Positions 1 through 64,000 of a stretch of DNA of 64,000 nt are shown piece after piece. The DNA is taken from the IMG/VR virus record IMGVR_UViG_3300027969_000051. One strand, written 5' to 3'. This stretch comes from an uncultured virus (IMG/VR IMGVR_UViG_3300027969_000051). Its lineage: Duplodnaviria > Heunggongvirae > Uroviricota > Caudoviricetes. The translations under genes were made by a program, and so were the position numbers. The notes beneath the pieces were generated by a model, which saw only the letters and a list, made by a program, of their open reading frames with translations, ran no database searches and was not told where the DNA came from. Numbering within the stretch: the first letter of the stretch is position 1; every line of letters begins with the position of its first letter.

Positions 1-1
1 C

Positions 2-154
2 ATCAATGCCAGTTGCGGCGCCCAAGACTCTATCACTAACACCGTGGTCTGCAAGCAAATCTACATATCTTTCTGCTACTAGCTCTAATTGTTTTTTATC
101 AATATAGTCTGCGAATAGCAACCAGATATCACCAATTTGTGTTTCATTCAACAT
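2..154 (-). CDS. Hypothetical protein downstream of uvsX (partial, runs off window edge)
   Basis: ATG at 154 overlaps the end of uvsX, with GAGGAG upstream. Frame MLNETQIGDIWLLFADYIDKKQLELVAERYVDLLADHG... stays open to the edge. Not in the ORF track. Confidence 0.7.
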   Translation of the reverse strand, partial: MLNETQIGDIWLLFADYIDKKQLELVAERYVDLLADHGVSDRVLGAATGID

Positions 155-1202
155 TTTCTTCTGTCTCCTCAGGAATGGTAGTTGTTGTTAAGGGTTTGAT
201 ATGGAATTTTGCCATTATCATATCTAATTTATCATCTTTCCATTCTTTTCGGTAGAATTTGAATTCCTCACCTGTGTCCGGGTCAACCCACTTGAGCCTG
301 TTGCCTTCTTGTTTTAACAATCCAGCCTTTTCGCACATATCAACCATACCTGAATAAGGATTCATACCTGTTTCATACGGAATTTTAATTTGCACAGTTT
401 CAAAAGGTTTGCTATAACGAGTCTTCATGATTTTACAACTAGCACGAATACCCATTACATCTGATACTTTATTGCCATCCTCATCCTCTTTGAGTTTGAG
501 TTTTTTCATGGCAACAACAATACTAGACGCATAGACGAAGCCTTGTCCGCCACTGATCTTGTCGTCTGGATCGAACATGTCTTGGCTTGCGTAAGTGTGA
601 TTTGTACAAACCATACCCACGTTATAACTACCAAACATGTTTACACAGTTACGAACAAGTGATGTAAGTGCTTTAGGTTTACGGCCCATGTCTCCTTTCA
701 TATCACCAGCTTGGAACTGATTAATGTCGGTAGGGGTAAGCAACATACCCAATGAGTCTATGACAAATAGGACCTTAGGACGTTCTGCCATTTCTTTGTA
801 CTCTTTCATGAACTCGTGAATGGTTTTAGCCACATCGTCGATCATTGCCATGTTGAGTTTAAGAAGTTTTTCTTCGCTGGTATCCACGCCAAGTGCGTGT
901 AGCCATGTCTCGTCTAGAGCATTTTCTGTATCAATTAAGATAACATAAATGCCTTGTGCTTGTGCGTTGCGTACTAGATTACCCGAGCAGATAAAACTTT
1001 TACCTGCGCCAGACTCTCCAGCAAACACAGTAACTTTACCTAAAGGAATACCTTTGTGGAAGTCACCGCTGATCAGATAGTTCAGCGTGTAATTGCCTGT
1101 ACTGATCCAATCTGTTGGATCGTTAAATCCAACACCTAGACCGTCAATCGACTTAGTCAAGGTCTTTCTAAATTTCGATAAATCGAAGGCTTTTGTAGCC
1201 AT
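144..1202 (-). CDS. uvsX: RecA/UvsX-like recombinase
   Basis: Walker A AGESGAGKS, IDTENA, VIDSLG, GDMGRK, NHTY, ISGGQGFVYASS; AGGAG SD. Confidence 0.95.
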   Translation of the reverse strand: MATKAFDLSKFRKTLTKSIDGLGVGFNDPTDWISTGNYTLNYLISGDFHKGIPLGKVTVFAGESGAGKSFICSGNLVRNAQAQGIYVILIDTENALDETWLHALGVDTSEEKLLKLNMAMIDDVAKTIHEFMKEYKEMAERPKVLFVIDSLGMLLTPTDINQFQAGDMKGDMGRKPKALTSLVRNCVNMFGSYNVGMVCTNHTYASQDMFDPDDKISGGQGFVYASSIVVAMKKLKLKEDEDGNKVSDVMGIRASCKIMKTRYSKPFETVQIKIPYETGMNPYSGMVDMCEKAGLLKQEGNRLKWVDPDTGEEFKFYRKEWKDDKLDMIMAKFHIKPLTTTTIPEETEENVE

Positions 1203-1224
1203 AAGTTAATTCTCCTAAATGATT

Positions 1225-1245
1225 AACGGGGGACTAGCCCCCGTT
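1225..1245 (-). terminator. GC-rich hairpin between gp32 and uvsX (terminator or stabiliser)
   Basis: AACGGGGG-CTAGT-CCCCCGTT 8-bp stem; U-tract is weak. Confidence 0.5.
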
Positions 1246-1251
1246 GCCTTA

Positions 1252-2226
1252 TTACTTCTGACGATTGCGAATCATTGCCAAGATGTCTTGGGCCCGTGAA
1301 TCACCGCCTGCGGGTGCGCTAGCTTCTGCTTTTGGAGCAGGTGCTGCCGCTGGTGCGGGCTCATCAAAATCATCACTTGCCACCGGAGTAGGAGCAGGTG
1401 CTGCCTTAGGAGTTGATTTGTTTGGATCACCAGTATTCTGGCTCATGCCAGCTGGTTTAAAGTATTGACCCCAACGTTCCATGTCATATGGCTCACCATC
1501 AACTGATGCTTCAAACATTTCTTTCATGACTTTCAATTCAACGTCAGTTGGTTTCTTAGGTAAGAAATCTGACAAGTTAAACAAGCCATGTTGTTTGACT
1601 GCCGCTTGTTCTACATCACTTAGTGGACGCTCACGACGTGCCCAACTTGATGTTGAGTAGTCAGCATAGCCGCCTTTGCTACCTTTCTTCATACGGTAGT
1701 CTAAGCCATGTACCAAGTCAGTTGGCAAATCTTCCAATTCTGGATCCACTAATGCGGCACGAATTGATGTAAAGATTTGAGGTCCAATGATGAAACGACG
1801 GATTGGATTTTCTGGAGTTTCTTTTTCTGAAAGTCCGTCTTCTACAACGAAACCTTGGAAAATATAACTACGTTTTTTCCAGTACTTACGACCCATATCT
1901 TCTAGTGCAGGATCCTTAAACCAAGGACGTACTTCTGATAAGATTGGGCAAGTATCGCCATACATTTCCACGCATGGTACTTGTACTGTAACGGATTTGC
2001 TTTCGGATTCACCTTTGATTCCAGCGAATGGCAATTTGATCATTGCACGTTCTACCCAGAAAAAAGTGTTGTCGGTGTTACCATCTGGTAAGAATCGCAG
2101 GACGGATTCGCCACCTTCTTTGAGGTTCCAGAACGGATAAATTGAGTTATCACCGCCTGTACGCTCTCCTGAACCTTTTTGTTCAGATGATTTTAATTTT
2201 GCTCGTATTTCTGCCAAAGTTGCCAT
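1252..2226 (-). CDS. gp32: Single-stranded DNA-binding protein, T4 gp32-like
   Basis: LRFLPD, CVEMYGDTCPI, RKYWKKRSY, GYADYSTSSW, Pro/Ala-rich tail; adjacent to uvsX. Confidence 0.88.
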   Translation of the reverse strand: MATLAEIRAKLKSSEQKGSGERTGGDNSIYPFWNLKEGGESVLRFLPDGNTDNTFFWVERAMIKLPFAGIKGESESKSVTVQVPCVEMYGDTCPILSEVRPWFKDPALEDMGRKYWKKRSYIFQGFVVEDGLSEKETPENPIRRFIIGPQIFTSIRAALVDPELEDLPTDLVHGLDYRMKKGSKGGYADYSTSSWARRERPLSDVEQAAVKQHGLFNLSDFLPKKPTDVELKVMKEMFEASVDGEPYDMERWGQYFKPAGMSQNTGDPNKSTPKAAPAPTPVASDDFDEPAPAAAPAPKAEASAPAGGDSRAQDILAMIRNRQK

Positions 2227-2313
2227 AATTGTTCTCCTATATTAGCCTTTGTTTGCTTTATGTGCCTATTATTGTTTTACCAACCTTGATAAAACAAAAA
2301 GTGCATACATGTT

Positions 2314-2342
2314 ATTGTACGCACTTTTATTTAGTAAAGCAA
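2314..2342 (-). promoter_or_regulatory. sigma70-type promoter for gp32 with a late TAAATA core nested in its spacer
   Basis: TTGCTT (2337-2342), 17 nt, TACAAT (2314-2319); TAAATA at 2328-2333. Confidence 0.65.
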
Positions 2343-2378
2343 GAGAAATCTTGCTCTAAATATGAGTATTTTACTCGA

Positions 2379-2774
2379 TTATTTTTTCACAGGTTGTTGC
2401 TGGCGCATCTGTTTCATTCGAGCTTCTGTTTCTTTCTCCCAAGCATCGAGATCTGGGTTGCCGGTCGGTGCATCGGTGTCACCGATTCGAGTCCACGGAT
2501 TAAACTTTATGCCGTTGTAGGTAAATTGTACGCCAGTCCACTGATCGCCACGTTGTCTTAAAAAATCACTTAACCATTTTTCAGCTTGATTAACAACCTG
2601 CTTAGGAGTTCCAGCCCAACCATTTTGTTGCATGATGCCTGTCAAATCATACTCTTTGTTGCCTTGGCCGCTGGCAAAATTAATAAACACCAGCAGTTTA
2701 TTTGGGTCTGCAGGTGCTTGAACTGGCGCTTGGGCATCTTCTATTAGATTTATATAATCGCGAAGAGTTTTCAT
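2379..2774 (-). CDS. Hypothetical protein, putative internal head protein
   Basis: N-terminus MKTLRDYINLIE resembles T4 internal-protein capsid-targeting leaders ending in an xxE cleavage site; AAGGA SD. Confidence 0.6.
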   Translation of the reverse strand: MKTLRDYINLIEDAQAPVQAPADPNKLLVFINFASGQGNKEYDLTGIMQQNGWAGTPKQVVNQAEKWLSDFLRQRGDQWTGVQFTYNGIKFNPWTRIGDTDAPTGNPDLDAWEKETEARMKQMRQQQPVKK

Positions 2775-2785
2775 ACTATTTCCTT

Positions 2786-5239
2786 TTATCTGTGATGTAT
2801 CAAACTTACAATACGTGCTAGATCGTCATTGACATATCCAACTGATTCTTTCTGCATTACATTAGGATGCATGTTAGTTGCTTCTTTTCGAGCTAGCTCA
2901 TCCAATGCCTTGATCACTTGAGGTGCTGACGCCCTGGCCACTTTCATGTCACCGCTCTTGGGGTCTTTAATTCTTTCTGTACCTGTCCACACCCCGTTAA
3001 CTTTCTTAACCTTAATGCCTTTAAGAATTGCAGCCATTCCTGGATCAATCTTTGCCCAATCTGGTGATAATTCTAAGTCGCCACCACTCATTGGTTTACC
3101 ATCTGGGTAATGCGTGAATTGAAAGTTTTTATTCCATTGATCGACATCGGCCTGTGTTGCTGGCTTGCCTATGACTGATAGCCCGTTTTTCATGTCTTGA
3201 CCAACTACTGGACGAGCCCCAACAGCTTTATCACGGTTACCCTCTGCTGTTTGTGTTCCTGCGCCGGATGTTGGAGCACCGCCTGCCTGTAATACAGCTT
3301 TTCGTGCTTCAAGACTCTTTAGGTAACTTTGAGTTGACTCTTTCTGACTTGCGGTAAGCATCGGCAGCGTAGCGGTGACTCTCTTGATTTCAGCATCGAC
3401 TTCTGCGACAGTTTTAAATTTATCAGCATCGACGCTAGTATCTGTTTTGGCATCTGCAGGTTTTTGTTGTAGTAGTTGTGCTTTTCGTGCGTCGAGATTC
3501 TGTAGGTATTTTTGGTTGGCCGGTTGGCTCATATCGTAGCCTTTGGCCTTGAATCTCGCTATTTCGGCATCAACTTGTTCGGGAGTTGTGAATGCGGCCA
3601 ATGCTGGGAGGTCGCTAGTAGTCGCATCACCAGAGCCGCCAGAGGCTTCTCCGGGCATCCTTGCCGGTTTCCAGGTGCTAGTGTTCGGTGGCATAACCCA
3701 CTTACCGTCTTTTTGGTCTTTATAAACTGGAAGGCCATCAAGGTCTTTGACATCGCCCCATTTAGTACGCTTGAGCTCGTCAGCACCGCCGAGCGTAGTT
3801 ACTGTAGTATCAGTTCCGCTTTTAACAGGGCTAACAGTAGTCACTAAAAATTGAAGCTTCTCGTTAGCGGCATCTCTAGTCGTTGGACCAAATACGCCAT
3901 CAAGGCCGTCACCGTTAGGCCCAGTTGTTCCTAGATAGACATTTTTAGATTTTAATTCTTTTTGTAATTTTATTACAGCTAGTCTAGTAGAATCTCCAAA
4001 TCTTCCAGGTTTGTCTGTGTGATTTTTATCAAGATATCCCTTTTCTACCAGAGTTCTCTGTAGATCAGTAACACCAGTCGGACCAGATGTTTTATCACCG
4101 TCCTTACTACCTATGCCCATGGTGTTTTCTGCATATTCTCGATGTATTAGATTAGGTTTTACTTCTGGTTTTACTTCTGGTTTAGTATTTGCGCCTTGCA
4201 ATTCTGGATTTTCAGTCGGTATTGGAGGTTTCATTGCAACCCATTCGCCATTTTCAATTTTGAAAGTACGCATACCATTTGCATCAACTGCATATGTCAC
4301 ACCATCCTTGCCTACTTCACTTGCAACTGACCCAGGAGCCTGTTTTTCACGATCTTGTACAAGCGTCATGTTTGCGGGATCTTGAGAAGCTTGTGATGCG
4401 GCAGATGAAGATCCGGTAGAACTCCATACTGAGTCTGGAATTTTATCATAGGCAGCGCACAATGCTTGGATTTCTGGATTATTTGGAAATCCTGTTTTAA
4501 ACTCGCCGTACAATCTAGATAGTAGTTTAAATTCAGGCATTGTTAAACTAGGTTTAGCAGCCGCCGGTGGAGCATCTTCTAATAAACGTAACTTATTTAA
4601 AAGTGCGTCTCGTAAGAATCCTTCTTGCGTTTTCATCGGTGCCGGTTCAGGCATCGGTGAAGCAAAATCAGTTCCTATTGGGTTTGTAAATACTTTACCT
4701 GCATTGTTTAGGCTGTACGCATCTGGTCTAAGTAAAGAGGTGCTAGCTTTGGGTTGTGAGGCTGCTGGAGGAGTATACACCCCTGCTTTAGTCAGCAGTT
4801 GTTTGAACATGTCTAGTTTAGCTGGATCTGGGGTTGCTGATGCTGATGATGGTGGTGGATCACCTGATGCCCCAGAACTGCTACTAGGTGCCGCTTGGGT
4901 CTGGCCTCCAGTTGCTACCCATTCACCATTAATTATCATCGCGATAGGGCGTTTAGAACTATCCATTCCATACCAAATTTTAGTTCGGTCATCTTGAATT
5001 GTTGTAACAATCCCAGGCATTATTTTAGATGCGTTGTTTCTCAATGTATTGATTTGTGCTGTGCTCATATCTTGTTTACGAGCATCATCACGTGATGTAG
5101 CATCACCATAACCTCGACCGTTAAACCAAGATGAAGGACTGGTGAATTCCCACTCAGACAAGTTACTTTTTTCAGTGACTAATTTTGTTCTAAGTGACTG
5201 TACATTTTCTTTAAGCTGTTGTTCAATAGTTTTTTTCAT
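2786..5239 (-). CDS. Large low-complexity protein with a peptidoglycan-binding (PG_binding_1-like) domain; putative internal/ejected virion protein
   Basis: VTDLQRTLVEKGY...GRFGDSTRLAVIKLQ...LDGVFGPTTRDA; internal repeats; C-terminal DLARIVSL motif. Confidence 0.65.
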   Translation of the reverse strand: MKKTIEQQLKENVQSLRTKLVTEKSNLSEWEFTSPSSWFNGRGYGDATSRDDARKQDMSTAQINTLRNNASKIMPGIVTTIQDDRTKIWYGMDSSKRPIAMIINGEWVATGGQTQAAPSSSSGASGDPPPSSASATPDPAKLDMFKQLLTKAGVYTPPAASQPKASTSLLRPDAYSLNNAGKVFTNPIGTDFASPMPEPAPMKTQEGFLRDALLNKLRLLEDAPPAAAKPSLTMPEFKLLSRLYGEFKTGFPNNPEIQALCAAYDKIPDSVWSSTGSSSAASQASQDPANMTLVQDREKQAPGSVASEVGKDGVTYAVDANGMRTFKIENGEWVAMKPPIPTENPELQGANTKPEVKPEVKPNLIHREYAENTMGIGSKDGDKTSGPTGVTDLQRTLVEKGYLDKNHTDKPGRFGDSTRLAVIKLQKELKSKNVYLGTTGPNGDGLDGVFGPTTRDAANEKLQFLVTTVSPVKSGTDTTVTTLGGADELKRTKWGDVKDLDGLPVYKDQKDGKWVMPPNTSTWKPARMPGEASGGSGDATTSDLPALAAFTTPEQVDAEIARFKAKGYDMSQPANQKYLQNLDARKAQLLQQKPADAKTDTSVDADKFKTVAEVDAEIKRVTATLPMLTASQKESTQSYLKSLEARKAVLQAGGAPTSGAGTQTAEGNRDKAVGARPVVGQDMKNGLSVIGKPATQADVDQWNKNFQFTHYPDGKPMSGGDLELSPDWAKIDPGMAAILKGIKVKKVNGVWTGTERIKDPKSGDMKVARASAPQVIKALDELARKEATNMHPNVMQKESVGYVNDDLARIVSLIHHR

Positions 5240-5249
5240 TGCTAATACC

Positions 5250-7925
5250 TTATCTTAATCCTGCGATTTTTAATATAGAAGTTAGTTCCGCATGCTCATT
5301 AACCCTGTGTACTAGATCATTAGTCTTAGGGTTAGTTGTATTTTGTGGCGGTGCAAGAACCTCTTCGTCGGCTACTTCAGGATGCATTCCTGATAAATGG
5401 CGTATATGAGCAAGCTCTGTTGACCCTTTAGTTGACGGATCTAATTTTTCAATTATTTCAAAAACAGCGTGTACGTGCTCAGGAGTAGCACCTTCAAACT
5501 CACCATCTTTAAAGGCTTTTAGCACTTTAATTTTAGCTTTGGTACCACCGATTGTAAGATTCTTTTCTTCAGGATTCCAAAAACCTGATATTGATCTTAA
5601 CATAGAATGTACTACTGGATCTTCATGTGACGATGAATGTTCTTCATGTCCGCCCATTTCAATACCGCATTCTTCCATAGCTTCACCTAAGGTCATTACT
5701 TTGTAACCAAAGTCTAACTTAGTGTCTAATGTTGCACCGGCTTCTAAAACTTTAATTAACTTTGCTTTAAGTATGGCATTGCCTTCTCTGATCGGCGGAG
5801 CTCCTGCTTCTGGTGGTGGAGTCGGTACTGCTCCTGCTTCTGGTGCAGGTGCTAAGTCCATTCCGGCGCCTGCTTCTGGTGCAGGTGTTGGTTCAACTGC
5901 GCCTGCTGGTGGCGGCTCTGCTGGAGGCATTGCGGCAGCATCGGGTGCTGGGGTCGGCTCTGCTGGTGGAGGTGTTGATCCGCCTTCTTGATCCAGTGCC
6001 TTGCTGGCAATAATTGTTTGTGCAACTTTTTGTGCTTCTGGTGCTAATGGTTCGTGTATCTCACCGTCAGCTACATCTTTTAGATATAGTTTAACTGCGG
6101 TTCCGGCGTCATCACTGTCTGACAACCCCTTTAAATATTTTTCTGTAAACGCTTCACTGTCGATAATACCTTTAAGGCTAAGTGCGGCATTGATGCCATC
6201 TACTCCAGGATTCAATCCTGTTGATAATAAATCTTTTAACTTTTCAAGAGCCGCTGATTGCTTGGCAACATCGCGACTAAACAACTCATTATGTCCTTGT
6301 TGATTATCTTCATCTTCGTTAACAATGCTGTCCATGAAGCTTTCAAATTGATCTTCCATTGTTTTAGCTTTAGGTGTTATACCTCTAAACTGGGCCGCGC
6401 CATTGATCACTGGGCCGCCATGCAAATTATCGCGTTCTTCGCCTGCTTTGTTGTACAATTTACCGTCGGGTCCTTTTGTTAACTGCTCACCAGTTTGATA
6501 ATCTTTAATAAACGAAGTTGATGCTTGCGGCTGTTGTGATGCTTGCGGCTGTTGTGATGCTTGAGGCTGTTTTTGTAATGCTTGCATTTGTTGTAATGCC
6601 TTCATTGTGTCCGGACCAACTTTGTCAGCAACCTCCGGCTTTCCGTCTATAACAAGGATGTACGGATCCATACTTCTAATAATCGCGCTACCATCTGTAC
6701 GTTTATTAGGTAAAATATATGTTTGTGGATTACTTTGTGTATCAAGTACTGCCGGCAATTCTTCAGACCCTATGTTAACAGTTGATAAGGCAAAGCCATT
6801 ACCTAAATCTTTTTGACCTGCTTTAGGTTGTGCTGGTGACGCTGGGCCAGGCGGTGGAGATATTCTAGGTACAATTTGTCCAGTGCTAACTGCATCATCG
6901 GCTTCAGCTAGCAAATCATCTGGGCTTAGTTCTTTAACTGGAATATCGCTATCATCTACTAGACGGAAGATATATGGAAATGCTGTACGTAGATCTTCAT
7001 TGAATGTGCGGATCGTTAAACGATCGATTAGATCATTCATGATCTCTTCCGGGATCATTTCTTCATCTCGAGATTCAAAAGATTCTGCAAACTGTGCGTA
7101 GAAAGCAGGACGTTGTAGCATCTGCACTTCTTTTTTAATTGACTCAATTCGTTCAAACACTATATCAGTGATACCACCCATTGCTTCGCTTAATGCATCG
7201 TTACGGCTAACATAGCCTTTAAATTTGCGTAGCTGTGCAAGCTCTTCACTTAGACTTGTAATATGTTTACCAATACCATCATAAGGATTGCCACCTGCTT
7301 TTAAATGTTCTGCTAGAGCACGAGCCCCATTTAAATGTTTAAAAGGATATTTAAAACGTTCACCTTCTGCATTTTCTACATAGATGGTTTCAATATGCAT
7401 TGTGCGGCCTGCCGCTAACTCCGGATTAACTGGTTGGCTATGTTTAATTACTAAACGTGCCTCACCTAGGTCTTGGTAACTAATTCTGTTAGTACCATAC
7501 ATTTTACTTTCCATCACGGGTTGTTGTTGCGGTTGCATAACTGTCTCTTCCTTAGGTTTTGCTCTAAAATTATAATCTCGTTTGTCTAAATGATCTTTAC
7601 CAATGTTTTGTACATCAAAGTTTAGTAATCGATCTTTAGCAAATTGTCTAAAACTTCTAATGAATTTAAATGCACCATAATGTTTACTGTCAGCTAGCTT
7701 TCCGCTGATTTGTACAATGATACCATCATCTTCATCGAGTGTAATTGCCACCGATCCTAAACTTTCTCCCTCATCTTCATATTCAAACTCGAAAAATCGA
7801 GCTTTAGGAATATCAGTCTTTTTACTTAAAACTTCGGCGTTTTCGTCGCCTAATTTGATGTTGGGAAAGCGGGTCTGGATCTTACCATACAGATCTTGTG
7901 CTATTTTATTTAAATTCGCGTTCAT
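5250..7925 (-). CDS. Large acidic hypothetical protein, putative head/prohead-associated; start corrected to MNANLNK
   Basis: TAAATA 4 nt before ATG 7925; globular N-terminal half, Pro/Ala-rich tracts, C-terminal ELTSILKIAGL; follows terminase. Confidence 0.7.
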   Translation of the reverse strand: MNANLNKIAQDLYGKIQTRFPNIKLGDENAEVLSKKTDIPKARFFEFEYEDEGESLGSVAITLDEDDGIIVQISGKLADSKHYGAFKFIRSFRQFAKDRLLNFDVQNIGKDHLDKRDYNFRAKPKEETVMQPQQQPVMESKMYGTNRISYQDLGEARLVIKHSQPVNPELAAGRTMHIETIYVENAEGERFKYPFKHLNGARALAEHLKAGGNPYDGIGKHITSLSEELAQLRKFKGYVSRNDALSEAMGGITDIVFERIESIKKEVQMLQRPAFYAQFAESFESRDEEMIPEEIMNDLIDRLTIRTFNEDLRTAFPYIFRLVDDSDIPVKELSPDDLLAEADDAVSTGQIVPRISPPPGPASPAQPKAGQKDLGNGFALSTVNIGSEELPAVLDTQSNPQTYILPNKRTDGSAIIRSMDPYILVIDGKPEVADKVGPDTMKALQQMQALQKQPQASQQPQASQQPQASTSFIKDYQTGEQLTKGPDGKLYNKAGEERDNLHGGPVINGAAQFRGITPKAKTMEDQFESFMDSIVNEDEDNQQGHNELFSRDVAKQSAALEKLKDLLSTGLNPGVDGINAALSLKGIIDSEAFTEKYLKGLSDSDDAGTAVKLYLKDVADGEIHEPLAPEAQKVAQTIIASKALDQEGGSTPPPAEPTPAPDAAAMPPAEPPPAGAVEPTPAPEAGAGMDLAPAPEAGAVPTPPPEAGAPPIREGNAILKAKLIKVLEAGATLDTKLDFGYKVMTLGEAMEECGIEMGGHEEHSSSHEDPVVHSMLRSISGFWNPEEKNLTIGGTKAKIKVLKAFKDGEFEGATPEHVHAVFEIIEKLDPSTKGSTELAHIRHLSGMHPEVADEEVLAPPQNTTNPKTNDLVHRVNEHAELTSILKIAGLR
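6519..6572. repeat. 18-nt tandem repeat x3 (QQPQAS)
   Basis: tgatgcttgcggctgttg twice plus one near-identical copy, in frame. Confidence 0.9.
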
Positions 7926-7929
7926 GTTA

Positions 7930-7935
7930 TATTTA
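7930..7935 (-). promoter_or_regulatory. Late promoter core TAAATA (leaderless type)
   Basis: TAAATA-taac-ATG. Confidence 0.65.
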
Positions 7936-7938
7936 TCA

Positions 7939-9537
7939 CTAACTGGTTGATATGAATATCGGCAGGGGCAGTTCAAAGTCTTCGTTTTCTGCCCAATCGC
8001 TGTGTACCTTTAGCTGTTCGAACACAGCAGGATCCCATTCTGCTAGTAACACTGTCATTCGAATTACTAGTAATAATGCCGCAACTAAATCGTCATGCTC
8101 ACCTACTTTTGCCGCAAAACTCGTGCCCTTGGCAATGTAAGTTTTAAGTTCGCTGATCAAACTGCGACTGTTTAACTTCATTTTTTCTTCTTCAATTAGA
8201 TACTTTACTTTAGCACACGCTGATATTTTGTTACCAAATGTAGTGTTAAATCCTTTGCGGAACTTCTTAACATGCCCTTTACGCAATGGCTCTGATAAAA
8301 ATAGTCCGGGGAAAGTTTCTTCTCCTAAGTTGTCTATAACAACTAGGGCACTTTCACCCACGGTATTATTCTCCACGCTCCAATATATCTGATTGTAATT
8401 TTCAGTGCCTAATTCATCGCTAATATGCTTTAGCACATCGCGGAATATCTTAACTTGTTGTTGTATAGGTGTGATATTGTGCTGCCATTCTGCTACCTGT
8501 ATCATACTGGGCATTTCAAACACTTCGATGGCCCCATAGTCGCCACCGGTACCTAGACTAGGATCTAGCGCCGCCAGATAAATTTTATCCGGCTCTATTT
8601 TCTTATACCAACGTACTTGGCCCATCTTCATAATAGGTTCTTTGCCGGTCAGTTCAGCTAGTTTAAGTGAACTAATAAGAGTTTCATCGTATACTAAAAA
8701 CTCGCAACCGTACTCACGCCGGAACCGTTCTTCTCCGATACGCCCCATCTCAGTACGTTTCCATTCTTCACCACGATCTGGATGTTCATACCATTCAGCA
8801 CGGAATCCATGGAACCCATTTAAACCTGTGCCGTCTGATTTTTCGTCCCCATACTCGTCAAATTTGTTTTGCGACTCTTTCCAGATAATGGCAAATTCAT
8901 CCTCGTCTGAGTTAGGCGTTGATGTAATAATTGCCCTACCACCAGTTGCTAGTGTTGGGCTGATTGATGTCCAAAACTCCGTAGCAATGTTAGGCTGTAC
9001 GAAAGCGAACTCATCGCAATATAGTAAGGATATTGACATACCACGACCAGTATTACCGGTAGTAGTTGCTGATACAATTCTTGATCCGTTATCAAATTCT
9101 ATACTCCCTTTGTTATAGTTTACAACTCCACTGCGTATATAATCTTCGCAGAGTTCATACCCGTACCGGATACGTTGCATAATTTCCTGTGAGCCAGTAT
9201 ATTTGTGTGCGGCAACTAGGATTGTTTGATCTGGGTGAAACATAGCATACCATAACAAATATGCTGATGCACAGGTGGTTTTGCCACTCTGACGTGGCAA
9301 CATGTTAATATTGAAACGAAAATCGTGATACGCATGTAGTAAGCGTACCTGATATTCAAAAGGTTCAAATTTTACCTTGCCCTTAACCGGATGTTGGATA
9401 TGAAAGAAGTTCTTTGCAAAGTGCAGATACCCTTCTTTTGGGTCAGCACATGATAGCAAGTGCTGTACCTGCTCTTCTGTGAACTTTTCTTTACTATGCG
9501 CTTTTTTGGTTAAGACGCCGTCTAGTGATTTTGCCAT
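7939..9537 (-). CDS. gp17: Terminase large subunit, T4 gp17-like
   Basis: LPRQSGKTT Walker A, LLYCDEFAF Walker B, ITSTPN, LDPSLGTGGDY, VENN, HDDLV nuclease motifs. Confidence 0.96.
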   Translation of the reverse strand: MAKSLDGVLTKKAHSKEKFTEEQVQHLLSCADPKEGYLHFAKNFFHIQHPVKGKVKFEPFEYQVRLLHAYHDFRFNINMLPRQSGKTTCASAYLLWYAMFHPDQTILVAAHKYTGSQEIMQRIRYGYELCEDYIRSGVVNYNKGSIEFDNGSRIVSATTTGNTGRGMSISLLYCDEFAFVQPNIATEFWTSISPTLATGGRAIITSTPNSDEDEFAIIWKESQNKFDEYGDEKSDGTGLNGFHGFRAEWYEHPDRGEEWKRTEMGRIGEERFRREYGCEFLVYDETLISSLKLAELTGKEPIMKMGQVRWYKKIEPDKIYLAALDPSLGTGGDYGAIEVFEMPSMIQVAEWQHNITPIQQQVKIFRDVLKHISDELGTENYNQIYWSVENNTVGESALVVIDNLGEETFPGLFLSEPLRKGHVKKFRKGFNTTFGNKISACAKVKYLIEEEKMKLNSRSLISELKTYIAKGTSFAAKVGEHDDLVAALLLVIRMTVLLAEWDPAVFEQLKVHSDWAENEDFELPLPIFISTS

Positions 9538-9542
9538 AACTT

Positions 9543-9548
9543 TATTTA
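9543..9548 (-). promoter_or_regulatory. Late promoter core TAAATA (leaderless type)
   Basis: TAAATA-aagtt-ATG of terminase; no SD. Confidence 0.65.
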
Positions 9549-9551
9549 CAT

Positions 9552-9579
9552 AAAAAAAGGACTCCGAAGAGTCCTTTTT
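9552..9579 (-). terminator. Intrinsic terminator with CUUCGG tetraloop
   Basis: GGACTC-TTCG-GAGTCC followed by T7 on the minus strand. Confidence 0.9.
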
Positions 9580-9597
9580 GATACTGCCGACGAATAA

Positions 9598-10107
9598 TTA
9601 TTTGATGCTATCGTAATGCTCTTGTAGCCGATCAACTAGAGATTCGTGCATTGGGTGGCGTAATGGATTTGTACCTGGAGCACGAGCAACTGGACTTACC
9701 TTACCCTTACTATTCATGTCGTCACCGCTGAAAGTAACAGCATCGATGCCATGTGTATGCTTGCCCGATGCACCCGGTGCTGAATTACCATATGTTTCCA
9801 TATCGTCAAGAGCTTCTTCAAAATCACCTAAGATTGGATCTTCACCGTGGCTAGCTTTTGCAATAGATGGTTTGCCGATTACAACATCAATACCATCTTC
9901 TTCATCACCGTTTTCTATGCTTTTAAGAATACTCATTAAGTCGCGAATTCCGCCTGCGCCCTGACCGCTCATTGTAATGTTCATATTAACATTGTCTTGT
10001 TGTTGGGGAGAACCGTTCATCATAGGCATCATACCACATTCTTCAACTGGTTGTTCTGTGCCCTCTTCGATGGCTGTCATTTTTGCGATTAAATCTTTTA
10101 AATTCAT
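9598..10107 (-). CDS. Hypothetical acidic protein, putative internal head protein
   Basis: MNLKDLIAKMTAIEE leader and several xxE sites; start overlaps the upstream stop (ATGA). Confidence 0.65.
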   Translation of the reverse strand: MNLKDLIAKMTAIEEGTEQPVEECGMMPMMNGSPQQQDNVNMNITMSGQGAGGIRDLMSILKSIENGDEEDGIDVVIGKPSIAKASHGEDPILGDFEEALDDMETYGNSAPGASGKHTHGIDAVTFSGDDMNSKGKVSPVARAPGTNPLRHPMHESLVDRLQEHYDSIK

Positions 10108-10733
10108 TTTGTTGCTCCCTTAGCAGTAGGTACCTTAACCTGTTTTGTAAAGATATTTGTTACTTTTGTTTTCTTTACTTTTGCACTCTTGCCAGGTGTT
10201 TCTTTACTGTGTGCTGGAACACTCTTGGCCAACATGTTATCGTTAATACCTGTGTATTGTTTTAATTTTTTAGCATCGTTGCTTAATTCTTTTAAGAAAC
10301 TTAGATTATACTTATCACCAAATAACCCGCTGTTGTCGCTAGGCTCGTAGTCGGTCCCGATGATTGCTTCACCTGTTAACTCGTCGTTGGCATGATTAAT
10401 TGCATATTCTTCCTCTTCTTTCATGTTTTTAACTTTAACACTTGAAAGAGTCATACCTAGTCCACTTGCTACTAAATCGCGTATTTGAGGACTGTTTGTT
10501 GGATAGTTTGTTGTAACATCAAAAATAGTCATATGAATATTTTTATGCTCTGGAAAATCTGCATGATTTTCTTGTATTGGTGTTCTGCGTGGTGCTGATA
10601 CTGTACCTACATGAAATACCGCCAATGCCGCTTTGATTTGTTCGCTGGCATCTTTAGGGCATTCTCCAGCAATTTTTACCTTAAATTCGTAAACTTTTTT
10701 GCTTTCGGTTAAGTAGTCTTTAAATGATTTCAT
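10104..10733 (-). CDS. Hypothetical protein, putative prohead-associated protein
   Basis: MKSFKDYLTES leader resembling a capsid-targeting sequence; own late promoter and AGGA SD. Confidence 0.7.
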   Translation of the reverse strand: MKSFKDYLTESKKVYEFKVKIAGECPKDASEQIKAALAVFHVGTVSAPRRTPIQENHADFPEHKNIHMTIFDVTTNYPTNSPQIRDLVASGLGMTLSSVKVKNMKEEEEYAINHANDELTGEAIIGTDYEPSDNSGLFGDKYNLSFLKELSNDAKKLKQYTGINDNMLAKSVPAHSKETPGKSAKVKKTKVTNIFTKQVKVPTAKGATK

Positions 10734-10751
10734 AGTTTCTTCCTAGTACTA

Positions 10752-10757
10752 TATTTA
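10752..10757 (-). promoter_or_regulatory. Late promoter core TAAATA
   Basis: Overlaps the upstream TAA stop; followed by SD and ATG 10733. Confidence 0.6.
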
Positions 10758-11237
10758 TTTCATTTGCTTTAGTTTTTCCAGCAAACTGTTACGATCTGTG
10801 ATAATAACGCCTTCACCTTGGATACTAATTCCTTCGTCGGCTCCGGCAGCATCTTGATCAATTTTCTGCTTTTTAAGCTGTAGATCGATCATTTTTAACT
10901 TTTTATCTAACTTGGCACTCTTTGCATCAATTGCATTTTTAAGCATACTGGCTGCTACTTCAAACATTCTAGCACTGTACCGTGCTTCTACGTTCATACC
11001 TAGATCCATAATATCGTCATAGGCTTCTGTAGCTTTTTTTGCTAACTCATCTAGTTCAGAATCGCCGGCATCGCCTAATCCCTTAACTTGCGGAAGAGCC
11101 GCTGATATTTTATCAAATTCATTGATGTTGCGTATAAATGGTTGCGCAACTTCGGCTTTAAGTTGTTCTTTCTCTTCCTGCTTAATAATCTTCTTACTTT
11201 CAGGAAGGTTTAATAGTTCTTCAAGTTTTTTAGTCAT
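10755..11237 (-). CDS. gp16: Terminase small subunit, gp16-like; start corrected to MTKKLEE
   Basis: Helical ARMFEVAASMLK and terminal ITDRNSLLEKLK recall T4-like gp16; TAAGTA lies 5 nt before ATG 11237. Confidence 0.55.
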   Translation of the reverse strand: MTKKLEELLNLPESKKIIKQEEKEQLKAEVAQPFIRNINEFDKISAALPQVKGLGDAGDSELDELAKKATEAYDDIMDLGMNVEARYSARMFEVAASMLKNAIDAKSAKLDKKLKMIDLQLKKQKIDQDAAGADEGISIQGEGVIITDRNSLLEKLKQMK

Positions 11238-11242
11238 ACTAT

Positions 11243-11248
11243 TACTTA
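11243..11248 (-). promoter_or_regulatory. Variant late promoter core TAAGTA (leaderless type)
   Basis: TAAGTA-atagt-ATG, same spacing as the TAAATA sites. Confidence 0.5.
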
Positions 11249-11683
11249 TCATCCACCCGTGTGGAACAGGTCATTTTCATTGACAATTCTGAATTTTATA
11301 CCCTGTTGTTTGCACCATATGCTGGCCGCCGCCCATTTAGCTTGATTCTTAATAAATTGTGCTTGGTTATATTTGTTCTTGCCAACCCGTTCTAATATGC
11401 TTTGGCTAGCTGGTTTAATCTCGATCAATTCTGTGAGCACACGATGAGCTTTATCAACGTACTGAATAAAGAAATCTGGAACATATACAGTATGCTTGCC
11501 TGTTAGGGGATCTCTGTAGGGAATCTGTACAGCTTCGCTAGCCCATTTTTGTACATTCTCATTAGTATCACAAAAATTCATAAACGACCATTCCCAGCTT
11601 GATCGATATGTAGGTGTCTTAGTGCCTACATATTTTGCTGGATTCTTCATGGTAAACTTACCACGTGCAAATTTGCTAGCCAT
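11249..11683 (-). CDS. gp4: Head completion nuclease, T4 gp4-like (TnsA-like fold)
   Basis: NPAKYVG, YRSSWE, WASE, IPY, YVPDF, IEIKP, NQAKWAAA. Confidence 0.88.
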   Translation of the reverse strand: MASKFARGKFTMKNPAKYVGTKTPTYRSSWEWSFMNFCDTNENVQKWASEAVQIPYRDPLTGKHTVYVPDFFIQYVDKAHRVLTELIEIKPASQSILERVGKNKYNQAQFIKNQAKWAAASIWCKQQGIKFRIVNENDLFHTGG

Positions 11684-11684
11684 T

Positions 11685-12047
11685 TTATACTAGAATGTTT
11701 CTGCTATCGTACGAGTTTGGCTGTAGTGCTACGCGATATCCTAATAGGCTAGTTTTGTCTCGTGCAGAATTTAAAACTTGAGCAACTACTTGACTAAGTT
11801 GTACATCAGTTGTGCTTTTTAATTTATCTAGTAATGTAAAAACACTTACACCCTCTGACCTAGCTTGATTTAATAGTACGATAGCTGTTGATCTAGCACT
11901 AACATTGTCAAATCCTCGTTTTTGAAAAAATGCTACAGTAGCATCTATCTCTGCCGCCGGAAAACTTACCTGAGTAACAAAATAGTTATCAAAAAAATCT
12001 TTAACTGATACAGATGAAGATTGTTGCATTGGTATATTAACTGCCAT
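11685..12047 (-). CDS. Hypothetical protein
   Basis: Tightly packed ORF in the late operon. Confidence 0.75.
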   Translation of the reverse strand: MAVNIPMQQSSSVSVKDFFDNYFVTQVSFPAAEIDATVAFFQKRGFDNVSARSTAIVLLNQARSEGVSVFTLLDKLKSTTDVQLSQVVAQVLNSARDKTSLLGYRVALQPNSYDSRNILV

Positions 12048-12050
12048 ATA

Positions 12051-13055
12051 TTAGCCGCCTTTTAAATTTGTTGAGGTTGCAACAGTCGATGTATTGGTTG
12101 TTCCAGTTGCTAATGGAAATACAACTCCTGGAACTCCGCCTGGACTAGACGATGTATTAATAGTTGTGGCACCGATATTATTAACAGGTGCTGATGATGT
12201 TTTTGTGTTTTGTGCGGTGTTAAGTTGTTCAAGTGCTGTTGATAAGAAGCTTGGTGCAACTGCTTCTAAATCTAAAGATTTTGAAATACTTGGGTTATTA
12301 ACTGTTGGGTCTGGGTTAATGCCAGAAAGCGGACTTGGAGTGTTGTCGTAATGCGACATTCCAAACCCCTCTACAGCTCCTTCGTCAACATCACCGGTTT
12401 CGTAGGTAACTGCTTCGTATAATAACTTCATAGAGAAGTCATGTGTTCCGGCCTGTGCATAATCTAGTTTATTATGATTCCAGTTAGTTATAATAGGGTT
12501 CCATAACTGATACATGACATACTCGTGCCTTGCCATTTGATATAATTTAATATATTTAAAAAATGGAACTGTACTGCCGTTGTCAAACCCGTAACTCCAG
12601 CTGTCGAGATAATCGCCTCGTCTAGTAGCAGTTCTGCCATATGCACCTGTTTGGCCTGCAGTTCGACTGTCGGCATAGTAGTAACTGTAGTAGTTTTGCC
12701 ATAGTTGGTTAATTAGCCCCATATTATCATCATGGAAGGTAACTCCGATTTCTTGAGGCTTATGTTGATACTGTACAACTTTTTTTCTGTTATATTGATT
12801 TAACATTTCTGTTTCAATTTTGAAACTAGGTAAATCAACACTTTTTACTAGTAAATTAATTTCTTGTCCGTAACGCTGTACTAAATCCCCATTAAATACT
12901 GCCGCAGGATTAATGCCAAATGCCACATGGAAATTAAACTTAAACTTTGGTGCTAGTCTAAATTGATTATCAGCAAACACCCGTGCCGCATGTTGTTGAT
13001 CACGTAAGAGGACGGTTGGATCTGATTTTAAATTTTTGTTATTAGTGAATGCCAT
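12051..13055 (-). CDS. Tail tube-like protein (gp19/gp54-type paralog) with Ser/Thr-rich tail
   Basis: LLVKSVDLPSF, NQYNRK, VTFHDD, NPIITNW..LDY; next to the tube gene. Confidence 0.7.
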   Translation of the reverse strand: MAFTNNKNLKSDPTVLLRDQQHAARVFADNQFRLAPKFKFNFHVAFGINPAAVFNGDLVQRYGQEINLLVKSVDLPSFKIETEMLNQYNRKKVVQYQHKPQEIGVTFHDDNMGLINQLWQNYYSYYYADSRTAGQTGAYGRTATRRGDYLDSWSYGFDNGSTVPFFKYIKLYQMARHEYVMYQLWNPIITNWNHNKLDYAQAGTHDFSMKLLYEAVTYETGDVDEGAVEGFGMSHYDNTPSPLSGINPDPTVNNPSISKSLDLEAVAPSFLSTALEQLNTAQNTKTSSAPVNNIGATTINTSSSPGGVPGVVFPLATGTTNTSTVATSTNLKGG

Positions 13056-13060
13056 ACTGT

Positions 13061-13066
13061 TATTTA
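13061..13066 (-). promoter_or_regulatory. Late promoter core TAAATA (leaderless type)
   Basis: TAAATA-acagt-ATG. Confidence 0.65.
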
Positions 13067-13103
13067 TTAGAAAAATTAACTGCGTAGTTAATGCTCGGTC
13101 GTT

Positions 13104-13128
13104 AAAAAAGCCTACTGTGTAGGCTTTT
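13104..13128 (-). terminator. Intrinsic terminator after tail tube gene
   Basis: AAGCCTAC-ACA-GTAGGCTT plus T-run. Confidence 0.8.
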
Positions 13129-13132
13129 CTTA

Positions 13133-13762
13133 TTAAGCTCCTAGTGCGTTGCCGCCACCTGGATTTAATCTTACTGCTATCGGACTGCCGATTGCAGGAA
13201 CCGGTGCTGTTTGTACACAGTTATCCATCTGTATTGTTAAGTCGATCATAACTGGTGTTTGCTCACTATATTTTAATTCTTGCCAGTTAGTACTCTGTAC
13301 ATAGCATCCATAACATTCCCATGTTTCAAGAACGTTAGGGGTACTTGCGCCGTTGCCGCCGTCGAGTATCTCAATACGCATCGTAAATTTATAATCACCT
13401 GCCGATGCGGCTGAACTCTGTTCAAAGAAGTCAAATTGCTTCTGATTTTGTTCACCAACTAGTTTGCTAACTGCACCAGTAACATCATCACGCAGTTTAA
13501 CGTTAAGTGCTTTCCACTTAGGTTTACCTGCATAGTAAATTTTACTGTTGTAAATATCGATAGTTTGATTTTCAAACTCGACACTTGGGCGGGCCGCTTC
13601 AGCAACCTGCTTAGTTAGTTCTGTTGTTGGTGTACTTACTCCGAAGTTTTCAAACGAAATTCTAAATCGATATTTCAACTTCGGCATTAACATGCCTTGT
13701 GAGCTTGCGCTCTGGTCGGATGCTAACGGTACTGTAAAATTTGATAAGGCTGCGATTGCCAT
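13133..13762 (-). CDS. gp19: Tail tube protein, gp19-like
   Basis: PKLKYRFR, YYAGKPKW, LRDD, WECYGCY, ELKYS; directly downstream of the sheath. Confidence 0.85.
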   Translation of the reverse strand: MAIAALSNFTVPLASDQSASSQGMLMPKLKYRFRISFENFGVSTPTTELTKQVAEAARPSVEFENQTIDIYNSKIYYAGKPKWKALNVKLRDDVTGAVSKLVGEQNQKQFDFFEQSSAASAGDYKFTMRIEILDGGNGASTPNVLETWECYGCYVQSTNWQELKYSEQTPVMIDLTIQMDNCVQTAPVPAIGSPIAVRLNPGGGNALGA

Positions 13763-13775
13763 TGTGTTCTCCTAA

Positions 13776-16700
13776 TTATTGTCCAAGACCTTTAATTGCG
13801 CCAGTGTTTTCTAAACGTAGTGGAATATAGATAAATTCAACTGCTTTAACTGGTTCAATTGCGATATCAACATGTAACTCGTTGGCATCAATTCTTGCCG
13901 GTGTGTTATTTGAAGTGTCACATACAACTAGATAGTCATACAAGGCACGTTCGCCTGTTAGTTCAAGCAACAATTTTTCAATTTGTTGTTTGAGTTCGTT
14001 ACGTGTAATAGTATCGTTTGGTTCAAAAATGTATGGCTTAGCAATAGCATTTAATTGGTAACGTAAGTAAATTACTAAACGTGCTACGTTAATGCGATCT
14101 AATGCACTTGCTACTAGCTGACGTGTTTTTTGACCGTAAGCTACAAGGCCGACTCCACCTAAATATGTAATTGGATTTACATGGTTTAACTGTAGTGTAT
14201 CACGCTGTCCTGTATTCAATGCCACTGTAATAAATTCGCCTGACTGTCCGTCAACGTATCCTACTGAACTTGCATTAGTGATACCACCACGTCGCACACC
14301 TGCTGGTGCAAACCATGGATAGGAAACATTGTCGCTTAGGGCGATTGTGCGTAACATCATATGACTTGGGGGGACAACTACATTGTTTCCTTTCAAGTCA
14401 GTTGTATAACCCCATGGGTAGTAAACAGCGGCATTAGCATCTGTGCTGATCAAACCATCTTCACCGTCGCCAGTTGCTAAACCAACGTTCTGTGACCAGT
14501 CACCTAATGTTGTTGCATCTGGAGTTAAACGTGCTGGAGCATCTGCTACAATAAATGATAGCAACCCACGGCTGTTGTTTAAGTCAGTTAGTGCTGGTAA
14601 TGTTTCTAAGTAGCCGGGGCAACTGATTAAGTTAAATGTTCGGCTGTCTTCATCACGTATTGGTTGATTGCTTCCAATTAATGCGTTAAGTGATTGAACA
14701 ACAACTTGACGTTGGGCCTTGCGACCGAATCGTCCAACACCTAAGTGGTCATTGGCAGCGGCTGTTATCCAACGATCTGGATAATAAAGGGTTTGTGCTG
14801 AATTTGACATACGTGCATTAGATGCGTTTGTGTCGATGTATCCTGCATGGTATTGCTTAACGTTGAAGCTAGAACGGCGTAAGTTGTATAACAGAATACC
14901 ACGTGGATAAACTGCAGGATCTGGAGCATCACCGTCTGTGTAATTAGTAGATAGTAATTTTACAATGCTGTCTGCATCACCGGCACCAGCTTTAGCACCA
15001 GCTGGGTTGTTTGACTCATCAGCCCAACGAGCATCTGCAAAAACAACTCCGTTCTGTGAAACTTGATCAGTATTATCTAAAAGATTCCATTTTTTATTTA
15101 GGAAATCATATTTGTAGATAGTTGGCCAATTTTCTAAATTGCTAGCATCTAACCATAGGTCACCGTGTGCAAGAATTGTTGTACCGTCACTTTGTGTTTT
15201 TGGTTTAGTAGCTGAAATTATTGGACCGTTAGCATCTGTTGTGCCGCTACCACCAATTTGATTGACTGCTTTACCTTGAACAGTTAAGAAACCTCTCCAA
15301 GCAGTACCGTCGTTGATCATAATGTCAACATCACTAGTAGAACCATTATACCATAATGTTCCGTCAGCTGGTACTGAAGTAGGAGCATTTAAACTTGTAG
15401 TAACAACACTAGTTCCTCCTGATATAACCGCTGACCAACCTGTGATAATGTATTTTCCATCACTACCATTTGAGCTTGGATCGGCATAGAAACTGCCTGT
15501 ACCACTGTTAAATAATTTGTAAAGTGGCGTATTTGCGCCGTCTACTAAACGAATATCACCACCAGCAGTATGTGAAATAGTTATACTGTTATCACTATTA
15601 AGTACTGCAATTACTTTACTTCCTGGTAGCACATTATTTAATGCGGTTACAAGGGTAGCGCCGTCTGCAGTAGTACCAGCGGCTGTAAATGAAACTGCTG
15701 AATGAGTAATTAGTGTCGACGTTCCGATGCCGGTTTCTGAAATACTAAATCCGTTAGCGCCAGCAGTAAATGTTGAGGCTGCAATTACAATAGATCTAGC
15801 AGTTGTAGAACCTGTTGTCATACGTTTGTAAATTCTAAAAGAACCAATTGCAGGTGTCGCTTCTTTATCGTTATATTTTACAAATATATCGCCGACTGGG
15901 ATATTAATTCCGCCACCTTTTGGATCTAAAACAGCCATGGCTGCTTCTGGCGTTGGGTACAATGATTTGATTGATTGTTTAATCCATCGCATTGTATTTG
16001 AATTGTAAGTTCTAACATCCCAGTTAGCACCTTGGTTAACTGGGGTTGATTTAACCCATACAGAACCGCTTGGATAACCATTTGCTGAACTTGCTACTTG
16101 ATATGTACCGTATTGTGGTACTGAGTAGTGTGGGCTGATTGTTAATTTTGGAGCATAGTATGCACTTGTGCTAAACCCAAGTTTACCAAAGCCTGTTCCA
16201 CCTAGGGTAACTGTGGTACCAGTTGAGTAAACATATAATACTCCGCTGATAGATGCCGCAGTAACTCCGGCTATGGCAGCAGTATTAATGTTTGTTGCCA
16301 ATGCGGCAGTCGTAGTAGCATTGGCAACTGTGACTGGACCTGCACCGATGTTAATTGTAAATGTATCGCCGACTACTAAAGTAGCCGCTGTTGTACTAGA
16401 AGCAGTTGGCCAACTTGCAGTCCATGTTGTAGTTCCGACCTGTACCCAAGTACCTGCGTTACTAGCAACTGCCGCATCTGCGTTAGCTGTATTATATTTT
16501 TTCAACCACAAAGTTTTGGTACCGTCAGTGGCTGTTGAAACCAATGCGTATTCACCTAATGCACCATAGCTGGCAATAGGAGCTCCGCCGCCTGTTACTT
16601 TTGTTGAGTCAGTAATTACTGGAATATCTTGGTGAGCAAATGTTTGTCCGTTTGTTACGGTAGCAGCCGCACTGTTCCACTCAAAAATACCAAAATCAGT

Positions 16701-17126
16701 TGTTGCAATATCAAACCACATTGTACCGTCGTCTGGGTCACCGGATGGCGCTACTCCGCTACTTTCTAATTTCGTTAAGTCAACATCTGCACGTACTACA
16801 TACGCACGATTTGCCACACCTAGGAAGCTATATGCGGCTTGTAGTCCGTATTCATTAACTTCTCCAGCGTTGACTGGATTATTTTCTGCGTCAGTTTCAA
16901 AAACCGGAACACCGAATGTGTTTCCTAAATCTAACTGACTTGTTAGTAGCCACACTTTACCGGCGTTAGCAGCCAATGTTCCGGGTGCTATTCCAGTGCC
17001 TGCGGCATTCTGTTTATCTTGTTGACTAGCAACAATAATTAAAGGTACGGTACCTGGTGCAGCCGGAGTATAGAAACTTTCGTCTATTACTGTTACGCTT
17101 ACGCCTGGTGAACTTAGTTGGGCCAT
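13776..17126 (-). CDS. gp18: Contractile tail sheath protein, gp18-like, with large internal insertion
   Basis: SPGVSVTVIDES N-terminus; PWFAPAG.RRG, DRINVARL, FEPND, VVCDTSNNT, IEPVKAVEFIYI C-terminus. Confidence 0.95.
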   Translation of the reverse strand: MAQLSSPGVSVTVIDESFYTPAAPGTVPLIIVASQQDKQNAAGTGIAPGTLAANAGKVWLLTSQLDLGNTFGVPVFETDAENNPVNAGEVNEYGLQAAYSFLGVANRAYVVRADVDLTKLESSGVAPSGDPDDGTMWFDIATTDFGIFEWNSAAATVTNGQTFAHQDIPVITDSTKVTGGGAPIASYGALGEYALVSTATDGTKTLWLKKYNTANADAAVASNAGTWVQVGTTTWTASWPTASSTTAATLVVGDTFTINIGAGPVTVANATTTAALATNINTAAIAGVTAASISGVLYVYSTGTTVTLGGTGFGKLGFSTSAYYAPKLTISPHYSVPQYGTYQVASSANGYPSGSVWVKSTPVNQGANWDVRTYNSNTMRWIKQSIKSLYPTPEAAMAVLDPKGGGINIPVGDIFVKYNDKEATPAIGSFRIYKRMTTGSTTARSIVIAASTFTAGANGFSISETGIGTSTLITHSAVSFTAAGTTADGATLVTALNNVLPGSKVIAVLNSDNSITISHTAGGDIRLVDGANTPLYKLFNSGTGSFYADPSSNGSDGKYIITGWSAVISGGTSVVTTSLNAPTSVPADGTLWYNGSTSDVDIMINDGTAWRGFLTVQGKAVNQIGGSGTTDANGPIISATKPKTQSDGTTILAHGDLWLDASNLENWPTIYKYDFLNKKWNLLDNTDQVSQNGVVFADARWADESNNPAGAKAGAGDADSIVKLLSTNYTDGDAPDPAVYPRGILLYNLRRSSFNVKQYHAGYIDTNASNARMSNSAQTLYYPDRWITAAANDHLGVGRFGRKAQRQVVVQSLNALIGSNQPIRDEDSRTFNLISCPGYLETLPALTDLNNSRGLLSFIVADAPARLTPDATTLGDWSQNVGLATGDGEDGLISTDANAAVYYPWGYTTDLKGNNVVVPPSHMMLRTIALSDNVSYPWFAPAGVRRGGITNASSVGYVDGQSGEFITVALNTGQRDTLQLNHVNPITYLGGVGLVAYGQKTRQLVASALDRINVARLVIYLRYQLNAIAKPYIFEPNDTITRNELKQQIEKLLLELTGERALYDYLVVCDTSNNTPARIDANELHVDIAIEPVKAVEFIYIPLRLENTGAIKGLGQ

Positions 17127-17158
17127 TGTGTTATCTCCATGAGTACATGTTCTTAATG

Positions 17159-17166
17159 TATTTATA
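17159..17166 (-). promoter_or_regulatory. T4-consensus late promoter TATAAATA for sheath/tube operon
   Basis: Perfect TATAAATA followed by GGAG SD and ATG 17126. Confidence 0.85.
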
Positions 17167-17220
17167 GCTTTTGAACTTTTTGTACGTGTTATAGCACCTG
17201 AAAAAGGCAGAGAAAAGGCT

Positions 17221-17226
17221 TAAATA
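17221..17226 (+). promoter_or_regulatory. Late promoter core TAAATA (leaderless type)
   Basis: TAAATA-aaat-ATG 17231. Confidence 0.6.
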
Positions 17227-17230
17227 AAAT

Positions 17231-17557
17231 ATGAGACCACTTTGTACTTGCGGCCGTGCGCCTGTAGCTATTAACTACTATAAAAATAAAAAACCCTACT
17301 ATAGAACACAATGCGGTGCTTGTAGTAGGGGTGTTAAATTGCCAAGATGGCAATCAGCAGGTTACATTATAAAAACAGCATGTGATAAATGCGGGTTTAA
17401 ATCTCAGCATCAAGAAGTATTTGCAGTATTTCATGTAGACGGCGATTTAAACAACTGCCGCCATACTAACCTTAAGACAGTGTGTGCTAATTGTCAGAGA
17501 GTATTACATAAGGAAGGGATTCGTTGGAGGCAAGGGGATCTTGTACCAGATCTTTAA
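17231..17557 (+). CDS. Small Zn-finger HNH-family protein
   Basis: CxC..CxxC, then CDKC..FHVDGDLNN..NLKTVCANCQ. Confidence 0.8.
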   Translation: MRPLCTCGRAPVAINYYKNKKPYYRTQCGACSRGVKLPRWQSAGYIIKTACDKCGFKSQHQEVFAVFHVDGDLNNCRHTNLKTVCANCQRVLHKEGIRWRQGDLVPDL

Positions 17558-18167
17558 CTTTAGACATAAGTTCGTCTATGGTTCCGTCATTAGTTAATAC
17601 TGCATCAAACTTAGTTCCAACCCAAGCAGTTTCGCTAGCATGTATTCCTAATTGTTTCATGCGGTTCGAAGCCAGAGCCCAATTCATACAGTGATCGCCA
17701 GCGTTCATATCGGCTGCGTCTTTATACCACTCAGGTTCTTCTCCACGTTTTACACGAATAACAATGCCACCTGCGTTTTTAATGCTTAGGATTTCGTTGG
17801 GGAAACGACAGTCACTAATAACAATATCGTCTTTACTGTTGCGGAGTTTGTTTTCTAATGAGGCGATCCAGATATCATCGTGGAATGCTCGACGACAAAC
17901 TTCGGTGCCCCAGTATTGTAGTACCCATCGCGGAGTTAAGTTAGGCATGTTAAGTCGTTCTGCCCACCAAGGATCTACTTGTTCACGCCACACACGGGCT
18001 TGTGTAGTACGACCTTCTAGCATTGTACGGTCCCATCCGAACACATGGGCTACAGCATCTTTAAGAGAATTTGCAAAAGACTCACGGCGAAAACCGTGAA
18101 AGTTAGTTAGATAGTCGGCAATAGTATCTTTGCCAGACCCGATAAAACCACACACACCTATGATCAT
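17487..18167 (-). CDS. gp1: Deoxynucleoside monophosphate kinase, T4 gp1-like; start corrected to MIIG
   Basis: GFIGSGKDT P-loop, FANSLKD, TPRWVLQYWGTE, ISDCRFPNE, HASE; GGAGGT SD at 18171-18176. Confidence 0.92.
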   Translation of the reverse strand: MIIGVCGFIGSGKDTIADYLTNFHGFRRESFANSLKDAVAHVFGWDRTMLEGRTTQARVWREQVDPWWAERLNMPNLTPRWVLQYWGTEVCRRAFHDDIWIASLENKLRNSKDDIVISDCRFPNEILSIKNAGGIVIRVKRGEEPEWYKDAADMNAGDHCMNWALASNRMKQLGIHASETAWVGTKFDAVLTNDGTIDELMSKVKDLVQDPLASNESLPYVILSDN

Positions 18168-18188
18168 AGAACCTCCGGAATATGACAT

Positions 18189-18217
18189 AGTATATAACAG
18201 TTTTATTACAAGGTCAA
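18189..18217 (-). promoter_or_regulatory. sigma70-type early promoter for dNMP kinase
   Basis: TTGACC, 17 nt, TATACT. Confidence 0.8.
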
Positions 18218-18224
18218 ATATTTT

Positions 18225-19010
18225 TTAGCCAGTTATGAAGTAATACCCAGTCCCGCCGGCAGTATAGTCCATTAGTTCTTTATCTAATTTTTCCAATTCT
18301 GCGGTAGCCGCAGACAATAGTGCAGTTCCATTAAGTGTAATCGGACTGCCTGGTCCTGCAATGGACCCAAATTTAGAGCGTGCTTCGCCTAGCATCATCT
18401 TTGCAGTTGCTAGAGAATAATCTTTAAGCCACTGTTTAGCATATGTATCTTGTAATAAGACCCAGTCCGGACGATAGTTATAACTTTGTACAAGTATCTG
18501 TTCGCCCTGGGCGAACGGACGCTGAAGAATATCTAATAGGTGGCTTGTTGGCTTCCAAAGAAACTCGATATAACTACCAAACATACGTCCTACTAGTTTT
18601 TGATATCCTGCAAACATATCGTATGTTGCAAGACCGCCCATCATACTACCTGACATCATATAGGTATTTGTATAGGCTAAATTAAACGGTTCAAATAAAG
18701 TGCCGCCTGCGCCAATACCAGTTCTTGAGCCAATAGCTCTACGAAATACTTGACGCACTGTGATAACTTCATCAGGTAATCTGTATTCATTTTGATCCTG
18801 TATTAGTTCTAGGAACAAATAGCTTTCTTCTACTGCATTTGGGCTTTTTTGACGGTACCGATTTAATGCACGATCTAAAGCAGTTTCTAAATGCTTAGGA
18901 TCTAGCTCTACATCAATCATGCCGTCACCCAGCATGGTTTTAACGTAGTCAAATACTTTGTTGCGCTCTAGGGTTGAGCTAGATTGCGTTGATGGTGCTA
19001 AATCGTCCAT
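18225..19010 (-). CDS. gp13: Neck protein, gp13-like
   Basis: LGDGMIDVEL, WLKDYSLA..K.MLGEARSKF..I.GP..ITLNG. Confidence 0.85.
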   Translation of the reverse strand: MDDLAPSTQSSSTLERNKVFDYVKTMLGDGMIDVELDPKHLETALDRALNRYRQKSPNAVEESYLFLELIQDQNEYRLPDEVITVRQVFRRAIGSRTGIGAGGTLFEPFNLAYTNTYMMSGSMMGGLATYDMFAGYQKLVGRMFGSYIEFLWKPTSHLLDILQRPFAQGEQILVQSYNYRPDWVLLQDTYAKQWLKDYSLATAKMMLGEARSKFGSIAGPGSPITLNGTALLSAATAELEKLDKELMDYTAGGTGYYFITG

Positions 19011-19027
19011 GTTTTGTTCTCCTACTA

Positions 19028-19047
19028 TATTTAGCTAGCGATAAATA
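19028..19047. promoter_or_regulatory. Back-to-back divergent late promoter cores
   Basis: TAAATA on minus at 19028-19033 (towards gp13) and on plus at 19042-19047 (5 nt before gp14 ATG). Confidence 0.75.
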
Positions 19048-19052
19048 TCAGT

Positions 19053-20534
19053 ATGCCAAGACTATCACTATACAAACCGGAAAAAGGAAACGACTATAAA
19101 TTTATAGATCGTCAAGCCTCTGAAATGTTCCAAGCGGGCGGAACTGATGTGTATTTGCACAAGTATTTAGGTGCTAATACTAACTCAGTAAATGCCACTG
19201 CGGACCAACCAGCTTACGCATCTACAGCAGTAACTAATATCCAAGATTTACTGTTTTTAGAAAATCGAGACAGAAAATACGATTCTGAAGTTTATCGAAT
19301 TCGGGGAATGTATAATGTACAGAATATTGACTTTAATTTAAGCCAATTTGGCTTGTTCATTGATAACGATACTCTGTACATGACTGTGCATATTAATGAT
19401 TTTATCAAATACATAGGGCGAAAGCCTGTATCCGGTGACGTCATAGAACTTCCACACTTACGTGATGATTTTGCTCTTAATGATTTTGACATGAGCCTTC
19501 CACGATATTATGTCATTGAAGATGTGGGCCGTGCCAGCGAAGGATTTTCAGTTACCTGGTTCCCGCATTTGTATAGATTGAAAGTTAAAAAGATTACAGA
19601 CAATCAGCAATATGCTGATATTTTTAATCAACCTGCAAAAGATGCCAACGGTGACGACATTGCTGGCACAACTCTTAAAGATCTACTTAGTACCTATAAT
19701 AAAGAAATACAGATTAACTCTCAGATTGTTGCGCAAGCAGAAGCCGATGCTCCTAAGAGTGGATACGAAACTAGACAGTTTTATACACTAGCAGTCGATC
19801 CTAGCACCGGAACTCCATTACTACAAACTGCTGACCAAGGTACTATAGATGCTAGTACTACTGCTAATTTTGCCAGTGATGTAAATAAAATTCCGGTAAG
19901 AACTGGATATACTGGTTATCTTGTTGGCGACGGTTTTCCAAGTAACGGAAATGCATTTGGTCATGGTATACAATTTCCTAATGCCCCTACAGCTGACGAT
20001 TTCTTCCTACGAACAGACTTTCTACCAAATAGATTATTTAGATTCAACGGACCTAGCAGTGCATGGGTTAAAGTAGAGGATGCTGTAAGAATGAACATGA
20101 CTAATGACAGTACTCGCCAAACTCTTAAAACTGGATTTATCAATAACGACGATGCTTACATTTATACAGGAGCACTTGGCAGTGATTATGTAAAACTAAC
20201 TGCCAATGCAACTGTTATTGACACTAATATTTTATATTCTTTAATTTCCGGAATATCGACTACAACACCACTGTATGTTGTTCTAAAACTTGATAGTCAT
20301 GAAATGTCACTAGTTAATCAGGTAACAACAACTCCTGCTAACTCTGTATCTGACTATGCAAATATACTATCTAATCAATCAACAAAGATTAGAATCACAC
20401 TACCGGTTATTAATAGTGTACAAAAAACAATTCCATATGACGGTAGTTGGGTGGTGACTATATACACTGATCGTCAAGCACAGAAACAGGCGCTTTCTAA
20501 AGCACTTAAATATAAACCACAGGCGGATCTATAA
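19053..20534 (+). CDS. gp14: Neck protein, gp14-like, with C-terminal extension
   Basis: DLLFLENRDRKY, LSQFGLF, P..GDVIELPH; sits between gp13 and gp15. Confidence 0.7.
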   Translation: MPRLSLYKPEKGNDYKFIDRQASEMFQAGGTDVYLHKYLGANTNSVNATADQPAYASTAVTNIQDLLFLENRDRKYDSEVYRIRGMYNVQNIDFNLSQFGLFIDNDTLYMTVHINDFIKYIGRKPVSGDVIELPHLRDDFALNDFDMSLPRYYVIEDVGRASEGFSVTWFPHLYRLKVKKITDNQQYADIFNQPAKDANGDDIAGTTLKDLLSTYNKEIQINSQIVAQAEADAPKSGYETRQFYTLAVDPSTGTPLLQTADQGTIDASTTANFASDVNKIPVRTGYTGYLVGDGFPSNGNAFGHGIQFPNAPTADDFFLRTDFLPNRLFRFNGPSSAWVKVEDAVRMNMTNDSTRQTLKTGFINNDDAYIYTGALGSDYVKLTANATVIDTNILYSLISGISTTTPLYVVLKLDSHEMSLVNQVTTTPANSVSDYANILSNQSTKIRITLPVINSVQKTIPYDGSWVVTIYTDRQAQKQALSKALKYKPQADL

Positions 20535-21997
20535 TGCAGTTTTTCTATGATGCACAAGTAAGAAGATACATCACACAAACTATACGTGTGTTAAGCAATT
20601 TTACAGTCAAGTATGGTGATGGAACATTGCATCAAGTACCCGTTATGTATGGTGACCCTGATCGACAAGTTGCTAGTATCATACGCCAGGGTTCAGAAAA
20701 TATCGTAAACACGGTACCTCGAATTGCAGTTTATATTACTGGTTTAGAGATGGACAAAGATCGACTAGCAGATTCGACCTATGTCGGTAAATTACATTTT
20801 CGAGAAAGAGGCGTAGATGCCAACGGTGATTATACTAACGGACCAGGTCGTAATTATACTGTTGAACGACTAATGCCTACTCCTTTTAAATTAAAATTAA
20901 AAGTTGATATATGGAGTTCAAGTACTGATCAAAAATTACAAATTTTAGAACAGATTTTAGTATTGTTTAATCCTAGTTTAGAATTACAAACTACTGATAA
21001 CTATATTGATTGGACAAGTTTGGCTGTGTTAAATCTTGGAGAAATTACTTGGTCGAGTAGGAGTGTGCCAGTTGGCAATGATACTCCGATAGATATTGCT
21101 TCGATGACATTAGATACTCCTATATGGATTAGTCCGCCAGCAAAGGTAAAACACCTCGGTGTTATTACAAAGATTATCACGAACTTGTATGCATCAGATG
21201 CAGTATATGCACCGGGGTATATTGACGGATTAGGCATTGACCCAGCATTCCAAGCAGGTGGCGCAACAACGTCGTTTGGTGAATTAGTATCTAAACAAAC
21301 TACTACCATTGGCGGCTATAAGATTGCAGTTTATGCCGGTCAAGCATATCTATTAGAGAAGGGTGACAGTACTTTACCGTTTGAGCCTACTATAGAAATT
21401 CCAGAAATTATTGGGCCTACATTAGACTGGACTCAGCTATTTGATCAATACCCGGGTCAATATGTTGCTGGATCAAGTATGATCTATTTGTTACAACCAA
21501 CAGGTACATACATTGTAGGCACTATTGCTGTCAATCCAATAGACAGTAAAATTTTAACAGTCAACTGGGATCAAGATAGTCTAGTTTCAAACACCGGTAT
21601 TGACAGTAGTGGATATTTAGACACTGATGTTTCACACTATAATCTTGCCGCAAGTAACAGACCTATGAGTCCGGGCACATTTGATGCTATAGTTAACCCG
21701 GTAACATTTACCCCGACTGCTCCTGCAGTGGGCACACGATACTTGATCATTGAAGATGTAACGTATATTCCTTCAGCAGTAACGCACATATGGGGTGCAT
21801 TAAATGCTGTTGCAAATGATATAATCGAGTGGAATGGCACACAATGGCGAGTTATTTTTAATTCTACTCAAGAATCAGACACTATGGTTTGGCAGACGAA
21901 TATATACACAGGAGTACAATACTTATGGAACGGTGTTTCATGGGTTAAGAGCTTCGAGGGTGAGTATACTGCCGACTTATGGAAAATCGTATTATAA
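20534..21997 (+). CDS. gp15: Tail sheath stabiliser/terminator, gp15-like, with C-terminal extension
   Basis: FFYDAQVRRY, VPVMYG, PRIAV, MPTPF, QILEQILVLFNP. Confidence 0.85.
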   Translation: MQFFYDAQVRRYITQTIRVLSNFTVKYGDGTLHQVPVMYGDPDRQVASIIRQGSENIVNTVPRIAVYITGLEMDKDRLADSTYVGKLHFRERGVDANGDYTNGPGRNYTVERLMPTPFKLKLKVDIWSSSTDQKLQILEQILVLFNPSLELQTTDNYIDWTSLAVLNLGEITWSSRSVPVGNDTPIDIASMTLDTPIWISPPAKVKHLGVITKIITNLYASDAVYAPGYIDGLGIDPAFQAGGATTSFGELVSKQTTTIGGYKIAVYAGQAYLLEKGDSTLPFEPTIEIPEIIGPTLDWTQLFDQYPGQYVAGSSMIYLLQPTGTYIVGTIAVNPIDSKILTVNWDQDSLVSNTGIDSSGYLDTDVSHYNLAASNRPMSPGTFDAIVNPVTFTPTAPAVGTRYLIIEDVTYIPSAVTHIWGALNAVANDIIEWNGTQWRVIFNSTQESDTMVWQTNIYTGVQYLWNGVSWVKSFEGEYTADLWKIVL

Positions 21998-22428
21998 AAG
22001 ATCACATTGTTTGTAGCGGAGCATTATTCTACGCTAAATCAACACGTCGATTCTTACTACTACAAAAAGCACAAGGCAAACACGAAGGTACATGGAGTCT
22101 TGTTGGCGGAACTAACCATCTCGATGAAACTCCGTGGCAAGGATTACAAAGAGAAATAGTTGAAGAAATTGGCAGTATGCCAAATATTATAAAAACTATT
22201 CCTATAGAAACATTTGTCAGTAACGATAAAGTATTTAATTTTCACACGTATTTGTGTGTGGTTGCTGATGAATTTGTGCCTGTATTAAGTGCAGAACATG
22301 CAGGGTGGGCTTGGACTACCATTGATCGATCACCTAAGCCGTTGCATCAAGGATTGCGCAATAGCTTTTCAAGTAAAACTATCCGTACTAAACTTCAAAC
22401 AGTATTTGATTTAATAGATCTTATTTAA
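21979..22428 (+). CDS. Nudix hydrolase
   Basis: Nudix box GGTNHLDETPWQGLQREIVEEIG; EHAGWAW, PLH. Confidence 0.88.
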   Translation: MENRIIKDHIVCSGALFYAKSTRRFLLLQKAQGKHEGTWSLVGGTNHLDETPWQGLQREIVEEIGSMPNIIKTIPIETFVSNDKVFNFHTYLCVVADEFVPVLSAEHAGWAWTTIDRSPKPLHQGLRNSFSSKTIRTKLQTVFDLIDLI

Positions 22429-23190
22429 ATGATCAAATAATATATTTGCCCAGTCTTTATGATCTGCTTCTGTCGGATGAAGAGGGCTTGCAACAATCTT
22501 ACCCCCTTCAGTACTTCTTGGAAATACAGCATATCTAGGCCACATGGCCCAATTTCGATCAAATGGCTTAATAAATTCCGGACCAATACAGTCTAGTAAA
22601 TGTCGAGCAGGGCCGTCGATAGTATTCGGACGTATCTCATCAACTGCATTAAAATGTATAATTCGAATGCCTAGCGACTTAGCTAGTGCAGTTGTTGATA
22701 TTATATAATCAAGAACATGCTCTAATTCTGCATGTTCCCATATTCTAAATTTTGTATAGTAGTCGACAAGTTCAGGTAATTCATCACGTAGCCGACCTTT
22801 TTCTAATACATCAGCAATGTTTACCATAAGGTACGGCCCTTCTTGGCCAGGATGCCGGCCATGGTCGATGTTTAATTCGTAAGGATTAAATATTTCCCAC
22901 CTAGTAAATGCAGTCCATCCAATTGCTACTACGCCATTAGGGCCTATGGCATTGGCAATTCTAGTTATGTCTTGGATCGCAATCCTAAAAATACTGTCAT
23001 TGCTACGGCCTGGCCAACCTCGGTTTATTACATTAGATTCGGGAATATTTAATAGTTTGCCTAAGTGTGCAGGCCATGCTTTAGCTAAGTCTTCTGGGAG
23101 TGAACAATGGGGTTCTGTAAGATCGGTACCCCAAGTACAACTATCGCCGATTGCTAGTAGCCACAACGGCGTTAATTTTTTTGAATCCAT
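22411..23190 (-). CDS. SGNH/GDSL-like hydrolase or acyltransferase
   Basis: AIGDSCTWG, NRGWPGRSN, HPTEADH..WA. Confidence 0.7.
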   Translation of the reverse strand: MDSKKLTPLWLLAIGDSCTWGTDLTEPHCSLPEDLAKAWPAHLGKLLNIPESNVINRGWPGRSNDSIFRIAIQDITRIANAIGPNGVVAIGWTAFTRWEIFNPYELNIDHGRHPGQEGPYLMVNIADVLEKGRLRDELPELVDYYTKFRIWEHAELEHVLDYIISTTALAKSLGIRIIHFNAVDEIRPNTIDGPARHLLDCIGPEFIKPFDRNWAMWPRYAVFPRSTEGGKIVASPLHPTEADHKDWANILFDHLNKIY

Positions 23191-23972
23191 CCGAATCTTT
23201 CAAACCACCCTTGATGTGGCGGCAGTGCTGTTTGATATTCTTTGATCCACGTAGGACTTAATTCTTGTGTAGGGTCTTCAAGGAGTTTCGTGCTGTATAT
23301 ACCTTGAATAAAACCATTGGTAAGATCTAATCGTTCGCCTTTGGTCAATGCATTAATTATTTTTTCTGCAAGTATGTCGTGGTTACTTAGACAAAGATGA
23401 TTGTATCGCATGTCAAATCCTCGAAATTCGATCTCTTCACCTTTCTCAAAGAACGAAACGCCGGTTAGATTTCCGATTGAAAAATTTAATTTATCGAGAT
23501 AGTCTTGACCAAAATGACTCTGATTTGCGCCGTGTATAACTAATGGCTTCTTCCACTTTTTAACATGAGCCATATTGTTTAACCAGCCTAGTCGATGTAG
23601 ACAATGTTGATAATCTAAGTTATGTCGCTGTATATGTTTGATATACAATTCAACAGCTTGTACCCGTTCTGGGTGGTTGATAGCCTTGTCAAAATCTAAG
23701 ATACGACTGTTAGTTATTGTTGGATGTTCTTCAAAGTACCAATATCGTGATGGTTCAGTTAATACTACAATTATTTGATCATCGCTACCGATGTCGTGTG
23801 CATTTAGTTCAAGAAAACCCCAGGCCCAGTCTTGGCAAGTGCCTGGATAACTAGAATTTTTTAATTCGTAATCGCCTAGTCCCCTGGCCACCTGATTGAG
23901 CCATACCCGGTCAGGGTTATCGTCTTTAAGGGTGACACTAAAACTGTCCCCGGTTAACCATAACTTGGGCAT
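23172..23972 (-). CDS. Divergent SGNH-like protein
   Basis: LTGDSFS, NSSYPGT, NHL..NHDILAEKI. Confidence 0.6.
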   Translation of the reverse strand: MPKLWLTGDSFSVTLKDDNPDRVWLNQVARGLGDYELKNSSYPGTCQDWAWGFLELNAHDIGSDDQIIVVLTEPSRYWYFEEHPTITNSRILDFDKAINHPERVQAVELYIKHIQRHNLDYQHCLHRLGWLNNMAHVKKWKKPLVIHGANQSHFGQDYLDKLNFSIGNLTGVSFFEKGEEIEFRGFDMRYNHLCLSNHDILAEKIINALTKGERLDLTNGFIQGIYSTKLLEDPTQELSPTWIKEYQTALPPHQGWFERFGWIQKN

Positions 23973-24700
23973 TAGAAATCTAGTCCCGGCATTTGATCAG
24001 GATCATCAAACAGTTCGTGTGGTCTCCAAGGATTTGCACGGGCATTTTCATCTGCTACAATATCAAATGCTATGCTAATTCGATCTTCAGGTCCGGTATA
24101 CTTTTGGCTTAGATGTGGTATCCAGCTAGGAAATAAAATAATATTACCTGCTTCGTTAGCAATTACACTAGTTTCTTGCACCCGTATAGGATTTTGCAGT
24201 TCTAATCCAGCATTGCTAGTAGTTACATAGTAAGTACCGGACAAGTATGCAAACTCATCTGCAAGGTGCATGTGGCGAGAAATGTTTTCATCTTTTCTTA
24301 ACACATTAGCCCAAGCATGGATCCAAACTCGTTTCCTAGGAAACCCTAAATTTTTAAGATGCAGTAGATAATGATACCTAACTAGGTCAAACAATTCACG
24401 GCAATGTTTGCTTGCAGGGAATCTTTCAACTATAGTATCACCGCCCTTACGTGGAATAGAGTCATCAAATAGATGATGCTGTTTCCACTGCTGTGTGTAC
24501 TTGTAAGGATCAGTACTGTTTTTAGGAACACTACTTACTAGTTCTTCACTAGCAATAATGGTTGATTCCATTTCTCGACAAAATGTTGCTAGCCCTTCAA
24601 TCATATCCTTTCCACCATCTTTTGCATAGTAGATAGGCACACGGAAATGCGGTGCAAATTTTGTCTTAGGTTTTTGACCTTCCCACCAGGTACTTGGCAT
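23972..24700 (-). CDS. 2OG-Fe(II) oxygenase (TIGR02466-like)
   Basis: WANV..HMH, LSGTYYV, GNIILFPSWIPH, RISIAFD. Confidence 0.85.
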   Translation of the reverse strand: MPSTWWEGQKPKTKFAPHFRVPIYYAKDGGKDMIEGLATFCREMESTIIASEELVSSVPKNSTDPYKYTQQWKQHHLFDDSIPRKGGDTIVERFPASKHCRELFDLVRYHYLLHLKNLGFPRKRVWIHAWANVLRKDENISRHMHLADEFAYLSGTYYVTTSNAGLELQNPIRVQETSVIANEAGNIILFPSWIPHLSQKYTGPEDRISIAFDIVADENARANPWRPHELFDDPDQMPGLDF

Positions 24701-24702
24701 AC

Positions 24703-26493
24703 TTATTCCTCTTCAGATTGATTTTCTTTTTCTCTGTTTTTAGGGATATTAACTAGTTTTCCAATTTCTGGAAGATACAAATACTGCAAATCACTGCGGC
24801 GCAATGTATCTAATGCATCATCAATCGTTTCAACTAGTGGATCTCCACCTAGATTAAAACTAGTATTAAACAGTACAGGAGTACCTGTTGCTTGATCAAA
24901 CGCTTTAATTAGATTGTAGTAGTGTTTATTTTGTTCTTCAGTTACTGTCTGGATGCGGCAAGTGCCATCTACGTGGATAATACTTGGAATTTTTTCAGCA
25001 ACGCCCGGTTGACAGTTCACAGCATACATCATAAATGGGCTGTTGGGCATGCCGCGTAGGTCAAACCACTCGTGGACATTTTCTTCTAGGATAGTACCTG
25101 CGAATGGTCGGAACCACTCACGATGTTTAACTTCGTTGACAATGTCTTTACCATTCTTGATACGTGGATCGAATATGATCGAACGATTACCTAATGCACG
25201 TGGACCGCCTTCTGAGCCACCTTGATACATACACACAATCTTTTCGTCAAGTAGTAACTTGACAATATCGTCGTAGGATGCATCTACTACAGTTTCACCT
25301 TCTTCTGGAAGTACATCTAAATTATATTTTCCGTGCAGTGCATAGTAGTTAGGACCATAGTATATAGTCTTTGGCGTACGGATTGTAGTATCTACATTGT
25401 AGGTATGATGAATGAACTTTGCGGCGCCGATACATGTGCCACCATCATGACTGATTGGTTCTACATATAAGTTCACACCTTCAGGAAGATGCTTTAAGTA
25501 CTCGTAGTTTGCAACGCAGTTTAGGCCAAATCCGCCTGCAATACAAATATTTTTCTGCCCTGTACGTTCGATCGCATCAAGGATTAATCGCATCATTTGT
25601 TGTTCACAAGCTTCTTGTACTGCATACGCAACATCCTTAACTACTTCTAAATTATCAGTGTCAAGATACGGAAATAATTTTCGATCAATGTAAGCACCAT
25701 TAGGGTAGTTAGGTGTAAACAAGTTGCGATTACTCAAATGTCGAGCTTCTTCACCGTGGAATATAAACGGAATCTTATCGTTAGGTTTGCCGTACGGTGC
25801 TAGACCCATTGCTTTTCCTGCTTCAATAAACGGGAATCCACAATAGTTAGTCATTGCTTCGTATACTTTGGTAATACCAGGGTGATCAGTAAAAATTACA
25901 TCATGTAAATCTTCTGGCTTGCCTCGATTATCATGTGGGCAATTAAGTTTTTCATATACAGATGCCGGACCACGAACCCCGATGTGTTTGAATTTAGTTG
26001 CAAAATTACCCGGATAACTGCCGTTAAATATTGTTTCTAATTCCCATCCGGTTGTTTCACCTAATGGGATAAATGTTCCTGCACCGTCTACGATCAATAC
26101 AGCGGCTTCCTTGAATCCACTGTTATAAAATGTGCATGCGGCATGCATTTCGTGATGTATCATACCAAGGTCAATTACTTGACGAGGAATACCAGTTTCT
26201 GGATCTGTATATTTTGCATCGATTAACCCTAGTTTTCGAGCCCATCCGGTGAACATATCATCACCAGTAAAGTCAATGGTACCAGCAGTAGTTAATGGTT
26301 GTGTATGGGCTACTACTAGATAGTCTAACTTATCAGTATATTCTTTAATCTTTAGCATGCCCATTAGAGGGCCGCCATCATATTTTGTGCGACTTAATCG
26401 TTCTTCTTCTATGTAAAAAACAACTTCGCCGTCTTTTAATAAACACGTAGCACCGTTATGGCCACGAGTAATTCCTGCAATCCATTGTGCCAT
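24703..26493 (-). CDS. Carbamoyltransferase, NodU/CmcH family
   Basis: EEERLSR.K, HHEMHA, VDGAG, GKAMGLAPYG, GGFGLNCVAN, GPRALGNRS, KHREWFRPFA, HVDGTCRIQTV, NTSFN. Confidence 0.95.
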   Translation of the reverse strand: MAQWIAGITRGHNGATCLLKDGEVVFYIEEERLSRTKYDGGPLMGMLKIKEYTDKLDYLVVAHTQPLTTAGTIDFTGDDMFTGWARKLGLIDAKYTDPETGIPRQVIDLGMIHHEMHAACTFYNSGFKEAAVLIVDGAGTFIPLGETTGWELETIFNGSYPGNFATKFKHIGVRGPASVYEKLNCPHDNRGKPEDLHDVIFTDHPGITKVYEAMTNYCGFPFIEAGKAMGLAPYGKPNDKIPFIFHGEEARHLSNRNLFTPNYPNGAYIDRKLFPYLDTDNLEVVKDVAYAVQEACEQQMMRLILDAIERTGQKNICIAGGFGLNCVANYEYLKHLPEGVNLYVEPISHDGGTCIGAAKFIHHTYNVDTTIRTPKTIYYGPNYYALHGKYNLDVLPEEGETVVDASYDDIVKLLLDEKIVCMYQGGSEGGPRALGNRSIIFDPRIKNGKDIVNEVKHREWFRPFAGTILEENVHEWFDLRGMPNSPFMMYAVNCQPGVAEKIPSIIHVDGTCRIQTVTEEQNKHYYNLIKAFDQATGTPVLFNTSFNLGGDPLVETIDDALDTLRRSDLQYLYLPEIGKLVNIPKNREKENQSEEE

Positions 26494-26494
26494 A

Positions 26495-27424
26495 TTATTC
26501 TCCTACCTTTTCTTTAATGTCTTTCATGATGTTTTTGATCATTTCCTGTTCTTCTTGTTTGCTAAAATTCATTACTGTATCGTTGACCTTATCTGCTAAG
26601 TGGCAATCGTAATCTGAAACGCGGATTGGACTATATTTTTTAATTGCATTTTTCTTTTCGTATATTTTAAAATACTTAGGATATGTAACATTCTCTGCGA
26701 ACGTACTGCCTAATATTACTGCTCCGGGTTTTTGGAAAGTGTACGCAAGATGTTGCCCTACACTATCGCAACCTATAAAGTAATCGCATTGATCAATTGC
26801 GGCCGCCCAATAACGTAGTGAAACGTTCTTTGGAATTATCGCAAATTCATCATTTGGAGTTGGGATCTCAGTCATGCAGATAAGATTGTATTTTTCCCTA
26901 ATAGCTTTTGCCAGTGCTAGGTAAGTTGATGTTTCTAAACTGCGACTACTAGTGTCAATCATAACGCCAAGATTTTGCTCAAGAGTAACGCCACGACCGT
27001 AGGGCTGGATTATTACAGTCTTCTTTTTCTTGTGTGCTTCTTTGGCAGTTTTAATCATTGCCATTCCGTTGATTTCTTCTTCTTTGCTGATAAAAATCTG
27101 TGCTCTGGGCAATGATTCAGTTATCGGTGTACCATTTATTAGTTTGTCAAATGCTTGCCCGATACTACATTTTTGATTGTAATAATCGTTATCTCGATAC
27201 GGTTCTGGTGATATAATTTCACCATCTTTAATGAACTGTTCAAATAAATCTTTGTGGTTTGACGGATATGTACGATCTTGTAGGTTTGGATTGCCTAATA
27301 TAAAATCCATGCCAGCTTCACTAACTATAATTCCGTCTGGGTTATTTTGGGCAAACTTTTCAAGCGCAGGAAGCGCACATAACATGCGGCCAGCACCGCC
27401 ATTTATAAAAACAATTTTTCTCAT
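26495..27424 (-). CDS. GT-B glycosyltransferase, GT9 (heptosyltransferase)-like
   Basis: N-terminal GGAGR...LP; C-terminal AAIDQCDYFIGCDSVGQHLA...KP.AVILGST. Confidence 0.75.
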   Translation of the reverse strand: MRKIVFINGGAGRMLCALPALEKFAQNNPDGIIVSEAGMDFILGNPNLQDRTYPSNHKDLFEQFIKDGEIISPEPYRDNDYYNQKCSIGQAFDKLINGTPITESLPRAQIFISKEEEINGMAMIKTAKEAHKKKKTVIIQPYGRGVTLEQNLGVMIDTSSRSLETSTYLALAKAIREKYNLICMTEIPTPNDEFAIIPKNVSLRYWAAAIDQCDYFIGCDSVGQHLAYTFQKPGAVILGSTFAENVTYPKYFKIYEKKNAIKKYSPIRVSDYDCHLADKVNDTVMNFSKQEEQEMIKNIMKDIKEKVGE

Positions 27425-27426
27425 GA

Positions 27427-27478
27427 GATCTCCTCTATGGTGTTATTTACATCAGTATAACACCTTATAGAGGAGATC
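27427..27478 (-). promoter_or_regulatory. Long inverted repeat sequestering the glycosyltransferase SD, with internal late promoter TAAATA (27444-27449)
   Basis: GATCTCCTCTAT-GGTGTTAT pairs with ATAACACC-tt-ATAGAGGAGATC; SD GAGGAG lies in the 3' arm. Confidence 0.8.
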
Positions 27479-27492
27479 GTGAGCGAATCGAG

Positions 27493-27816
27493 TTACAGAG
27501 GTGCTGAGCTTAGTGCAGTTGGGTCTGGGCGGCTTGGTTGCCAACGAGCATCTGGATGCTCAGGCCATTCTACTTCATGGGGGCCTTTTCCGGCTGCTTT
27601 GTGTTCTGCAATGATATTACGTAGCTTTTCTTTAAATTCTTGATAGGCAGCAATCATCTCTGGCGGACTATCAAAATTATATTTGCCGTCGGCTGAATGA
27701 ATTTCAGCATTTCGTCGTTCGTAAACATCGGCCCATAATGCTAAAGTAGGATTTTCTAAATGCTGTGCCCCGTCTTCAGAAATAGTCGGTGCTAGTGTTT
27801 GTGCTTGATCTGCCAT
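27493..27816 (-). CDS. Tail fibre assembly chaperone-like protein
   Basis: WADVYERRN...D..YNFDSP...YQEFKEKLRNI...VEWPEHP pattern. Confidence 0.7.
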   Translation of the reverse strand: MADQAQTLAPTISEDGAQHLENPTLALWADVYERRNAEIHSADGKYNFDSPPEMIAAYQEFKEKLRNIIAEHKAAGKGPHEVEWPEHPDARWQPSRPDPTALSSAPL

Positions 27817-27825
27817 TGTTATTCC

Positions 27826-28785
27826 TTAAAATGTAATACGAACATAGCCAGGAGATCCGTGACCGCCTGAGCTGCCAAACAGGCAACATGCTGTTTTAAC
27901 ACCTGCTGGTGCACCACCGCCTGGGAAATTACCATTGGTTGCCGGCATAGCGCGACCGCAGTAGTTCCAGTTACATGAGGTAGCGCAGTTATACCAAGCA
28001 GAACCTGGATTGTTAAGCATACAGCATCCACCGCATAGTCCGTGGCCTGCGATACCTTGGCTGTTAGTACAACCTGTATTCCAAATATAATAGGCATAAC
28101 ATGCTGGTAAGTAGTTCCAATTTGCTTGGCTAGCACCCATACCACTGCCACCACCCCAATTCATTTGTTGACTACAGTTACCGTCACATCCCCATGAATA
28201 AGCGTGTGTTGCACCAACTCTCATGTCTGGTGAACCATTAAAAACGCCACCACATGACAGTGTACAACCGTCACACACTGGTTGGTTACAGGCAAAATAC
28301 ACGCAACCACAGAACTCATAACATTGAGAAAGGCCTGCACATCCGCCAACTGAGTCAGCTAGAATAGCACCTACTGCATTAGTGGCAAAATATGAGCAGT
28401 TACCACCAGTACCGCAACAGCAATAATTGCTTCCGCTATCATTACCAGCACCACCGCGGCCGCCTGCACCTGCACATATTGTATATGCTGTACCCGGTGT
28501 TACACTTAATGTGTACTTTGCATAGCCACCACCACCACCGCCTGGGTGTGTTCCGCAACATTCGTTAGCACTACCTGCGCCGCCGCCACCGCCGGCACCC
28601 CAAAGTTCAACTTGAATTTGTGTTACACCTGTCGGAACAGTCCAGTTACAGCAACATCCTGCAGGTGTATACGCACCTTGCAAACATGAGCAAGTGTTAT
28701 CCATTGTAGCGAAGTCAGCACTGCAACCAAAGACTTCTAATGTACGAAATCTCTTAGTTACTGCTTTACATAGTTGGTATGGCAT
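27826..28785 (-). CDS. Cys/Gly-rich adhesin-like virion protein 3
   Basis: WTVPTGVT...ELWGAGGGGG, GGGGGGY, FPGGG, G.VRITF; about 34 Cys. Confidence 0.75.
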   Translation of the reverse strand: MPYQLCKAVTKRFRTLEVFGCSADFATMDNTCSCLQGAYTPAGCCCNWTVPTGVTQIQVELWGAGGGGGAGSANECCGTHPGGGGGGYAKYTLSVTPGTAYTICAGAGGRGGAGNDSGSNYCCCGTGGNCSYFATNAVGAILADSVGGCAGLSQCYEFCGCVYFACNQPVCDGCTLSCGGVFNGSPDMRVGATHAYSWGCDGNCSQQMNWGGGSGMGASQANWNYLPACYAYYIWNTGCTNSQGIAGHGLCGGCCMLNNPGSAWYNCATSCNWNYCGRAMPATNGNFPGGGAPAGVKTACCLFGSSGGHGSPGYVRITF

Positions 28786-28797
28786 TTAAATCGCTCC

Positions 28798-29817
28798 TTA
28801 TGACCCGTTTGTTTGATTGGCTGCTGTTTCTGTCGTGTGCGCTACACCTTCTAGTCCATGCGTAGGATTATCAAATGTATTAGACTGCACACTTGGGTTG
28901 CCAACTGCATCAGTGCTTAATGTTTTTTGTAGATTTTCTAAGAATGCAGGATCGCCAACATGAACTGCACGGTTAGTTGGTGCAATACTTTGTCCTGGAA
29001 CTCCTAAGCAATCTGTAACTTCTTGACGAATTTGTTTAGCAAGCTCGAGCAAGTCAGTGTCTAAATCAACACCACCAGCAGTTGCCCTAGCAACTTTGCC
29101 ATATTTTGCAATATTGGCTGGACGATGTAGAACAATAGTGCTAATAGTTGGATTAGATCTAGCATCAATTGATGCTACAGCTTGACCAGGATTTGTATCT
29201 AGACCACCTTCTACCATAGTCGGTAATACGATTTCTGGTTCATGCTCACCTACAAGGCGAGCACTGCGTGGCCATGGCGGGATTGGATAATGTACTGTGC
29301 CCGGAGTTCTGCCGTTGGCTTTTTCATTAGGTATTAGTTGGCGTAGTTGTTCTCTGTAGAACATCCACTCTGAACGTAATGGTTCTGGAGTGTCAAAGTT
29401 AAACGCAGAGTCAGAACCTTGTAACTGAGTGTCTCGAGCATTTTTAACATCATCCCATGACGGTGGAGGAACTTGTGTCCAAACAAACTTTTCAGTCGCC
29501 CAGTCGTAATAGCACTTGCCCATGTCGAGATGGGTAAGAGCCCAGTCTGCAGAACCCGGTGAAAGGTCCATAGAACCTGGATCAACAAACACTTTCCATG
29601 CCTCACTGCCCTTGTCAACTTCGACAAAAGTACGATGTACGCCAACTACTTCATCGTAGTTATGTTCGCCGGGAATATGATGATCGAGATAAATTCCGTG
29701 ATCAATATATCCTGGATTTGGGCTGTCTGCGGCCCATATTAATAACCAAACTGCTGAACTGTGATCACCTAAGATCTCATCTTGTGCTGTTTGTCCTGCT
29801 TGTGTATTTTCCGCCAT
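28798..29817 (-). CDS. Protein with central tail fibre assembly chaperone domain and N/C extensions
   Basis: WDDVKNARDTQLQGSD...EWMFYREQLRQL...YPIPP. Confidence 0.7.
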   Translation of the reverse strand: MAENTQAGQTAQDEILGDHSSAVWLLIWAADSPNPGYIDHGIYLDHHIPGEHNYDEVVGVHRTFVEVDKGSEAWKVFVDPGSMDLSPGSADWALTHLDMGKCYYDWATEKFVWTQVPPPSWDDVKNARDTQLQGSDSAFNFDTPEPLRSEWMFYREQLRQLIPNEKANGRTPGTVHYPIPPWPRSARLVGEHEPEIVLPTMVEGGLDTNPGQAVASIDARSNPTISTIVLHRPANIAKYGKVARATAGGVDLDTDLLELAKQIRQEVTDCLGVPGQSIAPTNRAVHVGDPAFLENLQKTLSTDAVGNPSVQSNTFDNPTHGLEGVAHTTETAANQTNGS

Positions 29818-29833
29818 TTTGATATCCTTATTT

Positions 29834-30706
29834 TTACATCCAAATTCTTACTAGTCCGGGGGCACCATCGCCACCACAGGCACATACGTTACAGCAACAA
29901 CTTGGCCATCCGCCAGTGCCGCCACCTCCTGGGAACATTCCCGTTTGACCGCAAATGCCTACGCCACGGTCCATATTCAACCATAGAGGAATATAACCGG
30001 TACCCCAAACTCCTGAGCAGGCTGCATAACCATGGAATATTTTCTTGCCACCCATCGGTGATCCGCCACCCCATGACATGCCTCGGCATGCGTAGTTGTT
30101 TGCATCTGACTGCCATACGCCGCCATCTTCGCCCTTTTGATTCAGTCTTCCACCGTATGCATATGCACCGTTGGCGTTCGACCATCCGCCTACTGGTTGG
30201 CAACGGCTTTCGCCACCCCAGCCGCCTTCGGCACAGAAGTTACTTAAACCGGTACCTGTTACAAATGTACAGCCGCCTCGGCAACCACAGCAACATAAGT
30301 TACTGTTAATCCAGTTTGAGGAACCTTTGCCGCCACCTGAGCCGCCGTAGCCAGCACAAATTGTGTATGTTGTTCCTGGAGTTGTATCAATAGTGCCTGA
30401 GCGTGAATATGCTCCGCCACCACCGCCAAACCCTGCGCCACAGCAATAGCATCCGCCTACGGATCCACCACCTCCACCTCCACCCCATATTTCAAATGTT
30501 ACTGAGCAAACGCCAGTTGGTACGGTCCATGTTGTTGTATAACCGCCTGAGCCGGTTGAGTTTTGAGGGTTGCCGCCACCGGATGCACCAATGTCGCAAA
30601 GGCCGTTTGATGAACCTGTAAATTGTACTAGGCACGTACCTGAGCCGTAGTATGTGTTGTTTGTAGCATTATCTAGTGTTACTGCTTGTGTAATATAACG
30701 TGGCAT
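29834..30706 (-). CDS. Cys/Gly-rich adhesin-like virion protein 2
   Basis: WTVPTGVCSVTFEIWGGGGGGG...GLVRIWM; about 22 Cys. Confidence 0.75.
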   Translation of the reverse strand: MPRYITQAVTLDNATNNTYYGSGTCLVQFTGSSNGLCDIGASGGGNPQNSTGSGGYTTTWTVPTGVCSVTFEIWGGGGGGGSVGGCYCCGAGFGGGGGAYSRSGTIDTTPGTTYTICAGYGGSGGGKGSSNWINSNLCCCGCRGGCTFVTGTGLSNFCAEGGWGGESRCQPVGGWSNANGAYAYGGRLNQKGEDGGVWQSDANNYACRGMSWGGGSPMGGKKIFHGYAACSGVWGTGYIPLWLNMDRGVGICGQTGMFPGGGGTGGWPSCCCNVCACGGDGAPGLVRIWM

Positions 30707-30715
30707 GTGTTCTCC

Positions 30716-31561
30716 TTAATACCAAATTTTAACTAAACCTGGAGCACCTGCGCCACCGCAGTTACATGCGGCACAGTTATCGCTACCGATAACACCTGAG
30801 CCTCCACCGCCGGGAAGCTGTCCTGGCATACCTGGGTAAAAACAACGACAGCAGTTCATCCATCCGCGAACTCCGCCAGTTCCACCTGCAGGGCCACCAC
30901 CATTTCCGCCATAGCTTTCCATTCTACAACCGTTGCCTGAGCAACCTAAACTTGTTCCACCCATACCGCGTGTTGTAATTCCGCAAGTTACTCTTGAGCC
31001 TGCAACTACTCCGCAACCATAGTTAGGTTGATTAGTGCCGTTACATGAGAAATAACTGTTACACATTGCACAACCACCACATCCTGGTGTTGCACAGAAG
31101 TTTTCTAATCCTGGACCTGTCACAAATGTTAGTCCGCCTGCACAGCCACAACCCGGAACTGATCCTGAACACGGTGTACCTACTTGACACACCATACCGT
31201 ACGGAAATTCGGCTCCACCGCCCACACATACTGTGTATTTTTCACCGGGGCATGTAGATACGGTAGCACTTGCATAGCCACCTCCACCACCTCCGGGTGT
31301 CGCTTGACAGCAACAGCAGTCACCCGCTGATCCGCCAGAGCCGCCTGCGCCCCAAGCTTCGATAACAATGTGAGTTACGCCTTCTGGAACTGTAAATTGG
31401 TAGCAACAACTTGCATTAATACACCAACGTGGATAACCCATACCGCCTACATAATTACAGACTCTGCGTTGACGGCATAGTGTAGAACCTGCAGTAGTTA
31501 CTTGAGAGTCGTCTACGTAGTAAATGTCGGTTCTGTTTGGTAGGTCTTGATAGCGTCCCAT
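30716..31561 (-). CDS. Cys/Gly-rich adhesin-like virion protein 1; start corrected to MGRYQ
   Basis: FTVPEGVT..IEAWGAGG..CCCC..GLVKIWY; about 30 Cys; GGAG before ATG 31561. Confidence 0.75.
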   Translation of the reverse strand: MGRYQDLPNRTDIYYVDDSQVTTAGSTLCRQRRVCNYVGGMGYPRWCINASCCYQFTVPEGVTHIVIEAWGAGGSGGSAGDCCCCQATPGGGGGGYASATVSTCPGEKYTVCVGGGAEFPYGMVCQVGTPCSGSVPGCGCAGGLTFVTGPGLENFCATPGCGGCAMCNSYFSCNGTNQPNYGCGVVAGSRVTCGITTRGMGGTSLGCSGNGCRMESYGGNGGGPAGGTGGVRGWMNCCRCFYPGMPGQLPGGGGSGVIGSDNCAACNCGGAGAPGLVKIWY

Positions 31562-31562
31562 A

Positions 31563-31898
31563 TTATACGGTCTCCGTAATTCCCCACGCAACTACGTTAG
31601 TAGTTGACAGGTTTGCTGATGCTAATAAGCTAAATCCTGGTGGTATGATAATTCCGGTTCTTTCAAGAACACCGTATGCCGCAATCAATGCGTTAAATTC
31701 TATATACTCACCTGCTGATGGAGTGCTAGCTGACGTACTTAACGCCAAGTGTACTCTTGTATCAGCGTTTGCTTGATTTGCAAAGTTTACTGTCACTACG
31801 TTGTTTACGCCTGATCCACCGCTGTTTGTGTTAACCACGGTGTAGGTTCCTAACGAGCCATTCAGTCCCGATGCTACGAATCTACTTGCTGTTGTCAT
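31563..31898 (-). CDS. Small beta-rich virion protein (~110-aa family)
   Basis: LALSTSASTP..EYIEF...GVLERTG; paralog of 32513-32839. Confidence 0.75.
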   Translation of the reverse strand: MTTASRFVASGLNGSLGTYTVVNTNSGGSGVNNVVTVNFANQANADTRVHLALSTSASTPSAGEYIEFNALIAAYGVLERTGIIIPPGFSLLASANLSTTNVVAWGITETV

Positions 31899-31917
31899 TT
31901 AATTTCTCCGTTACTCT

Positions 31918-31925
31918 TATTTATA
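31918..31925 (-). promoter_or_regulatory. T4-consensus late promoter TATAAATA
   Basis: Heads the Cys-rich adhesin block; GGAG SD downstream. Confidence 0.85.
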
Positions 31926-31935
31926 CTAATATTAG

Positions 31936-32496
31936 TTACCATGATTGCGACCAAAAAGTTGAAGTTTTGAGCAAACTGTCGGCATATCGTTTTGGCACTG
32001 CCGCAAGCTGTGTACTTGCTTGTCCTAGGTTAGGATATGGAACAGTCACGTTATAGGCCACGTTAGCTGACGAAAGTGCTAGATCGCCACCTGCAGTCAG
32101 TGTCATTGTTTGTGTACCTGCTGTGCTGATTGTTGCCGCGGTGCTGTAACTTATCAGTCCAATAGCCGCAGATGTTAATGTTGATGGTCCACCTGTACCA
32201 ACAATCACAGTGTAATTTGTTCCATCAGCAACAATTTGAATTGTTTGTAGAGTTCTAACTGTTATGGTACTTGCGGCTGACCCAGTAAACTGTCCACTCG
32301 GTGTTGTCAACGTCACGTTACTGCCACTTGAATTATAATATGTAAGTACAGTACCGTAAAATGTTATAGGATTAGGGACCGTGACCGCTGCCGATCCTGC
32401 TCCCAATTCAGTATAAATCCCCTGTGCAGGAGTTTGAATCGTAACCGGAGTTGTTGTTATTTTTTGATAGACCGCTGGGGCTGCGTAACGTGCCAT
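31936..32496 (-). CDS. Putative fibre-associated structural protein
   Basis: Thr-rich; TLTYYN..G.VTL and ADGTNYTV beta module; VPKRYAD fibre-type motif. Confidence 0.65.
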   Translation of the reverse strand: MARYAAPAVYQKITTTPVTIQTPAQGIYTELGAGSAAVTVPNPITFYGTVLTYYNSSGSNVTLTTPSGQFTGSAASTITVRTLQTIQIVADGTNYTVIVGTGGPSTLTSAAIGLISYSTAATISTAGTQTMTLTAGGDLALSSANVAYNVTVPYPNLGQASTQLAAVPKRYADSLLKTSTFWSQSW

Positions 32497-32512
32497 AATT
32501 TACTCTCTCTTA

Positions 32513-32839
32513 TTAAGCTGTTGATGTTTCAATGCCGTATACATTGATGTTTACAGCAGTTGCGCTAACATATCCTAATACATATAAGCCAGCTTGTGCT
32601 ACTAATCCCGTACGTTCAAATACACCTTTTGGAACGATAACAGTATCAAATTCCATTACTTCGTTTGCGTTCGGTGTTGATGCAGATGTGCTTAGAGCTA
32701 GTCTAATAGTAACCGCTGTTGTGTTTGTGTTGGTAAAACTAACGTTGAACACTGAATAATATCCAGCTGGCACTTGATACACTGATGTATAAGTGTTAAT
32801 ACTGCCCGGTGCGTTAGTTCCTAATCTTCCTGTTGCCAT
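32513..32839 (-). CDS. Small beta-rich virion protein (~110-aa family)
   Basis: VYQVPAG..N...IRLALSTSASTP..EFD..GVFERTGLV. Confidence 0.75.
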   Translation of the reverse strand: MATGRLGTNAPGSINTYTSVYQVPAGYYSVFNVSFTNTNTTAVTIRLALSTSASTPNANEVMEFDTVIVPKGVFERTGLVAQAGLYVLGYVSATAVNINVYGIETSTA

Positions 32840-32856
32840 GTTTTATTTCTCCAATT

Positions 32857-35800
32857 TTATCGTTGTGCGAAGAATACAAGGGCTACGGGTGCTCCGTCAA
32901 TGCCGCCTGTAAAGTTCATTTTTCCACTCACATAAATCTGCCCGCCTGTCGTGTTAGATATACTGTTATTAGCAATGAATATCTGACCTGCTGTTAGTGT
33001 ATTTACGTTTAAAGTGCTAGATCCGCCACCAATTTGGGCTGTAATAAAGCTCTTGATTGCCTTTTGTGTTGGCAAAATGTTGTCACTATTAGCTGTAAAG
33101 TACGGATCTGTACTGAATTGCGTAATAGTTGCTGATCCAATGCCTAGGGTAACTGCGCCCAATGTCAATGATTGCAAACCAGCTAAGTTAAACGCACTGG
33201 CATTTAATGTAGCAGTACCAGTTGCCTGTTGTACTCCGAACAAATTACCTACGTTAAAGTTACCATCTTGGTCTGTGGCTGTAAAGAACACACGACCGCC
33301 TGCTGTCGCCAACTGCTGATTCGCTTGTATCGAGTTAGCAGTTGTAACATATGGGTAGTTAGTTTGTGTTTGATTACCGGATCCAATGTACAAATAGTCG
33401 TGTCCAGTTAATCGAACCTGACTATATTTTAATCTAGTGGTAATCTGTATATTGTGAGCTGGCGCATTATTAGTAGTTAGTGCCGGATTAATCTGGAACT
33501 GTGCTGTATATGCACCTGCAATACCCAACTGGTTAGTAATTGCTACTAGTTTATACCATACGTTTGGATTTTGTCCTACATAGGTTAACGTAGCAGTACC
33601 GTCACTTACAGAAATTGCTGTGCTTGTCGGTGCAGAAGTTCCAGTAGTTCCAGTTGCTGTAACAGTATATACATTATAGTAGTAGGTTGTAACACCACCA
33701 CTTGTAATTGTATTGGTTGCGATCAGTTGAATACCAGCTCTTACTACAGTGCTTGCAGTCCAAGGCACACCAGTATAAACTGTACCAAACTGTAAGTTTG
33801 CGCCAGGTTGTGGCATTGCAAATAAATTGCTTACGTTAATATACTGACTATTTTGATATAGATCAGAATACCCGTCGCCGATAGTGCTTGATGTAGCAGT
33901 ACTATTACCTGTACCTCTATTGCTAAAACTTGGATTTGCTAAAGCGCCGAATCCTGTACGCACTCGAGTTAAAACAGCAATAGTTTTGTTAGGATCGGTA
34001 ATAGTAACTACCGGGCCTACTGTGTAAATCATACTAGTCGGAGTTGCGGCTGTTAATGCTACTGGTGTAGCACTACCTGAAGTTGCACTAACTTGGAATG
34101 AAGTGTTAGCAACCACAGAAGAGCCAATTACATAGTATGTAGTATTAGTTGTAATATTACCGGCCGACACACTAAACTCAACTGGTTGTGTGTTTGTACT
34201 GGTACTTAGGTTAGTTGTATCATCAACTAGTAGTGTACCACTACTAGTGGTTGTTATCGATGTTACATTACCTTTTGCATACCCGCTTCCCGGTTCTGCC
34301 ATACGAATTTCTGTAACACTAGCACCGACTACTTTTACTCTTCCTAGAGGGGTAGCACCAGTACGAATACTGTTAGCTGTAGTACCACTTGTATTAGATA
34401 TTGCCACCCATATTGGAGTAGGTCCTAATGTAGTAGTTGCAGGATTACCAAATGTTAGTGCTAACCAATTAGAACTAGCTTGTAGGGCTCGTGAAGTCCA
34501 ATCTAATCCGTCTGGACTTGTGGCGCACACTGTGGTTCCTGTTGCAATCGCCATAAACACCCCTTGACCGTAACGTAAATTACTCCAAGTTGTTACAGCT
34601 GATGGTAGACCGGCATTGGTTGCAGTCCAAGTACATGATGATCCCTTGTCGATATTAATACAAGTTGCGGTTGTGCCGTCTGTTGCAATCGCTACAAACC
34701 GGCCGTTGCCGTAAGCGAGACCGACCCAGTTTTTAGTTGCTGGTAGTACTCCGCCTGCACTCCATGCTACACCGTTTGAACTGATAGATGTAATTGTTCC
34801 GCCATAGTTGATTGCAACAAAGTATCCGTTACCATAGACAACGTCGGAATAATAGCCGGCACTTAATGCAGTAATAGTGCTTGAACGATCAATCCATGCT
34901 GTAGTTGGGCTAGTCGCAGATACTGCTGAAGCAGTACCGCTTGTTCCACCAACTGCGACATAAGTACCATTTCCATAAGCTATTGATTTTAAGTCTGTTT
35001 TACTAGTGCTTGCACCTGCTTGCCAAGCACCTGATAATGTAACAGATTGGCTACTAGTAGTTGTAATAGCTGTTGTTAGTTCAACTCCTCCTGACGTTGC
35101 GGCAACTGTAAATGTTGTTGCAGATAAGATCTGTATCACAAAGTATACTGTACCAGCAGTTAGTCCGCCAACGGTAGTAGCTACTGTAAATGGCATGTTT
35201 GTAGATAAACTTGCAGTGCTAGCTACTGTTACAAATGACGGTGTGCCTTGTGTAGTTGCTGTAAGAGTTAATGTCACAGCAAGCGCATTGGCTGTAATAT
35301 ATGCTGAATTATTGGCATTACCTGAAATTGCCCAATAAGCTGAAGATGAATCAGTTATTGTAATTGTAGGTGTTGAAGTATATCCGTATCCGCCTTGGGT
35401 AAGTGTGTAAGAGCTTACACCGTTATTTGATAATCCAGGATTACTTGCGCCACGTACAGTGGCCAATGTTCCGACATATAATAATGTGGCTGCGCCGTTG
35501 GCCGCACTGCCTGAAGTATGACTAGGTGCTGATGCACTCATTATGCCGCCTACAGTAGCTTGGTAGTAGTTTGTAATAAATGTTACACTGTTGTAGTAAG
35601 AATAATATGCATTTAATGTTGCTGTTGCACTTGCGACCCAAGCTGTTGCATACACCGGAGGACTAAATGTTACAGTCGGAGTACTAAAATAGTCTTTGCC
35701 CCATGTATTGACTGTAATATTTGTTACTGTACCAGTATAGGCTACTGCTGTTGGTACAGAACTATATCCGCTACCAGTAATGGTCATTGTCACTGATTGA

Positions 35801-38800
35801 ATTGTACCATCTAATACCGTAGCAGTAGCGGCTGCACCTGCACCACCACCACCTGCAAACACTATAGTTGGGGGAGTGGTATATCCATATCCGCCATTGA
35901 CTACCGTTACACGCACTACTTGTGTAGATGCAGATCCCGTTCCTAACACGGCTGTAAGTACAGCCCCAGTACCACCAAGTCCACCGACTGTTGCTGTAGC
36001 TTTTGCCAGTTGGCCGCCGCCATATGTTACATCAACCCAATTAGTTGATGCTGGTAATACGCTAGTTGCTGTCCAAGTCTTACCAGTTGTTGAATAAGAG
36101 GCTGTTGTTCCGCCGCTGGCAACTGCTACAAATCCAGGAGCCGCATACGTGGCTGCTGTCCAGGTTGCAGTATTAGACATTGCTCTTGTAGTAGATGTAA
36201 ATCCAGGCGCAGTATAACTAATACGTGGTTCAACAATGTAAGCTGATGTTAAATCAGTTGTAGTTGCAATAGGAGTAGCTGGAACAATATGATCCCAACC
36301 TGCCGCATACAACGTAATAGTTTGACCGCTTGTTGCAGTTAATCCAGTGATGGCCGCGCCGCCGCTTGTTGACGATACTGTAAATGTTACACCGTCTGGA
36401 ATAGTCTTAACATAATATACAGTATTAGCAGTTAATATCCCGGCGGTTGTTGCACTAAGGTAAATTGGCATATTCAAATACAACGTGGCAGTACTTGCTA
36501 CTTGTAATACAGTAGTCGTAGACCCAGTAACTGTTAAATTAGTAAAGCTATCTTTATAAATTTGTGCAATCTTAGTGCTATTGGTATAGGTTAAGATATT
36601 GGCATATTGTCCGACGCCAGTACCTGCAGTGATCTGCACACGCATACCGGCATATGCATTAGTTAATGCTATATCAGTTGCGGCTAGTACAAATTGACCA
36701 ACTGGACCGTTAGCAATAGCACCTACTGCGTTACTTTGTCCGGTATTTGCAGCCGTTACATAGGTTGTTCCGCCGGATGACCCGGTATTATTTGGATCAG
36801 TAATACGTGTTTCAAACACTGCCGCATCACGGAATTCGTCTTGCAAGGTTGTAGGGCTTACACCTGCGCCACTGACTGTTGTTACACTATTAGTGTACCC
36901 ACTACCAGCATTAGAAAATTCTAAACGTAGTACCTGATTAGTTGCATCAGTAACTGTATTAGTAATCTGTGCACCAAAATATCTGTTGTTTAAATTACCG
37001 TATAATGATGTTTCAAATGTATCAGTACCTTCAGCAATAACTCCATATGTACCATATGAGCTATTACCGTTAGTAGCACGTATACGTCCGCCTAGCTCTG
37101 CTAGGTAACCTGAATATGAGAAGTAACAGAATACTGAAACTAGTTCAGTCAATGATCCGTTACCAGTCACCCAGTAACCGATGCCGTCTGATAAAATGGT
37201 CGTATAGTCGTTAGCAACCATAGAACGGTATCCGCCTGCATGTAGACTTCCATCTACTTTACCACCAACACACCCTGTACCAAACATTGTACAGTTTTGT
37301 GTGTAGCATGAACGTCCATAGATCCAACTGTTAGCATCGTTTGGTCCAAAGCCTGGATCTAATGAGCTGTAAGCACCTGCTGTTGGACGTTTTGTACCGT
37401 AGGTGTTTGCTACTGTTAATGTTCCAGTCAATCCGCTCATAGTCATATTACGTAGACCGCAACCATTGCGTACTTGGAACATGTTTTTAAGTTGTGAGCC
37501 GGTAACTGCACTGAGATACAACTCTGTTGCTCTCATTGATTTGTAGTTACCGGTGAAATTTAAGTCATATATTAATGCATTAATGAAAGATGTTGTATCT
37601 CTTACACATTTTGCTACACTGTAGTAATATGCTACGGTAAAACTCTGACCAGTTGTGCCTGTTAATACTGCTGGAACTTGTGAGCCATATCCCGCTTGTA
37701 CTGTTGATAATGTAAATGTTGTAGTACTTGGTACTGTGCAAACATAATAAGGAGTACTTAGTGCAATGCCGCCAGCTACCGTGCCTGTAAAGATCACAGG
37801 ATCGCCGACTACAAATTTGTGTGTTCCACTTGTTACAACATAGTTTGTTAATGTTAATGCAACAGGAGTTCCAGAACTTGCAAGTGTTTGACTAACACTA
37901 ACAGTCCAGACTGACCCTGATCCTGCTGTAATATAAGTTCCATCAGCCGCACCAGTAATAGTAGATAATGTCATACCTATTGCCACTGTGCCTGATACTA
38001 CAGAACTTACAGTTAATGTAGTTCCGCTGATATAACCAGTTATACTTGCTGTGGTAACTGTTGTTGCTGTAACTGTTCCGCCATAGTTTGCGCCAATATA
38101 TGCTGATGCTTCATATGCAATAAAGTTTGTGTTTGCTCGTAGAATTTCCGCGGCATTAATAGTAGTTAATGTACCGTTGTATGCTAATGTACCGTTGGTA
38201 ATTTGATAGCTAGAAGACATACCAGTTGAATTGCTTACCCCTGCTACTACACCGGCAGTCATACTACCTACGGTATTTGTGATCACATATGCTGTTCCAC
38301 TCTTGAAACTGCTAGTGATAGTCAATGTTGTAGCACTTGGGATTGTGTTGATCCAATAGATATTTGCAGGCCAAATTCCACCGGCCTTGTTTACCACTGC
38401 ATTCATAGTACCACCAGGAGTTGCTGTAACCAATGCTACTGCAGCCCCGCCAAAGGTTAAACTTACTTGAATAGTACTGCCAGTTGGGCTGATCACATAG
38501 TACATTTGATTTTGTACAAGATTACCAACTACAACTCCGGTAAAGTATACTTGTTGGCCAGCGGCAATACCTAGACTTGCTACTGTTGCACCTAGTGTAA
38601 TTACATTTGTGCTTGTAGTTGTTCCAGAAACAGTTGTAGTTGTATTTGCCGGCAACCCTGAGAATGTAATTGGCATATTTACAGCCATGCCTGCAGTACT
38701 TGTTACAGTAAGCACGTTAGTTGAGGTCGTTGCGGTAGTTAAAGTAGTAGTTGCTTGACCGTTGATAATATTTACGATATCATCTATTGTTGTTTGCGCT

Positions 38801-41800
38801 TGAACTGTTGCACCACCTGCCGCAATTTGTCTTGTTTTATTACCGATAAAGTTAATAGAATCTAATGTTGCATTTAATTCGTTATTTTGATTGGCTAGTA
38901 AGTTTAATGCGCTTGTGTTTAGTCTGTTATATGCACGGCCTGCTGATAAACTGTTAAAGTTTGATCCAAATACCATGTCATACTGTAGTGCTTGCACTAT
39001 ATATCCTGAATCACGCAATGTTAAAGATGTACTAATCGCATATGCTTGATAATATTTTTGTACCCAAACTTGCGCATCGCTGGCAATTTCAGTTGCTCTA
39101 GATGCGATTGCATTGAAAGAGTTTTGATTTTGTGCGCTAGTTAAAGCCACGGCCGCGGTAGGATACACAGTTGTATCGCCAGCCGCATTGTTAATCCAGT
39201 TAATGATATTTTGTATTAGACCCTGAGCGGCTGTTGCACATCCTGCACTACCTGCAGTACCACTTAGTACTTGAGTCGCTGTATATGGCGCATTTGTTGC
39301 ACTTGGTGATACTGATGCGGCTGTAACAATGTTAGACATAATTGCTTTTAAGCGTGTCAATGCCTGTATAAACACGATTGCATATGGTGCTTGTACTTGG
39401 CTGATACTCAATGAGTAATAAGAACTTCCATTGATATTACTTTGAACGTTGCCGCCATAGGTTAAATCGTATTGTAATCCGTCTAAAATAAACCCAACAT
39501 CACGTAATGTTTCATACTGATATGTTGCGCCCATTGCTGTCCAAGTAGCACTGTAGTTATTGATCAAATAGTTTGCAATTTCTGATTTAATAAACAGATA
39601 GTTCTGAACAATTTGTGCTTTGCCGTCACCGTACCCTGCTAAGAATGTAGTATTATAGCCGGTAACTGTAGGTAGAGTAAACGCAGGAGTCTGACTTAAC
39701 CCATTAAAAATCATATTTTGAATTAAGGCAGTGTTAGATGTTACTGATGCTACGGCTGTTGATGATCCGACATCACCGATAGGCAATGATGTTACTTGGG
39801 TTTGTGTATTAGGATTAACTCCTGTACTTGTAACTGTGACTGATGTGTTTGCAATAATGTTAGGAATAATACTTTGAACACGTTGCATTGCTACTATAGA
39901 TTTAGCCTTGTCGTTTGCTAAATTTGCAATCGCTTTACTAGGTTGTATTGTTGTACTGCGTAATTCATCACCTACAACTGCGGTGTATGCTGGAAGAACA
40001 ATAGGTAATACTTCGTTGTATGTACCAGTCATTACTCTAATTGTAGTATTAGGATTAGCTAGTGCTGGAATTACACCGGTGTTAAGTGCTGATAGGGCAT
40101 TGGTAATAATCGCTATTAGATTAGTACAAGTTGTGTTTGTACCACTTTCAATCGATGCAGTAGCAACTGATGTTGTATTTTGTATTGCTCGAGTAGCTGC
40201 CACAGTACCTGCAACAGTTTGTGAGCCGGTAGTTGTGCTAGCATAGCTTACTGAACCAGTAGTTGATGCTGTTACAAGATATGTTCCGTTGTAACCAGTT
40301 GGAGTTACTCCGGCAACCGTAACATAACTACCAACTGCATATGCAGATGCTTGAGTAGCAAATGTAATAGTTGCTACTGTAGATGTTCCACTTGCACCGG
40401 TTGTTACGATATTAGGTGCGTTTAGTGCTTGATAATTTGTTCCGGGCGCAGTATTACTTAATACTGCCGGCATTAACGTAGTTCCTAAATAGCCTAAGCT
40501 AGCAATGAATGGCGGTAAGTCGCTTGCAACCACTCCTGATATTAGAGTAGTAGCGGCTGAAAAATATGCTTGTGCATTAGTATATGTTTTAAAATTACCA
40601 CCGTGGCTTAGATCAAATATAACTCCGTCAACTGCATAGCCCGCATCTCTTTCAGTTTTAGTTTGACTATAAACAAATGTACCGGTCATTGACCCTGAAG
40701 AAGAATTTAATCCAAAAGTAATTCCGCTATATTGTGATGATGTAACAGTAAATGTTGTTGAGCTTGGAACTGAATTAACCCAATAGGTCGTGCCGGCTGT
40801 GACACCGCCAACAGTTCCAGTAAACACAATTGGCATACCGACATACATAGTGCTACATCCGCCTGGAGCGGTAAATGTCGTAGATGTTGAGGTTGTGATA
40901 GTGTATGAATATCTATTTAACACATAGTTATTAGTTTCTTTTAGTAAAAACTGTTTGTTTATAGTTAATGCTGTTTTAGCATTAGTGTTTAGATAGCCAT
41001 CTTCAATCTGCTGTGCGGCGTATCGTACAGTAGCCCATGGTTTATCCACAGTCGTACCTTGGCCATTCGCTGTTGCATCTGTTCCCGATAGTGCAACATA
41101 CACTAGATTGTTAATTTGTCCATAATATTGCCATGTTGGAATATTATTGTTTACACGTAATACCTGACCATCTGTGCCTATCGGTAGTCTAGCAGGGCCG
41201 CTGGCGGCAAAATAGAACATGTCGCCCTGGGTGGTCATAACTGCTTGTTCTGTACCACTAGAGAATAAATTCCAGTATGTGCCGGATGTGTCGTTATCTG
41301 GTCGGTTTCCAGTGCCACCAGTATGTGCGCTTACACAAATGTAAGTGCTTACAGCCCATAATACTAAATCGCCTGCTACGTAAGTTGTTCCCGATACCCA
41401 GGTAACACTAATACCACTTGCAGTTACTCCGCCAGATTGGATAACACCACCAGAAACAGATGACACGGTTAGTGTTAAATCGTTTGCTGGGCTTAGGCCA
41501 CCGAGAGATGTACCAAGAATTTTAATTGTATTTGTGGCAGCATATCCAGTACCACCGGCCGCTACAGTAACCGTATATAATGTCTTAGTTGCAGTTACAT
41601 TGAATGTCGCACTTGTTCCTGATCCAACAATATTTGTTCCTGATACAGCACTAAATGTCTGATTATTAGGATTCCAACGTAGGCCAGAATTCAAACGTTG
41701 CCAGTAGGTTAAGTTTGGAGGGCTTGAGCTAGTGTTATCTGCGGTTGCTACATACGTGTATCCACCAAGACGAACAACCTGGCCAATTCTGTATGCCGTT

Positions 41801-42675
41801 GATGATGACCAATCACCAGCAAATGATAAACCAGTTGTAAATAACTGCCAGTATGAAGTTGCTGAAACAGGATTTTGATTGATGTTGTTTAAAATTGCGG
41901 TATAGGTATTGCCGCCGTAAGTAACCATGTCGCCAATTTGATAATTTGTAGAATTTGTCCAGCTGTTGGCTGCTTCAAATCCGTTTACAAAGACTGCAAA
42001 ATTAGCAGTGTTAATGGTTACACCAGTACTTGTATGTTGCGTGGTACAAATCCACAGGTCGGGGCCATGTTTTACAACGTCATTTAATTTATATCGTACA
42101 CTACTTCCACTCCATTCTCCTAGGTATGTAATACCTTGATTGAATGTGTCCCACTTGCTTTGGTCGTTTTCAAGACCAGCTGCCGCAGTAGTTGCTGAAA
42201 TATGTGCAGTATTACAGATATAAGTCACGCCGCCATAGTAAATTAGGTCTCGTACTTTATATCGTGTTGTAGTTGCCCATGCACCACTCCAGTTGATATT
42301 AGCGGCAAAGGCATCCCACTTGCTTTGGTCGTTTTCAAGACCTAAATATGTTGGAGATGTATAGGTAGCAGACGTATGTGCAGTTTTACAAATATAAACT
42401 GTGGCGCCCCATTGCACTAAATCACCTACATTGTAATAGGTAGTTGCGGCCCAGATACCAGTCCATTTTGCACCATCAGCAACCAAGTTCCAATTCGTAG
42501 GAATCGCTGATAAGTCAGTTGCAAATCCGCCTGTTGTATTTGTAGAAGTATGGCTCAACACACATATATACGTTTTACCGCTAACAGTAACCACGTCATC
42601 GACTACGTATCCGGTGTTTCCAGCCCATGCACCTTGGTACACGAATTTAATTCTACCTAATTTATATTCTGCCAT
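32857..42675 (-). CDS. Giant modular fibre/structural protein A (3272 aa)
   Basis: Trp-rich W...Y..GD.V.YGG..Y.C...HTS (CBM5/12-like) repeats; VYVA..G.D...PW.T and GDELR beta-helix-type motifs; YGNG.FVA propeller-like repeats. Confidence 0.85.
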   Translation of the reverse strand: MAEYKLGRIKFVYQGAWAGNTGYVVDDVVTVSGKTYICVLSHTSTNTTGGFATDLSAIPTNWNLVADGAKWTGIWAATTYYNVGDLVQWGATVYICKTAHTSATYTSPTYLGLENDQSKWDAFAANINWSGAWATTTRYKVRDLIYYGGVTYICNTAHISATTAAAGLENDQSKWDTFNQGITYLGEWSGSSVRYKLNDVVKHGPDLWICTTQHTSTGVTINTANFAVFVNGFEAANSWTNSTNYQIGDMVTYGGNTYTAILNNINQNPVSATSYWQLFTTGLSFAGDWSSSTAYRIGQVVRLGGYTYVATADNTSSSPPNLTYWQRLNSGLRWNPNNQTFSAVSGTNIVGSGTSATFNVTATKTLYTVTVAAGGTGYAATNTIKILGTSLGGLSPANDLTLTVSSVSGGVIQSGGVTASGISVTWVSGTTYVAGDLVLWAVSTYICVSAHTGGTGNRPDNDTSGTYWNLFSSGTEQAVMTTQGDMFYFAASGPARLPIGTDGQVLRVNNNIPTWQYYGQINNLVYVALSGTDATANGQGTTVDKPWATVRYAAQQIEDGYLNTNAKTALTINKQFLLKETNNYVLNRYSYTITTSTSTTFTAPGGCSTMYVGMPIVFTGTVGGVTAGTTYWVNSVPSSTTFTVTSSQYSGITFGLNSSSGSMTGTFVYSQTKTERDAGYAVDGVIFDLSHGGNFKTYTNAQAYFSAATTLISGVVASDLPPFIASLGYLGTTLMPAVLSNTAPGTNYQALNAPNIVTTGASGTSTVATITFATQASAYAVGSYVTVAGVTPTGYNGTYLVTASTTGSVSYASTTTGSQTVAGTVAATRAIQNTTSVATASIESGTNTTCTNLIAIITNALSALNTGVIPALANPNTTIRVMTGTYNEVLPIVLPAYTAVVGDELRSTTIQPSKAIANLANDKAKSIVAMQRVQSIIPNIIANTSVTVTSTGVNPNTQTQVTSLPIGDVGSSTAVASVTSNTALIQNMIFNGLSQTPAFTLPTVTGYNTTFLAGYGDGKAQIVQNYLFIKSEIANYLINNYSATWTAMGATYQYETLRDVGFILDGLQYDLTYGGNVQSNINGSSYYSLSISQVQAPYAIVFIQALTRLKAIMSNIVTAASVSPSATNAPYTATQVLSGTAGSAGCATAAQGLIQNIINWINNAAGDTTVYPTAAVALTSAQNQNSFNAIASRATEIASDAQVWVQKYYQAYAISTSLTLRDSGYIVQALQYDMVFGSNFNSLSAGRAYNRLNTSALNLLANQNNELNATLDSINFIGNKTRQIAAGGATVQAQTTIDDIVNIINGQATTTLTTATTSTNVLTVTSTAGMAVNMPITFSGLPANTTTTVSGTTTSTNVITLGATVASLGIAAGQQVYFTGVVVGNLVQNQMYYVISPTGSTIQVSLTFGGAAVALVTATPGGTMNAVVNKAGGIWPANIYWINTIPSATTLTITSSFKSGTAYVITNTVGSMTAGVVAGVSNSTGMSSSYQITNGTLAYNGTLTTINAAEILRANTNFIAYEASAYIGANYGGTVTATTVTTASITGYISGTTLTVSSVVSGTVAIGMTLSTITGAADGTYITAGSGSVWTVSVSQTLASSGTPVALTLTNYVVTSGTHKFVVGDPVIFTGTVAGGIALSTPYYVCTVPSTTTFTLSTVQAGYGSQVPAVLTGTTGQSFTVAYYYSVAKCVRDTTSFINALIYDLNFTGNYKSMRATELYLSAVTGSQLKNMFQVRNGCGLRNMTMSGLTGTLTVANTYGTKRPTAGAYSSLDPGFGPNDANSWIYGRSCYTQNCTMFGTGCVGGKVDGSLHAGGYRSMVANDYTTILSDGIGYWVTGNGSLTELVSVFCYFSYSGYLAELGGRIRATNGNSSYGTYGVIAEGTDTFETSLYGNLNNRYFGAQITNTVTDATNQVLRLEFSNAGSGYTNSVTTVSGAGVSPTTLQDEFRDAAVFETRITDPNNTGSSGGTTYVTAANTGQSNAVGAIANGPVGQFVLAATDIALTNAYAGMRVQITAGTGVGQYANILTYTNSTKIAQIYKDSFTNLTVTGSTTTVLQVASTATLYLNMPIYLSATTAGILTANTVYYVKTIPDGVTFTVSSTSGGAAITGLTATSGQTITLYAAGWDHIVPATPIATTTDLTSAYIVEPRISYTAPGFTSTTRAMSNTATWTAATYAAPGFVAVASGGTTASYSTTGKTWTATSVLPASTNWVDVTYGGGQLAKATATVGGLGGTGAVLTAVLGTGSASTQVVRVTVVNGGYGYTTPPTIVFAGGGGAGAAATATVLDGTIQSVTMTITGSGYSSVPTAVAYTGTVTNITVNTWGKDYFSTPTVTFSPPVYATAWVASATATLNAYYSYYNSVTFITNYYQATVGGIMSASAPSHTSGSAANGAATLLYVGTLATVRGASNPGLSNNGVSSYTLTQGGYGYTSTPTITITDSSSAYWAISGNANNSAYITANALAVTLTLTATTQGTPSFVTVASTASLSTNMPFTVATTVGGLTAGTVYFVIQILSATTFTVAATSGGVELTTAITTTSSQSVTLSGAWQAGASTSKTDLKSIAYGNGTYVAVGGTSGTASAVSATSPTTAWIDRSSTITALSAGYYSDVVYGNGYFVAINYGGTITSISSNGVAWSAGGVLPATKNWVGLAYGNGRFVAIATDGTTATCINIDKGSSCTWTATNAGLPSAVTTWSNLRYGQGVFMAIATGTTVCATSPDGLDWTSRALQASSNWLALTFGNPATTTLGPTPIWVAISNTSGTTANSIRTGATPLGRVKVVGASVTEIRMAEPGSGYAKGNVTSITTTSSGTLLVDDTTNLSTSTNTQPVEFSVSAGNITTNTTYYVIGSSVVANTSFQVSATSGSATPVALTAATPTSMIYTVGPVVTITDPNKTIAVLTRVRTGFGALANPSFSNRGTGNSTATSSTIGDGYSDLYQNSQYINVSNLFAMPQPGANLQFGTVYTGVPWTASTVVRAGIQLIATNTITSGGVTTYYYNVYTVTATGTTGTSAPTSTAISVSDGTATLTYVGQNPNVWYKLVAITNQLGIAGAYTAQFQINPALTTNNAPAHNIQITTRLKYSQVRLTGHDYLYIGSGNQTQTNYPYVTTANSIQANQQLATAGGRVFFTATDQDGNFNVGNLFGVQQATGTATLNASAFNLAGLQSLTLGAVTLGIGSATITQFSTDPYFTANSDNILPTQKAIKSFITAQIGGGSSTLNVNTLTAGQIFIANNSISNTTGGQIYVSGKMNFTGGIDGAPVALVFFAQR

Positions 42676-42695
42676 TTTTTATATTCCTCTGATAG

Positions 42696-42701
42696 TATTT
42701 A
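42696..42701 (-). promoter_or_regulatory. Late promoter core TAAATA
   Basis: TAAATA, GAGGA SD, ATG 42675. Confidence 0.7.
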
Positions 42702-42721
42702 TCATAACCGTATTTTGCGGA

Positions 42722-45700
42722 TTAAACCGATCCTCTATTAACTACACCACGCATAAAGAAGTCTAGCGCCGCCATATTTCCATCAACTCCTGCAAATGCC
42801 GCGCCGGATATATATACCTTGCTAGTCATGTTTACTACGGACCCGGACGTACCTTGGGGAACTGAGCTAGTTATCTTGTTAGCACCCCCAACAATCACGG
42901 TACCCGCAATCAATTGCCCTGTAAACGTGTTTGCGCCGCCCTGACTTAACCGACTAGTTAGGTATGTTTTAATTGCTTTCTGTGTTGGTAAAATTGTATC
43001 GCTATTTGCTACAAATGTCCCGTCTGTACTAAACTGTGTAATAATTGTACTTGACCCGCCGACAGCAATACCACCTAGACTAATACTGTTTAATCCAGAT
43101 AGAGCGAACTGGCTTGCACTCAATGTAACAATACCAGTTGCCTGTTGTACTCCGAACAAATTACCAACTTTAAAGTTACCGTCTTGGTCTGTACTAGAAT
43201 AAAATACGCGGCCATAATTAACTTCAACTGTTTGATTATTAGGTGTTGACGCATACCCTGCATCTGGGAACCCTGGGTAATTACTTGTTTCAAAGTCACC
43301 GTATCCGATATTTAAGAAGTCATGATTTGTTAAACGGCATTGACTATACAGCGAACGAATACTAACTGTAGTACCATCTACCGGGCTTAATGCTGTCGTC
43401 ATCGCTGGCGAAATTGATATGTTTGCCTGTAATGTCGGAGCTACGCTGCCATAAACTGCTACTGCACTGGTTACTTTATACACTTGATCGATACCAGTTA
43501 TTATCAAGTTATCTCCTACACTCGGTGCCTTAGATAAATTATTCATGATTAATGTTAGGCCTGTTTGATACGAATTTGAATATCCGTTACCTGTGGTAAT
43601 CACGGCTGTAGAGGTTGTATTATACCCAACGCCTCTGTTTACAAAAGTTGGGCTAGCTAGCGCATTATTCGATCTACGAACTTGTGTAACAACTGGCACT
43701 GAGAAATTTGGATCAATAATTGTTAATGTTGGATCAGAGGTATAACCAGACCCAGGTTCAAACTCAGTAATAGATGTAATAGTGTTTGATATAATATTTG
43801 CTCTTGCTCGTGTTCGGATACCTGCACTAATATAACTACCGTTGTTTGTTCCACCGAGTAATATCCATCGGCCGACGCCACTGCTATTAACGCCAAACGC
43901 CATAGTTCCCCAGGTGGTGTTTGAGATAGATTGTTGTGCCCATTCTAATCCGCTATCGCTAGTCCATGCTACTCCTGATGTATTTCCGATGGCTACAAAT
44001 ACTCCTTGACCGTAGCGAATTTGATCTGCGGTGAAAGAAAGATTTGATTGGTACCAGTTAATTCCGTCCTGAGTATATGATGCCTTAGACGACGAGCTTG
44101 ATACTGCTACAAAACTATTATTACCATAGTCAATACTCGACCATGTGGTTTGGTTAGGTGTTGAGCTTACGTTCCAGGTAGTTGCATTTGTACTATAAGC
44201 AACTACTGAGTTGCCTATAATTGTGCCAAATACACTACCGGCTGCGGTTGTTGCGTTAACATATTGTACTGTTGTAGTATTACATCCAGTCACTTTATAA
44301 GTTCCGTTATACCCCGATGGAGTCATACCTGAAACCACAATAGTTTGTCCAATAATAAACGGTGCTGTGCCTAGTACACTAAATGTTAATGTAGCAGTTC
44401 CTGCTGATCCACTAGCCGCTGTTGGGATTACTGTCGATCCGCCTGATGAGATTGCTATAAACAATCCTGCGCCGTAGGTTAATCCGGTCCATGCTAATGC
44501 CGCAGGCAACGTGCTAGTTGACCATGATGAACCAAATGTAGTACTATATGCAACCTTAGTTGTTCCTGTTGCTATTGCTACGAAAATTCCGTTACCATAA
44601 GTAAGCTGTGACCAAGATGAATCGCTTGGCATTGCCACTGATTTCCAGCTTTGCCCATTAGAATTTGAGTATACTGCAATGCAACTGGTTCCTCTAGTAA
44701 CTGCAACAAAGTATCCTGCGCCGTATTCTACTGCTCCCCACGCTGTAGGATTTACTGCTAATGTTAGTTGGGCCCAATTCGCTCCGTCTGTTGATGAAGC
44801 GACTGTTGACCCTGCATTGGCAAAGGCTAGCCATGTTCCATTACCGTATGCTGAGTAACTATAGCTGTTTGATGGTGCTAGTAATATAGTCGAGCCAGAG
44901 CTTGTCTGTGTAAAGGTCGGAGCACTGTAGATTAATCTTGGTTCTACAAAATATACGCTGGTCGAGTCTAGAGTATCAACTGCTGGTGTTCCTGCAACCA
45001 CATGATCCCACCCGGTTGCACCGACATTCATAGAACCTGTAGCAGATGATAGGGGAACCGTAGCTACCCCTACATTTGCTAGAGAGCTTGCAACTGTAAA
45101 GTTACTTGATGAGAATGTATTAATATAATAATTTGTACCCTGAACTACTCCCCCAAATAACGGAGTTGAGAATGTAGCGGTCATTGCTCCTTGCCCGAGA
45201 CTCAATTTAGTCTTAGTCGCAGTACTGGTGCCAACCATTGTACCGCTGGTGATAGTGACTGTTGTGTTTACGGTTCCAGTATTTGCCACAGTTACCGGCA
45301 CAGTGGTTGAGGCTGCAACATAACTTACATCTACTTTCGCTCCTACGCCAATGTTAGTACCAGTTACACTCATACCGGCTACAATACCAACTCCACTACT
45401 TACTGTAATAGTAGTCCCTGTTGATACTCCAGTTGCTGTCGGAGTGACTGTTATGTAGGCTCCAGTTAACGTGACTGGCAATGGGCAGGTAGTTGCACCA
45501 AACAAGCACGATGTTACGTTGCTTAATTGTAATGCTGTTCCACCAACTTGTGTACTAATGTTAAATGATGTGCTGTCGTTAACTGCTAGGATATAATATG
45601 TGAAATCCGGTTGTATATTTCCGGCAGTTGACCCAGTAAATCTAATCGGTTGATTAGGAACAAATCCTACTGTTGATGTACAGTTTATCAAACTTCCTAT

Positions 45701-48700
45701 GTATTCTGTTGATGTAACATTTACTCGTATAACATTTGCAGATATTTTAAATGTTGTACTACTGCCGCTTGGAATACTGCTAATATAATATTTTGTACCG
45801 ACAGTAATGCCTGGATCTCCACTATAGGTATTGAATATAATTGGGTTCGTTGGGATCAATGATGCATTTGATGCCACAGTAAGCACGTTAGTACCTGATA
45901 CAGTTCTAGTAACTGTTACATTTACAAGACTGCCTGAGATCATAAAGTTAGTGGCGTTAACAACATCATTTACATAATATGTTATACCAGTATTAATTCC
46001 GCCAAAAGTACTACCGGTAAACTGTATTGGAAAGTTTGCAACCATGTTGGTTGTAGATCCTGTCAAATAACTATTATTAGAAGTAAAGTTAGCAATCATT
46101 GCCCCAGATGCAGTGGTCACCCCCCAGGCTGCGGCGCCAGATTGGAATGGCGCTGTTCCTAGTTGGATCGTTGTTTCATTAATAATTGCTGTTACATAAT
46201 ATGTAAATCCTGCAATTACAGTAGTAAATAGTGTTCCACTAAAAGTTACTGGCATATTAACAAACATAGCCGCGGTTGATGCCACTGTTAATGTGTTAGT
46301 AGTTCCGCCAGTTGATGCAGTAACCGTAACTTGGTTTAATGACGTTGCACTAACCACTGCAGAATAATATGTTGGTAAAAACTGAACTGGCATTCCTGTA
46401 TAGAATGCAAGAGTGCTTGCTGCCGGTGCAATAACAAATGTATTTGCCGGACTAGTGGTAGCAGTTATACCTAATGCAGTGAATGATTCTTTTAATACTG
46501 TTGCTGTTTTACTTGTTGTATCAAAGGAACTAATGTATCCATACTGTCCTGCACCGGTGCCGCTATTGATAAACACCCGCAATGTAAGATAGTTACTTGC
46601 AGTGTTAACATCTGACTGTGCAAACTGTATACTATCAGTATCGCCTGTCTGTGCATTGTTTGATGCGGTGAAGTATCCACTACCACCGACTACTCCGGTT
46701 GAGTCTCCGATAACCCGTGTCTGGAATACCGAGCCGCTACGAATTTCGTCACCTACAGTAATCGCACCGGTGCCTGCACCAGTTATATTAAAGTTTGCGT
46801 ACGATGTATACCTATTGTTTAAAGTTTGATAGTAAAAGCTCGGTGAGAGCGGTGTTGCGAATGTGCTATTGCCAATTTCTGCCTGTGCTCCGTAGATCAC
46901 ACTATATGTTCCACTCGCTCCGGTATATCCTCGTGGGTATATCCTAAATTGAACTTGGGTCATCAATCCGGTTGGGTCATACGTAGAGAACCACAATCTT
47001 ACCCAACCCTGTGAAGTTCCAATTTGTGCTTTGTAACTTGTGGGAGTTACGCCCGCACCAGAGCTGTTAGGAGTAACGACCCCTGTAGCAAATGTATAGG
47101 TTACACCGCTGGTTGCAGTAGTTGACCCGCTAAAAATTGCTTGTATATCTAGTTGTGCCGCAGTACCTTGATTTATATATACACTGAATGTATATGGCAA
47201 CGCACTACCTGCCGGTACATCGCCCGATGCAGGGTTGTCTGGTGCTACTTGTGTAACTACTTGATTGACTGCACTACCTGTTACCTGAGAAATATATAGT
47301 ATACAGTCGTTGATTCCTGATAGTCCACCTAATAGTGCTCCGGGAATTAAAATTAGGCCGCCTTGAACATATCCATCCCCTGGACTGTTAACTGTTGCTA
47401 CAAATGTTGTAGCAGTTACGGTAACGTCAAACGTTGCTCCAACTCCACTACCTGTTAGGTTATTACCAGACAGATTAGTATATGTTCCACCTGCTTTAGG
47501 TATTGCAATATTTTGATAGATGTAGCTGTCGCCGGCATTATTTGAAGTTGTGCCGTACACAGTCCATGCTTCAACTAATCCCGTTGGGGCTGTTGATATT
47601 TGTTGAACAGTAACGTTGCCATCTGTGGTCCATGATCCGGTATTAAATCCATTACTGTAATTTAAAAGATTAGTAGTTGTCGAATTGTATGCTTCTCCTG
47701 CGTTGGTATATAATAGTTTAAGTAATTTTCCAACACTACCAAAACTACTTGCAACTGTTGCTTGCACTTGTGTTGATTTATTGTAAATATATCCGGTTGT
47801 TGGAACTTCTGTAATATCATACCCTTCAGATATTGCACCGTAATTACCGTATGAACTATTACCATTGGCTGCTCGAATGCGGCCACCGCCTTCTGCAAAG
47901 TATCCAGTATACCCATAGTATGAGAACACACTAATACATTCAGTAAGCGCACCTGGGCCTGTACACCACACCCCGATACCGTCACTGACAATGTGTGTAA
48001 AGTCATTTGCTACTATAGATTTATTGCCGCCAGCATGTAGATTACCGTCAATCTTAAGAGCAGTACATCCGTTACCAAATGCTGTTACGTTCTGTATATA
48101 CGGACTACGACGGAAAATCCAAGCAGTTGTATCATTTATGCCAGTGCCTGGATCTAGCCCAACATACACTCCGCCAGTTGGTCGTTGGATTTCATATGCA
48201 TCTTGTGCGCCAAGTGTACCAAGTAAACCTGCTAGCGTTGCATTTCGCAATCCAGATCCATTTCGCATATAGAACATGCTCTTAACAGCGTCGCCACCGT
48301 AGACTAACATTGCTGTGTTTGCCGCCACAGATCCTGTAGCACTTGTAATAATAACTGGAGGTCCTGAACAAACAAACGGCACCGCGGAGAATGAAGCTGT
48401 TGCGTTGTTACTAATTGTTATTGTTGCAGAATTTGAGTTAACACTAAGAATCGTTGTGTTATCAGGAATTCCTAAGCCAGTAATAAATCCCCCAGCAACC
48501 AGGCCAGTTGTTGATGATAGCGCAGATACTGTTCCGCTACCGGATGTAATGTTACCTGTTATAGAAATACTAGGCACTGTACTTGCTGAAAATGTTGTCG
48601 GGGTTATTGATGCGCCGATTACATAATAAGTTGTTCCAGCGGTAACACCGCCAAGTGGCACAAATGTTACGTTTGCATTAATGATTGGTGCCGCAAATTG

Positions 48701-51700
48701 TATTGGGCAGTTATCGTACATGCCTGTAGTTCTGTAAACTGTGAAATAGTAACTGCCAAGTGATGCAGTTGTTGATGTACATACAGTGTTGATAGATACT
48801 GCTGGTTGAATTGTAACTCCTCGTAATTCTTCGCCGATGATTGCAGTATTCTCAGGAACAGAGATTGGTAATATTTCTGAGTATATTCCACTTTTAACAT
48901 TAATAGTTGTTGATATACCCGAGTTCGCTGACGGTATTAGTGCTTTACTTTTTGCAGTCAATGCCGAAGTAATGATAGACATCAAACTTGTAATTTGTGT
49001 GCTCGTACCCGCTTCAACAACGATTGCTGGATAAAACAACTGTGCAATCTGTAATGATGGAGCAACAGTATTGTTACTTTGATTCGTTGGGCTCAATACT
49101 GCTCCAGGTAATACATAAGTGGTAATCAACCCTAACAAATAATTTAATGCCGCGATGAAAAATGGCATCTCAGCAGTTACGGCTGCATTAGTGAATGTAG
49201 TTGAGCTTTCAATTGCAAAATACGCCAGTGCTGCCGCAACAGTTTGACTGTTACCGCCTCGAGTTATATCATATACGATTGCATCAATAACATAGCCTGC
49301 ATCTCTAATAGTTTTAGTTTGATCAAACACTGAGCTTGCCGAAAACGGCGCCGTGTTACTTGCTTTTTGTGAAAGCATCCAGTAATACATTTCTGTTGTT
49401 GCAAATTGTTTATTCTGATTTATAATGTAGGCGGCATTTTGATATAATGCGCCGGCCTTGGCTACTGAACACGCATAGGCAATAGTCTTCCAAGGCTTGT
49501 CCCAATCTAACCCCGGGTTAGAGTCGCTGCCTATAGAACTCGACACGTAGTACACCTTGCTTATTTGATGTAATTTTGCCCAGTTGGGGGTATTACTAGT
49601 ATTTCTTAAAACACTACTTGGTAATCCAATGTTAATGTCCGCATATGCATTGTTATTGTATGTTTCTAAATCCCCGATGGCATTCATAGCATTTTTTCTA
49701 GCGTGTGCAGATTCTAAAGTCCAGTAAGTTCCAGATGTATCTAAATCAGGGCGATTAGCAGGAAGAGCAGTATGTGTTTGAACACAAACATACGTGCCAT
49801 TTTGCCAAACAACTAAATCGCTTTGGACATATTTTTTTCCAACAGCAGTACCGGTTGATGATATTGCTGTTATGTTTCTGCCGTAACCGATAGCAGTGAT
49901 TGTAATGGTCAAGTCATTAATGCCATCAGTACCACCTAATGTTGACCCTAAAATCTTAACAGTATCATTGACTGTGTAATTTGATCCGCCTGCAACTAAT
50001 GTAACACTATACACAGGGCCGATAGCTGTTATATTATATGTCGATCCTGAACCCGATGAAGCAAAGTTAACAGGTGAAATATTTGAATACGAAGCAAGAG
50101 TAGTCCAGAACGAGTTCCAACTTTCTCCTGGAACTAGTAGCTTCCAATAGACCTGATTAATACTAGTGAAACTTAAATTTTGACCGTTGGTTAGAGTTCC
50201 GTCAGGTGGGTAGTTTAATATTAGGCTAGTGCCTGCGGCATTAGTTGAAGTAACTGCTTGACCTAATGTAAATCCGGCACCTTGAACAATCATACCAGGT
50301 AAAACTGTTACCCCGTAGGTTAACTGATAGCCGCCAGCAATAGTTGCTGGTGTGCCGCTTGAAGCAACTGTTTGACTAACACTGATTGTGTACGTGCCAG
50401 CAAGTCCTGCTGTAAAAAAATTAATTGTAGTTGTATTTAACGGGGCAGAAGTTGCTACACTTGCGCCTGCAAGATTTACTAATGGTATGCTTGTGCCGCC
50501 GTTTATGTATGTTGATCCTACATAAGTACCGACAGGAATTCCTGAAGCAACAATCCACTGCCCGGCAGTAATATTGGTAGCACTTGCTACAGTGACTATA
50601 CTAGCTCCACTCGATGCTGTGGCTGTAGTTGTTGCGGTGGCGCCGTTCGTTGCAGTTAATTGTGATGTTATATATGTGTTATCTGAGAATGTTCCGTTAG
50701 CAATACCGTATATTAAATATGCGGCATTTGGTAATATTGGATCACTTCCACCGCCAGTAACAGTTAGCGTTGTTCCTGAAGAATATCCGCTGAATGTTAT
50801 CTGTGGGCTGGTTATAGTTACAGGATTGCTAAGGGTAATACTGCTCACACCCACAGAAGCAACGGTAGTTCCAATAGGAATACCAGGACCGGTAATTGGG
50901 GAGCCTAGCGGAATTGATGCGTACCCTCCGGCTAATCCAATAAAGTTCGGGTTGCCTGGCCCAATTCCGGTGATAGTAGTTCCTGAGGCAACAAGTGATG
51001 CAAGGAAAGTACCGCCTACTTTTAGTGTAGTTCCGGAACTACCTGTAGAATTATAGTTCATTGCTACACTATAATCAGATGGATCTTGAGGAGCTAGGTT
51101 ACTGAATTGTAAGTCTGTCGAATTGTTGTCAACAAATGCTTCAAATAAATTACCTTTTCGTCTAACAACACTACCCACTTTATAGGGTTGATTGCTAGCC
51201 CACTCATCGCGCAATTCAAAACCTTGTACTAGTAAAGTCCATGCTGATGTAGCTGTTGACGGAATATTCCCTATGTTATTTGCCGTGATCGAAATGTAAT
51301 TAAATCCGCCATATAATACTGTATCGCCGACTTGGAATGTTATAGTACTGCTCCAGGTGCCGGCCATGTCCGACCCTTGCAGATACATGGTAAAACTGGT
51401 AGCGGCAAATACAGTACCTGAGGTATGCGGGGTTGTGCAGATGTATATATCTGGGTTTAATTTTACAAGATCGTTAAATTTATACCGAACATTGGCCGGG
51501 CTCCAGGCTCCTTTATATTCAACACCTTGGAATAAAATAGTCCATTTACCTAAGTCTGGTTCGAGTCCTATCCCTACATTGGCTGCGCTGGTATGGTTTG
51601 AATTACAAATATATACCATGCCGCCGTATTTTACAACATCGCCTATGCCATACACTGTGGCCGGTAACCATGTTGGTTTCCACGCATCAAATTTTAAATA

Positions 51701-52036
51701 TACTGACCAATTTGCTTCGTCAATAGTAGTTAATCCGGAAGTGTGCGATACTGCACATATATATAACTGTCCGCCAAATTTAACAATGTCTTTAACATTA
51801 TATAATGTACTGGCCTGCCAAGCATTTCTCCAAGTCTTTCCGTCAAGTACTAACTGCCAATAATTAGTTGGAGTCTGCGCAAGGTCTGCCGCAAATCCAG
51901 ATGAAGTATGTGGTACTAAACACACAAATGTACGTCCGCCAAAACTGACTACTGCGTCCTTATTATAAAAAGTAGCAGTGGTCCAGGCTCCGAACCATGT
52001 GTATCGTAATCGACTAAGTTTAAATTCTGCTGTCAT
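42722..52036 (-). CDS. Giant modular fibre/structural protein B (3104 aa), paralog of A
   Basis: Same architecture and ends as A (AEFKLSRLRY vs AEYKLGRIKF; RLT.HD.L.IG; TDQDGNF.VGNLFGVQQATG; PTQKAIK). Confidence 0.85.
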   Translation of the reverse strand: MTAEFKLSRLRYTWFGAWTTATFYNKDAVVSFGGRTFVCLVPHTSSGFAADLAQTPTNYWQLVLDGKTWRNAWQASTLYNVKDIVKFGGQLYICAVSHTSGLTTIDEANWSVYLKFDAWKPTWLPATVYGIGDVVKYGGMVYICNSNHTSAANVGIGLEPDLGKWTILFQGVEYKGAWSPANVRYKFNDLVKLNPDIYICTTPHTSGTVFAATSFTMYLQGSDMAGTWSSTITFQVGDTVLYGGFNYISITANNIGNIPSTATSAWTLLVQGFELRDEWASNQPYKVGSVVRRKGNLFEAFVDNNSTDLQFSNLAPQDPSDYSVAMNYNSTGSSGTTLKVGGTFLASLVASGTTITGIGPGNPNFIGLAGGYASIPLGSPITGPGIPIGTTVASVGVSSITLSNPVTITSPQITFSGYSSGTTLTVTGGGSDPILPNAAYLIYGIANGTFSDNTYITSQLTATNGATATTTATASSGASIVTVASATNITAGQWIVASGIPVGTYVGSTYINGGTSIPLVNLAGASVATSAPLNTTTINFFTAGLAGTYTISVSQTVASSGTPATIAGGYQLTYGVTVLPGMIVQGAGFTLGQAVTSTNAAGTSLILNYPPDGTLTNGQNLSFTSINQVYWKLLVPGESWNSFWTTLASYSNISPVNFASSGSGSTYNITAIGPVYSVTLVAGGSNYTVNDTVKILGSTLGGTDGINDLTITITAIGYGRNITAISSTGTAVGKKYVQSDLVVWQNGTYVCVQTHTALPANRPDLDTSGTYWTLESAHARKNAMNAIGDLETYNNNAYADINIGLPSSVLRNTSNTPNWAKLHQISKVYYVSSSIGSDSNPGLDWDKPWKTIAYACSVAKAGALYQNAAYIINQNKQFATTEMYYWMLSQKASNTAPFSASSVFDQTKTIRDAGYVIDAIVYDITRGGNSQTVAAALAYFAIESSTTFTNAAVTAEMPFFIAALNYLLGLITTYVLPGAVLSPTNQSNNTVAPSLQIAQLFYPAIVVEAGTSTQITSLMSIITSALTAKSKALIPSANSGISTTINVKSGIYSEILPISVPENTAIIGEELRGVTIQPAVSINTVCTSTTASLGSYYFTVYRTTGMYDNCPIQFAAPIINANVTFVPLGGVTAGTTYYVIGASITPTTFSASTVPSISITGNITSGSGTVSALSSTTGLVAGGFITGLGIPDNTTILSVNSNSATITISNNATASFSAVPFVCSGPPVIITSATGSVAANTAMLVYGGDAVKSMFYMRNGSGLRNATLAGLLGTLGAQDAYEIQRPTGGVYVGLDPGTGINDTTAWIFRRSPYIQNVTAFGNGCTALKIDGNLHAGGNKSIVANDFTHIVSDGIGVWCTGPGALTECISVFSYYGYTGYFAEGGGRIRAANGNSSYGNYGAISEGYDITEVPTTGYIYNKSTQVQATVASSFGSVGKLLKLLYTNAGEAYNSTTTNLLNYSNGFNTGSWTTDGNVTVQQISTAPTGLVEAWTVYGTTSNNAGDSYIYQNIAIPKAGGTYTNLSGNNLTGSGVGATFDVTVTATTFVATVNSPGDGYVQGGLILIPGALLGGLSGINDCILYISQVTGSAVNQVVTQVAPDNPASGDVPAGSALPYTFSVYINQGTAAQLDIQAIFSGSTTATSGVTYTFATGVVTPNSSGAGVTPTSYKAQIGTSQGWVRLWFSTYDPTGLMTQVQFRIYPRGYTGASGTYSVIYGAQAEIGNSTFATPLSPSFYYQTLNNRYTSYANFNITGAGTGAITVGDEIRSGSVFQTRVIGDSTGVVGGSGYFTASNNAQTGDTDSIQFAQSDVNTASNYLTLRVFINSGTGAGQYGYISSFDTTSKTATVLKESFTALGITATTSPANTFVIAPAASTLAFYTGMPVQFLPTYYSAVVSATSLNQVTVTASTGGTTNTLTVASTAAMFVNMPVTFSGTLFTTVIAGFTYYVTAIINETTIQLGTAPFQSGAAAWGVTTASGAMIANFTSNNSYLTGSTTNMVANFPIQFTGSTFGGINTGITYYVNDVVNATNFMISGSLVNVTVTRTVSGTNVLTVASNASLIPTNPIIFNTYSGDPGITVGTKYYISSIPSGSSTTFKISANVIRVNVTSTEYIGSLINCTSTVGFVPNQPIRFTGSTAGNIQPDFTYYILAVNDSTSFNISTQVGGTALQLSNVTSCLFGATTCPLPVTLTGAYITVTPTATGVSTGTTITVSSGVGIVAGMSVTGTNIGVGAKVDVSYVAASTTVPVTVANTGTVNTTVTITSGTMVGTSTATKTKLSLGQGAMTATFSTPLFGGVVQGTNYYINTFSSSNFTVASSLANVGVATVPLSSATGSMNVGATGWDHVVAGTPAVDTLDSTSVYFVEPRLIYSAPTFTQTSSGSTILLAPSNSYSYSAYGNGTWLAFANAGSTVASSTDGANWAQLTLAVNPTAWGAVEYGAGYFVAVTRGTSCIAVYSNSNGQSWKSVAMPSDSSWSQLTYGNGIFVAIATGTTKVAYSTTFGSSWSTSTLPAALAWTGLTYGAGLFIAISSGGSTVIPTAASGSAGTATLTFSVLGTAPFIIGQTIVVSGMTPSGYNGTYKVTGCNTTTVQYVNATTAAGSVFGTIIGNSVVAYSTNATTWNVSSTPNQTTWSSIDYGNNSFVAVSSSSSKASYTQDGINWYQSNLSFTADQIRYGQGVFVAIGNTSGVAWTSDSGLEWAQQSISNTTWGTMAFGVNSSGVGRWILLGGTNNGSYISAGIRTRARANIISNTITSITEFEPGSGYTSDPTLTIIDPNFSVPVVTQVRRSNNALASPTFVNRGVGYNTTSTAVITTGNGYSNSYQTGLTLIMNNLSKAPSVGDNLIITGIDQVYKVTSAVAVYGSVAPTLQANISISPAMTTALSPVDGTTVSIRSLYSQCRLTNHDFLNIGYGDFETSNYPGFPDAGYASTPNNQTVEVNYGRVFYSSTDQDGNFKVGNLFGVQQATGIVTLSASQFALSGLNSISLGGIAVGGSSTIITQFSTDGTFVANSDTILPTQKAIKTYLTSRLSQGGANTFTGQLIAGTVIVGGANKITSSVPQGTSGSVVNMTSKVYISGAAFAGVDGNMAALDFFMRGVVNRGSV

Positions 52037-52051
52037 GTTAAATTTTTCCTA

Positions 52052-52432
52052 TTAACCTATTGAAACAATTTGTTGAGCGGTATATGGATATGCTTGATTG
52101 ATCCTTACAACTAGATTTCCTACAGTATCGATGTAATAGGAACAGTTACGGCTATCCCATCGATACTGATCAAATATTAAATTAGGGTATGGTCTGGTAT
52201 GGTCGTCTGCAAGACGTCCGTCAAAGAAATCAACACCATATTCAAAATTTTCAAAATTATTATTTGCATTTCCTGGTACATTGAGTGTTATAGATGCTAC
52301 ACTAGTTAGTTGATCAATTTTGTAAAAAAACAATGTACCGTCATCTGTTCGACGTAGCCCGTAGAAATATCTAGGATTTCCGTCACCTAAAATATCTCCT
52401 ACACTAAATTCGTTACCAACATAAAATGTCAT
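52052..52432 (-). CDS. Hypothetical aromatic-rich protein in fibre block
   Basis: FYGLRRTDDG, QYRWD..YYID..G.LVVRIN; AAGGA SD. Confidence 0.75.
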   Translation of the reverse strand: MTFYVGNEFSVGDILGDGNPRYFYGLRRTDDGTLFFYKIDQLTSVASITLNVPGNANNNFENFEYGVDFFDGRLADDHTRPYPNLIFDQYRWDSRNCSYYIDTVGNLVVRINQAYPYTAQQIVSIG

Positions 52433-52442
52433 AATATTATCC

Positions 52443-52775
52443 TTAACTTATTTCAACGTAACTCATTACTAGATCCACACTGGCTGCATTATTAGAAGTA
52501 ATAATCACATATGTACTTGCTCCTAGCACTAGACGTTCGCCGCCGTTAATAACTCGCAAGCTAGTGTTTGCAGGGATTACTACGTTGTTTATGTAGTATG
52601 CCGTAGTACTTGTAATAGTATCTTGCAATTGAATGCTGACTAATATTGTTGATGATGTAATATTCGTCATGCTTAATCCGATAACAGTAGTAGTCGCAGA
52701 ACCGCTAGATGTTAGCACTGTTGTCGGAGTTGTTCCTAATCCTGAACTTAAAACATTTTTAAATACGGTTGCCAT
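52443..52775 (-). CDS. Small beta-rich virion protein (~110-aa family)
   Basis: TTVIGLSMTN...VVIPANTSL...GERLVL...SVDLVMSYVE. Confidence 0.75.
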   Translation of the reverse strand: MATVFKNVLSSGLGTTPTTVLTSSGSATTTVIGLSMTNITSSTILVSIQLQDTITSTTAYYINNVVIPANTSLRVINGGERLVLGASTYVIITSNNAASVDLVMSYVEIS

Positions 52776-52778
52776 TTT

Positions 52779-55454
52779 TTATCCTAAACTTATAACGATA
52801 CCTAATGCGATATCTGTTGCTACACTGAATGTTACGCCGCCACTGCTTCCAGCAACGCTTTGCCACGCACCGGCTGCATTGAATACTTCAACTAATTGTA
52901 AATCTGTATTATAACGAATCATACCTGTTTCAGAGTATACAACAGAAGGTCGTTGCGCTGTTGTCCCAACCGGAACAACAACACCGTATGTACCTGCAAA
53001 TTTTACAGTTCCCGATGTTGTACCTGTAATTGTTGTTGAATTAACAGTTTGCACTGGGCTTACAAAATATGTACCAGTCGCACCAGTACCAGTTAACACA
53101 TTATTTTCGGCGTTAGTCGATGTGATAAACGCACCGCTTGCAACACCAGAACCACTTAGTGCCATTCCGTTTGCAATCGTTCCGGTAACTGTACCAGATA
53201 CTGTCATAGTTACCGGAGTTGATGTAATAGATTGACTGTTAACAGTCTGTGTAGTATTTAACGTCCAGCTACTTGATGCGCTTGTTCCAGTTCCACTTAT
53301 ATTTGATACAACATACGAACCTGTTGAAACTCCTGATCCGGTAATTACACTTCCAATAGATATACCAGTATTGCCTGTACCAAACGGAGATGTGTTACTA
53401 TATGCCACATTGCTGCCACCGCCTTGTGTAACTGTTTGAATTCCTGAAGTATCTGTTAGTATGCTTGTGCTTGTACTGGCCAATAATAACAATTTTGTAT
53501 TAGTGATTGACGGCAGTTGACCTACAGGGATCGTAATTGTTGATGCTGTTGGGTCATAAACATTTGAACTAGTAGTGATACGCAGATTAGTAATCTGGCC
53601 TGGAAATAACCAAGTCAACCCCTGTTGTACTCCGACATAATTAGTGTATCCGGTGTAGTTAGTGTTATTTGTAATAGTGCCGGTTGATGATCTAGTGCCA
53701 TTGATAAACACTGTTTCAACTCCTGAAGAGTTTCTAGTAACTGCTACATGATGCCATGTATTGTAAGGTAACGTTGCTGTGTATAAGTTGTTACCACCTG
53801 CAGTTGATGTAACTCTTATACCGGTTGTTCCGACAGTTGACACAGCATAACCGCCAGTACTTGTTGATCCAATAAGGGCGGCTTGCCCAGATCCAGATGC
53901 TCCTGTTTGATAAAAACTACATTCAAATGTGTAGGCAGTGCTGGCAAACTGCATGCCAGGAGAAAATGTCAAGTACTGATTTGTACCGTTGAATCCTAAA
54001 CTTCCTCCAAACGCATTTGACGGTACAGTTGACACAGTTAGTGTATTACCTGCAATGCTAGCTGTAAATATTGCGCCAGTAGTTGATGTAATAACGCCGG
54101 TAAATGATGCTGTTCCTGTTGCTTGTTGGAAGGTAGTTACTGCGTTAGCCACTGTGTTTGTTACAGTATTGCCTACAAATTTTAAGTTACCAATTTGAAT
54201 ACCACCGGTGCCAGTAGTAGCTAGATTAATGTCAGTATTAGTGTTAATTGCACTAATTGTGTTACCAGTGATATCTAATCCTGCTGTTTTAAAATCAACA
54301 GCATTTACATTTGTCACACTTAGATTGACAGCATTGAGTGTATTTGCGTATACGTTATTCCAAAATAAGCTACCTACTTGTGTAAGTCTAATTGTTGCAC
54401 CCGAGCCGCCGGGCAATGTTAGTACATCATTTAAAGTGTATCCAGTACCTGGAGTTGCTACGGTCACGGCAGTAACAAGCCCGCCAGTTATTGTAGTTAC
54501 TGTTATTGTTAAATTTTGTGTAGGAGTTGTGCCACCTAGGCTTGCACCAGCAATAACGATCGTATCACTGGCTGCATAACCCGACCCTGGAGTAGTAACA
54601 GTGATTGTAGTTACACCGGAATAATTTGTTCCTGTTCCAGTTTTTCCAATGGTAAATTGTGCACCAATACCAGTTCCACTTGTAGATAACTGAGTTACTA
54701 GTGTGTAACTAAATGCTATACCGATAGCAGTACCTGTTGGGCTACCTGCAACTGTTAGTTGTCCGTTGGCCGTTGCTGTAAGTGTAAATGTTGTTGCAGA
54801 TCCTGTGCCGCCTGTCGGAGTTACTACTGATCCGTTTACATATCCAGTACCTGCTGTGATTACTGTTGCTAGTTGAGCTGGGCCAACGCCTTGCCCTAAA
54901 TTATATGTGTTAGTGGTTGCTGGTAATATGTTACTATTGATTTCACCTGCAAAGGTAATCGTATCAGTTACTGCATCGCCTAGTACAATATTGCCGTCAG
55001 CAGTGATTGATCCTGTTGCGTGTAAATTACCAGATACTAATGTATTAGCATTAAGATTAATTTGCCCAGTACCGTTAGGTGTTACATTAATATCACCATT
55101 GGTATTTGTTGATGCAATTACATTGCCGGTAAGACTTAAATTTCCAACTAACGCTGTTCCTTGATAAACAGTGGCATTAGGACCAGTTGGGGTAAATGTA
55201 ATTGTAGAATTGTTACTAGATACTGTACTACCTGAAAATGTCAGTAGTCCTAGTTGTGCTGAGTTGCTAGCATATATGTTGGTAGTACGGGTTGTTCCAT
55301 TAACTGTTAGGTCATTTGTAGGCGTGGTTGTATTAATGCCGACGCGGCTATTAACAACATCCAAGTAGAGAAGGCTCGTCTCGAAGGCTAAATTTACACC
55401 ATTACGCTGTAAATTATCCTTTAAGAGCGGCCCTGAGATTCGACCAACAGCCAT
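52779..55454 (-). CDS. Tail fibre-like protein with LamG/ConA-like lectin domain
   Basis: SLGFNGTNQYL, TFEC.FY, NTWHHVAVTR, FPGQITNLRI, NTKLLL; C-terminal PVGTTAQRP..GMIRYNTD. Confidence 0.8.
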   Translation of the reverse strand: MAVGRISGPLLKDNLQRNGVNLAFETSLLYLDVVNSRVGINTTTPTNDLTVNGTTRTTNIYASNSAQLGLLTFSGSTVSSNNSTITFTPTGPNATVYQGTALVGNLSLTGNVIASTNTNGDINVTPNGTGQINLNANTLVSGNLHATGSITADGNIVLGDAVTDTITFAGEINSNILPATTNTYNLGQGVGPAQLATVITAGTGYVNGSVVTPTGGTGSATTFTLTATANGQLTVAGSPTGTAIGIAFSYTLVTQLSTSGTGIGAQFTIGKTGTGTNYSGVTTITVTTPGSGYAASDTIVIAGASLGGTTPTQNLTITVTTITGGLVTAVTVATPGTGYTLNDVLTLPGGSGATIRLTQVGSLFWNNVYANTLNAVNLSVTNVNAVDFKTAGLDITGNTISAINTNTDINLATTGTGGIQIGNLKFVGNTVTNTVANAVTTFQQATGTASFTGVITSTTGAIFTASIAGNTLTVSTVPSNAFGGSLGFNGTNQYLTFSPGMQFASTAYTFECSFYQTGASGSGQAALIGSTSTGGYAVSTVGTTGIRVTSTAGGNNLYTATLPYNTWHHVAVTRNSSGVETVFINGTRSSTGTITNNTNYTGYTNYVGVQQGLTWLFPGQITNLRITTSSNVYDPTASTITIPVGQLPSITNTKLLLLASTSTSILTDTSGIQTVTQGGGSNVAYSNTSPFGTGNTGISIGSVITGSGVSTGSYVVSNISGTGTSASSSWTLNTTQTVNSQSITSTPVTMTVSGTVTGTIANGMALSGSGVASGAFITSTNAENNVLTGTGATGTYFVSPVQTVNSTTITGTTSGTVKFAGTYGVVVPVGTTAQRPSVVYSETGMIRYNTDLQLVEVFNAAGAWQSVAGSSGGVTFSVATDIALGIVISLG

Positions 55455-55460
55455 TATTGC

Positions 55461-55581
55461 TCCCGTATACCCCGTGTTTCACGGTTAACCAAATTTGCAT
55501 TTTCATGCGCATCCTTACGGCTCTTTGCTGGTTTACCACAGTTGAATATCGCAAAAACTTGGTCAGTCTTTACAGTATTAG
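55461..55581 (-). ncRNA. Candidate structured 5' leader RNA (multi-stem, unassigned)
   Basis: GACCAAGUUU/AAAUUUGGUU 10-bp helix enclosing UUUGC/GCAAA and GCAU-GAAA-AUGC; then CCGUG-AAA-CACGG; lies between a late promoter and the SD. Confidence 0.55.
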
Positions 55582-55587
55582 TATTTA
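55582..55587 (-). promoter_or_regulatory. Late promoter core TAAATA
   Basis: gcTAAATAc, about 127 nt upstream of ATG 55454. Confidence 0.65.
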
Positions 55588-55600
55588 GCTGTTTTGGTTT

Positions 55601-56674
55601 TTATAGGCCGAAGATGATACTATAGAGAGTTGATAGGTCTTGAATTTGTGCAGTTGTTAGTGATGTACTTGTGCCGCCTACTGGTTGCCAAGTAGTACCA
55701 GAATATACTTCACCGTATCCTAGATCAGTATTGTAACGCATTTCGCCGATATCTGGAATAGGGTCTCGTTTTACTGTAGGGCCTGCCGGAATTGTTATAG
55801 CTTTAGTTCCGACAAACTTTACATACCCTTGACTAGTGCTAGATATTGTATAATTTCCTACTAAAGGAATATAAATGTTACTGCCTTTTATATAGTTAAC
55901 AGAATTAAATTTAACTGTTCCGGTGCCGTTACCCTGCAACAATATACTATTGATCCCGTCAATATTAGTAATCGTGTTTCCGGTGGCTGTAATATTCCCT
56001 ACGTTTAAAGTGGCTGTTACAGAGTTAGTATTACTTGATAGATTTATAGTCCCTGGAATATTTGAATAATATGTATAGATGTTATTCCACTGTAATGAAG
56101 AAGAACCTAAATCGTAAGTGTTAGTGATGTCTGGTGAAATATTACTAGTAACATCGGCTGCAAAAGTTATGCGATCACTCGTAGAATCTCCAAACTGAAT
56201 ACTGCCGTCAAACGTAATATTGCCAGTTGCATGTAGGGTTCCGTTGACTAATACATTGGTATTTAAATTTACTTCACCTGTTCCGTTAGGAGTTATATTA
56301 ACGTTAGAGTTAGTAGTCGTGCTACTAATTGTATTGGTATAAGCATAAAGATTTGCCGTGCTTAACCCGGGCGTAGCTATTCGTGGATTTATTTGATTAG
56401 GACTAATAGTTATATTATTTCCTAATACGTGTTGAATCGTACTACCAGCGACAATAAAATTGCCAATATCTGCTGTAGCGTCTACAATCCAATTGGTTGA
56501 ATTGATTGCTGTCGGAGTATAAAGATCGTTAACCGGGGTTGCAGAATTAAAGCCAACTCGGTTTTTAGTTACATCAAGATATAGAACTTTAGTATCGAAC
56601 GCAAGATTTTGGCCGTTACGTTTGATATTATCTGCTAGTAACGTACCACCTATTCTACCTAGTTCTCGCCCCAT
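55601..56674 (-). CDS. Tail fibre-like protein, short paralog of 52779-55454
   Basis: Shares GRI.G.LL.DN..RNG.NLAF...LYLDV N-terminus, LHATG.IT.DG.I..GD motif and GEMRYNTD C-terminus. Confidence 0.8.
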   Translation of the reverse strand: MGRELGRIGGTLLADNIKRNGQNLAFDTKVLYLDVTKNRVGFNSATPVNDLYTPTAINSTNWIVDATADIGNFIVAGSTIQHVLGNNITISPNQINPRIATPGLSTANLYAYTNTISSTTTNSNVNITPNGTGEVNLNTNVLVNGTLHATGNITFDGSIQFGDSTSDRITFAADVTSNISPDITNTYDLGSSSLQWNNIYTYYSNIPGTINLSSNTNSVTATLNVGNITATGNTITNIDGINSILLQGNGTGTVKFNSVNYIKGSNIYIPLVGNYTISSTSQGYVKFVGTKAITIPAGPTVKRDPIPDIGEMRYNTDLGYGEVYSGTTWQPVGGTSTSLTTAQIQDLSTLYSIIFGL

Positions 56675-56689
56675 GGTAGACTCCTAATG

Positions 56690-58192
56690 TTACTGGTCAA
56701 AACCAAGTAGTGCTGTGACAACTTTTCCGTAGGGTACTGGGCTAGTAAATTGTAGAAAGTAACCAGAACCGGATTGGGTTGCTTCGGTTATTGTGATGCT
56801 AGCTCTTGCGGCTATTGTTGCGGTTATAGTTGCATTATTTAAAGTAATGCTAGTCAATGCTCCGGTTATTGCATCAACAGTATAGCTACTAACTGTTGTA
56901 CCTGCTTGTAAGTTTGCACTGCCGGTAACGGTTGCTCCGACAAAATAGATACTAGATCCTGGAACAGTTGCTGGAAACAATGCTGAATTGCTGGTGATAG
57001 TTCCGCCAACAGTCATCGTGCCTGTAGTGGTGCTTGCAAATGTTACTGAGCTGGTTGTAGAAGCTGTGACAGTATAAGTTCCGTTGTATCCTACAGGAGT
57101 CATGCCAGTCACTGAAATAACATCATTAATTGCAAACGGATTTCCGCCCTGTGTGGCAAACCCTAAAGTTACAGATGTTCCGCTACCAGTAATACTTCCA
57201 CTTGCTACTTGTTGTGGGACGTTGATTGCAAAACTACTGCCTGTTATTGTTATTGGAGAACCAACTGATGCAACCGTTTGACTGTTGTTAACAGTGTAGT
57301 TTCCAGTGCCGCCGGTGCCTGTACCAAATGCGCTGATAAAAGTTCCCGCTGATATCGAGCCGCCAGTTATTACTAATCCTAATCCGATTGCACTAGAAGT
57401 TAACGCGGTAACTGTTAAAGTTGTTCCTGAAATATAACCTGTGAATACCGCGTTGTTAACTGCTGTTACCTGTGTACTAGTAACTCCAGAACCTGATAAA
57501 GTCATTCCGACTGCAATACCTGTACCAGAGGTTACTGATAAAATTGTTCCGCTTGCCGCGCCTGATCCGTTACCAATAAAACCTGTAACAGATACTGAGC
57601 CGCTACTACTTGCCGATGTAACTGGCAAACTAGTACTAAAGTATAATACTGTTGATCCTGAACCGGCTGCGGCACTAAGAGTTCCGTTATATGTTTGTCC
57701 AGTTACAGACGGATTTTGTACCACTGTATAGTTGGTAGTGTTTAATTGTAACACGTTTTCAACTACAACTAATATATTTTGTCCGCCAAACTGTCCTGCA
57801 CTCTGACCGCCACTACCTGGAACATTACTTGATGTTTTTGTAGGATCATATGAAGTACTAAGTGGTCCAAACGTAGTTGTTACACCGTCGCCTGCACCTA
57901 GATTTTGTTGTGTAATAGGAGATGCTTCTTTATATTTAAAGGCACGCCATTTGCTACTTTGATATCCTTCAAACTCTGCTGTCTGACTATTATATCGAAT
58001 CATTCCGTTGACCGGGCTACCTGGTTGGGCGGCAGTATTACCAATAGGCACGACTAAACTATTAGTCACACTCATGACAACATTTCCAGCAATAGTAGGT
58101 GCGGTAGCAATAGTTCCTGCTGTAGGATCTACATATAATGAAGGATCATTAGCGATTCTTCTATTAAGAGATTGACGTTTTAAATATCGCAT
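56690..58192 (-). CDS. Modular fibre/baseplate-associated protein
   Basis: PIGNTAAQP..GMIRYNS..EFEGY; GDGVTTTF; VVVENVLQ; shared Thr-rich modules. Confidence 0.75.
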   Translation of the reverse strand: MRYLKRQSLNRRIANDPSLYVDPTAGTIATAPTIAGNVVMSVTNSLVVPIGNTAAQPGSPVNGMIRYNSQTAEFEGYQSSKWRAFKYKEASPITQQNLGAGDGVTTTFGPLSTSYDPTKTSSNVPGSGGQSAGQFGGQNILVVVENVLQLNTTNYTVVQNPSVTGQTYNGTLSAAAGSGSTVLYFSTSLPVTSASSSGSVSVTGFIGNGSGAASGTILSVTSGTGIAVGMTLSGSGVTSTQVTAVNNAVFTGYISGTTLTVTALTSSAIGLGLVITGGSISAGTFISAFGTGTGGTGNYTVNNSQTVASVGSPITITGSSFAINVPQQVASGSITGSGTSVTLGFATQGGNPFAINDVISVTGMTPVGYNGTYTVTASTTSSVTFASTTTGTMTVGGTITSNSALFPATVPGSSIYFVGATVTGSANLQAGTTVSSYTVDAITGALTSITLNNATITATIAARASITITEATQSGSGYFLQFTSPVPYGKVVTALLGFDQ

Positions 58193-58527
58193 TATACTGG
58201 AATTGTGCTTATAACAAAGTTTAATACAGTAGTTACACTACTGAATGCGACAATCGTATCGTTTAAATCTAATACTAGTTTTTCTTGATCTAAACTTACC
58301 GTTTCGCCTGCTGGTATATTAAGTGCGTTAACAATCATGTTGGTAGTGCCTGCTGTGCCTGCTACACCTGCACTGTTAGGTACTGCATACACGGTTACAT
58401 TGGCAGCAGTTGCGCCATAGTTACAAATAAGCATGGCCGTTATAGCATTTCCAATTTGCGGGGCGGTCACTGCACTAGTGTATACTGTGGTGTTTGTAGT
58501 GCCGATTAGCGTTGCTTTTAGTGCCAT
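58192..58527 (-). CDS. Small beta-rich virion protein (~110-aa family)
   Basis: VYTS..AIT.MLICN..IPAGETV..EKLVL..NDTI. Confidence 0.75.
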   Translation of the reverse strand: MALKATLIGTTNTTVYTSAVTAPQIGNAITAMLICNYGATAANVTVYAVPNSAGVAGTAGTTNMIVNALNIPAGETVSLDQEKLVLDLNDTIVAFSSVTTVLNFVISTIPV

Positions 58528-58536
58528 GTTCTATCC

Positions 58537-59835
58537 TTATAATAAAATACTTAACAATAATGCTCTCTTTCTACTTATCAATTCGTCTTGGACTTGAACT
58601 GTAGAATTAGTAATATATAATCCTGTTCGTCCAGGACCTATAGTAGAACTTGAATACAACTTAGTTTTGCCGGCAGTGTATGCTGGTGTATTCCATGTTT
58701 GGTCGTCTAAATTTAGTACAGCATTTAGTTCAACATTATTATTAGTTGCAGTTAACACTAGGTTATTACTGCTGGTGTTTGTTATTGTGTCAGCATTTAA
58801 TCTGACATTGTCTTGTGTAAATCCGCTGTTGTTGAATACTGCTCTTAAGGTGCCGTTTGAGTACCAATTTATTACTCCAATACCGCCTAAGATAGTTATC
58901 GGTGAGCCTACACTAGCCACTGTTTGACTATTATTAATAGTCCATGTGCTAGCGCCGCTGGTGCCGACGCCACTTAGATTGCCTGTAATTTGTGTACCTG
59001 ATGATATACCAGCACCGCTGATATACACTCCGGTAGTGATAGTTCCTGTTACGCCACCTGTTACATATAGCGTTGTGCCAATTGTATATCCAGTAAATGT
59101 TGACTGTGATGTTGCCGTTGCAGTTATCTGAACAAATGCATTATTGGTCAACGGATATTGCAAATTGTAAACAAGTGCGATACCTTGACCGCCGCCTGCT
59201 ACATATGTTGATGCAACATAGTTATTGAGATATTGTACGTTTGGAATATGATATGGTTGTAAGTTAGCCGCGCCATAATTATATGCCGAATTTAATATTG
59301 TGTGACCGCTGAGCCCTATAGTTCCGCCTGAATTAACAATGGCTAGATACTTTGTACCACCCTGCATGTCAAATATTAGATCACCAGAATTGTCACCTGC
59401 AATCGATCTAACTTGAATTCCAGAAAGTGTTCCAGCATTACCAGCAATAGCCTGTGCTGCCGTTACAGTTTTTAAAACAAAGCTACCATTGACTTCAGCC
59501 GATGTTGATGAATCGTAATGTTTAATTTGTTCATTAAACATAAGTCTAGCCGCATCACCAATGCCCCGACCAATTTCATAACCACCTTCATAAAACAATG
59601 TATCTGGAATCGATGGTTGACTTAACCCATAGTTAACTGTAATTACATTGTCTTTGATTGTAGTATTAGTGCTTTCAACGTAGGTTGTTAAACCTTTAAC
59701 ATCAAGATTACCGATGATAGTTACAGTGCCGTAACTTCCGCCAGAGGTCGTACCGGTAGTATCAAAATAAATGTTACCACCGTCTTGAACCTGTAGTCTG
59801 TAATCACCACCGCTGACTTTTACTATTCTTGACAT
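58537..59835 (-). CDS. Fibre-like structural protein
   Basis: GNLDVKG.TT.VES..TTIKDNVITVN..GG.EIGRG motif; shared Thr-rich module. Confidence 0.75.
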   Translation of the reverse strand: MSRIVKVSGGDYRLQVQDGGNIYFDTTGTTSGGSYGTVTIIGNLDVKGLTTYVESTNTTIKDNVITVNYGLSQPSIPDTLFYEGGYEIGRGIGDAARLMFNEQIKHYDSSTSAEVNGSFVLKTVTAAQAIAGNAGTLSGIQVRSIAGDNSGDLIFDMQGGTKYLAIVNSGGTIGLSGHTILNSAYNYGAANLQPYHIPNVQYLNNYVASTYVAGGGQGIALVYNLQYPLTNNAFVQITATATSQSTFTGYTIGTTLYVTGGVTGTITTGVYISGAGISSGTQITGNLSGVGTSGASTWTINNSQTVASVGSPITILGGIGVINWYSNGTLRAVFNNSGFTQDNVRLNADTITNTSSNNLVLTATNNNVELNAVLNLDDQTWNTPAYTAGKTKLYSSSTIGPGRTGLYITNSTVQVQDELISRKRALLLSILL

Positions 59836-59852
59836 TCTATATCCTTATAGAT

Positions 59853-59870
59853 TGGGGACCGAAGCCCCCA
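59853..59870 (-). terminator. CUUCGG hairpin (terminator or stabiliser)
   Basis: TGGGGGC-TTCG-GTCCCCA; poor U-tract. Confidence 0.6.
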
Positions 59871-59877
59871 TTTCTAA

Positions 59878-60906
59878 TTAAGCGTTTTCTACTAGTAATG
59901 AATCACCCAATACTGCGGCATTCATATTCCATTTAACTGCGGCGCCGGTTGCAAATGCTGTACCTGTACCACGAGTTACTGTAGCCTTACGTGCTGTGAT
60001 CTTAGTAGCAAAATAATTTCCGCCAACAGAATCAGTAAACTTGATACTGCCTTCACCTGCGGCTGTTGCCACTGATGATTTTAGTTTAACAATACCTGTA
60101 CGTGTACCGTCTGTTACTTTGAAACGATTTGTTGAAACTTGTTTGATAACGTCGACTGTAGTTGCAGAACCACCAGTTAAGTATGCTGTCATGATGATTG
60201 CATTTTCTTGATTTGTAGTTGATCCAACGTTACCAGTACTTACAGTCAATGCCGCTGTTACTGTTAATGTACCTTGTGTACCTGTTGACAATGTAACGGC
60301 CGGTGCTGTTGTGTAACCAGAACCTTTTTCAGTAATTGTAATGCCAGTAATTGTACCTGCTGCCGCTACTGCACCAACAACTGTAAGCACAATATCGTTT
60401 GTTGATGTAACACCACCAATTAGTGCACCGTCAATGGTAATTGTGTTACCAACAGCGTATCCAGTACCTTTTGTAGTTGCTGTGATAACTGTTAGTACAC
60501 CACCAGTAGCATAGTTAGTACCTGTTGTAGCTTTGGTAATTGTGAATACTGCACCAGTACCTGAACCGTTTGTTGCTTTTTGTACTAGACCAGTATATGT
60601 ACCTGTTGCGGCTGAGCCAGTACCAGTTGCTGTAAATGTTGATCTATCAGTACCAGATGTTCCTGCGGCTGCTGTTAAAAATGCACCTGCTGGGCCTACT
60701 ACTAAACTACCTACTGCACGTACACCAGTTGGTATAGTTGGAGTTGCAATGCTAATTTGTGTTAATCCAGCTGTATAGCTTGCTGAGTTGTTTGCGGCAC
60801 CTAATGCAATGCTTGCAATGCCTTCACCGCCGATTTTATCATCGGTAGTGCCTGTGGTACCGACGTTTCGGTTACCAAAATATTTCTTACTTAGAGGACG
60901 TCCCAT
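59878..60906 (-). CDS. Thr/Gly-rich structural protein (possible capsid or tail decoration)
   Basis: MGRPLSKKYFG N-terminus, GSGYTTAP.V motif, IKQVS..RFKV; strong AAGGAG SD. Confidence 0.75.
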   Translation of the reverse strand: MGRPLSKKYFGNRNVGTTGTTDDKIGGEGIASIALGAANNSASYTAGLTQISIATPTIPTGVRAVGSLVVGPAGAFLTAAAGTSGTDRSTFTATGTGSAATGTYTGLVQKATNGSGTGAVFTITKATTGTNYATGGVLTVITATTKGTGYAVGNTITIDGALIGGVTSTNDIVLTVVGAVAAAGTITGITITEKGSGYTTAPAVTLSTGTQGTLTVTAALTVSTGNVGSTTNQENAIIMTAYLTGGSATTVDVIKQVSTNRFKVTDGTRTGIVKLKSSVATAAGEGSIKFTDSVGGNYFATKITARKATVTRGTGTAFATGAAVKWNMNAAVLGDSLLVENA

Positions 60907-60919
60907 TTTATTTTCTCCT

Positions 60920-60989
60920 TATGAAAACACAGCGTTCTAGGCTGTACGCGGTTAGATTTCCGCATAAAACTCACCCTATGTGAGTCATA
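60920..60989 (-). ncRNA. Candidate four-way-junction 5' leader RNA (unassigned)
   Basis: UAUGA/UCAUA closing stem around hairpins CUCAC/GUGAG, UAUGCGG/CCGCGUA and CAGC/GCUG; fills the gap between promoter and SD. Confidence 0.6.
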
Positions 60990-60994
60990 CATTG

Positions 60995-61000
60995 TATTTA
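60995..61000 (-). promoter_or_regulatory. Late promoter core TAAATA
   Basis: Overlaps the TAA stop of the upstream gene. Confidence 0.65.
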
Positions 61001-61891
61001 TGCGTAAGTGATTCTTAAGGCAACTTGACTAAGATATGCTAAATCTCTGTGCGGATAGGTGGCATTACTTTGAAAACTGACCACGACTCCAAACGTAGGA
61101 TCAGCTACATCTGAAGCTGTGAGTGCTGTACCCCATAGATCTGCAGGACCTCCGTAAATACTAAAATCACCGACTGGGTCTTGAGGGGTGGTGAAATCTC
61201 CGGTATTCATATCAGTTTGCACAGGATTTATAGTGCTAGCAAGATTGTTACTGTTAGCAATTTCTACGCCGTTTAGTACTAATTTAATTTTTAAATCTTG
61301 TATTCTACCGGCACGTTGTACGTTAAGAGCTAGTTCTATTCCGGCTACTTGAGTTAGCCCAGGGACTTGAATACTGTACCCTGTTATTGCTATCTGCACT
61401 TTGATTTGTAATACTGTGTCGGCTAGAAATGCTGGTTTAACTACATTATTCCACCAACTACGAAGATTCGTACTGCCCTCAGATAATAAGAACCATTGTC
61501 GAGCATCGGCAGCAGTGATGGTTCCGGAGTTGTTGATATCTCCGTATCTAAATCCGCTAACTGGATCTATTGTTCTTAAGAAATTGTATAGTAATGCACT
61601 ACTATATCCTTGCGAAATAGGTATAATTTGCTCAGAAATAAAGAACAACAGTTGAGATTCAGTGTATGAGCTATTGTATCCAGTACAGTATAATTCACTA
61701 GTTGTACTTAAAAACTTTTCCATCCATAATCCGCTGATAGTGTACAGTGGTTTACTGCTGATTGCACAGTTATTTTCTGTAATAATATTTTGTGTTGTGA
61801 TCCAATCGATACTAGGATATCCTGTAACTTCGTTAGGAATGTTTACATTAGTTAAAATTGTTGGATTTAAAAAAGGTGTAGTGGTGGTCAT
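60998..61891 (-). CDS. Hypothetical structural protein with dockerin/EF-hand-like insert; paralog of the adjacent gene
   Basis: LYTI.GLWMEK, AGIEL, YG.P.DLWG..LT..DV, QVALRITYA shared; insert contains GDINNSGTITAAD. Confidence 0.75.
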   Translation of the reverse strand: MTTTTPFLNPTILTNVNIPNEVTGYPSIDWITTQNIITENNCAISSKPLYTISGLWMEKFLSTTSELYCTGYNSSYTESQLLFFISEQIIPISQGYSSALLYNFLRTIDPVSGFRYGDINNSGTITAADARQWFLLSEGSTNLRSWWNNVVKPAFLADTVLQIKVQIAITGYSIQVPGLTQVAGIELALNVQRAGRIQDLKIKLVLNGVEIANSNNLASTINPVQTDMNTGDFTTPQDPVGDFSIYGGPADLWGTALTASDVADPTFGVVVSFQSNATYPHRDLAYLSQVALRITYA

Positions 61892-61892
61892 A

Positions 61893-62432
61893 TTATGCGT
61901 AAGTGATTCTTAAGGCAACTTGGTTCAAATATAACAGGTCTCTGTGGGGATATATCTGATTGCTTCTATATGCTAATGCAATACCAAAGCTATCTTGGGC
62001 AACATCGGCGGGTGTCAGTGTAGTGCCCCACAAATCCGAAGGACTACCATATATATGAAAATCGTCAACTGGATTTATAGTGCTGGCTTTGTTTTCACCT
62101 ATAAGAACTCTATCACCTAAGGTTAGTTGTATTAGTAAGTCTTCAATGAGGGCCGCACGTTGTACATTAACTCTTAACTCTATACCTGCAATTGGTCTGC
62201 TAACTAGGGGGAATCGAAATTGTGTGCAATACAAGTGTTCCGTTGTGCTGAAATACTTTTCCATCCATAATCCATTGATTGTATATAACGGAGTTATGGT
62301 TGATGTATGGTTGTCTGTAGTGCCGGCAAGATAGGTATCTTTCCATTCGATTGGTGCTTGCCCGGAATCTGGATTAAGAGAGTTTATTGTAGAAAATATA
62401 GTAGGATTATAAAAATCAGTAGTAGTGGTCAT
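61893..62432 (-). CDS. Hypothetical structural protein; start corrected to MTTTTDF
   Basis: The ORF-track start falls inside the terminator; TAAATA is 4 nt before ATG 62432; N-terminus matches the paralog. Confidence 0.75.
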   Translation of the reverse strand: MTTTTDFYNPTIFSTINSLNPDSGQAPIEWKDTYLAGTTDNHTSTITPLYTINGLWMEKYFSTTEHLYCTQFRFPLVSRPIAGIELRVNVQRAALIEDLLIQLTLGDRVLIGENKASTINPVDDFHIYGSPSDLWGTTLTPADVAQDSFGIALAYRSNQIYPHRDLLYLNQVALRITYA

Positions 62433-62436
62433 ACTA

Positions 62437-62442
62437 TATTTA
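62437..62442 (-). promoter_or_regulatory. Late promoter core TAAATA (leaderless type)
   Basis: TAAATA-tagt-ATG. Confidence 0.65.
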
Positions 62443-62452
62443 CACAAAAGAG

Positions 62453-62474
62453 AAAGGGCTCCGAAGAGCCCTTT
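62453..62474 (-). terminator. Intrinsic terminator after major capsid gene, CUUCGG loop
   Basis: AAAGGGCTC-TTCG-GAGCCCTTT followed by ctctttt. Confidence 0.88.
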
Positions 62475-62500
62475 ATCATATATCAACTTCTAAGGTTTGA

Positions 62501-63673
62501 TTAGCTAAACTTAACGTTACCGCTAGTAATAGCAACTAGACCTAAGTAGTCAGCCGCATTACCTAATGAAGATGCTGTGTTTGACAACTCAACATATCCA
62601 TAACGTGTCATGAAGCTTACGACTGGTTCGAATGTTGATGGATCTAACACAACACCGCTTGACATTAAAGGAATGTATGGGCAGTAGAATGCTGGAGCAT
62701 CTGATTCGCTTGAACCTTTGTATCCGATTAGCACTGAAGCTGAATCAGAAGCATAGCTGTTTACATAAACTTTCATTGCGCTGTTCAATGTACCAACAAA
62801 CTTAGTGTTTGTAGGAGCTTCGAAAGTGCCTTCAGTTGTACGAGCAAAAGCTGATGTTGTTGCAGATTGTAGAATTGTTAGCGTAAATGGGCTAACAACT
62901 GCGTAGTTACCTGCACCACGACGTGTACGTTGTGCAATCAAGTTGCTTACACGATTGATTTGAACTGCCAATGCGGCATGTTCGTCACCAACAAATGTAG
63001 CTGTACCTGACACAGCGGACTGGTCATAAGTTTGTGTAGCTGTACCAGCTAATGATGTTAGAGATGCAATGATCTCTTGATCGATTTCAGCTGTAATTTC
63101 TTGAGCCAATGCAGCCATAACTTCTGCTTCAACGTCAATACCTTGTTGGGCTTGTGCGTCTTGAGCAGCCTCGAATGTCCAACGTGCAGACAATTTACGA
63201 GTTTTAGCTTCGACTGTTTGTTTCAAGATTTGAATTGACATACGGTTACCAGCTTGACCTTCTAGGGTAGCTGTTGAAGCTGCCTTAGCGGTTGCACTTT
63301 GGTTTCCTGAGTATGCCTCAGCAATCTTGAACGGGCTTAGTGCCTCTTCACCAGCTAATACGCCTGAGTTAGCTGAAGTATCAGCATAACGTACACGTAA
63401 AGTGTGAATTTGGCCAACTGGGCCAGTCATTGGTTGTACACCAACTAGTTCATTAGCAATGACTGTTGGCATAACGCGACGGATCACTGGAAGGATCACG
63501 CGATTTAAAGTTGCAACGTTACCAGCAGAAGTAGCACCAGTAGTTGGACTTTCTAACAAATACTTGCGAGTATTTTCTAGAGTCACGCCCATTACTGATT
63601 TTTTAGTGCCTTGTAAGCCTTCTAATAGGGCTTCCTTAGTTTCTGCCCAACGTCCGTTTAGTAGTTCTGACAT
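62501..63673 (-). CDS. gp23: Major capsid protein, gp23-like
   Basis: IRRVMP..IA.ELVGVQPMTGPVGQI, VEAKTRKL.ARWT.E.AQD, EIDQEI, FYCPYIPL, MTRYG. Confidence 0.96.
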   Translation of the reverse strand: MSELLNGRWAETKEALLEGLQGTKKSVMGVTLENTRKYLLESPTTGATSAGNVATLNRVILPVIRRVMPTVIANELVGVQPMTGPVGQIHTLRVRYADTSANSGVLAGEEALSPFKIAEAYSGNQSATAKAASTATLEGQAGNRMSIQILKQTVEAKTRKLSARWTFEAAQDAQAQQGIDVEAEVMAALAQEITAEIDQEIIASLTSLAGTATQTYDQSAVSGTATFVGDEHAALAVQINRVSNLIAQRTRRGAGNYAVVSPFTLTILQSATTSAFARTTEGTFEAPTNTKFVGTLNSAMKVYVNSYASDSASVLIGYKGSSESDAPAFYCPYIPLMSSGVVLDPSTFEPVVSFMTRYGYVELSNTASSLGNAADYLGLVAITSGNVKFS

Positions 63674-63684
63674 TTAAATTCTCC

Positions 63685-63999
63685 TTAAATTTTTAGTCCT
63701 GCGAGTCTGCGGATGTCAACAATGTTACTTGATGAAGCATCTGACTCACTGCTACGGGTGTTGGAAATCTTATTTCCGGTTATTTCTTTAGCCTCTACTA
63801 GTGCCTGTTTCTTCTGCGGAGCCTTGCCATTGTTGCCAGAGACAACTGATGGTAAGTACTTTTCAAAACTTTCGTTTAGCTTAGTTGTCTTTACAGACTC
63901 CATTAATTCGCCCATGATTTCTTTCTGCTCACTGTTAAGTGGAGCGAGAAGTTCATTCATGATTGCTTTTCTTTCTTGAGCTTCTTTCAAAGCCTGGAT
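63685..63999 (-). CDS. C-terminal part of prohead core/scaffold protein (gp22-like), partial
   Basis: Frame open to the window edge; directly upstream of the capsid gene; repeated LxE sites; terminal IRRLAGL. Confidence 0.65.
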   Translation of the reverse strand: MQALKEAQERKAIMNELLAPLNSEQKEIMGELMESVKTTKLNESFEKYLPSVVSGNNGKAPQKKQALVEAKEITGNKISNTRSSESDASSSNIVDIRRLAGLKI

Positions 64000-64000
64000 T

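Follow-up and report, generated by a model that had tools for sequence, protein, structure and literature searches.

Introduction

In T4, T2 and T6, the leader pseudoknot of the gene 32 mRNA is an autogenous translational operator that is bound by gp32. In Escherichia coli, the pseudoknot operators of rpsO (S15) and the alpha operon (S4), which are filed in Rfam as RF00114 and RF00140, can trap or exclude the 30S subunit. Tail fibres determine which hosts a phage infects and, to the best of our knowledge, very little is known about the control of fibre amounts in T4-like phages beyond the late promoters that they share. The late-promoter consensus is given as NATAAATA/TATAAATA in PMC2984593. 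The T4-type gene 32 leader pseudoknot is also mentioned in PMC10690425, where IMG/VR intergenic regions were mined, and over ten thousand candidate structured RNAs in viruses and phages, with 8,495 'DNAVirus_X' candidates, were reported. Here, we describe the leader of a tail-fibre gene in an uncultured T4-like phage, which also carries an H-type pseudoknot. On comparative sequence evidence, this leader is a real, conserved and structured non-coding RNA with a pseudoknot.

Results

Genomic context and putative late promoter

The leader is located in a 146-nt intergenic gap (55455-55600, minus strand) of a 64,000-nucleotide stretch of phage DNA, referred to here as the window, and the gap is flanked by the stop of a 357-aa ORF and the start of an 891-aa LamG ORF (Table 1). 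A non-coding gap between TAAATA and the ATG had been predicted from the sequence beforehand, and this was confirmed on the minus strand. A small ORF in the gap (46 aa, TTG start) was ruled out by the loop-3 insert lengths of the family, which are not multiples of three, and neither a tRNA nor a tmRNA was detected. The Laminin_G_3 domain of the 891-aa protein (PF13385, E 2.5e-13) covers residues 489-626, and the protein had no match in PDB or NCBIfam. When it was compared with its counterpart in a relative (L001), residues 1-187 were 78% identical and residues 807-891 were 53% identical with an unrelated middle, which shows that the gene is mosaic. The leader precedes four consecutive genes (891, 110, 126 and 3104 aa) with gaps of 3-15 nt between them; this operon is 12.8 kb long, and its 3104-aa gene accounts for 9.3 kb. 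The proposal that the leader controls an operon including the 3104-aa gene is consistent with its position: on the coding strand, the next [AC]TAAATA downstream is at 42702, and terminator-like sites show no enrichment. Elsewhere in the window, a gp32-like gene (1252-2226) has a separate structured leader of its own.

Table 1. Positions of the leader elements, candidate contacts and flanking genes in the window.
Feature	Position	Strand	Details
Late-promoter-like CTAAATA (T4-type, NATAAATA class)	55582-55588	-	TAAATA at 55587-55582
P1, 5'-proximal hairpin	55548-55576	-	Stem 55574-55565 / 55559-55550, plus A55576-U55548; loop GACCA 55564-55560
Pseudoknot 5' half	55526-55540	-	S1 5' UGU 55540-55538; loop 1 GGUA 55537-55534; S2 5' AACC-A 55533-55529; S1 3' GCA 55528-55526
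P3 hairpin AGCC-GUAA-GGAU	55511-55522	-	Inserted in loop 3; optional in the family
P4 hairpin GCAU-GAAA-AUGC	55497-55508	-	Second optional loop-3 insertion
S2 3' strand	55487-55492	-	U55492 (partner A55529), bulged U55491, GGUU 55490-55487
P5 hairpin CCGUG-AAA-CACGG	55472-55484	-	Flanked by A55485 and G55471
Translation start region	55452-55464	-	SD GGGAG 55464-55460; AUG 55454-55452
Codons 3-5 UUGGUC	55442-55447	-	Hypothetical partner of P1 loop GACCAA (second, long-range pseudoknot)
Codons 10-11 GCUCUU	55423-55428	-	Hypothetical partner of SD flank GGGAGC 55464-55459
Upstream gene, 357-aa fibre-like paralogue	55601-56674	-	Stop TAA 55603-55601 opens the gap
Downstream gene, 891-aa fibre-like protein	52779-55454	-	Laminin_G_3 domain; conserved MAVGRISGPLLK N-terminus

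As in a T4-type late unit, a motif of the TATAAATA/NATAAATA type, CTAAATA, precedes the predicted transcript start by a few nucleotides, and TAAATA is invariant in the aligned leaders (138/138). If this putative promoter is of the gp55 type, transcription probably starts near 55576, about 6 nt past CTAAATA. In the window, [AC]TAAATA is also found on the coding strand 6-33 nt upstream of eight other gene starts, and the leader, counted from CTAAATA, is 128 nt long compared with 6-33 nt at these other motifs. A search of sequencing runs returned 12 DNA runs containing the sequence and no RNA run among the matches listed.

Conserved secondary structure and pseudoknot

Single-sequence folding gave no significant result: the gap folds at -30.9 kcal/mol (z = -1.24), 25 of 200 shuffles were at least as good, and inclusion of 60 nt of coding sequence gave z = +0.37. 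The structure was therefore examined by comparison, using 138 distinct leader versions parsed from IMG/VR contigs that were found by RNA sequence patterns. When 34 long forms were aligned with MAFFT, P1, P3 and P4 were misplaced, so that RNAalifold returned a poor consensus lacking compensatory pairs; the helix tests were instead based on anchored columns and a covariance-model alignment. The original prediction had named a non-significant folding z-score with no covariation as grounds for giving it up; the z-score was indeed non-significant, yet the covariation was strong. Compensatory changes were present in P1, S1 and S2 across the leaders of homologues, in support of a fold different from the one drawn. 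From 5' to 3', this fold comprises CTAAATA, P1, the H-type pseudoknot S1/S2 with optional P3 and P4 in loop 3, P5, the SD and the AUG, and for P1, S2 and P5 together, 94.8% of cells were paired, compared with 33-46% when the partner was slid.

The 5'-proximal hairpin P1 has both-side changes at 9 of its 10 pairs, with 90.5% of cells paired, and all of the distinct P1 regions (128/128) fold as hairpins (mean z -3.05). The pseudoknot (S1, S2 and one weak extension pair) has both-side changes at 7 of 9 pairs compared with 3.5 +/- 0.8 in shuffles (0/500), a covariation score of 0.346 versus 0.104, and 90.9% of cells paired versus 31-44% in slid controls. All five pairs of the core S2 show both-side changes (AU/UA/CG/GC; AU/GC; CG/AU; CG/UA; CG/AU/GC/GU), and in S1 the X-Y pair occurs as UA (50), AU (13) or CG (1), while the U5-G15 pair occurs as UG (50), UA (9) or CG (4). 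Changes at the N-p3 pair, and likewise at the X-Y pair, recur across several architecture classes, implying that they arose independently. A local hairpin GG-UAAA-CC with U5-N14 pairing was ruled out, since N is C in 84/138 leaders, GG is missing in one sub-clade, and N pairs with p3.

Of 70 distinct long loop-3 sequences, 68 have a hairpin at the P3 place, the stem of which varies in sequence and length, and minimal forms without P3 make up 57 of the 138 leaders. A second hairpin at the P4 place, again with different stem sequences, was found in 36 of 37 loop-3 sequences of at least 32 nt. The loop-3 inserts range from 3 to 44 nt, and their lengths, not being multiples of three, indicate that they are non-coding; the minimal form of the module is only about 50 nt. 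P5 is paired in 98.3% of cells with one covarying pair (CG to GC in two sequences), and its flanking positions co-vary as A..G or U..U. In a divergent clade, a different hairpin (GGGA-CAGGA-UCCC, or GGCA/UGCC) takes its place. A helix CUGUG/CACGG was rejected as a competitor of P5, as it shows no covariation and its X (A or G) leads to mismatches.

All complementary strings named in the original prediction are present, namely GACCAAGUUU (55564-55555) with AAAUUUGGUU (55496-55487), CC-GUAA-GG, GCAU-GAAA-AUGC, CCGUG-AAA-CACGG, AUACU/GGUAU and CUGUA/UACGG. Its three small hairpins are conserved and correspond to P3, P4 and P5, but its larger pairings were not retained. The 10-bp helix proposed to enclose a multi-stem junction is paired in its inner half in 51% of cells, and its covariation score was reached by 458 of 500 shuffles; GACCAAGUUU is really the loop and 3' strand of the covarying local hairpin P1. 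UUUGC/GCAAA with UGG/CCA was paired in 70% of cells versus 70.9% in shuffles, and for the two registers of a 5'-end switch that was thought to touch the SD, the share of paired cells (53.6% and 69.6%) matched that in shuffles. The P1 loop could pair alternatively with the S2 3' strand UGGUU in 91.5% of cells, again with no covariation. As a whole, none of the alternative pairings considered (enclosing helix, UUUGC/GCAAA, the two registers, or the P1 loop with GGUU or codons 3-5) showed covariation beyond shuffles.

Translation start region

The position of the module relative to the fibre gene is tightly kept. An ORF with a G-R-I-S-G N-terminus starts 13-22 nt downstream in all 138 leaders with enough downstream sequence, which agrees with the original view that the leader is tied to one fibre gene. 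In 123/138, 15-17 nt separate the P5 flank and the start codon, and the spacer from the end of GGAG/GAGG to the AUG is 4-7 nt in 135/138. P5 does not itself cover the SD, because it ends about 6-8 nt upstream of it.

Two candidate contacts with early codons were examined. Complementarity between the P1 loop and codons 3-5 was found in 93.2% of cells compared with 92.2% in shuffles, with both sides nearly invariant; compensatory cases are few (GUCCA/UGGAC and ACCUA/UAGGU), and one double change was counted. A CC-containing (GACC-type) P1 loop is lacking in 33 of 181 distinct leaders. For codons 10-11, synonymous variation is suppressed at CCG-CUC-UUA (CCG 101/110, CUC 111/125, UUA 105/132); in contrast, the six Leu codons are evenly used four positions further on. 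Synonymous sites are suppressed at GGU-CGN too. The best SD duplex maps to codons 10-11 in 94 of 132 cases; it is not more stable than duplexes formed with shuffled coding sequence (mean z -0.45), and the register varies from one SD type to another. Pairing of AAGAGC in loop 3 with codons 10-11 was ruled out as the cause of the synonymous conservation, because these codons are equally conserved in minimal forms without AAGAGC (38/56 versus 58/82).

Distribution of the RNA family

Using the B-block pattern, 112 IMG/VR stretches were matched, one of which was a coding false positive, and at least 120 were matched using the C-block pattern. The covariance model R1 scored 67.6-119.4 bits in all of the 100 sources tried (100/100); in the window, it gave a single match (110.1 bits, E 2e-26) and no other significant one. 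For a sample independent of the patterns, loci were fetched by N-terminal protein alignment alone; 642 of at least 655 stretches encode relatives, 80 were kept, and the RNA was directly upstream of the same gene in 73 of these 80 metagenome loci. Among the seven RNA-less loci, three have less than 12 nt of upstream sequence and four are homologues without a structured leader altogether; since these four manage without it, the structured leader is not essential to the gene. Judged from these pattern, model and protein matches, the leader RNA occurs in hundreds of aquatic phage contigs.

Known families did not account for the leader. When the region 54900-56200 was compared with Rfam 15 at E up to 10, only three chance matches were obtained, none of them on the leader strand, and the best in this region, snR36 on the opposite strand, reached 16.9 bits where the gathering score is 50. 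The Rfam/Infernal check suggested with the original prediction therefore recognised no known Rfam family at the leader, and 20 family members gave 0 matches to Rfam 15 at E up to 1. DNA and protein searches of GenBank phages returned nothing or chance matches only. In 185,579 bacterial and archaeal genomes, no family member was found; of eight pattern matches, four failed the model and four reached E <= 1 with at most 18.4 bits. The motif may be among the DNAVirus_X candidates, because IMG/VR intergenic regions were mined in PMC10690425 and the motif is abundant. In tables of that paper, as distinct from its alignments, neither the motif strings nor four numeric prefixes from IMG/VR contig names were found, and main-text passages describe no function or structure for the family. 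Five of its candidates upstream of Laminin_G_3 genes were looked up; three of the five are marine, and they are of other lengths. The leader represents a family that is not catalogued in Rfam and is a candidate addition to it.

Discussion

We propose that the leader of this late phage mRNA acts in cis as a translational control element that sets the yield of the fibre protein, and we give this reading a probability of roughly 55% on the sequence evidence. Late transcription would begin from CTAAATA with a start near 55576, the strength of this promoter being assumed equal to that of other late promoters. The RNA would fold at once, first into P1 and then into the H-type pseudoknot (S1 UGU/GCA; S2 AACC-A with U-(bulged U)-GGUU), whose loop 3 houses the dispensable P3 and P4; P5 follows, probably stacked under S2. 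The folded module stops 15-17 nt short of the fibre AUG, just before the ribosome-binding site. From there, the P1 loop GACCAA may pair with UUGGUC of codons 3-5 and the SD flank GGGAGC with GCUCUU of codons 10-11, and both contacts could jointly throttle or gate initiation on the mRNA of this low-copy virion protein. A more specific version, which we put forward tentatively, is a gated translational switch of a new class, in which the compact pseudoknot would be the scaffold that keeps the P1 loop in contact with codons 3-5 and the SD in contact with codons 10-11 until a trigger, which might be a protein of phage or host origin, a metabolite or the ribosome itself, opens the lock. If this gated switch is true, a large group of T4-like phages from aquatic habitats would use it to time or dose the production of their host-range fibre.

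Other functions can be considered for the same structure. A riboswitch, in which a small molecule or ion bound by the pseudoknot core would change access to the fibre start region, seems unlikely to us. It would explain why the unpaired nucleotides of loop 1 (GGUA), of the A-rich end of loop 3 and beside P5 are near-invariant in the main family, why variable hairpins are tolerated at one place only, and why the module has a fixed position just 5' of the SD; several short ACC/GGU elements also have alternative pairing options, and the size is similar to that of H-type pseudoknot aptamers, for example SAM-II, preQ1 and guanidine-III. However, the downstream gene encodes a virion structural protein and not a function in metabolism or transport (138/138; 73/80 in the protein-fetched sample), no covariation supports a mutually exclusive fold, and no Rfam riboswitch matched at E up to 10. 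Moreover, one sub-clade (L352, L356 and L373) has a loop 1 of just 2 nt made up of other bases, and the P5 sequence is replaced in another clade; what seems to be conserved is the shape and not a fixed pocket.

We consider it similarly improbable that the leader is a passive stability or processing element, whose 5' hairpin and knot would do no more than set a processed end or guard the late mRNA against 5'-end-dependent decay, leaving translation unaffected. 5'-terminal stem-loops are known to stabilise bacterial mRNAs, for example ompA, and this counts for such an element, as does the location of P1, the first paired base of which is 2-9 nt past TAAATA in 122/128 and near the predicted start in all clades. 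P1 itself is also universal whereas its loop is not. Protection of the 5' end, however, needs neither a near-invariant pseudoknot nor a fixed distance to the AUG, and it leaves the suppressed synonymous sites in the first codons unexplained; elsewhere in the window, the leaders of late genes are short and plain, that of the second giant fibre gene among them.

A cis-acting antitermination RNA of the HK022 put or Bacillus EAR type, by which polymerase would be modified to read through the 12.8-kb operon, appears very improbable. The leader does lie right after the promoter-like motif at the head of a long operon, and an identical gene order (leader, fibre, two small genes, giant gene) recurs in L001 and L002. 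However, terminator-like sites are not enriched in the operon (10 observed versus 10.1 expected), the next giant gene (3272 aa, 32857-42675) lacks a structured leader and is preceded, at a distance of 21 nt, by an ATAAATA of its own, and the tight SD/AUG spacing points to translation. Finally, the notion that there is no RNA function and that conservation reflects a DNA homology arm for swapping the variable fibre middle between co-infecting phages, which would suit a mosaic gene whose leader and N-terminus are conserved together, is largely refuted already by covariation, as neither the compensatory changes in P1, S1 and S2 nor the self-complementarity kept by the varying P3 and P4 is expected from DNA homology alone.

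With cis-acting translational control as the preferred reading, the leader offers a concrete RNA for studying post-transcriptional control of virion stoichiometry. Its natural variants, including minimal forms, P3/P4 insertions, the 2-nt loop 1, the alternative P5 and leader-less homologues, can serve as ready-made mutants, and the small natural module offers a target for structural study.

Compared with the known systems, the fibre leader has both shared and distinct features. Like SAM-II, preQ1-I/II and guanidine-III, it places a small H-type pseudoknot beside the SD in a 5' UTR and keeps certain loop nucleotides conserved; unlike them, it precedes a non-metabolic gene, has a loop 1 and P5 that vary by clade, and has no Rfam match. 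As in the rpsO and alpha-operon operators, the pseudoknot would be placed against the ribosome-binding site of the downstream gene. However, those knots belong to Rfam families and include the SD or AUG, whereas the fibre leader matches no Rfam entry, belongs to a phage structural gene, and has a knot module that ends 15-17 nt before the AUG with a hypothesised contact to the start region. The gene 32 leader differs in the gene that follows, which is a LamG tail-fibre gene here and not gene 32 (the gp32-like gene is at 1252-2226); the two leaders have no sequence similarity, P1, the optional P3/P4 and P5 are extra in the fibre leader, and there is no sign of a partner protein that binds single strands or of a long A/U tract free of structure. 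In common with the gene 32 leader, the fibre leader has an H-type pseudoknot, with S1 and S2 crossing and both covarying, near the 5' end of a T4-type phage mRNA leader, and both lie 5' of the ribosome-binding site, are conserved in related phages and presumably act on translation.

Conservation and distribution of the leader

The leader RNA lies on the minus strand, in the orientation of the genes around it, between a 357-aa fibre-like ORF and an 891-aa ORF (N-terminus MAVGRISGPLLK) with a Laminin_G_3 domain (PF13385, E 2.5e-13). Neither the 891-aa protein nor the leader-region DNA matched GenBank phages. Clear orthologues (MAVGRISG..., with residues 1-187 78% identical) were found on two IMG/VR contigs (L001 and L002), each preceded by a gap of 119-168 nt that has long blocks in common with the gap in the window. 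The L001 paralogue just upstream (50% identity) has a gap of only 14 nt. Exact-pattern scans yielded 8 loci for the promoter block, 112 stretches for GGTAAACCNGCNAAGAGCC (including L098, a coding false positive, and L106, cut by a contig end) and at least 120 for GGTTANCCGTGNAACNCGGNGT, from which 138 distinct leaders were parsed. A covariance model of the leader (R1; 109 positions, 20 pairs) has exactly one copy in the window, the next-best hit there reaching 14.2 bits (E 0.54), and one copy per source in 100/100 sources tried (67.6-119.4 bits). To avoid RNA-pattern bias, metagenome contigs were scanned with a protein alignment covering residues 1-80 of 23 family members; it matched at least 655 stretches, 642 of the matches listed encode relatives, and 80 loci were kept. 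In 73 of these 80, R1 placed the leader immediately before the gene. Three of the seven misses have 11, 5 or 2 nt of upstream sequence, and the other four (L343, L363, L377 and L386) lack the structured leader: theirs, at about 370-400 in each locus, is some 25 nt long, with a plain ATAAATA and an SD of the GGUGA type; by their sequences, these four are natural leader-less variants and natural controls.

The Rfam search suggested with the original prediction of a riboswitch-like or protein-binding leader gave no match to any Rfam 15 family, the cutoff being E 10 for the window and E 1 for 20 relatives, and no tRNA or tmRNA was found. Among 185,579 bacterial and archaeal species (one genome each), there were 8 pattern matches, of which 4 were matched by the model at E <= 1 (<=18.4 bits) and 4 were not. 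A limited search of the open-access literature found no paper describing the leader. The motif may be among the 8,495 candidate structured RNAs that PMC10690425 catalogues from IMG/VR; it was not found in the accessible part of the tables of that work.

Coordinates of the leader and of other features in the window
Feature	Coordinates (strand)	Remarks
Gap holding the leader	55455-55600 (-)	146 nt
TAA of 357-aa ORF	55603-55601
ATG of 891-aa ORF	55454-55452
891-aa LamG fibre gene	52779-55454
R1 hit	55468-55587 (-)	110.1 bits, E 2e-26
Predicted start of leader RNA	~55576	if 6 nt after the motif
Next [AC]TAAATA, coding strand	42702	just before second giant gene
Giant fibre genes	32857-52036 (-)	3272 and 3104 aa, adjacent
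Tandem fibre-like paralogues	55601-59835	432, 500, 357, 891 aa
Tandem fibre-like paralogues, L001	1526-6195
Auxiliary genes	22411-26493	within structural region
Gap before gp32-like SSB gene	2227-2378 (-)	152 nt
gp32-like SSB gene	1252-2226
CTAAATA in that gap	2334-2328
RNA folded from that gap	2340->2227
Leader of 342-aa gene	60907-61001 (-)	91-nt gap
342-aa gene	59878-60906
ATAAATA of that leader	61001-60995

Architecture and covariation

In RNA sense, the elements run (A/C)TAAATA; the 5' hairpin P1; A-C-X-G-U / G-G-U-A / A-A-C-C-N / G-C-Y-A; loop 3; A-A-p3-p4-G-G-U-U-A-Z; hairpin P5 (CCGUG-NAA-CACGG); and W-G-U, 8-15 nt, GGAG and AUG. P1 folds as a hairpin in 128/128 distinct regions, with 10.5 bp on average; z, computed with mononucleotide shuffles, averages -3.05 and is below -2 in 85%. 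Loop 3 is a minimal UG-Y-A in 57/138 leaders and otherwise carries a hairpin, P3, with or without a second one, P4; P3 is predicted in 68/70 distinct long loop-3 sequences and the second hairpin in 36/37 sequences of 32 nt or longer, and their stems vary in both sequence and length. Since loop-3 lengths (3-44 nt) are not multiples of three, a conserved small ORF in the leader was excluded. In a divergent clade, in which some contig names begin TARA_, P5 is replaced by GGGA-CAGGA-UCCC, and the replacement itself covaries (GGCA/UGCC).

The core stems S1 and S2 cross each other, and the leader core is therefore an H-type pseudoknot. In a MAFFT alignment of the 138 pattern-derived leaders, 99.1% of cells pair versus 94.5% in shuffles (0/500); the S1 pairs are UA 130, AU 7 and GC 1 at X-Y and UG 131 and UA 7 at U5-G15, the last S2 pair, N-p3, is CG 83, AU 40, GU 7, UA 2 and other 5, and P5 is 98.3% paired, with CG changed to GC in 2 sequences. 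Changes at N-p3 and X-Y recur across several architecture classes. A model-fitted alignment, which leans towards R1, has both-side changes in 9/10 P1 pairs, and for the whole model (P1, S2 and P5) 94.8% of its cells pair versus 77.2% in shuffles and 33-46% for slid partners. The weaker R1 hits among the protein-fetched loci (28-58 bits) vary previously invariant nucleotides, with S2 variants UACC:GGUA, AGCC:GGCU, CACC:GGUG, AACU:AGUU and GGAC:GUCC. In a protein-anchored alignment, nine pairs were counted (three of S1, the five core pairs of S2 and an extension pair that is only weakly paired), and both-side changes occur in 7/9 versus 3.5 +/- 0.8 in shuffles (0/500), with a covariation score of 0.346 versus 0.104 in shuffles and 90.9% of cells pairing versus 31-44% for slid partners. 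A local GG-UAAA-CC hairpin was excluded, as N is C in 84/138 leaders, where U5-N14 would mismatch, and as loop 1 of one sub-clade is 2 nt long and lacks GG.

Pair counts in S1 and S2 in the protein-anchored alignment
Pair	Counts
S1 X-Y	UA 50, AU 13, CG 1
S1 U5-G15	UG 50, UA 9, CG 4
S2 pair 1	AU 56, UA 6, CG 1, GC 1
S2 pair 2	AU 53, GC 8, other 3
S2 pair 3	CG 63, AU 1
S2 pair 4	CG 63, UA 1
S2 N-p3	CG 36, AU 14, GC 7, GU 6

All strings named in the original prediction are present and complementary as written, and its CC-GUAA-GG, GCAU-GAAA-AUGC and CCGUG-AAA-CACGG hairpins are the conserved P3, P4 and P5. The proposed 10-bp enclosing helix did not hold up, its covariation score being reached by 458/500 shuffles: GACCA and UGGUU, which form the outer half, are complementary in 91.5% of cells, with both sides conserved and no covariation, and pairing in the inner half is kept in 51%. 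The helix is a reasonable reading of one sequence, since it reappears in the minimum-energy fold once the 5' strand of the first hairpin is removed. The UUUGC/GCAAA and UGG/CCA pairings reach 70.1% of cells versus 70.9% in shuffles, and the two alternative registers of the 5' end (53.6% and 69.6%) equal shuffles. Single-sequence folding of the leader is not significant (-30.9 kcal/mol, z = -1.24, 25/200 shuffles at least as good); with 60 nt of coding sequence z is +0.37.

Putative promoter and transcription unit, and genome

For late promoters, PMC2984593 gives TATAAATA in T4 and NATAAATA in T4-like cyanophages. Of the other gene starts in the window, eight have [AC]TAAATA on the coding strand 6-33 nt before them, and a ninth has it at a distance of about 90 nt; the CTAAATA of the leader is 128 nt from the AUG, which makes this leader exceptionally long. 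T4 late transcription starts 6 nt after the motif, and with the same spacing the leader RNA is predicted to begin at the base of P1. As no further [AC]TAAATA occurs until that before the second giant gene (3272 aa), which has its own ATAAATA 21 nt upstream, the putative unit comprises the 891-, 110-, 126- and 3104-aa genes. It holds no excess of terminator-like sites (10 found vs 10.1 expected).

Gene content identifies the window as part of a T4-like myovirus genome, with gp23 major capsid protein, sheath, tube, large terminase, UvsX and gp32-like SSB genes. Its DNA is present in freshwater metagenome runs, none of which is an RNA run. It encodes two giant fibre proteins (3104 and 3272 aa), each with a match to phrog_9851 tail fibre protein (E 4e-139 for the 3272-aa gene, 3e-129 for the 3104-aa gene). 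Tandem fibre-like paralogues occur here and in L001; a GRISGPLL-type N-terminus is common to the leader gene and the L001 paralogue directly upstream of the leader, upstream genes of relatives have recurrent C-terminal ...LG ends, and the gene after the leader is mosaic, its N- and C-termini conserved and its middle replaced. The auxiliary genes encode a 2OG-Fe(II) oxygenase, a Nol-like carbamoyltransferase and a NUDIX hydrolase.

Linkage to the start region and possible mechanism

All 138 leaders with at least 90 nt downstream (two others, with too little, were left out) are followed by a start codon (ATG 137, GTG 1) that opens an ORF in which G-[RQK]-I-[STA]-G is encoded early on, and the P5 flank lies 15-17 nt from the start codon in 123/138. 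Synonymous variation is uneven in the first codons: Leu-6 is CUC in 111/125, Leu-7 UUA in 105/132, Pro-5 CCG in 101/110 and Gly-0 GGU in 127/132, Leu-11 uses all six codons about evenly, and Arg-1 is AGR in only 2/130 versus 26/132 at Arg-13. Two pairings, which we put forward as hypotheses, could explain this. First, codons 3-5 (UUGGUC) are exactly complementary to the P1 loop GACCAA. Four core pairs are kept in 141-148 of 148 leaders with a CC-containing (GACC-type) loop, which is absent from 33/181 distinct leaders; in the protein-anchored alignment 93.2% of cells pair versus 92.2% in shuffles (10/500 reach this), both sides being nearly invariant, and compensatory cases are few (GUCCA/UGGAC in L237, ACCUA/UAGGU in L139 and L360). 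Second, the SD flank (GGGAGC, GAGAGC or GGAGUG) is complementary to GCUCUU of codons 10-11, where the best SD duplex maps in 94/132; shuffled coding sequence gives duplex energies that are just as good (mean z -0.45), and the register differs among SD types. Loop-3 AAGAGC was rejected as the cause of codon 10-11 conservation, which is independent of it. In a clade without the GACC loop (L096, L154, L171 and relatives), the P1 3' strand carries GAUUGGUC, identical to gene codons 2-5, and this part of the leader may thereby mimic the start region.

The fixed AUG spacing, the early-codon constraint and the strict linkage to one gene point to an action on translation initiation, and we consider it slightly better than an even bet (about 0.55), judging from sequence comparison, that the leader is a cis-acting translational control element. 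A rigid module of P1, pseudoknot and P5, lying immediately before the SD, may bend back onto the start region and so restrict or gate the translation of a virion protein that is needed in few copies, while its late promoter is assumed to be roughly equal in strength to other late promoters. A true riboswitch is improbable, because loop 1 and P5 vary between clades, which speaks for a conserved shape and against a fixed small-molecule pocket; a passive stability element seems to us just as improbable. Antitermination is a very slim prospect, since the second giant gene has no such leader, and conservation as mere DNA homology arms, contradicted by the covariation, is slimmer still.

Besides this putative translational control element, other leaders in the window are predicted to be structured. 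The 342-aa gene has what folding suggests is another long structured late leader, the minimum-energy fold of which contains four hairpins (-24.1 kcal/mol, z = -3.49, 0/200 shuffles). The RNA upstream of the gp32-like SSB gene is predicted to form two strong hairpins (-28.3 kcal/mol, z = -5.77, 0/200 shuffles) and is a candidate for a gene-32-type autoregulatory leader.

Follow-up and report, generated by a model that had tools for sequence, protein, structure and literature searches.

What is the RNA encoded in the 91-nt intergenic gap that separates, on the minus strand, a 297-aa ORF (60998-61891) from a 342-aa ORF (59878-60906) in the DNA of an uncultured virus, and what might it do to the gene behind it? 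The whole stretch of DNA analysed, subsequently designated the window, comprises 64,000 nucleotides. A sequence-only reading had drawn the gap as a compact four-way junction, in which three hairpins are enclosed by a closing stem next to the Shine-Dalgarno (SD) sequence and the second and third loops may kiss, and had proposed a cis-regulatory function for it. Direct reading of the window confirmed the letters of the element, which match the earlier quotation exactly, as well as the helices and the minus-strand layout. From 5' to 3' the parts are CATAAATA, UAUGA, hairpins P1, P2 and P3, a U-rich linker containing UCAUA, AAGGAG and AUG. The features are as follows:

60995..61002, minus strand: late-promoter-like box CATAAATA, overlapping the stop codon TAA (61000-60998) that ends the 297-aa ORF upstream
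60989-60985, minus strand: UAUGA, the 5' arm of the closing stem drawn earlier
60969..60985, minus strand: hairpin P1, ACUCAC-AUAGG-GUGAGU, from the Rfam alignment and covariation, pair probability 0.82-0.99
60945..60966, minus strand: hairpin P2, UAUGCGG-AAAUCUAA-CCGCGUA, upper case in the Rfam consensus, with the loop word UCUA here
60930..60944, minus strand: hairpin P3, CAGC-CUAGAAC-GCUG, from covariation, its loop upper case in the Rfam consensus
60909..60929, minus strand: linker, SD sequence and A-rich spacer, from the minimum-energy fold
60924-60920, minus strand: UCAUA, the 3' arm of the closing stem drawn earlier, within the linker
60920-60915, minus strand: SD sequence AAGGAG
60901..60906, minus strand: start codon AUG (60906-60904) and Gly codon GGA, the proposed partner of loop 2
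59878..60906, minus strand: downstream gene of 342 aa, MGRPLSKKYFGNRN..., a member of the MGRP family of putative virion proteins
62501-63673: gene of the Gp23 major capsid protein, Pfam E 1e-97

A search of the whole window with Rfam cmscan returned a single match above the gathering cut-off, namely the freshwater-2 RNA (RF02980, type Cis-reg), at 60904-60985 on the minus strand. The match scored 74.7 bits as compared to a gathering cut-off of 49.9, covered model positions 1-84 of 84 and had an E-value of 1.4e-9 for the window. Save one chance match to a lncRNA, none of the remaining Rfam families reached E <= 1 in the window. The consensus of RF02980 comprises three tandem hairpins, an unpaired linker, an SD sequence and an AUG, while a closing stem is absent and loop 2 is weakly conserved. 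In the consensus alignment, the window element carries the conserved UUAUGCGG...CCGCGUA and CUAGAAC of the family, followed by SD and AUG. The element is a full-length, ordinary member of an already catalogued Rfam family and is not new, and the earlier remark that it matches no recognised riboswitch gave way to this assignment. Structurally there is no difference between freshwater-2 and the window copy, which departs from the family norm merely by the rare loop 2 word UCUA and by the U-rich linker of its subfamily, foldable over the SD sequence. A cis-regulatory placement fits, as the RF02980 model itself spans AAGGAG and AUG.

The family is described as being of aquatic, mainly freshwater metagenomic origin. 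We take it to stem from the comparative screen by Weinberg et al. 2017, which reported 224 motifs. The word 'freshwater' is absent from the main text of that paper (PMC5737381). In the literature searched, no function, partner or experiment was found for freshwater-2 or RF02980. The DNA runs with the largest share of the stretch carry the label freshwater metagenome or plain metagenome; that of three RNA runs is lake water metagenome.

The view that the leader is not a tRNA held, since ARAGORN detected 0 tRNA genes in the window. The leader does resemble a tRNA in its length of ~70 nt, in having three hairpins around which a closing stem can be drawn, and in the 7-nt loop on the third arm. However, its arms of 6, 7 and 4 bp and its loops misfit, and the closing stem is not conserved. 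A tRNA or tRNA-like cloverleaf was excluded by the ARAGORN result and by closing-stem pairing at chance level in 108 copies among the matches listed.

The window represents the structural module of a T4-related myophage. In addition to Gp23, it encodes a tail sheath protein, a gp15-like sheath stabiliser and the large terminase (Pfam/PHROG). Among cultured phages, the closest capsid proteins are those of giant phages, i.e. Sinorhizobium phage Phosso (71% identity), Vibrio phage 2.275.O (70%) and Eneladusvirus and Mimasvirus (67%). The source is an uncultured giant T4-like myophage from fresh water. The structural module also contains two giant consecutive ORFs on the minus strand, at 32857-42675 (3,272 aa) and 42722-52036 (3,104 aa). 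Between the capsid gene and the leader lie two adjacent paralogous minus-strand ORFs, at 60998-61891 (297 aa) and 61893-62486 (197 aa), which share an N-terminal stretch and a C-terminal ...YPHRDL.YL.QVALRITYA and have no Pfam or PHROG match. A Nol-like carbamoyltransferase gene is present at 24703-26493 on the minus strand (PHROG E 1e-169; Pfam Carbam_trans_N and Carbam_trans_C).

Relatives of the element were collected from IMG/VR using a fixed-word pattern comprising P2 and the P3 loop, which yielded at least 120 loci with one copy each and 108 unique elements. In a second scan, the 5' arm of P2 was left free and second codons not beginning with GG were sought, yielding 77 loci. Both copy sets were chosen by fixed-sequence patterns, which in part presuppose the invariance of P2 and loop 3. 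When the 13 closest copies among the matches listed were used to build a covariance model, this model detected exactly one match in the window and one in each of the 99 loci supplied. RF02980 likewise occurs once per long phage contig in 5/5 contigs (104-260 kb, CheckV completeness 29-74%); in three of these five the match stays below the RF02980 cut-off (45.6-49.4 bits), these being shorter relatives without P1. In none of five related cultured giant phages did RF02980 exceed its cut-off, the best score being 22.6 bits. Among 50,697 records, tblastn with the 342-aa protein detected no cultured-phage match, and blastn with the leader retrieved only chance matches of 21-25 nt. In DNA run X1, which was inspected over window positions 60891-60983, contig depth amounts to 250-440 over the leader as compared to ~17 in the flanks, and many short variant contigs occur. 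The conserved core is therefore common to many different phages in one sample.

Which gene does the leader precede? An MGRP start follows in 117/120 copies, and 71 of 72 complete downstream ORFs are 109-460 aa long (both among the matches listed). At one locus (L120) the downstream ORF is a 7-aa stub, MGRPITD*, which may indicate a broken gene. When 33 short homologues were combined into a profile, it matched residues 1-25 and 226-336 of the window protein (E 6.7e-19), i.e. the protein consists of the family core plus an insert of ~200 aa in which T, G, A and S abound. No Pfam family scored above cut-off for the window protein and 40 homologues, and three weak PHROG matches in the same set fall on inserts. 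The AlphaFold model of a 133-aa member is all-beta (pLDDT 75.9). Foldseek retrieved no PDB match at E <= 0.001 for this 133-aa core, and the best hits of a VIA-wide search (Z 4.8) were Tudor/SH3-like small barrels, too weak to name a fold. In BFVD, the model matches uncharacterised proteins of Atu_ph07 and of uncultured phages.

The MGRP profile also detected homologues in cultured phages: one in Phosso (E 4e-23), two in Atu_ph07 (E 1.7e-15 and 4.4e-11) and a weak one in fHe-Yen9-04. The Phosso gene and both Atu_ph07 genes possess the MGRP start and a late box, and their leaders are 27-35 nt long and devoid of hairpins; therefore, the gene does not need the leader. Since the MGRP start persists without the leader in cultured phages, its conservation is that of the protein, and it is the aquatic lineage that has added the leader. 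As a separate observation, upstream of the 470-aa MGRP homologue of Atu_ph07 (L223) the sequence before the late box resembles the 3' part of a tRNA, ...GGTTCGAGTCC...CCA. The two Atu_ph07 homologues compute to 52.32 and 35.15 kDa. For Atu_ph07, the virion ESI-MS/MS table S5 gives gp466 with 52,32 kDa, 21 peptides and 62.8% coverage, and gp498 with 35,16 kDa, 23 peptides and 75.5% coverage (PMC6102473). Molecular weight was used for the assignment because gp numbers do not follow the CDS order of Atu_ph07 (at the capsid gene the two are offset by 30); as control, the capsid protein of 43.51 kDa was recovered as gp215 in the same table (PMC6102473). Matched by molecular weight only, the Atu_ph07 homologues correspond to the abundant virion proteins gp466 and gp498 of that table.

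To which message does the leader belong? T4 late promoters have the consensus TATAAATA, and transcripts start ~6 nt downstream of it. The box CATAAATA upstream of the leader (61002-60995) fits this consensus at 7/8 positions. Ten other genes in the window have the same box 6-33 nt before their ATG, and 10/13 minus-strand gaps longer than 25 nt contain it. The gene behind the leader is the exception in the window, with a box-ATG distance of 89 nt. Among the matches listed, a TAAATA box is located 11-42 nt upstream of the conserved core in 120/121 copies, the commonest forms being GATAAATA (49), CATAAATA (25) and GCTAAATA (14), and P1 starts 4-10 nt past the box in 62/92 copies. From the box, the transcript start is predicted at about 60988-60990. 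RNA-library contigs of two studies cover 60739-60970 and 60820-60970 with zero differences from the window, while the DNA contig continues. These contigs show neither start nor strand and may contain DNA, and none lies over 60971-62539; they provide at most a weak hint of transcription. An assembly break may explain why both stop at 60970, given the DNA-run depth of 250-440 over the leader versus ~17 beside it.

Next to be considered is the structure of the leader itself. In an alignment of 100 relatives fitted to the covariance model, with P2 and the P3 loop fixed by the search pattern, all 6 pairs of P1 vary on both sides and 95.3% of the cells are paired (relatives among the matches listed). 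In P3, all 4 pairs vary on both sides as well, the three inner pairs being 98.7% and the outer pair 84.8% paired in the same 100 relatives among the matches listed. The covariation score was 0.389 as compared to 0.084 for shuffles (0/500 reached it), and sliding the partners by 1-3 columns left at most 0.035. The P2 stem is invariant in the pattern-selected set, in which its G.U pairs are kept in 100/100 relatives among the matches listed. The P2 variants encountered in the second scan, a bulged base and a U.G to C-G replacement, are both compatible with the helix. Judged by this comparison, the three inner hairpins are genuine and go beyond chance. The check on covariation in relatives that had been suggested earlier thus came out in favour of P1 and P3, and against the closing stem and the UCUA/UAGA pair, which are addressed below.

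P1 is missing in 16/108 unique copies among the matches listed (including L002, L008, L010, L017, L027, L035, L042, L055, L076, L085 and L119). In at least 8 of these 16, the leader has UCUAG(A) instead, located between the box and UUAUGCGG. This word is complementary to the invariant CUAGA of the P3 loop (5-6 bp) and is also a repeat of CUAGA. It could form a pseudoknot between the 5' strand and loop 3, or could represent a second copy of a recognition word.

The closing stem UAUGA/UCAUA is present in the letters of the window, but failed in the comparison with relatives. Across the 108 unique copies among the matches listed, the duplex energy of leader and linker averages -1.91 kcal/mol versus -2.03 (sd 0.11) for swapped partners, and 30/108 copies can form at least 5 contiguous leader-linker pairs versus 35.2 (sd 3.9) after swapping. 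For this test P1 was trimmed to its inner 5 bp, and a stricter version gave the same answer. With -2.8 kcal/mol, the leader-linker duplex of the window ranks 33 of 108 among the matches listed. Within the 13-sequence subfamily 75% of the closing-stem cells pair, which speaks for the stem; its middle pair, however, is broken in 8/11 rows that have letters there.

Energy calculations point in the same direction. A stretch of 111 nt has a folding energy of -27 kcal/mol (z = -2.3), which is matched by 5/200 shuffles. The four-way junction has -20.1 kcal/mol, as compared to -18.4 for the three hairpins alone, i.e. the closing stem adds 1.7, and to -25.1 for the minimum-energy fold. In the latter, a weak hairpin UGUUUUC/GAAAAUA places the SD sequence in its loop. 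This hairpin competes with the closing stem and is more stable; it is subfamily-specific, as it requires the U-rich linker, which is absent from short-linker subfamilies in the alignment. The closing stem has a pair probability of 0.12-0.18, which drops to 0.001 when 40 nt of upstream sequence are included. In the window, the closing stem is a minor conformer. On the basis of the swapped-partner tests, the Rfam consensus and the energies, the four-way junction was rejected, while its three inner hairpins stand.

The kiss between loops 2 and 3 fared similarly. The complementarity of UCUA and UAGA exists in the window copy, where the loop 2-loop 3 duplex has a computed energy of -2.5 kcal/mol. 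As a feature of the family it did not hold: UCUA occurs in loop 2 of 2/121 copies among the matches listed, these being the window and L001, whereas AAAUCCAA is found in 12 copies among the matches listed, including the nearest relatives of the window, which thus have UCCA. At least 4 contiguous pairs between loop 2 and CUAGAAC are possible in 12/108 copies among the matches listed, 2 of them with UCUA and 10 with UUUA through a G.U pair. The kiss was rejected as a family feature, UCUA being rare and few copies being able to pair. In addition, P2 and P3 abut without a linker, so a kiss of their loops would be sterically awkward. Although both pairings exist in the window copy, we regard a translational operator built as a four-way junction closed next to the SD sequence and locked by the kiss as very unlikely.

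If not loop 3, what does loop 2 pair with? Loop 2 is nearly always CC(C)R across copies among the matches listed. The 132 unique copies among the matches listed fall into two start classes, AUGGG (102) and AUGGC (30), and all true family members among the 77 loci of the second scan have AUGGC starts. We compared the base at +5 with the class of the loop word, which is C-type for CC(C)R and G-type for GCCA, GUCA, GCUA and AGCA:

+5 = G, 102 copies among the matches listed: C-type loop 96, G-type 1, other 5
+5 = C, 30 copies among the matches listed: C-type loop 4, G-type 26, other 0

The association of loop class with the +5 base has a Fisher p of 9e-22, a value that ignores the relatedness of the copies and therefore overstates their independence. 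Loop and start switched about 4-5 times independently, and the switch is seen within at least 4 protein subfamilies. When the +5 base was swapped, the longest helix favoured the native over the swapped base in 84 versus 0 AUGGG copies and in 26 versus 3 AUGGC copies (among the matches listed). In the 24 elements of the subfamily to which the window copy belongs, AAAUCCAA/AUGGGA gives way either to AACAGCAA or AAAAGCAA/AUGGCU, which amounts to two compensatory changes, or to A(A/G)GUCAA/AUGGCA. Exceptions exist: a C-type loop is kept in 4/30 AUGGC copies (L179, L146, L154 and L205), of which L179 belongs to the window subfamily, and 6/102 AUGGG copies among the matches listed are not C-type. 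As it is the start region that agrees with the +5 covariation, pairing of loop 2 with the SD sequence was not retained.

The helix between loop 2 and the start region comprises 3-4 bp. In the window its computed energy is -1.1 kcal/mol as compared to -3.1 for AAAUCCAA, and it is also weaker than the loop 2-loop 3 duplex (-2.5 kcal/mol). The C-to-U change in loop 2 of the window keeps the start contact only through G.U wobbles. By comparison with its relatives, UCUA in the window appears better read as a weakened complement of the start codon than as a partner of UAGA.

In three copies (L106, L146 and L154) the leader precedes an unrelated gene, MAHTRKLHYK... or MANTRKIHYK.... The SD sequence is weakened to AAGGAA in L106 and L146, and loop 2 is unadjusted to AUGGCA in all three. 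These cases look like gene replacements behind a retained leader.

We propose that the leader is probably a late-gene translational operator, in which loop 2 would mask the start codon by forming a pseudoknot. The idea of a cis-regulatory leader before a structural gene was thus supported, with translational control as its likeliest role, as suggested by the Rfam type Cis-reg, by the loop 2-start covariation and by the virion-protein homologues identified by molecular weight. Transcription would most likely start a few bases past CATAAATA, placing P1 at the 5' end of the message. Three tandem hairpins would follow, with P1 and P3 keeping their pairing, and with the P2 stem and the P3 loop CUAGAAC fixed in sequence. 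The CC(C)R word of loop 2, here UCUA, would pair with U-G-G-G/A across the start codon and the codon after it, an interaction supported by the covariation seen in the comparison across copies. The resulting pseudoknot would leave the SD sequence in the connecting loop and mask the start codon, and translation of the virion protein may thereby be held back or timed. In the window, the predicted contact of loop 2 with the start would be at its weakest, as it is kept only through G.U pairs. Among the copies, AAGGAG is found in 79/108 unique ones, and the SD sequence is located 6-8 nt before the AUG in 102/108 (both among the matches listed).

The invariant P2 stem and P3 loop may constitute a recognition surface for a constant partner, most likely a protein that stabilises or opens the pseudoknot, the gene's own product being one possibility. 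The more specific version, according to which the pseudoknot of loop 2 with U-G-G-N is locked or released by a candidate partner, possibly the MGRP protein, that reads P2 and CUAGAAC, is put forward tentatively, and we hold it to be possible rather than probable. The E. coli rpsO (S15) operator and the T4 gene 32 leader are autoregulatory mRNA pseudoknots at the start site, which are held by protein so that initiation is blocked. In these systems, too, a hairpin loop pairs at or next to the start codon, and the gene 32 leader likewise comes from a T4-type phage. The likeness is one of architecture: unlike in rpsO and gene 32, the helix comprises only 3-4 bp here, and any feedback by the present leader would be putative.

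Other functions have to be weighed against a start-masking operator. The leader might be a constitutive stabiliser or enhancer, whose hairpin stack protects the late message from decay that depends on the 5' end, or presents the SD sequence, without any switch. The position of P1 at or near the predicted 5' end (4-10 nt past the box in 62/92 copies among the matches listed) would suit this role, as would the strong SD sequence, which lies outside the conserved helices, and the abundance in virions of homologues of the protein, as matched by molecular weight to the table consulted. However, protection alone leaves the fixed sequence of P2 and loop 3 and the loop 2-start covariation unexplained, and P1 is dispensable in 16/108 copies among the matches listed, which renders such a role rather unlikely. 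Still less do we favour a riboswitch, in which hairpins and pseudoknot would form a pocket for a small molecule and the ligand would set the masking by loop 2. The SAM-II, preQ1 and fluoride riboswitches use a short pseudoknot over the ribosome-binding region, and the leader would share this trait with them; the Rfam type Cis-reg and the strong sequence conservation of P2 and loop 3 are also in line with this idea. Yet the conserved letters reside not in junctions but in a hairpin loop and a regular helix; the gene under control encodes a virion protein, which has no link to metabolism; each phage genome has one copy; and the RNA is not known to bind any candidate ligand.

Finally, the element might act at the level of DNA, for instance by binding a factor for late transcription or packaging, and not as RNA. 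Its location directly downstream of a promoter-like box and its fixed sequence blocks would be compatible with this. However, the compensatory changes in P1, in P3 and between loop 2 and the start preserve pairing and not sequence, and the G.U pairs of P2, which work on just one of the two strands, are kept in 100/100 copies among the matches listed. Hence, we give hardly any credence to a DNA signal, and a translational operator that masks the start codon remains the reading we prefer.

What does this mean for the family? The finding in the window itself matters little, as Rfam has listed the RNA ever since the motif screen of 2017. The family, on the other hand, has been made testable: the leader probably forms the 5' end of a late message of the T4 type, the gene behind it belongs to a family with abundant virion-protein members in Atu_ph07 (as judged by molecular weight), and loop 2 covaries with the start and second codons. 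This covariation is the most useful result, pointing to control of translation initiation. If the proposed mechanism is true, giant aquatic phages would adjust by feedback how much of one abundant virion protein is made, and part of the conserved 'MG/MA' start of this protein would be dictated by RNA pairing.
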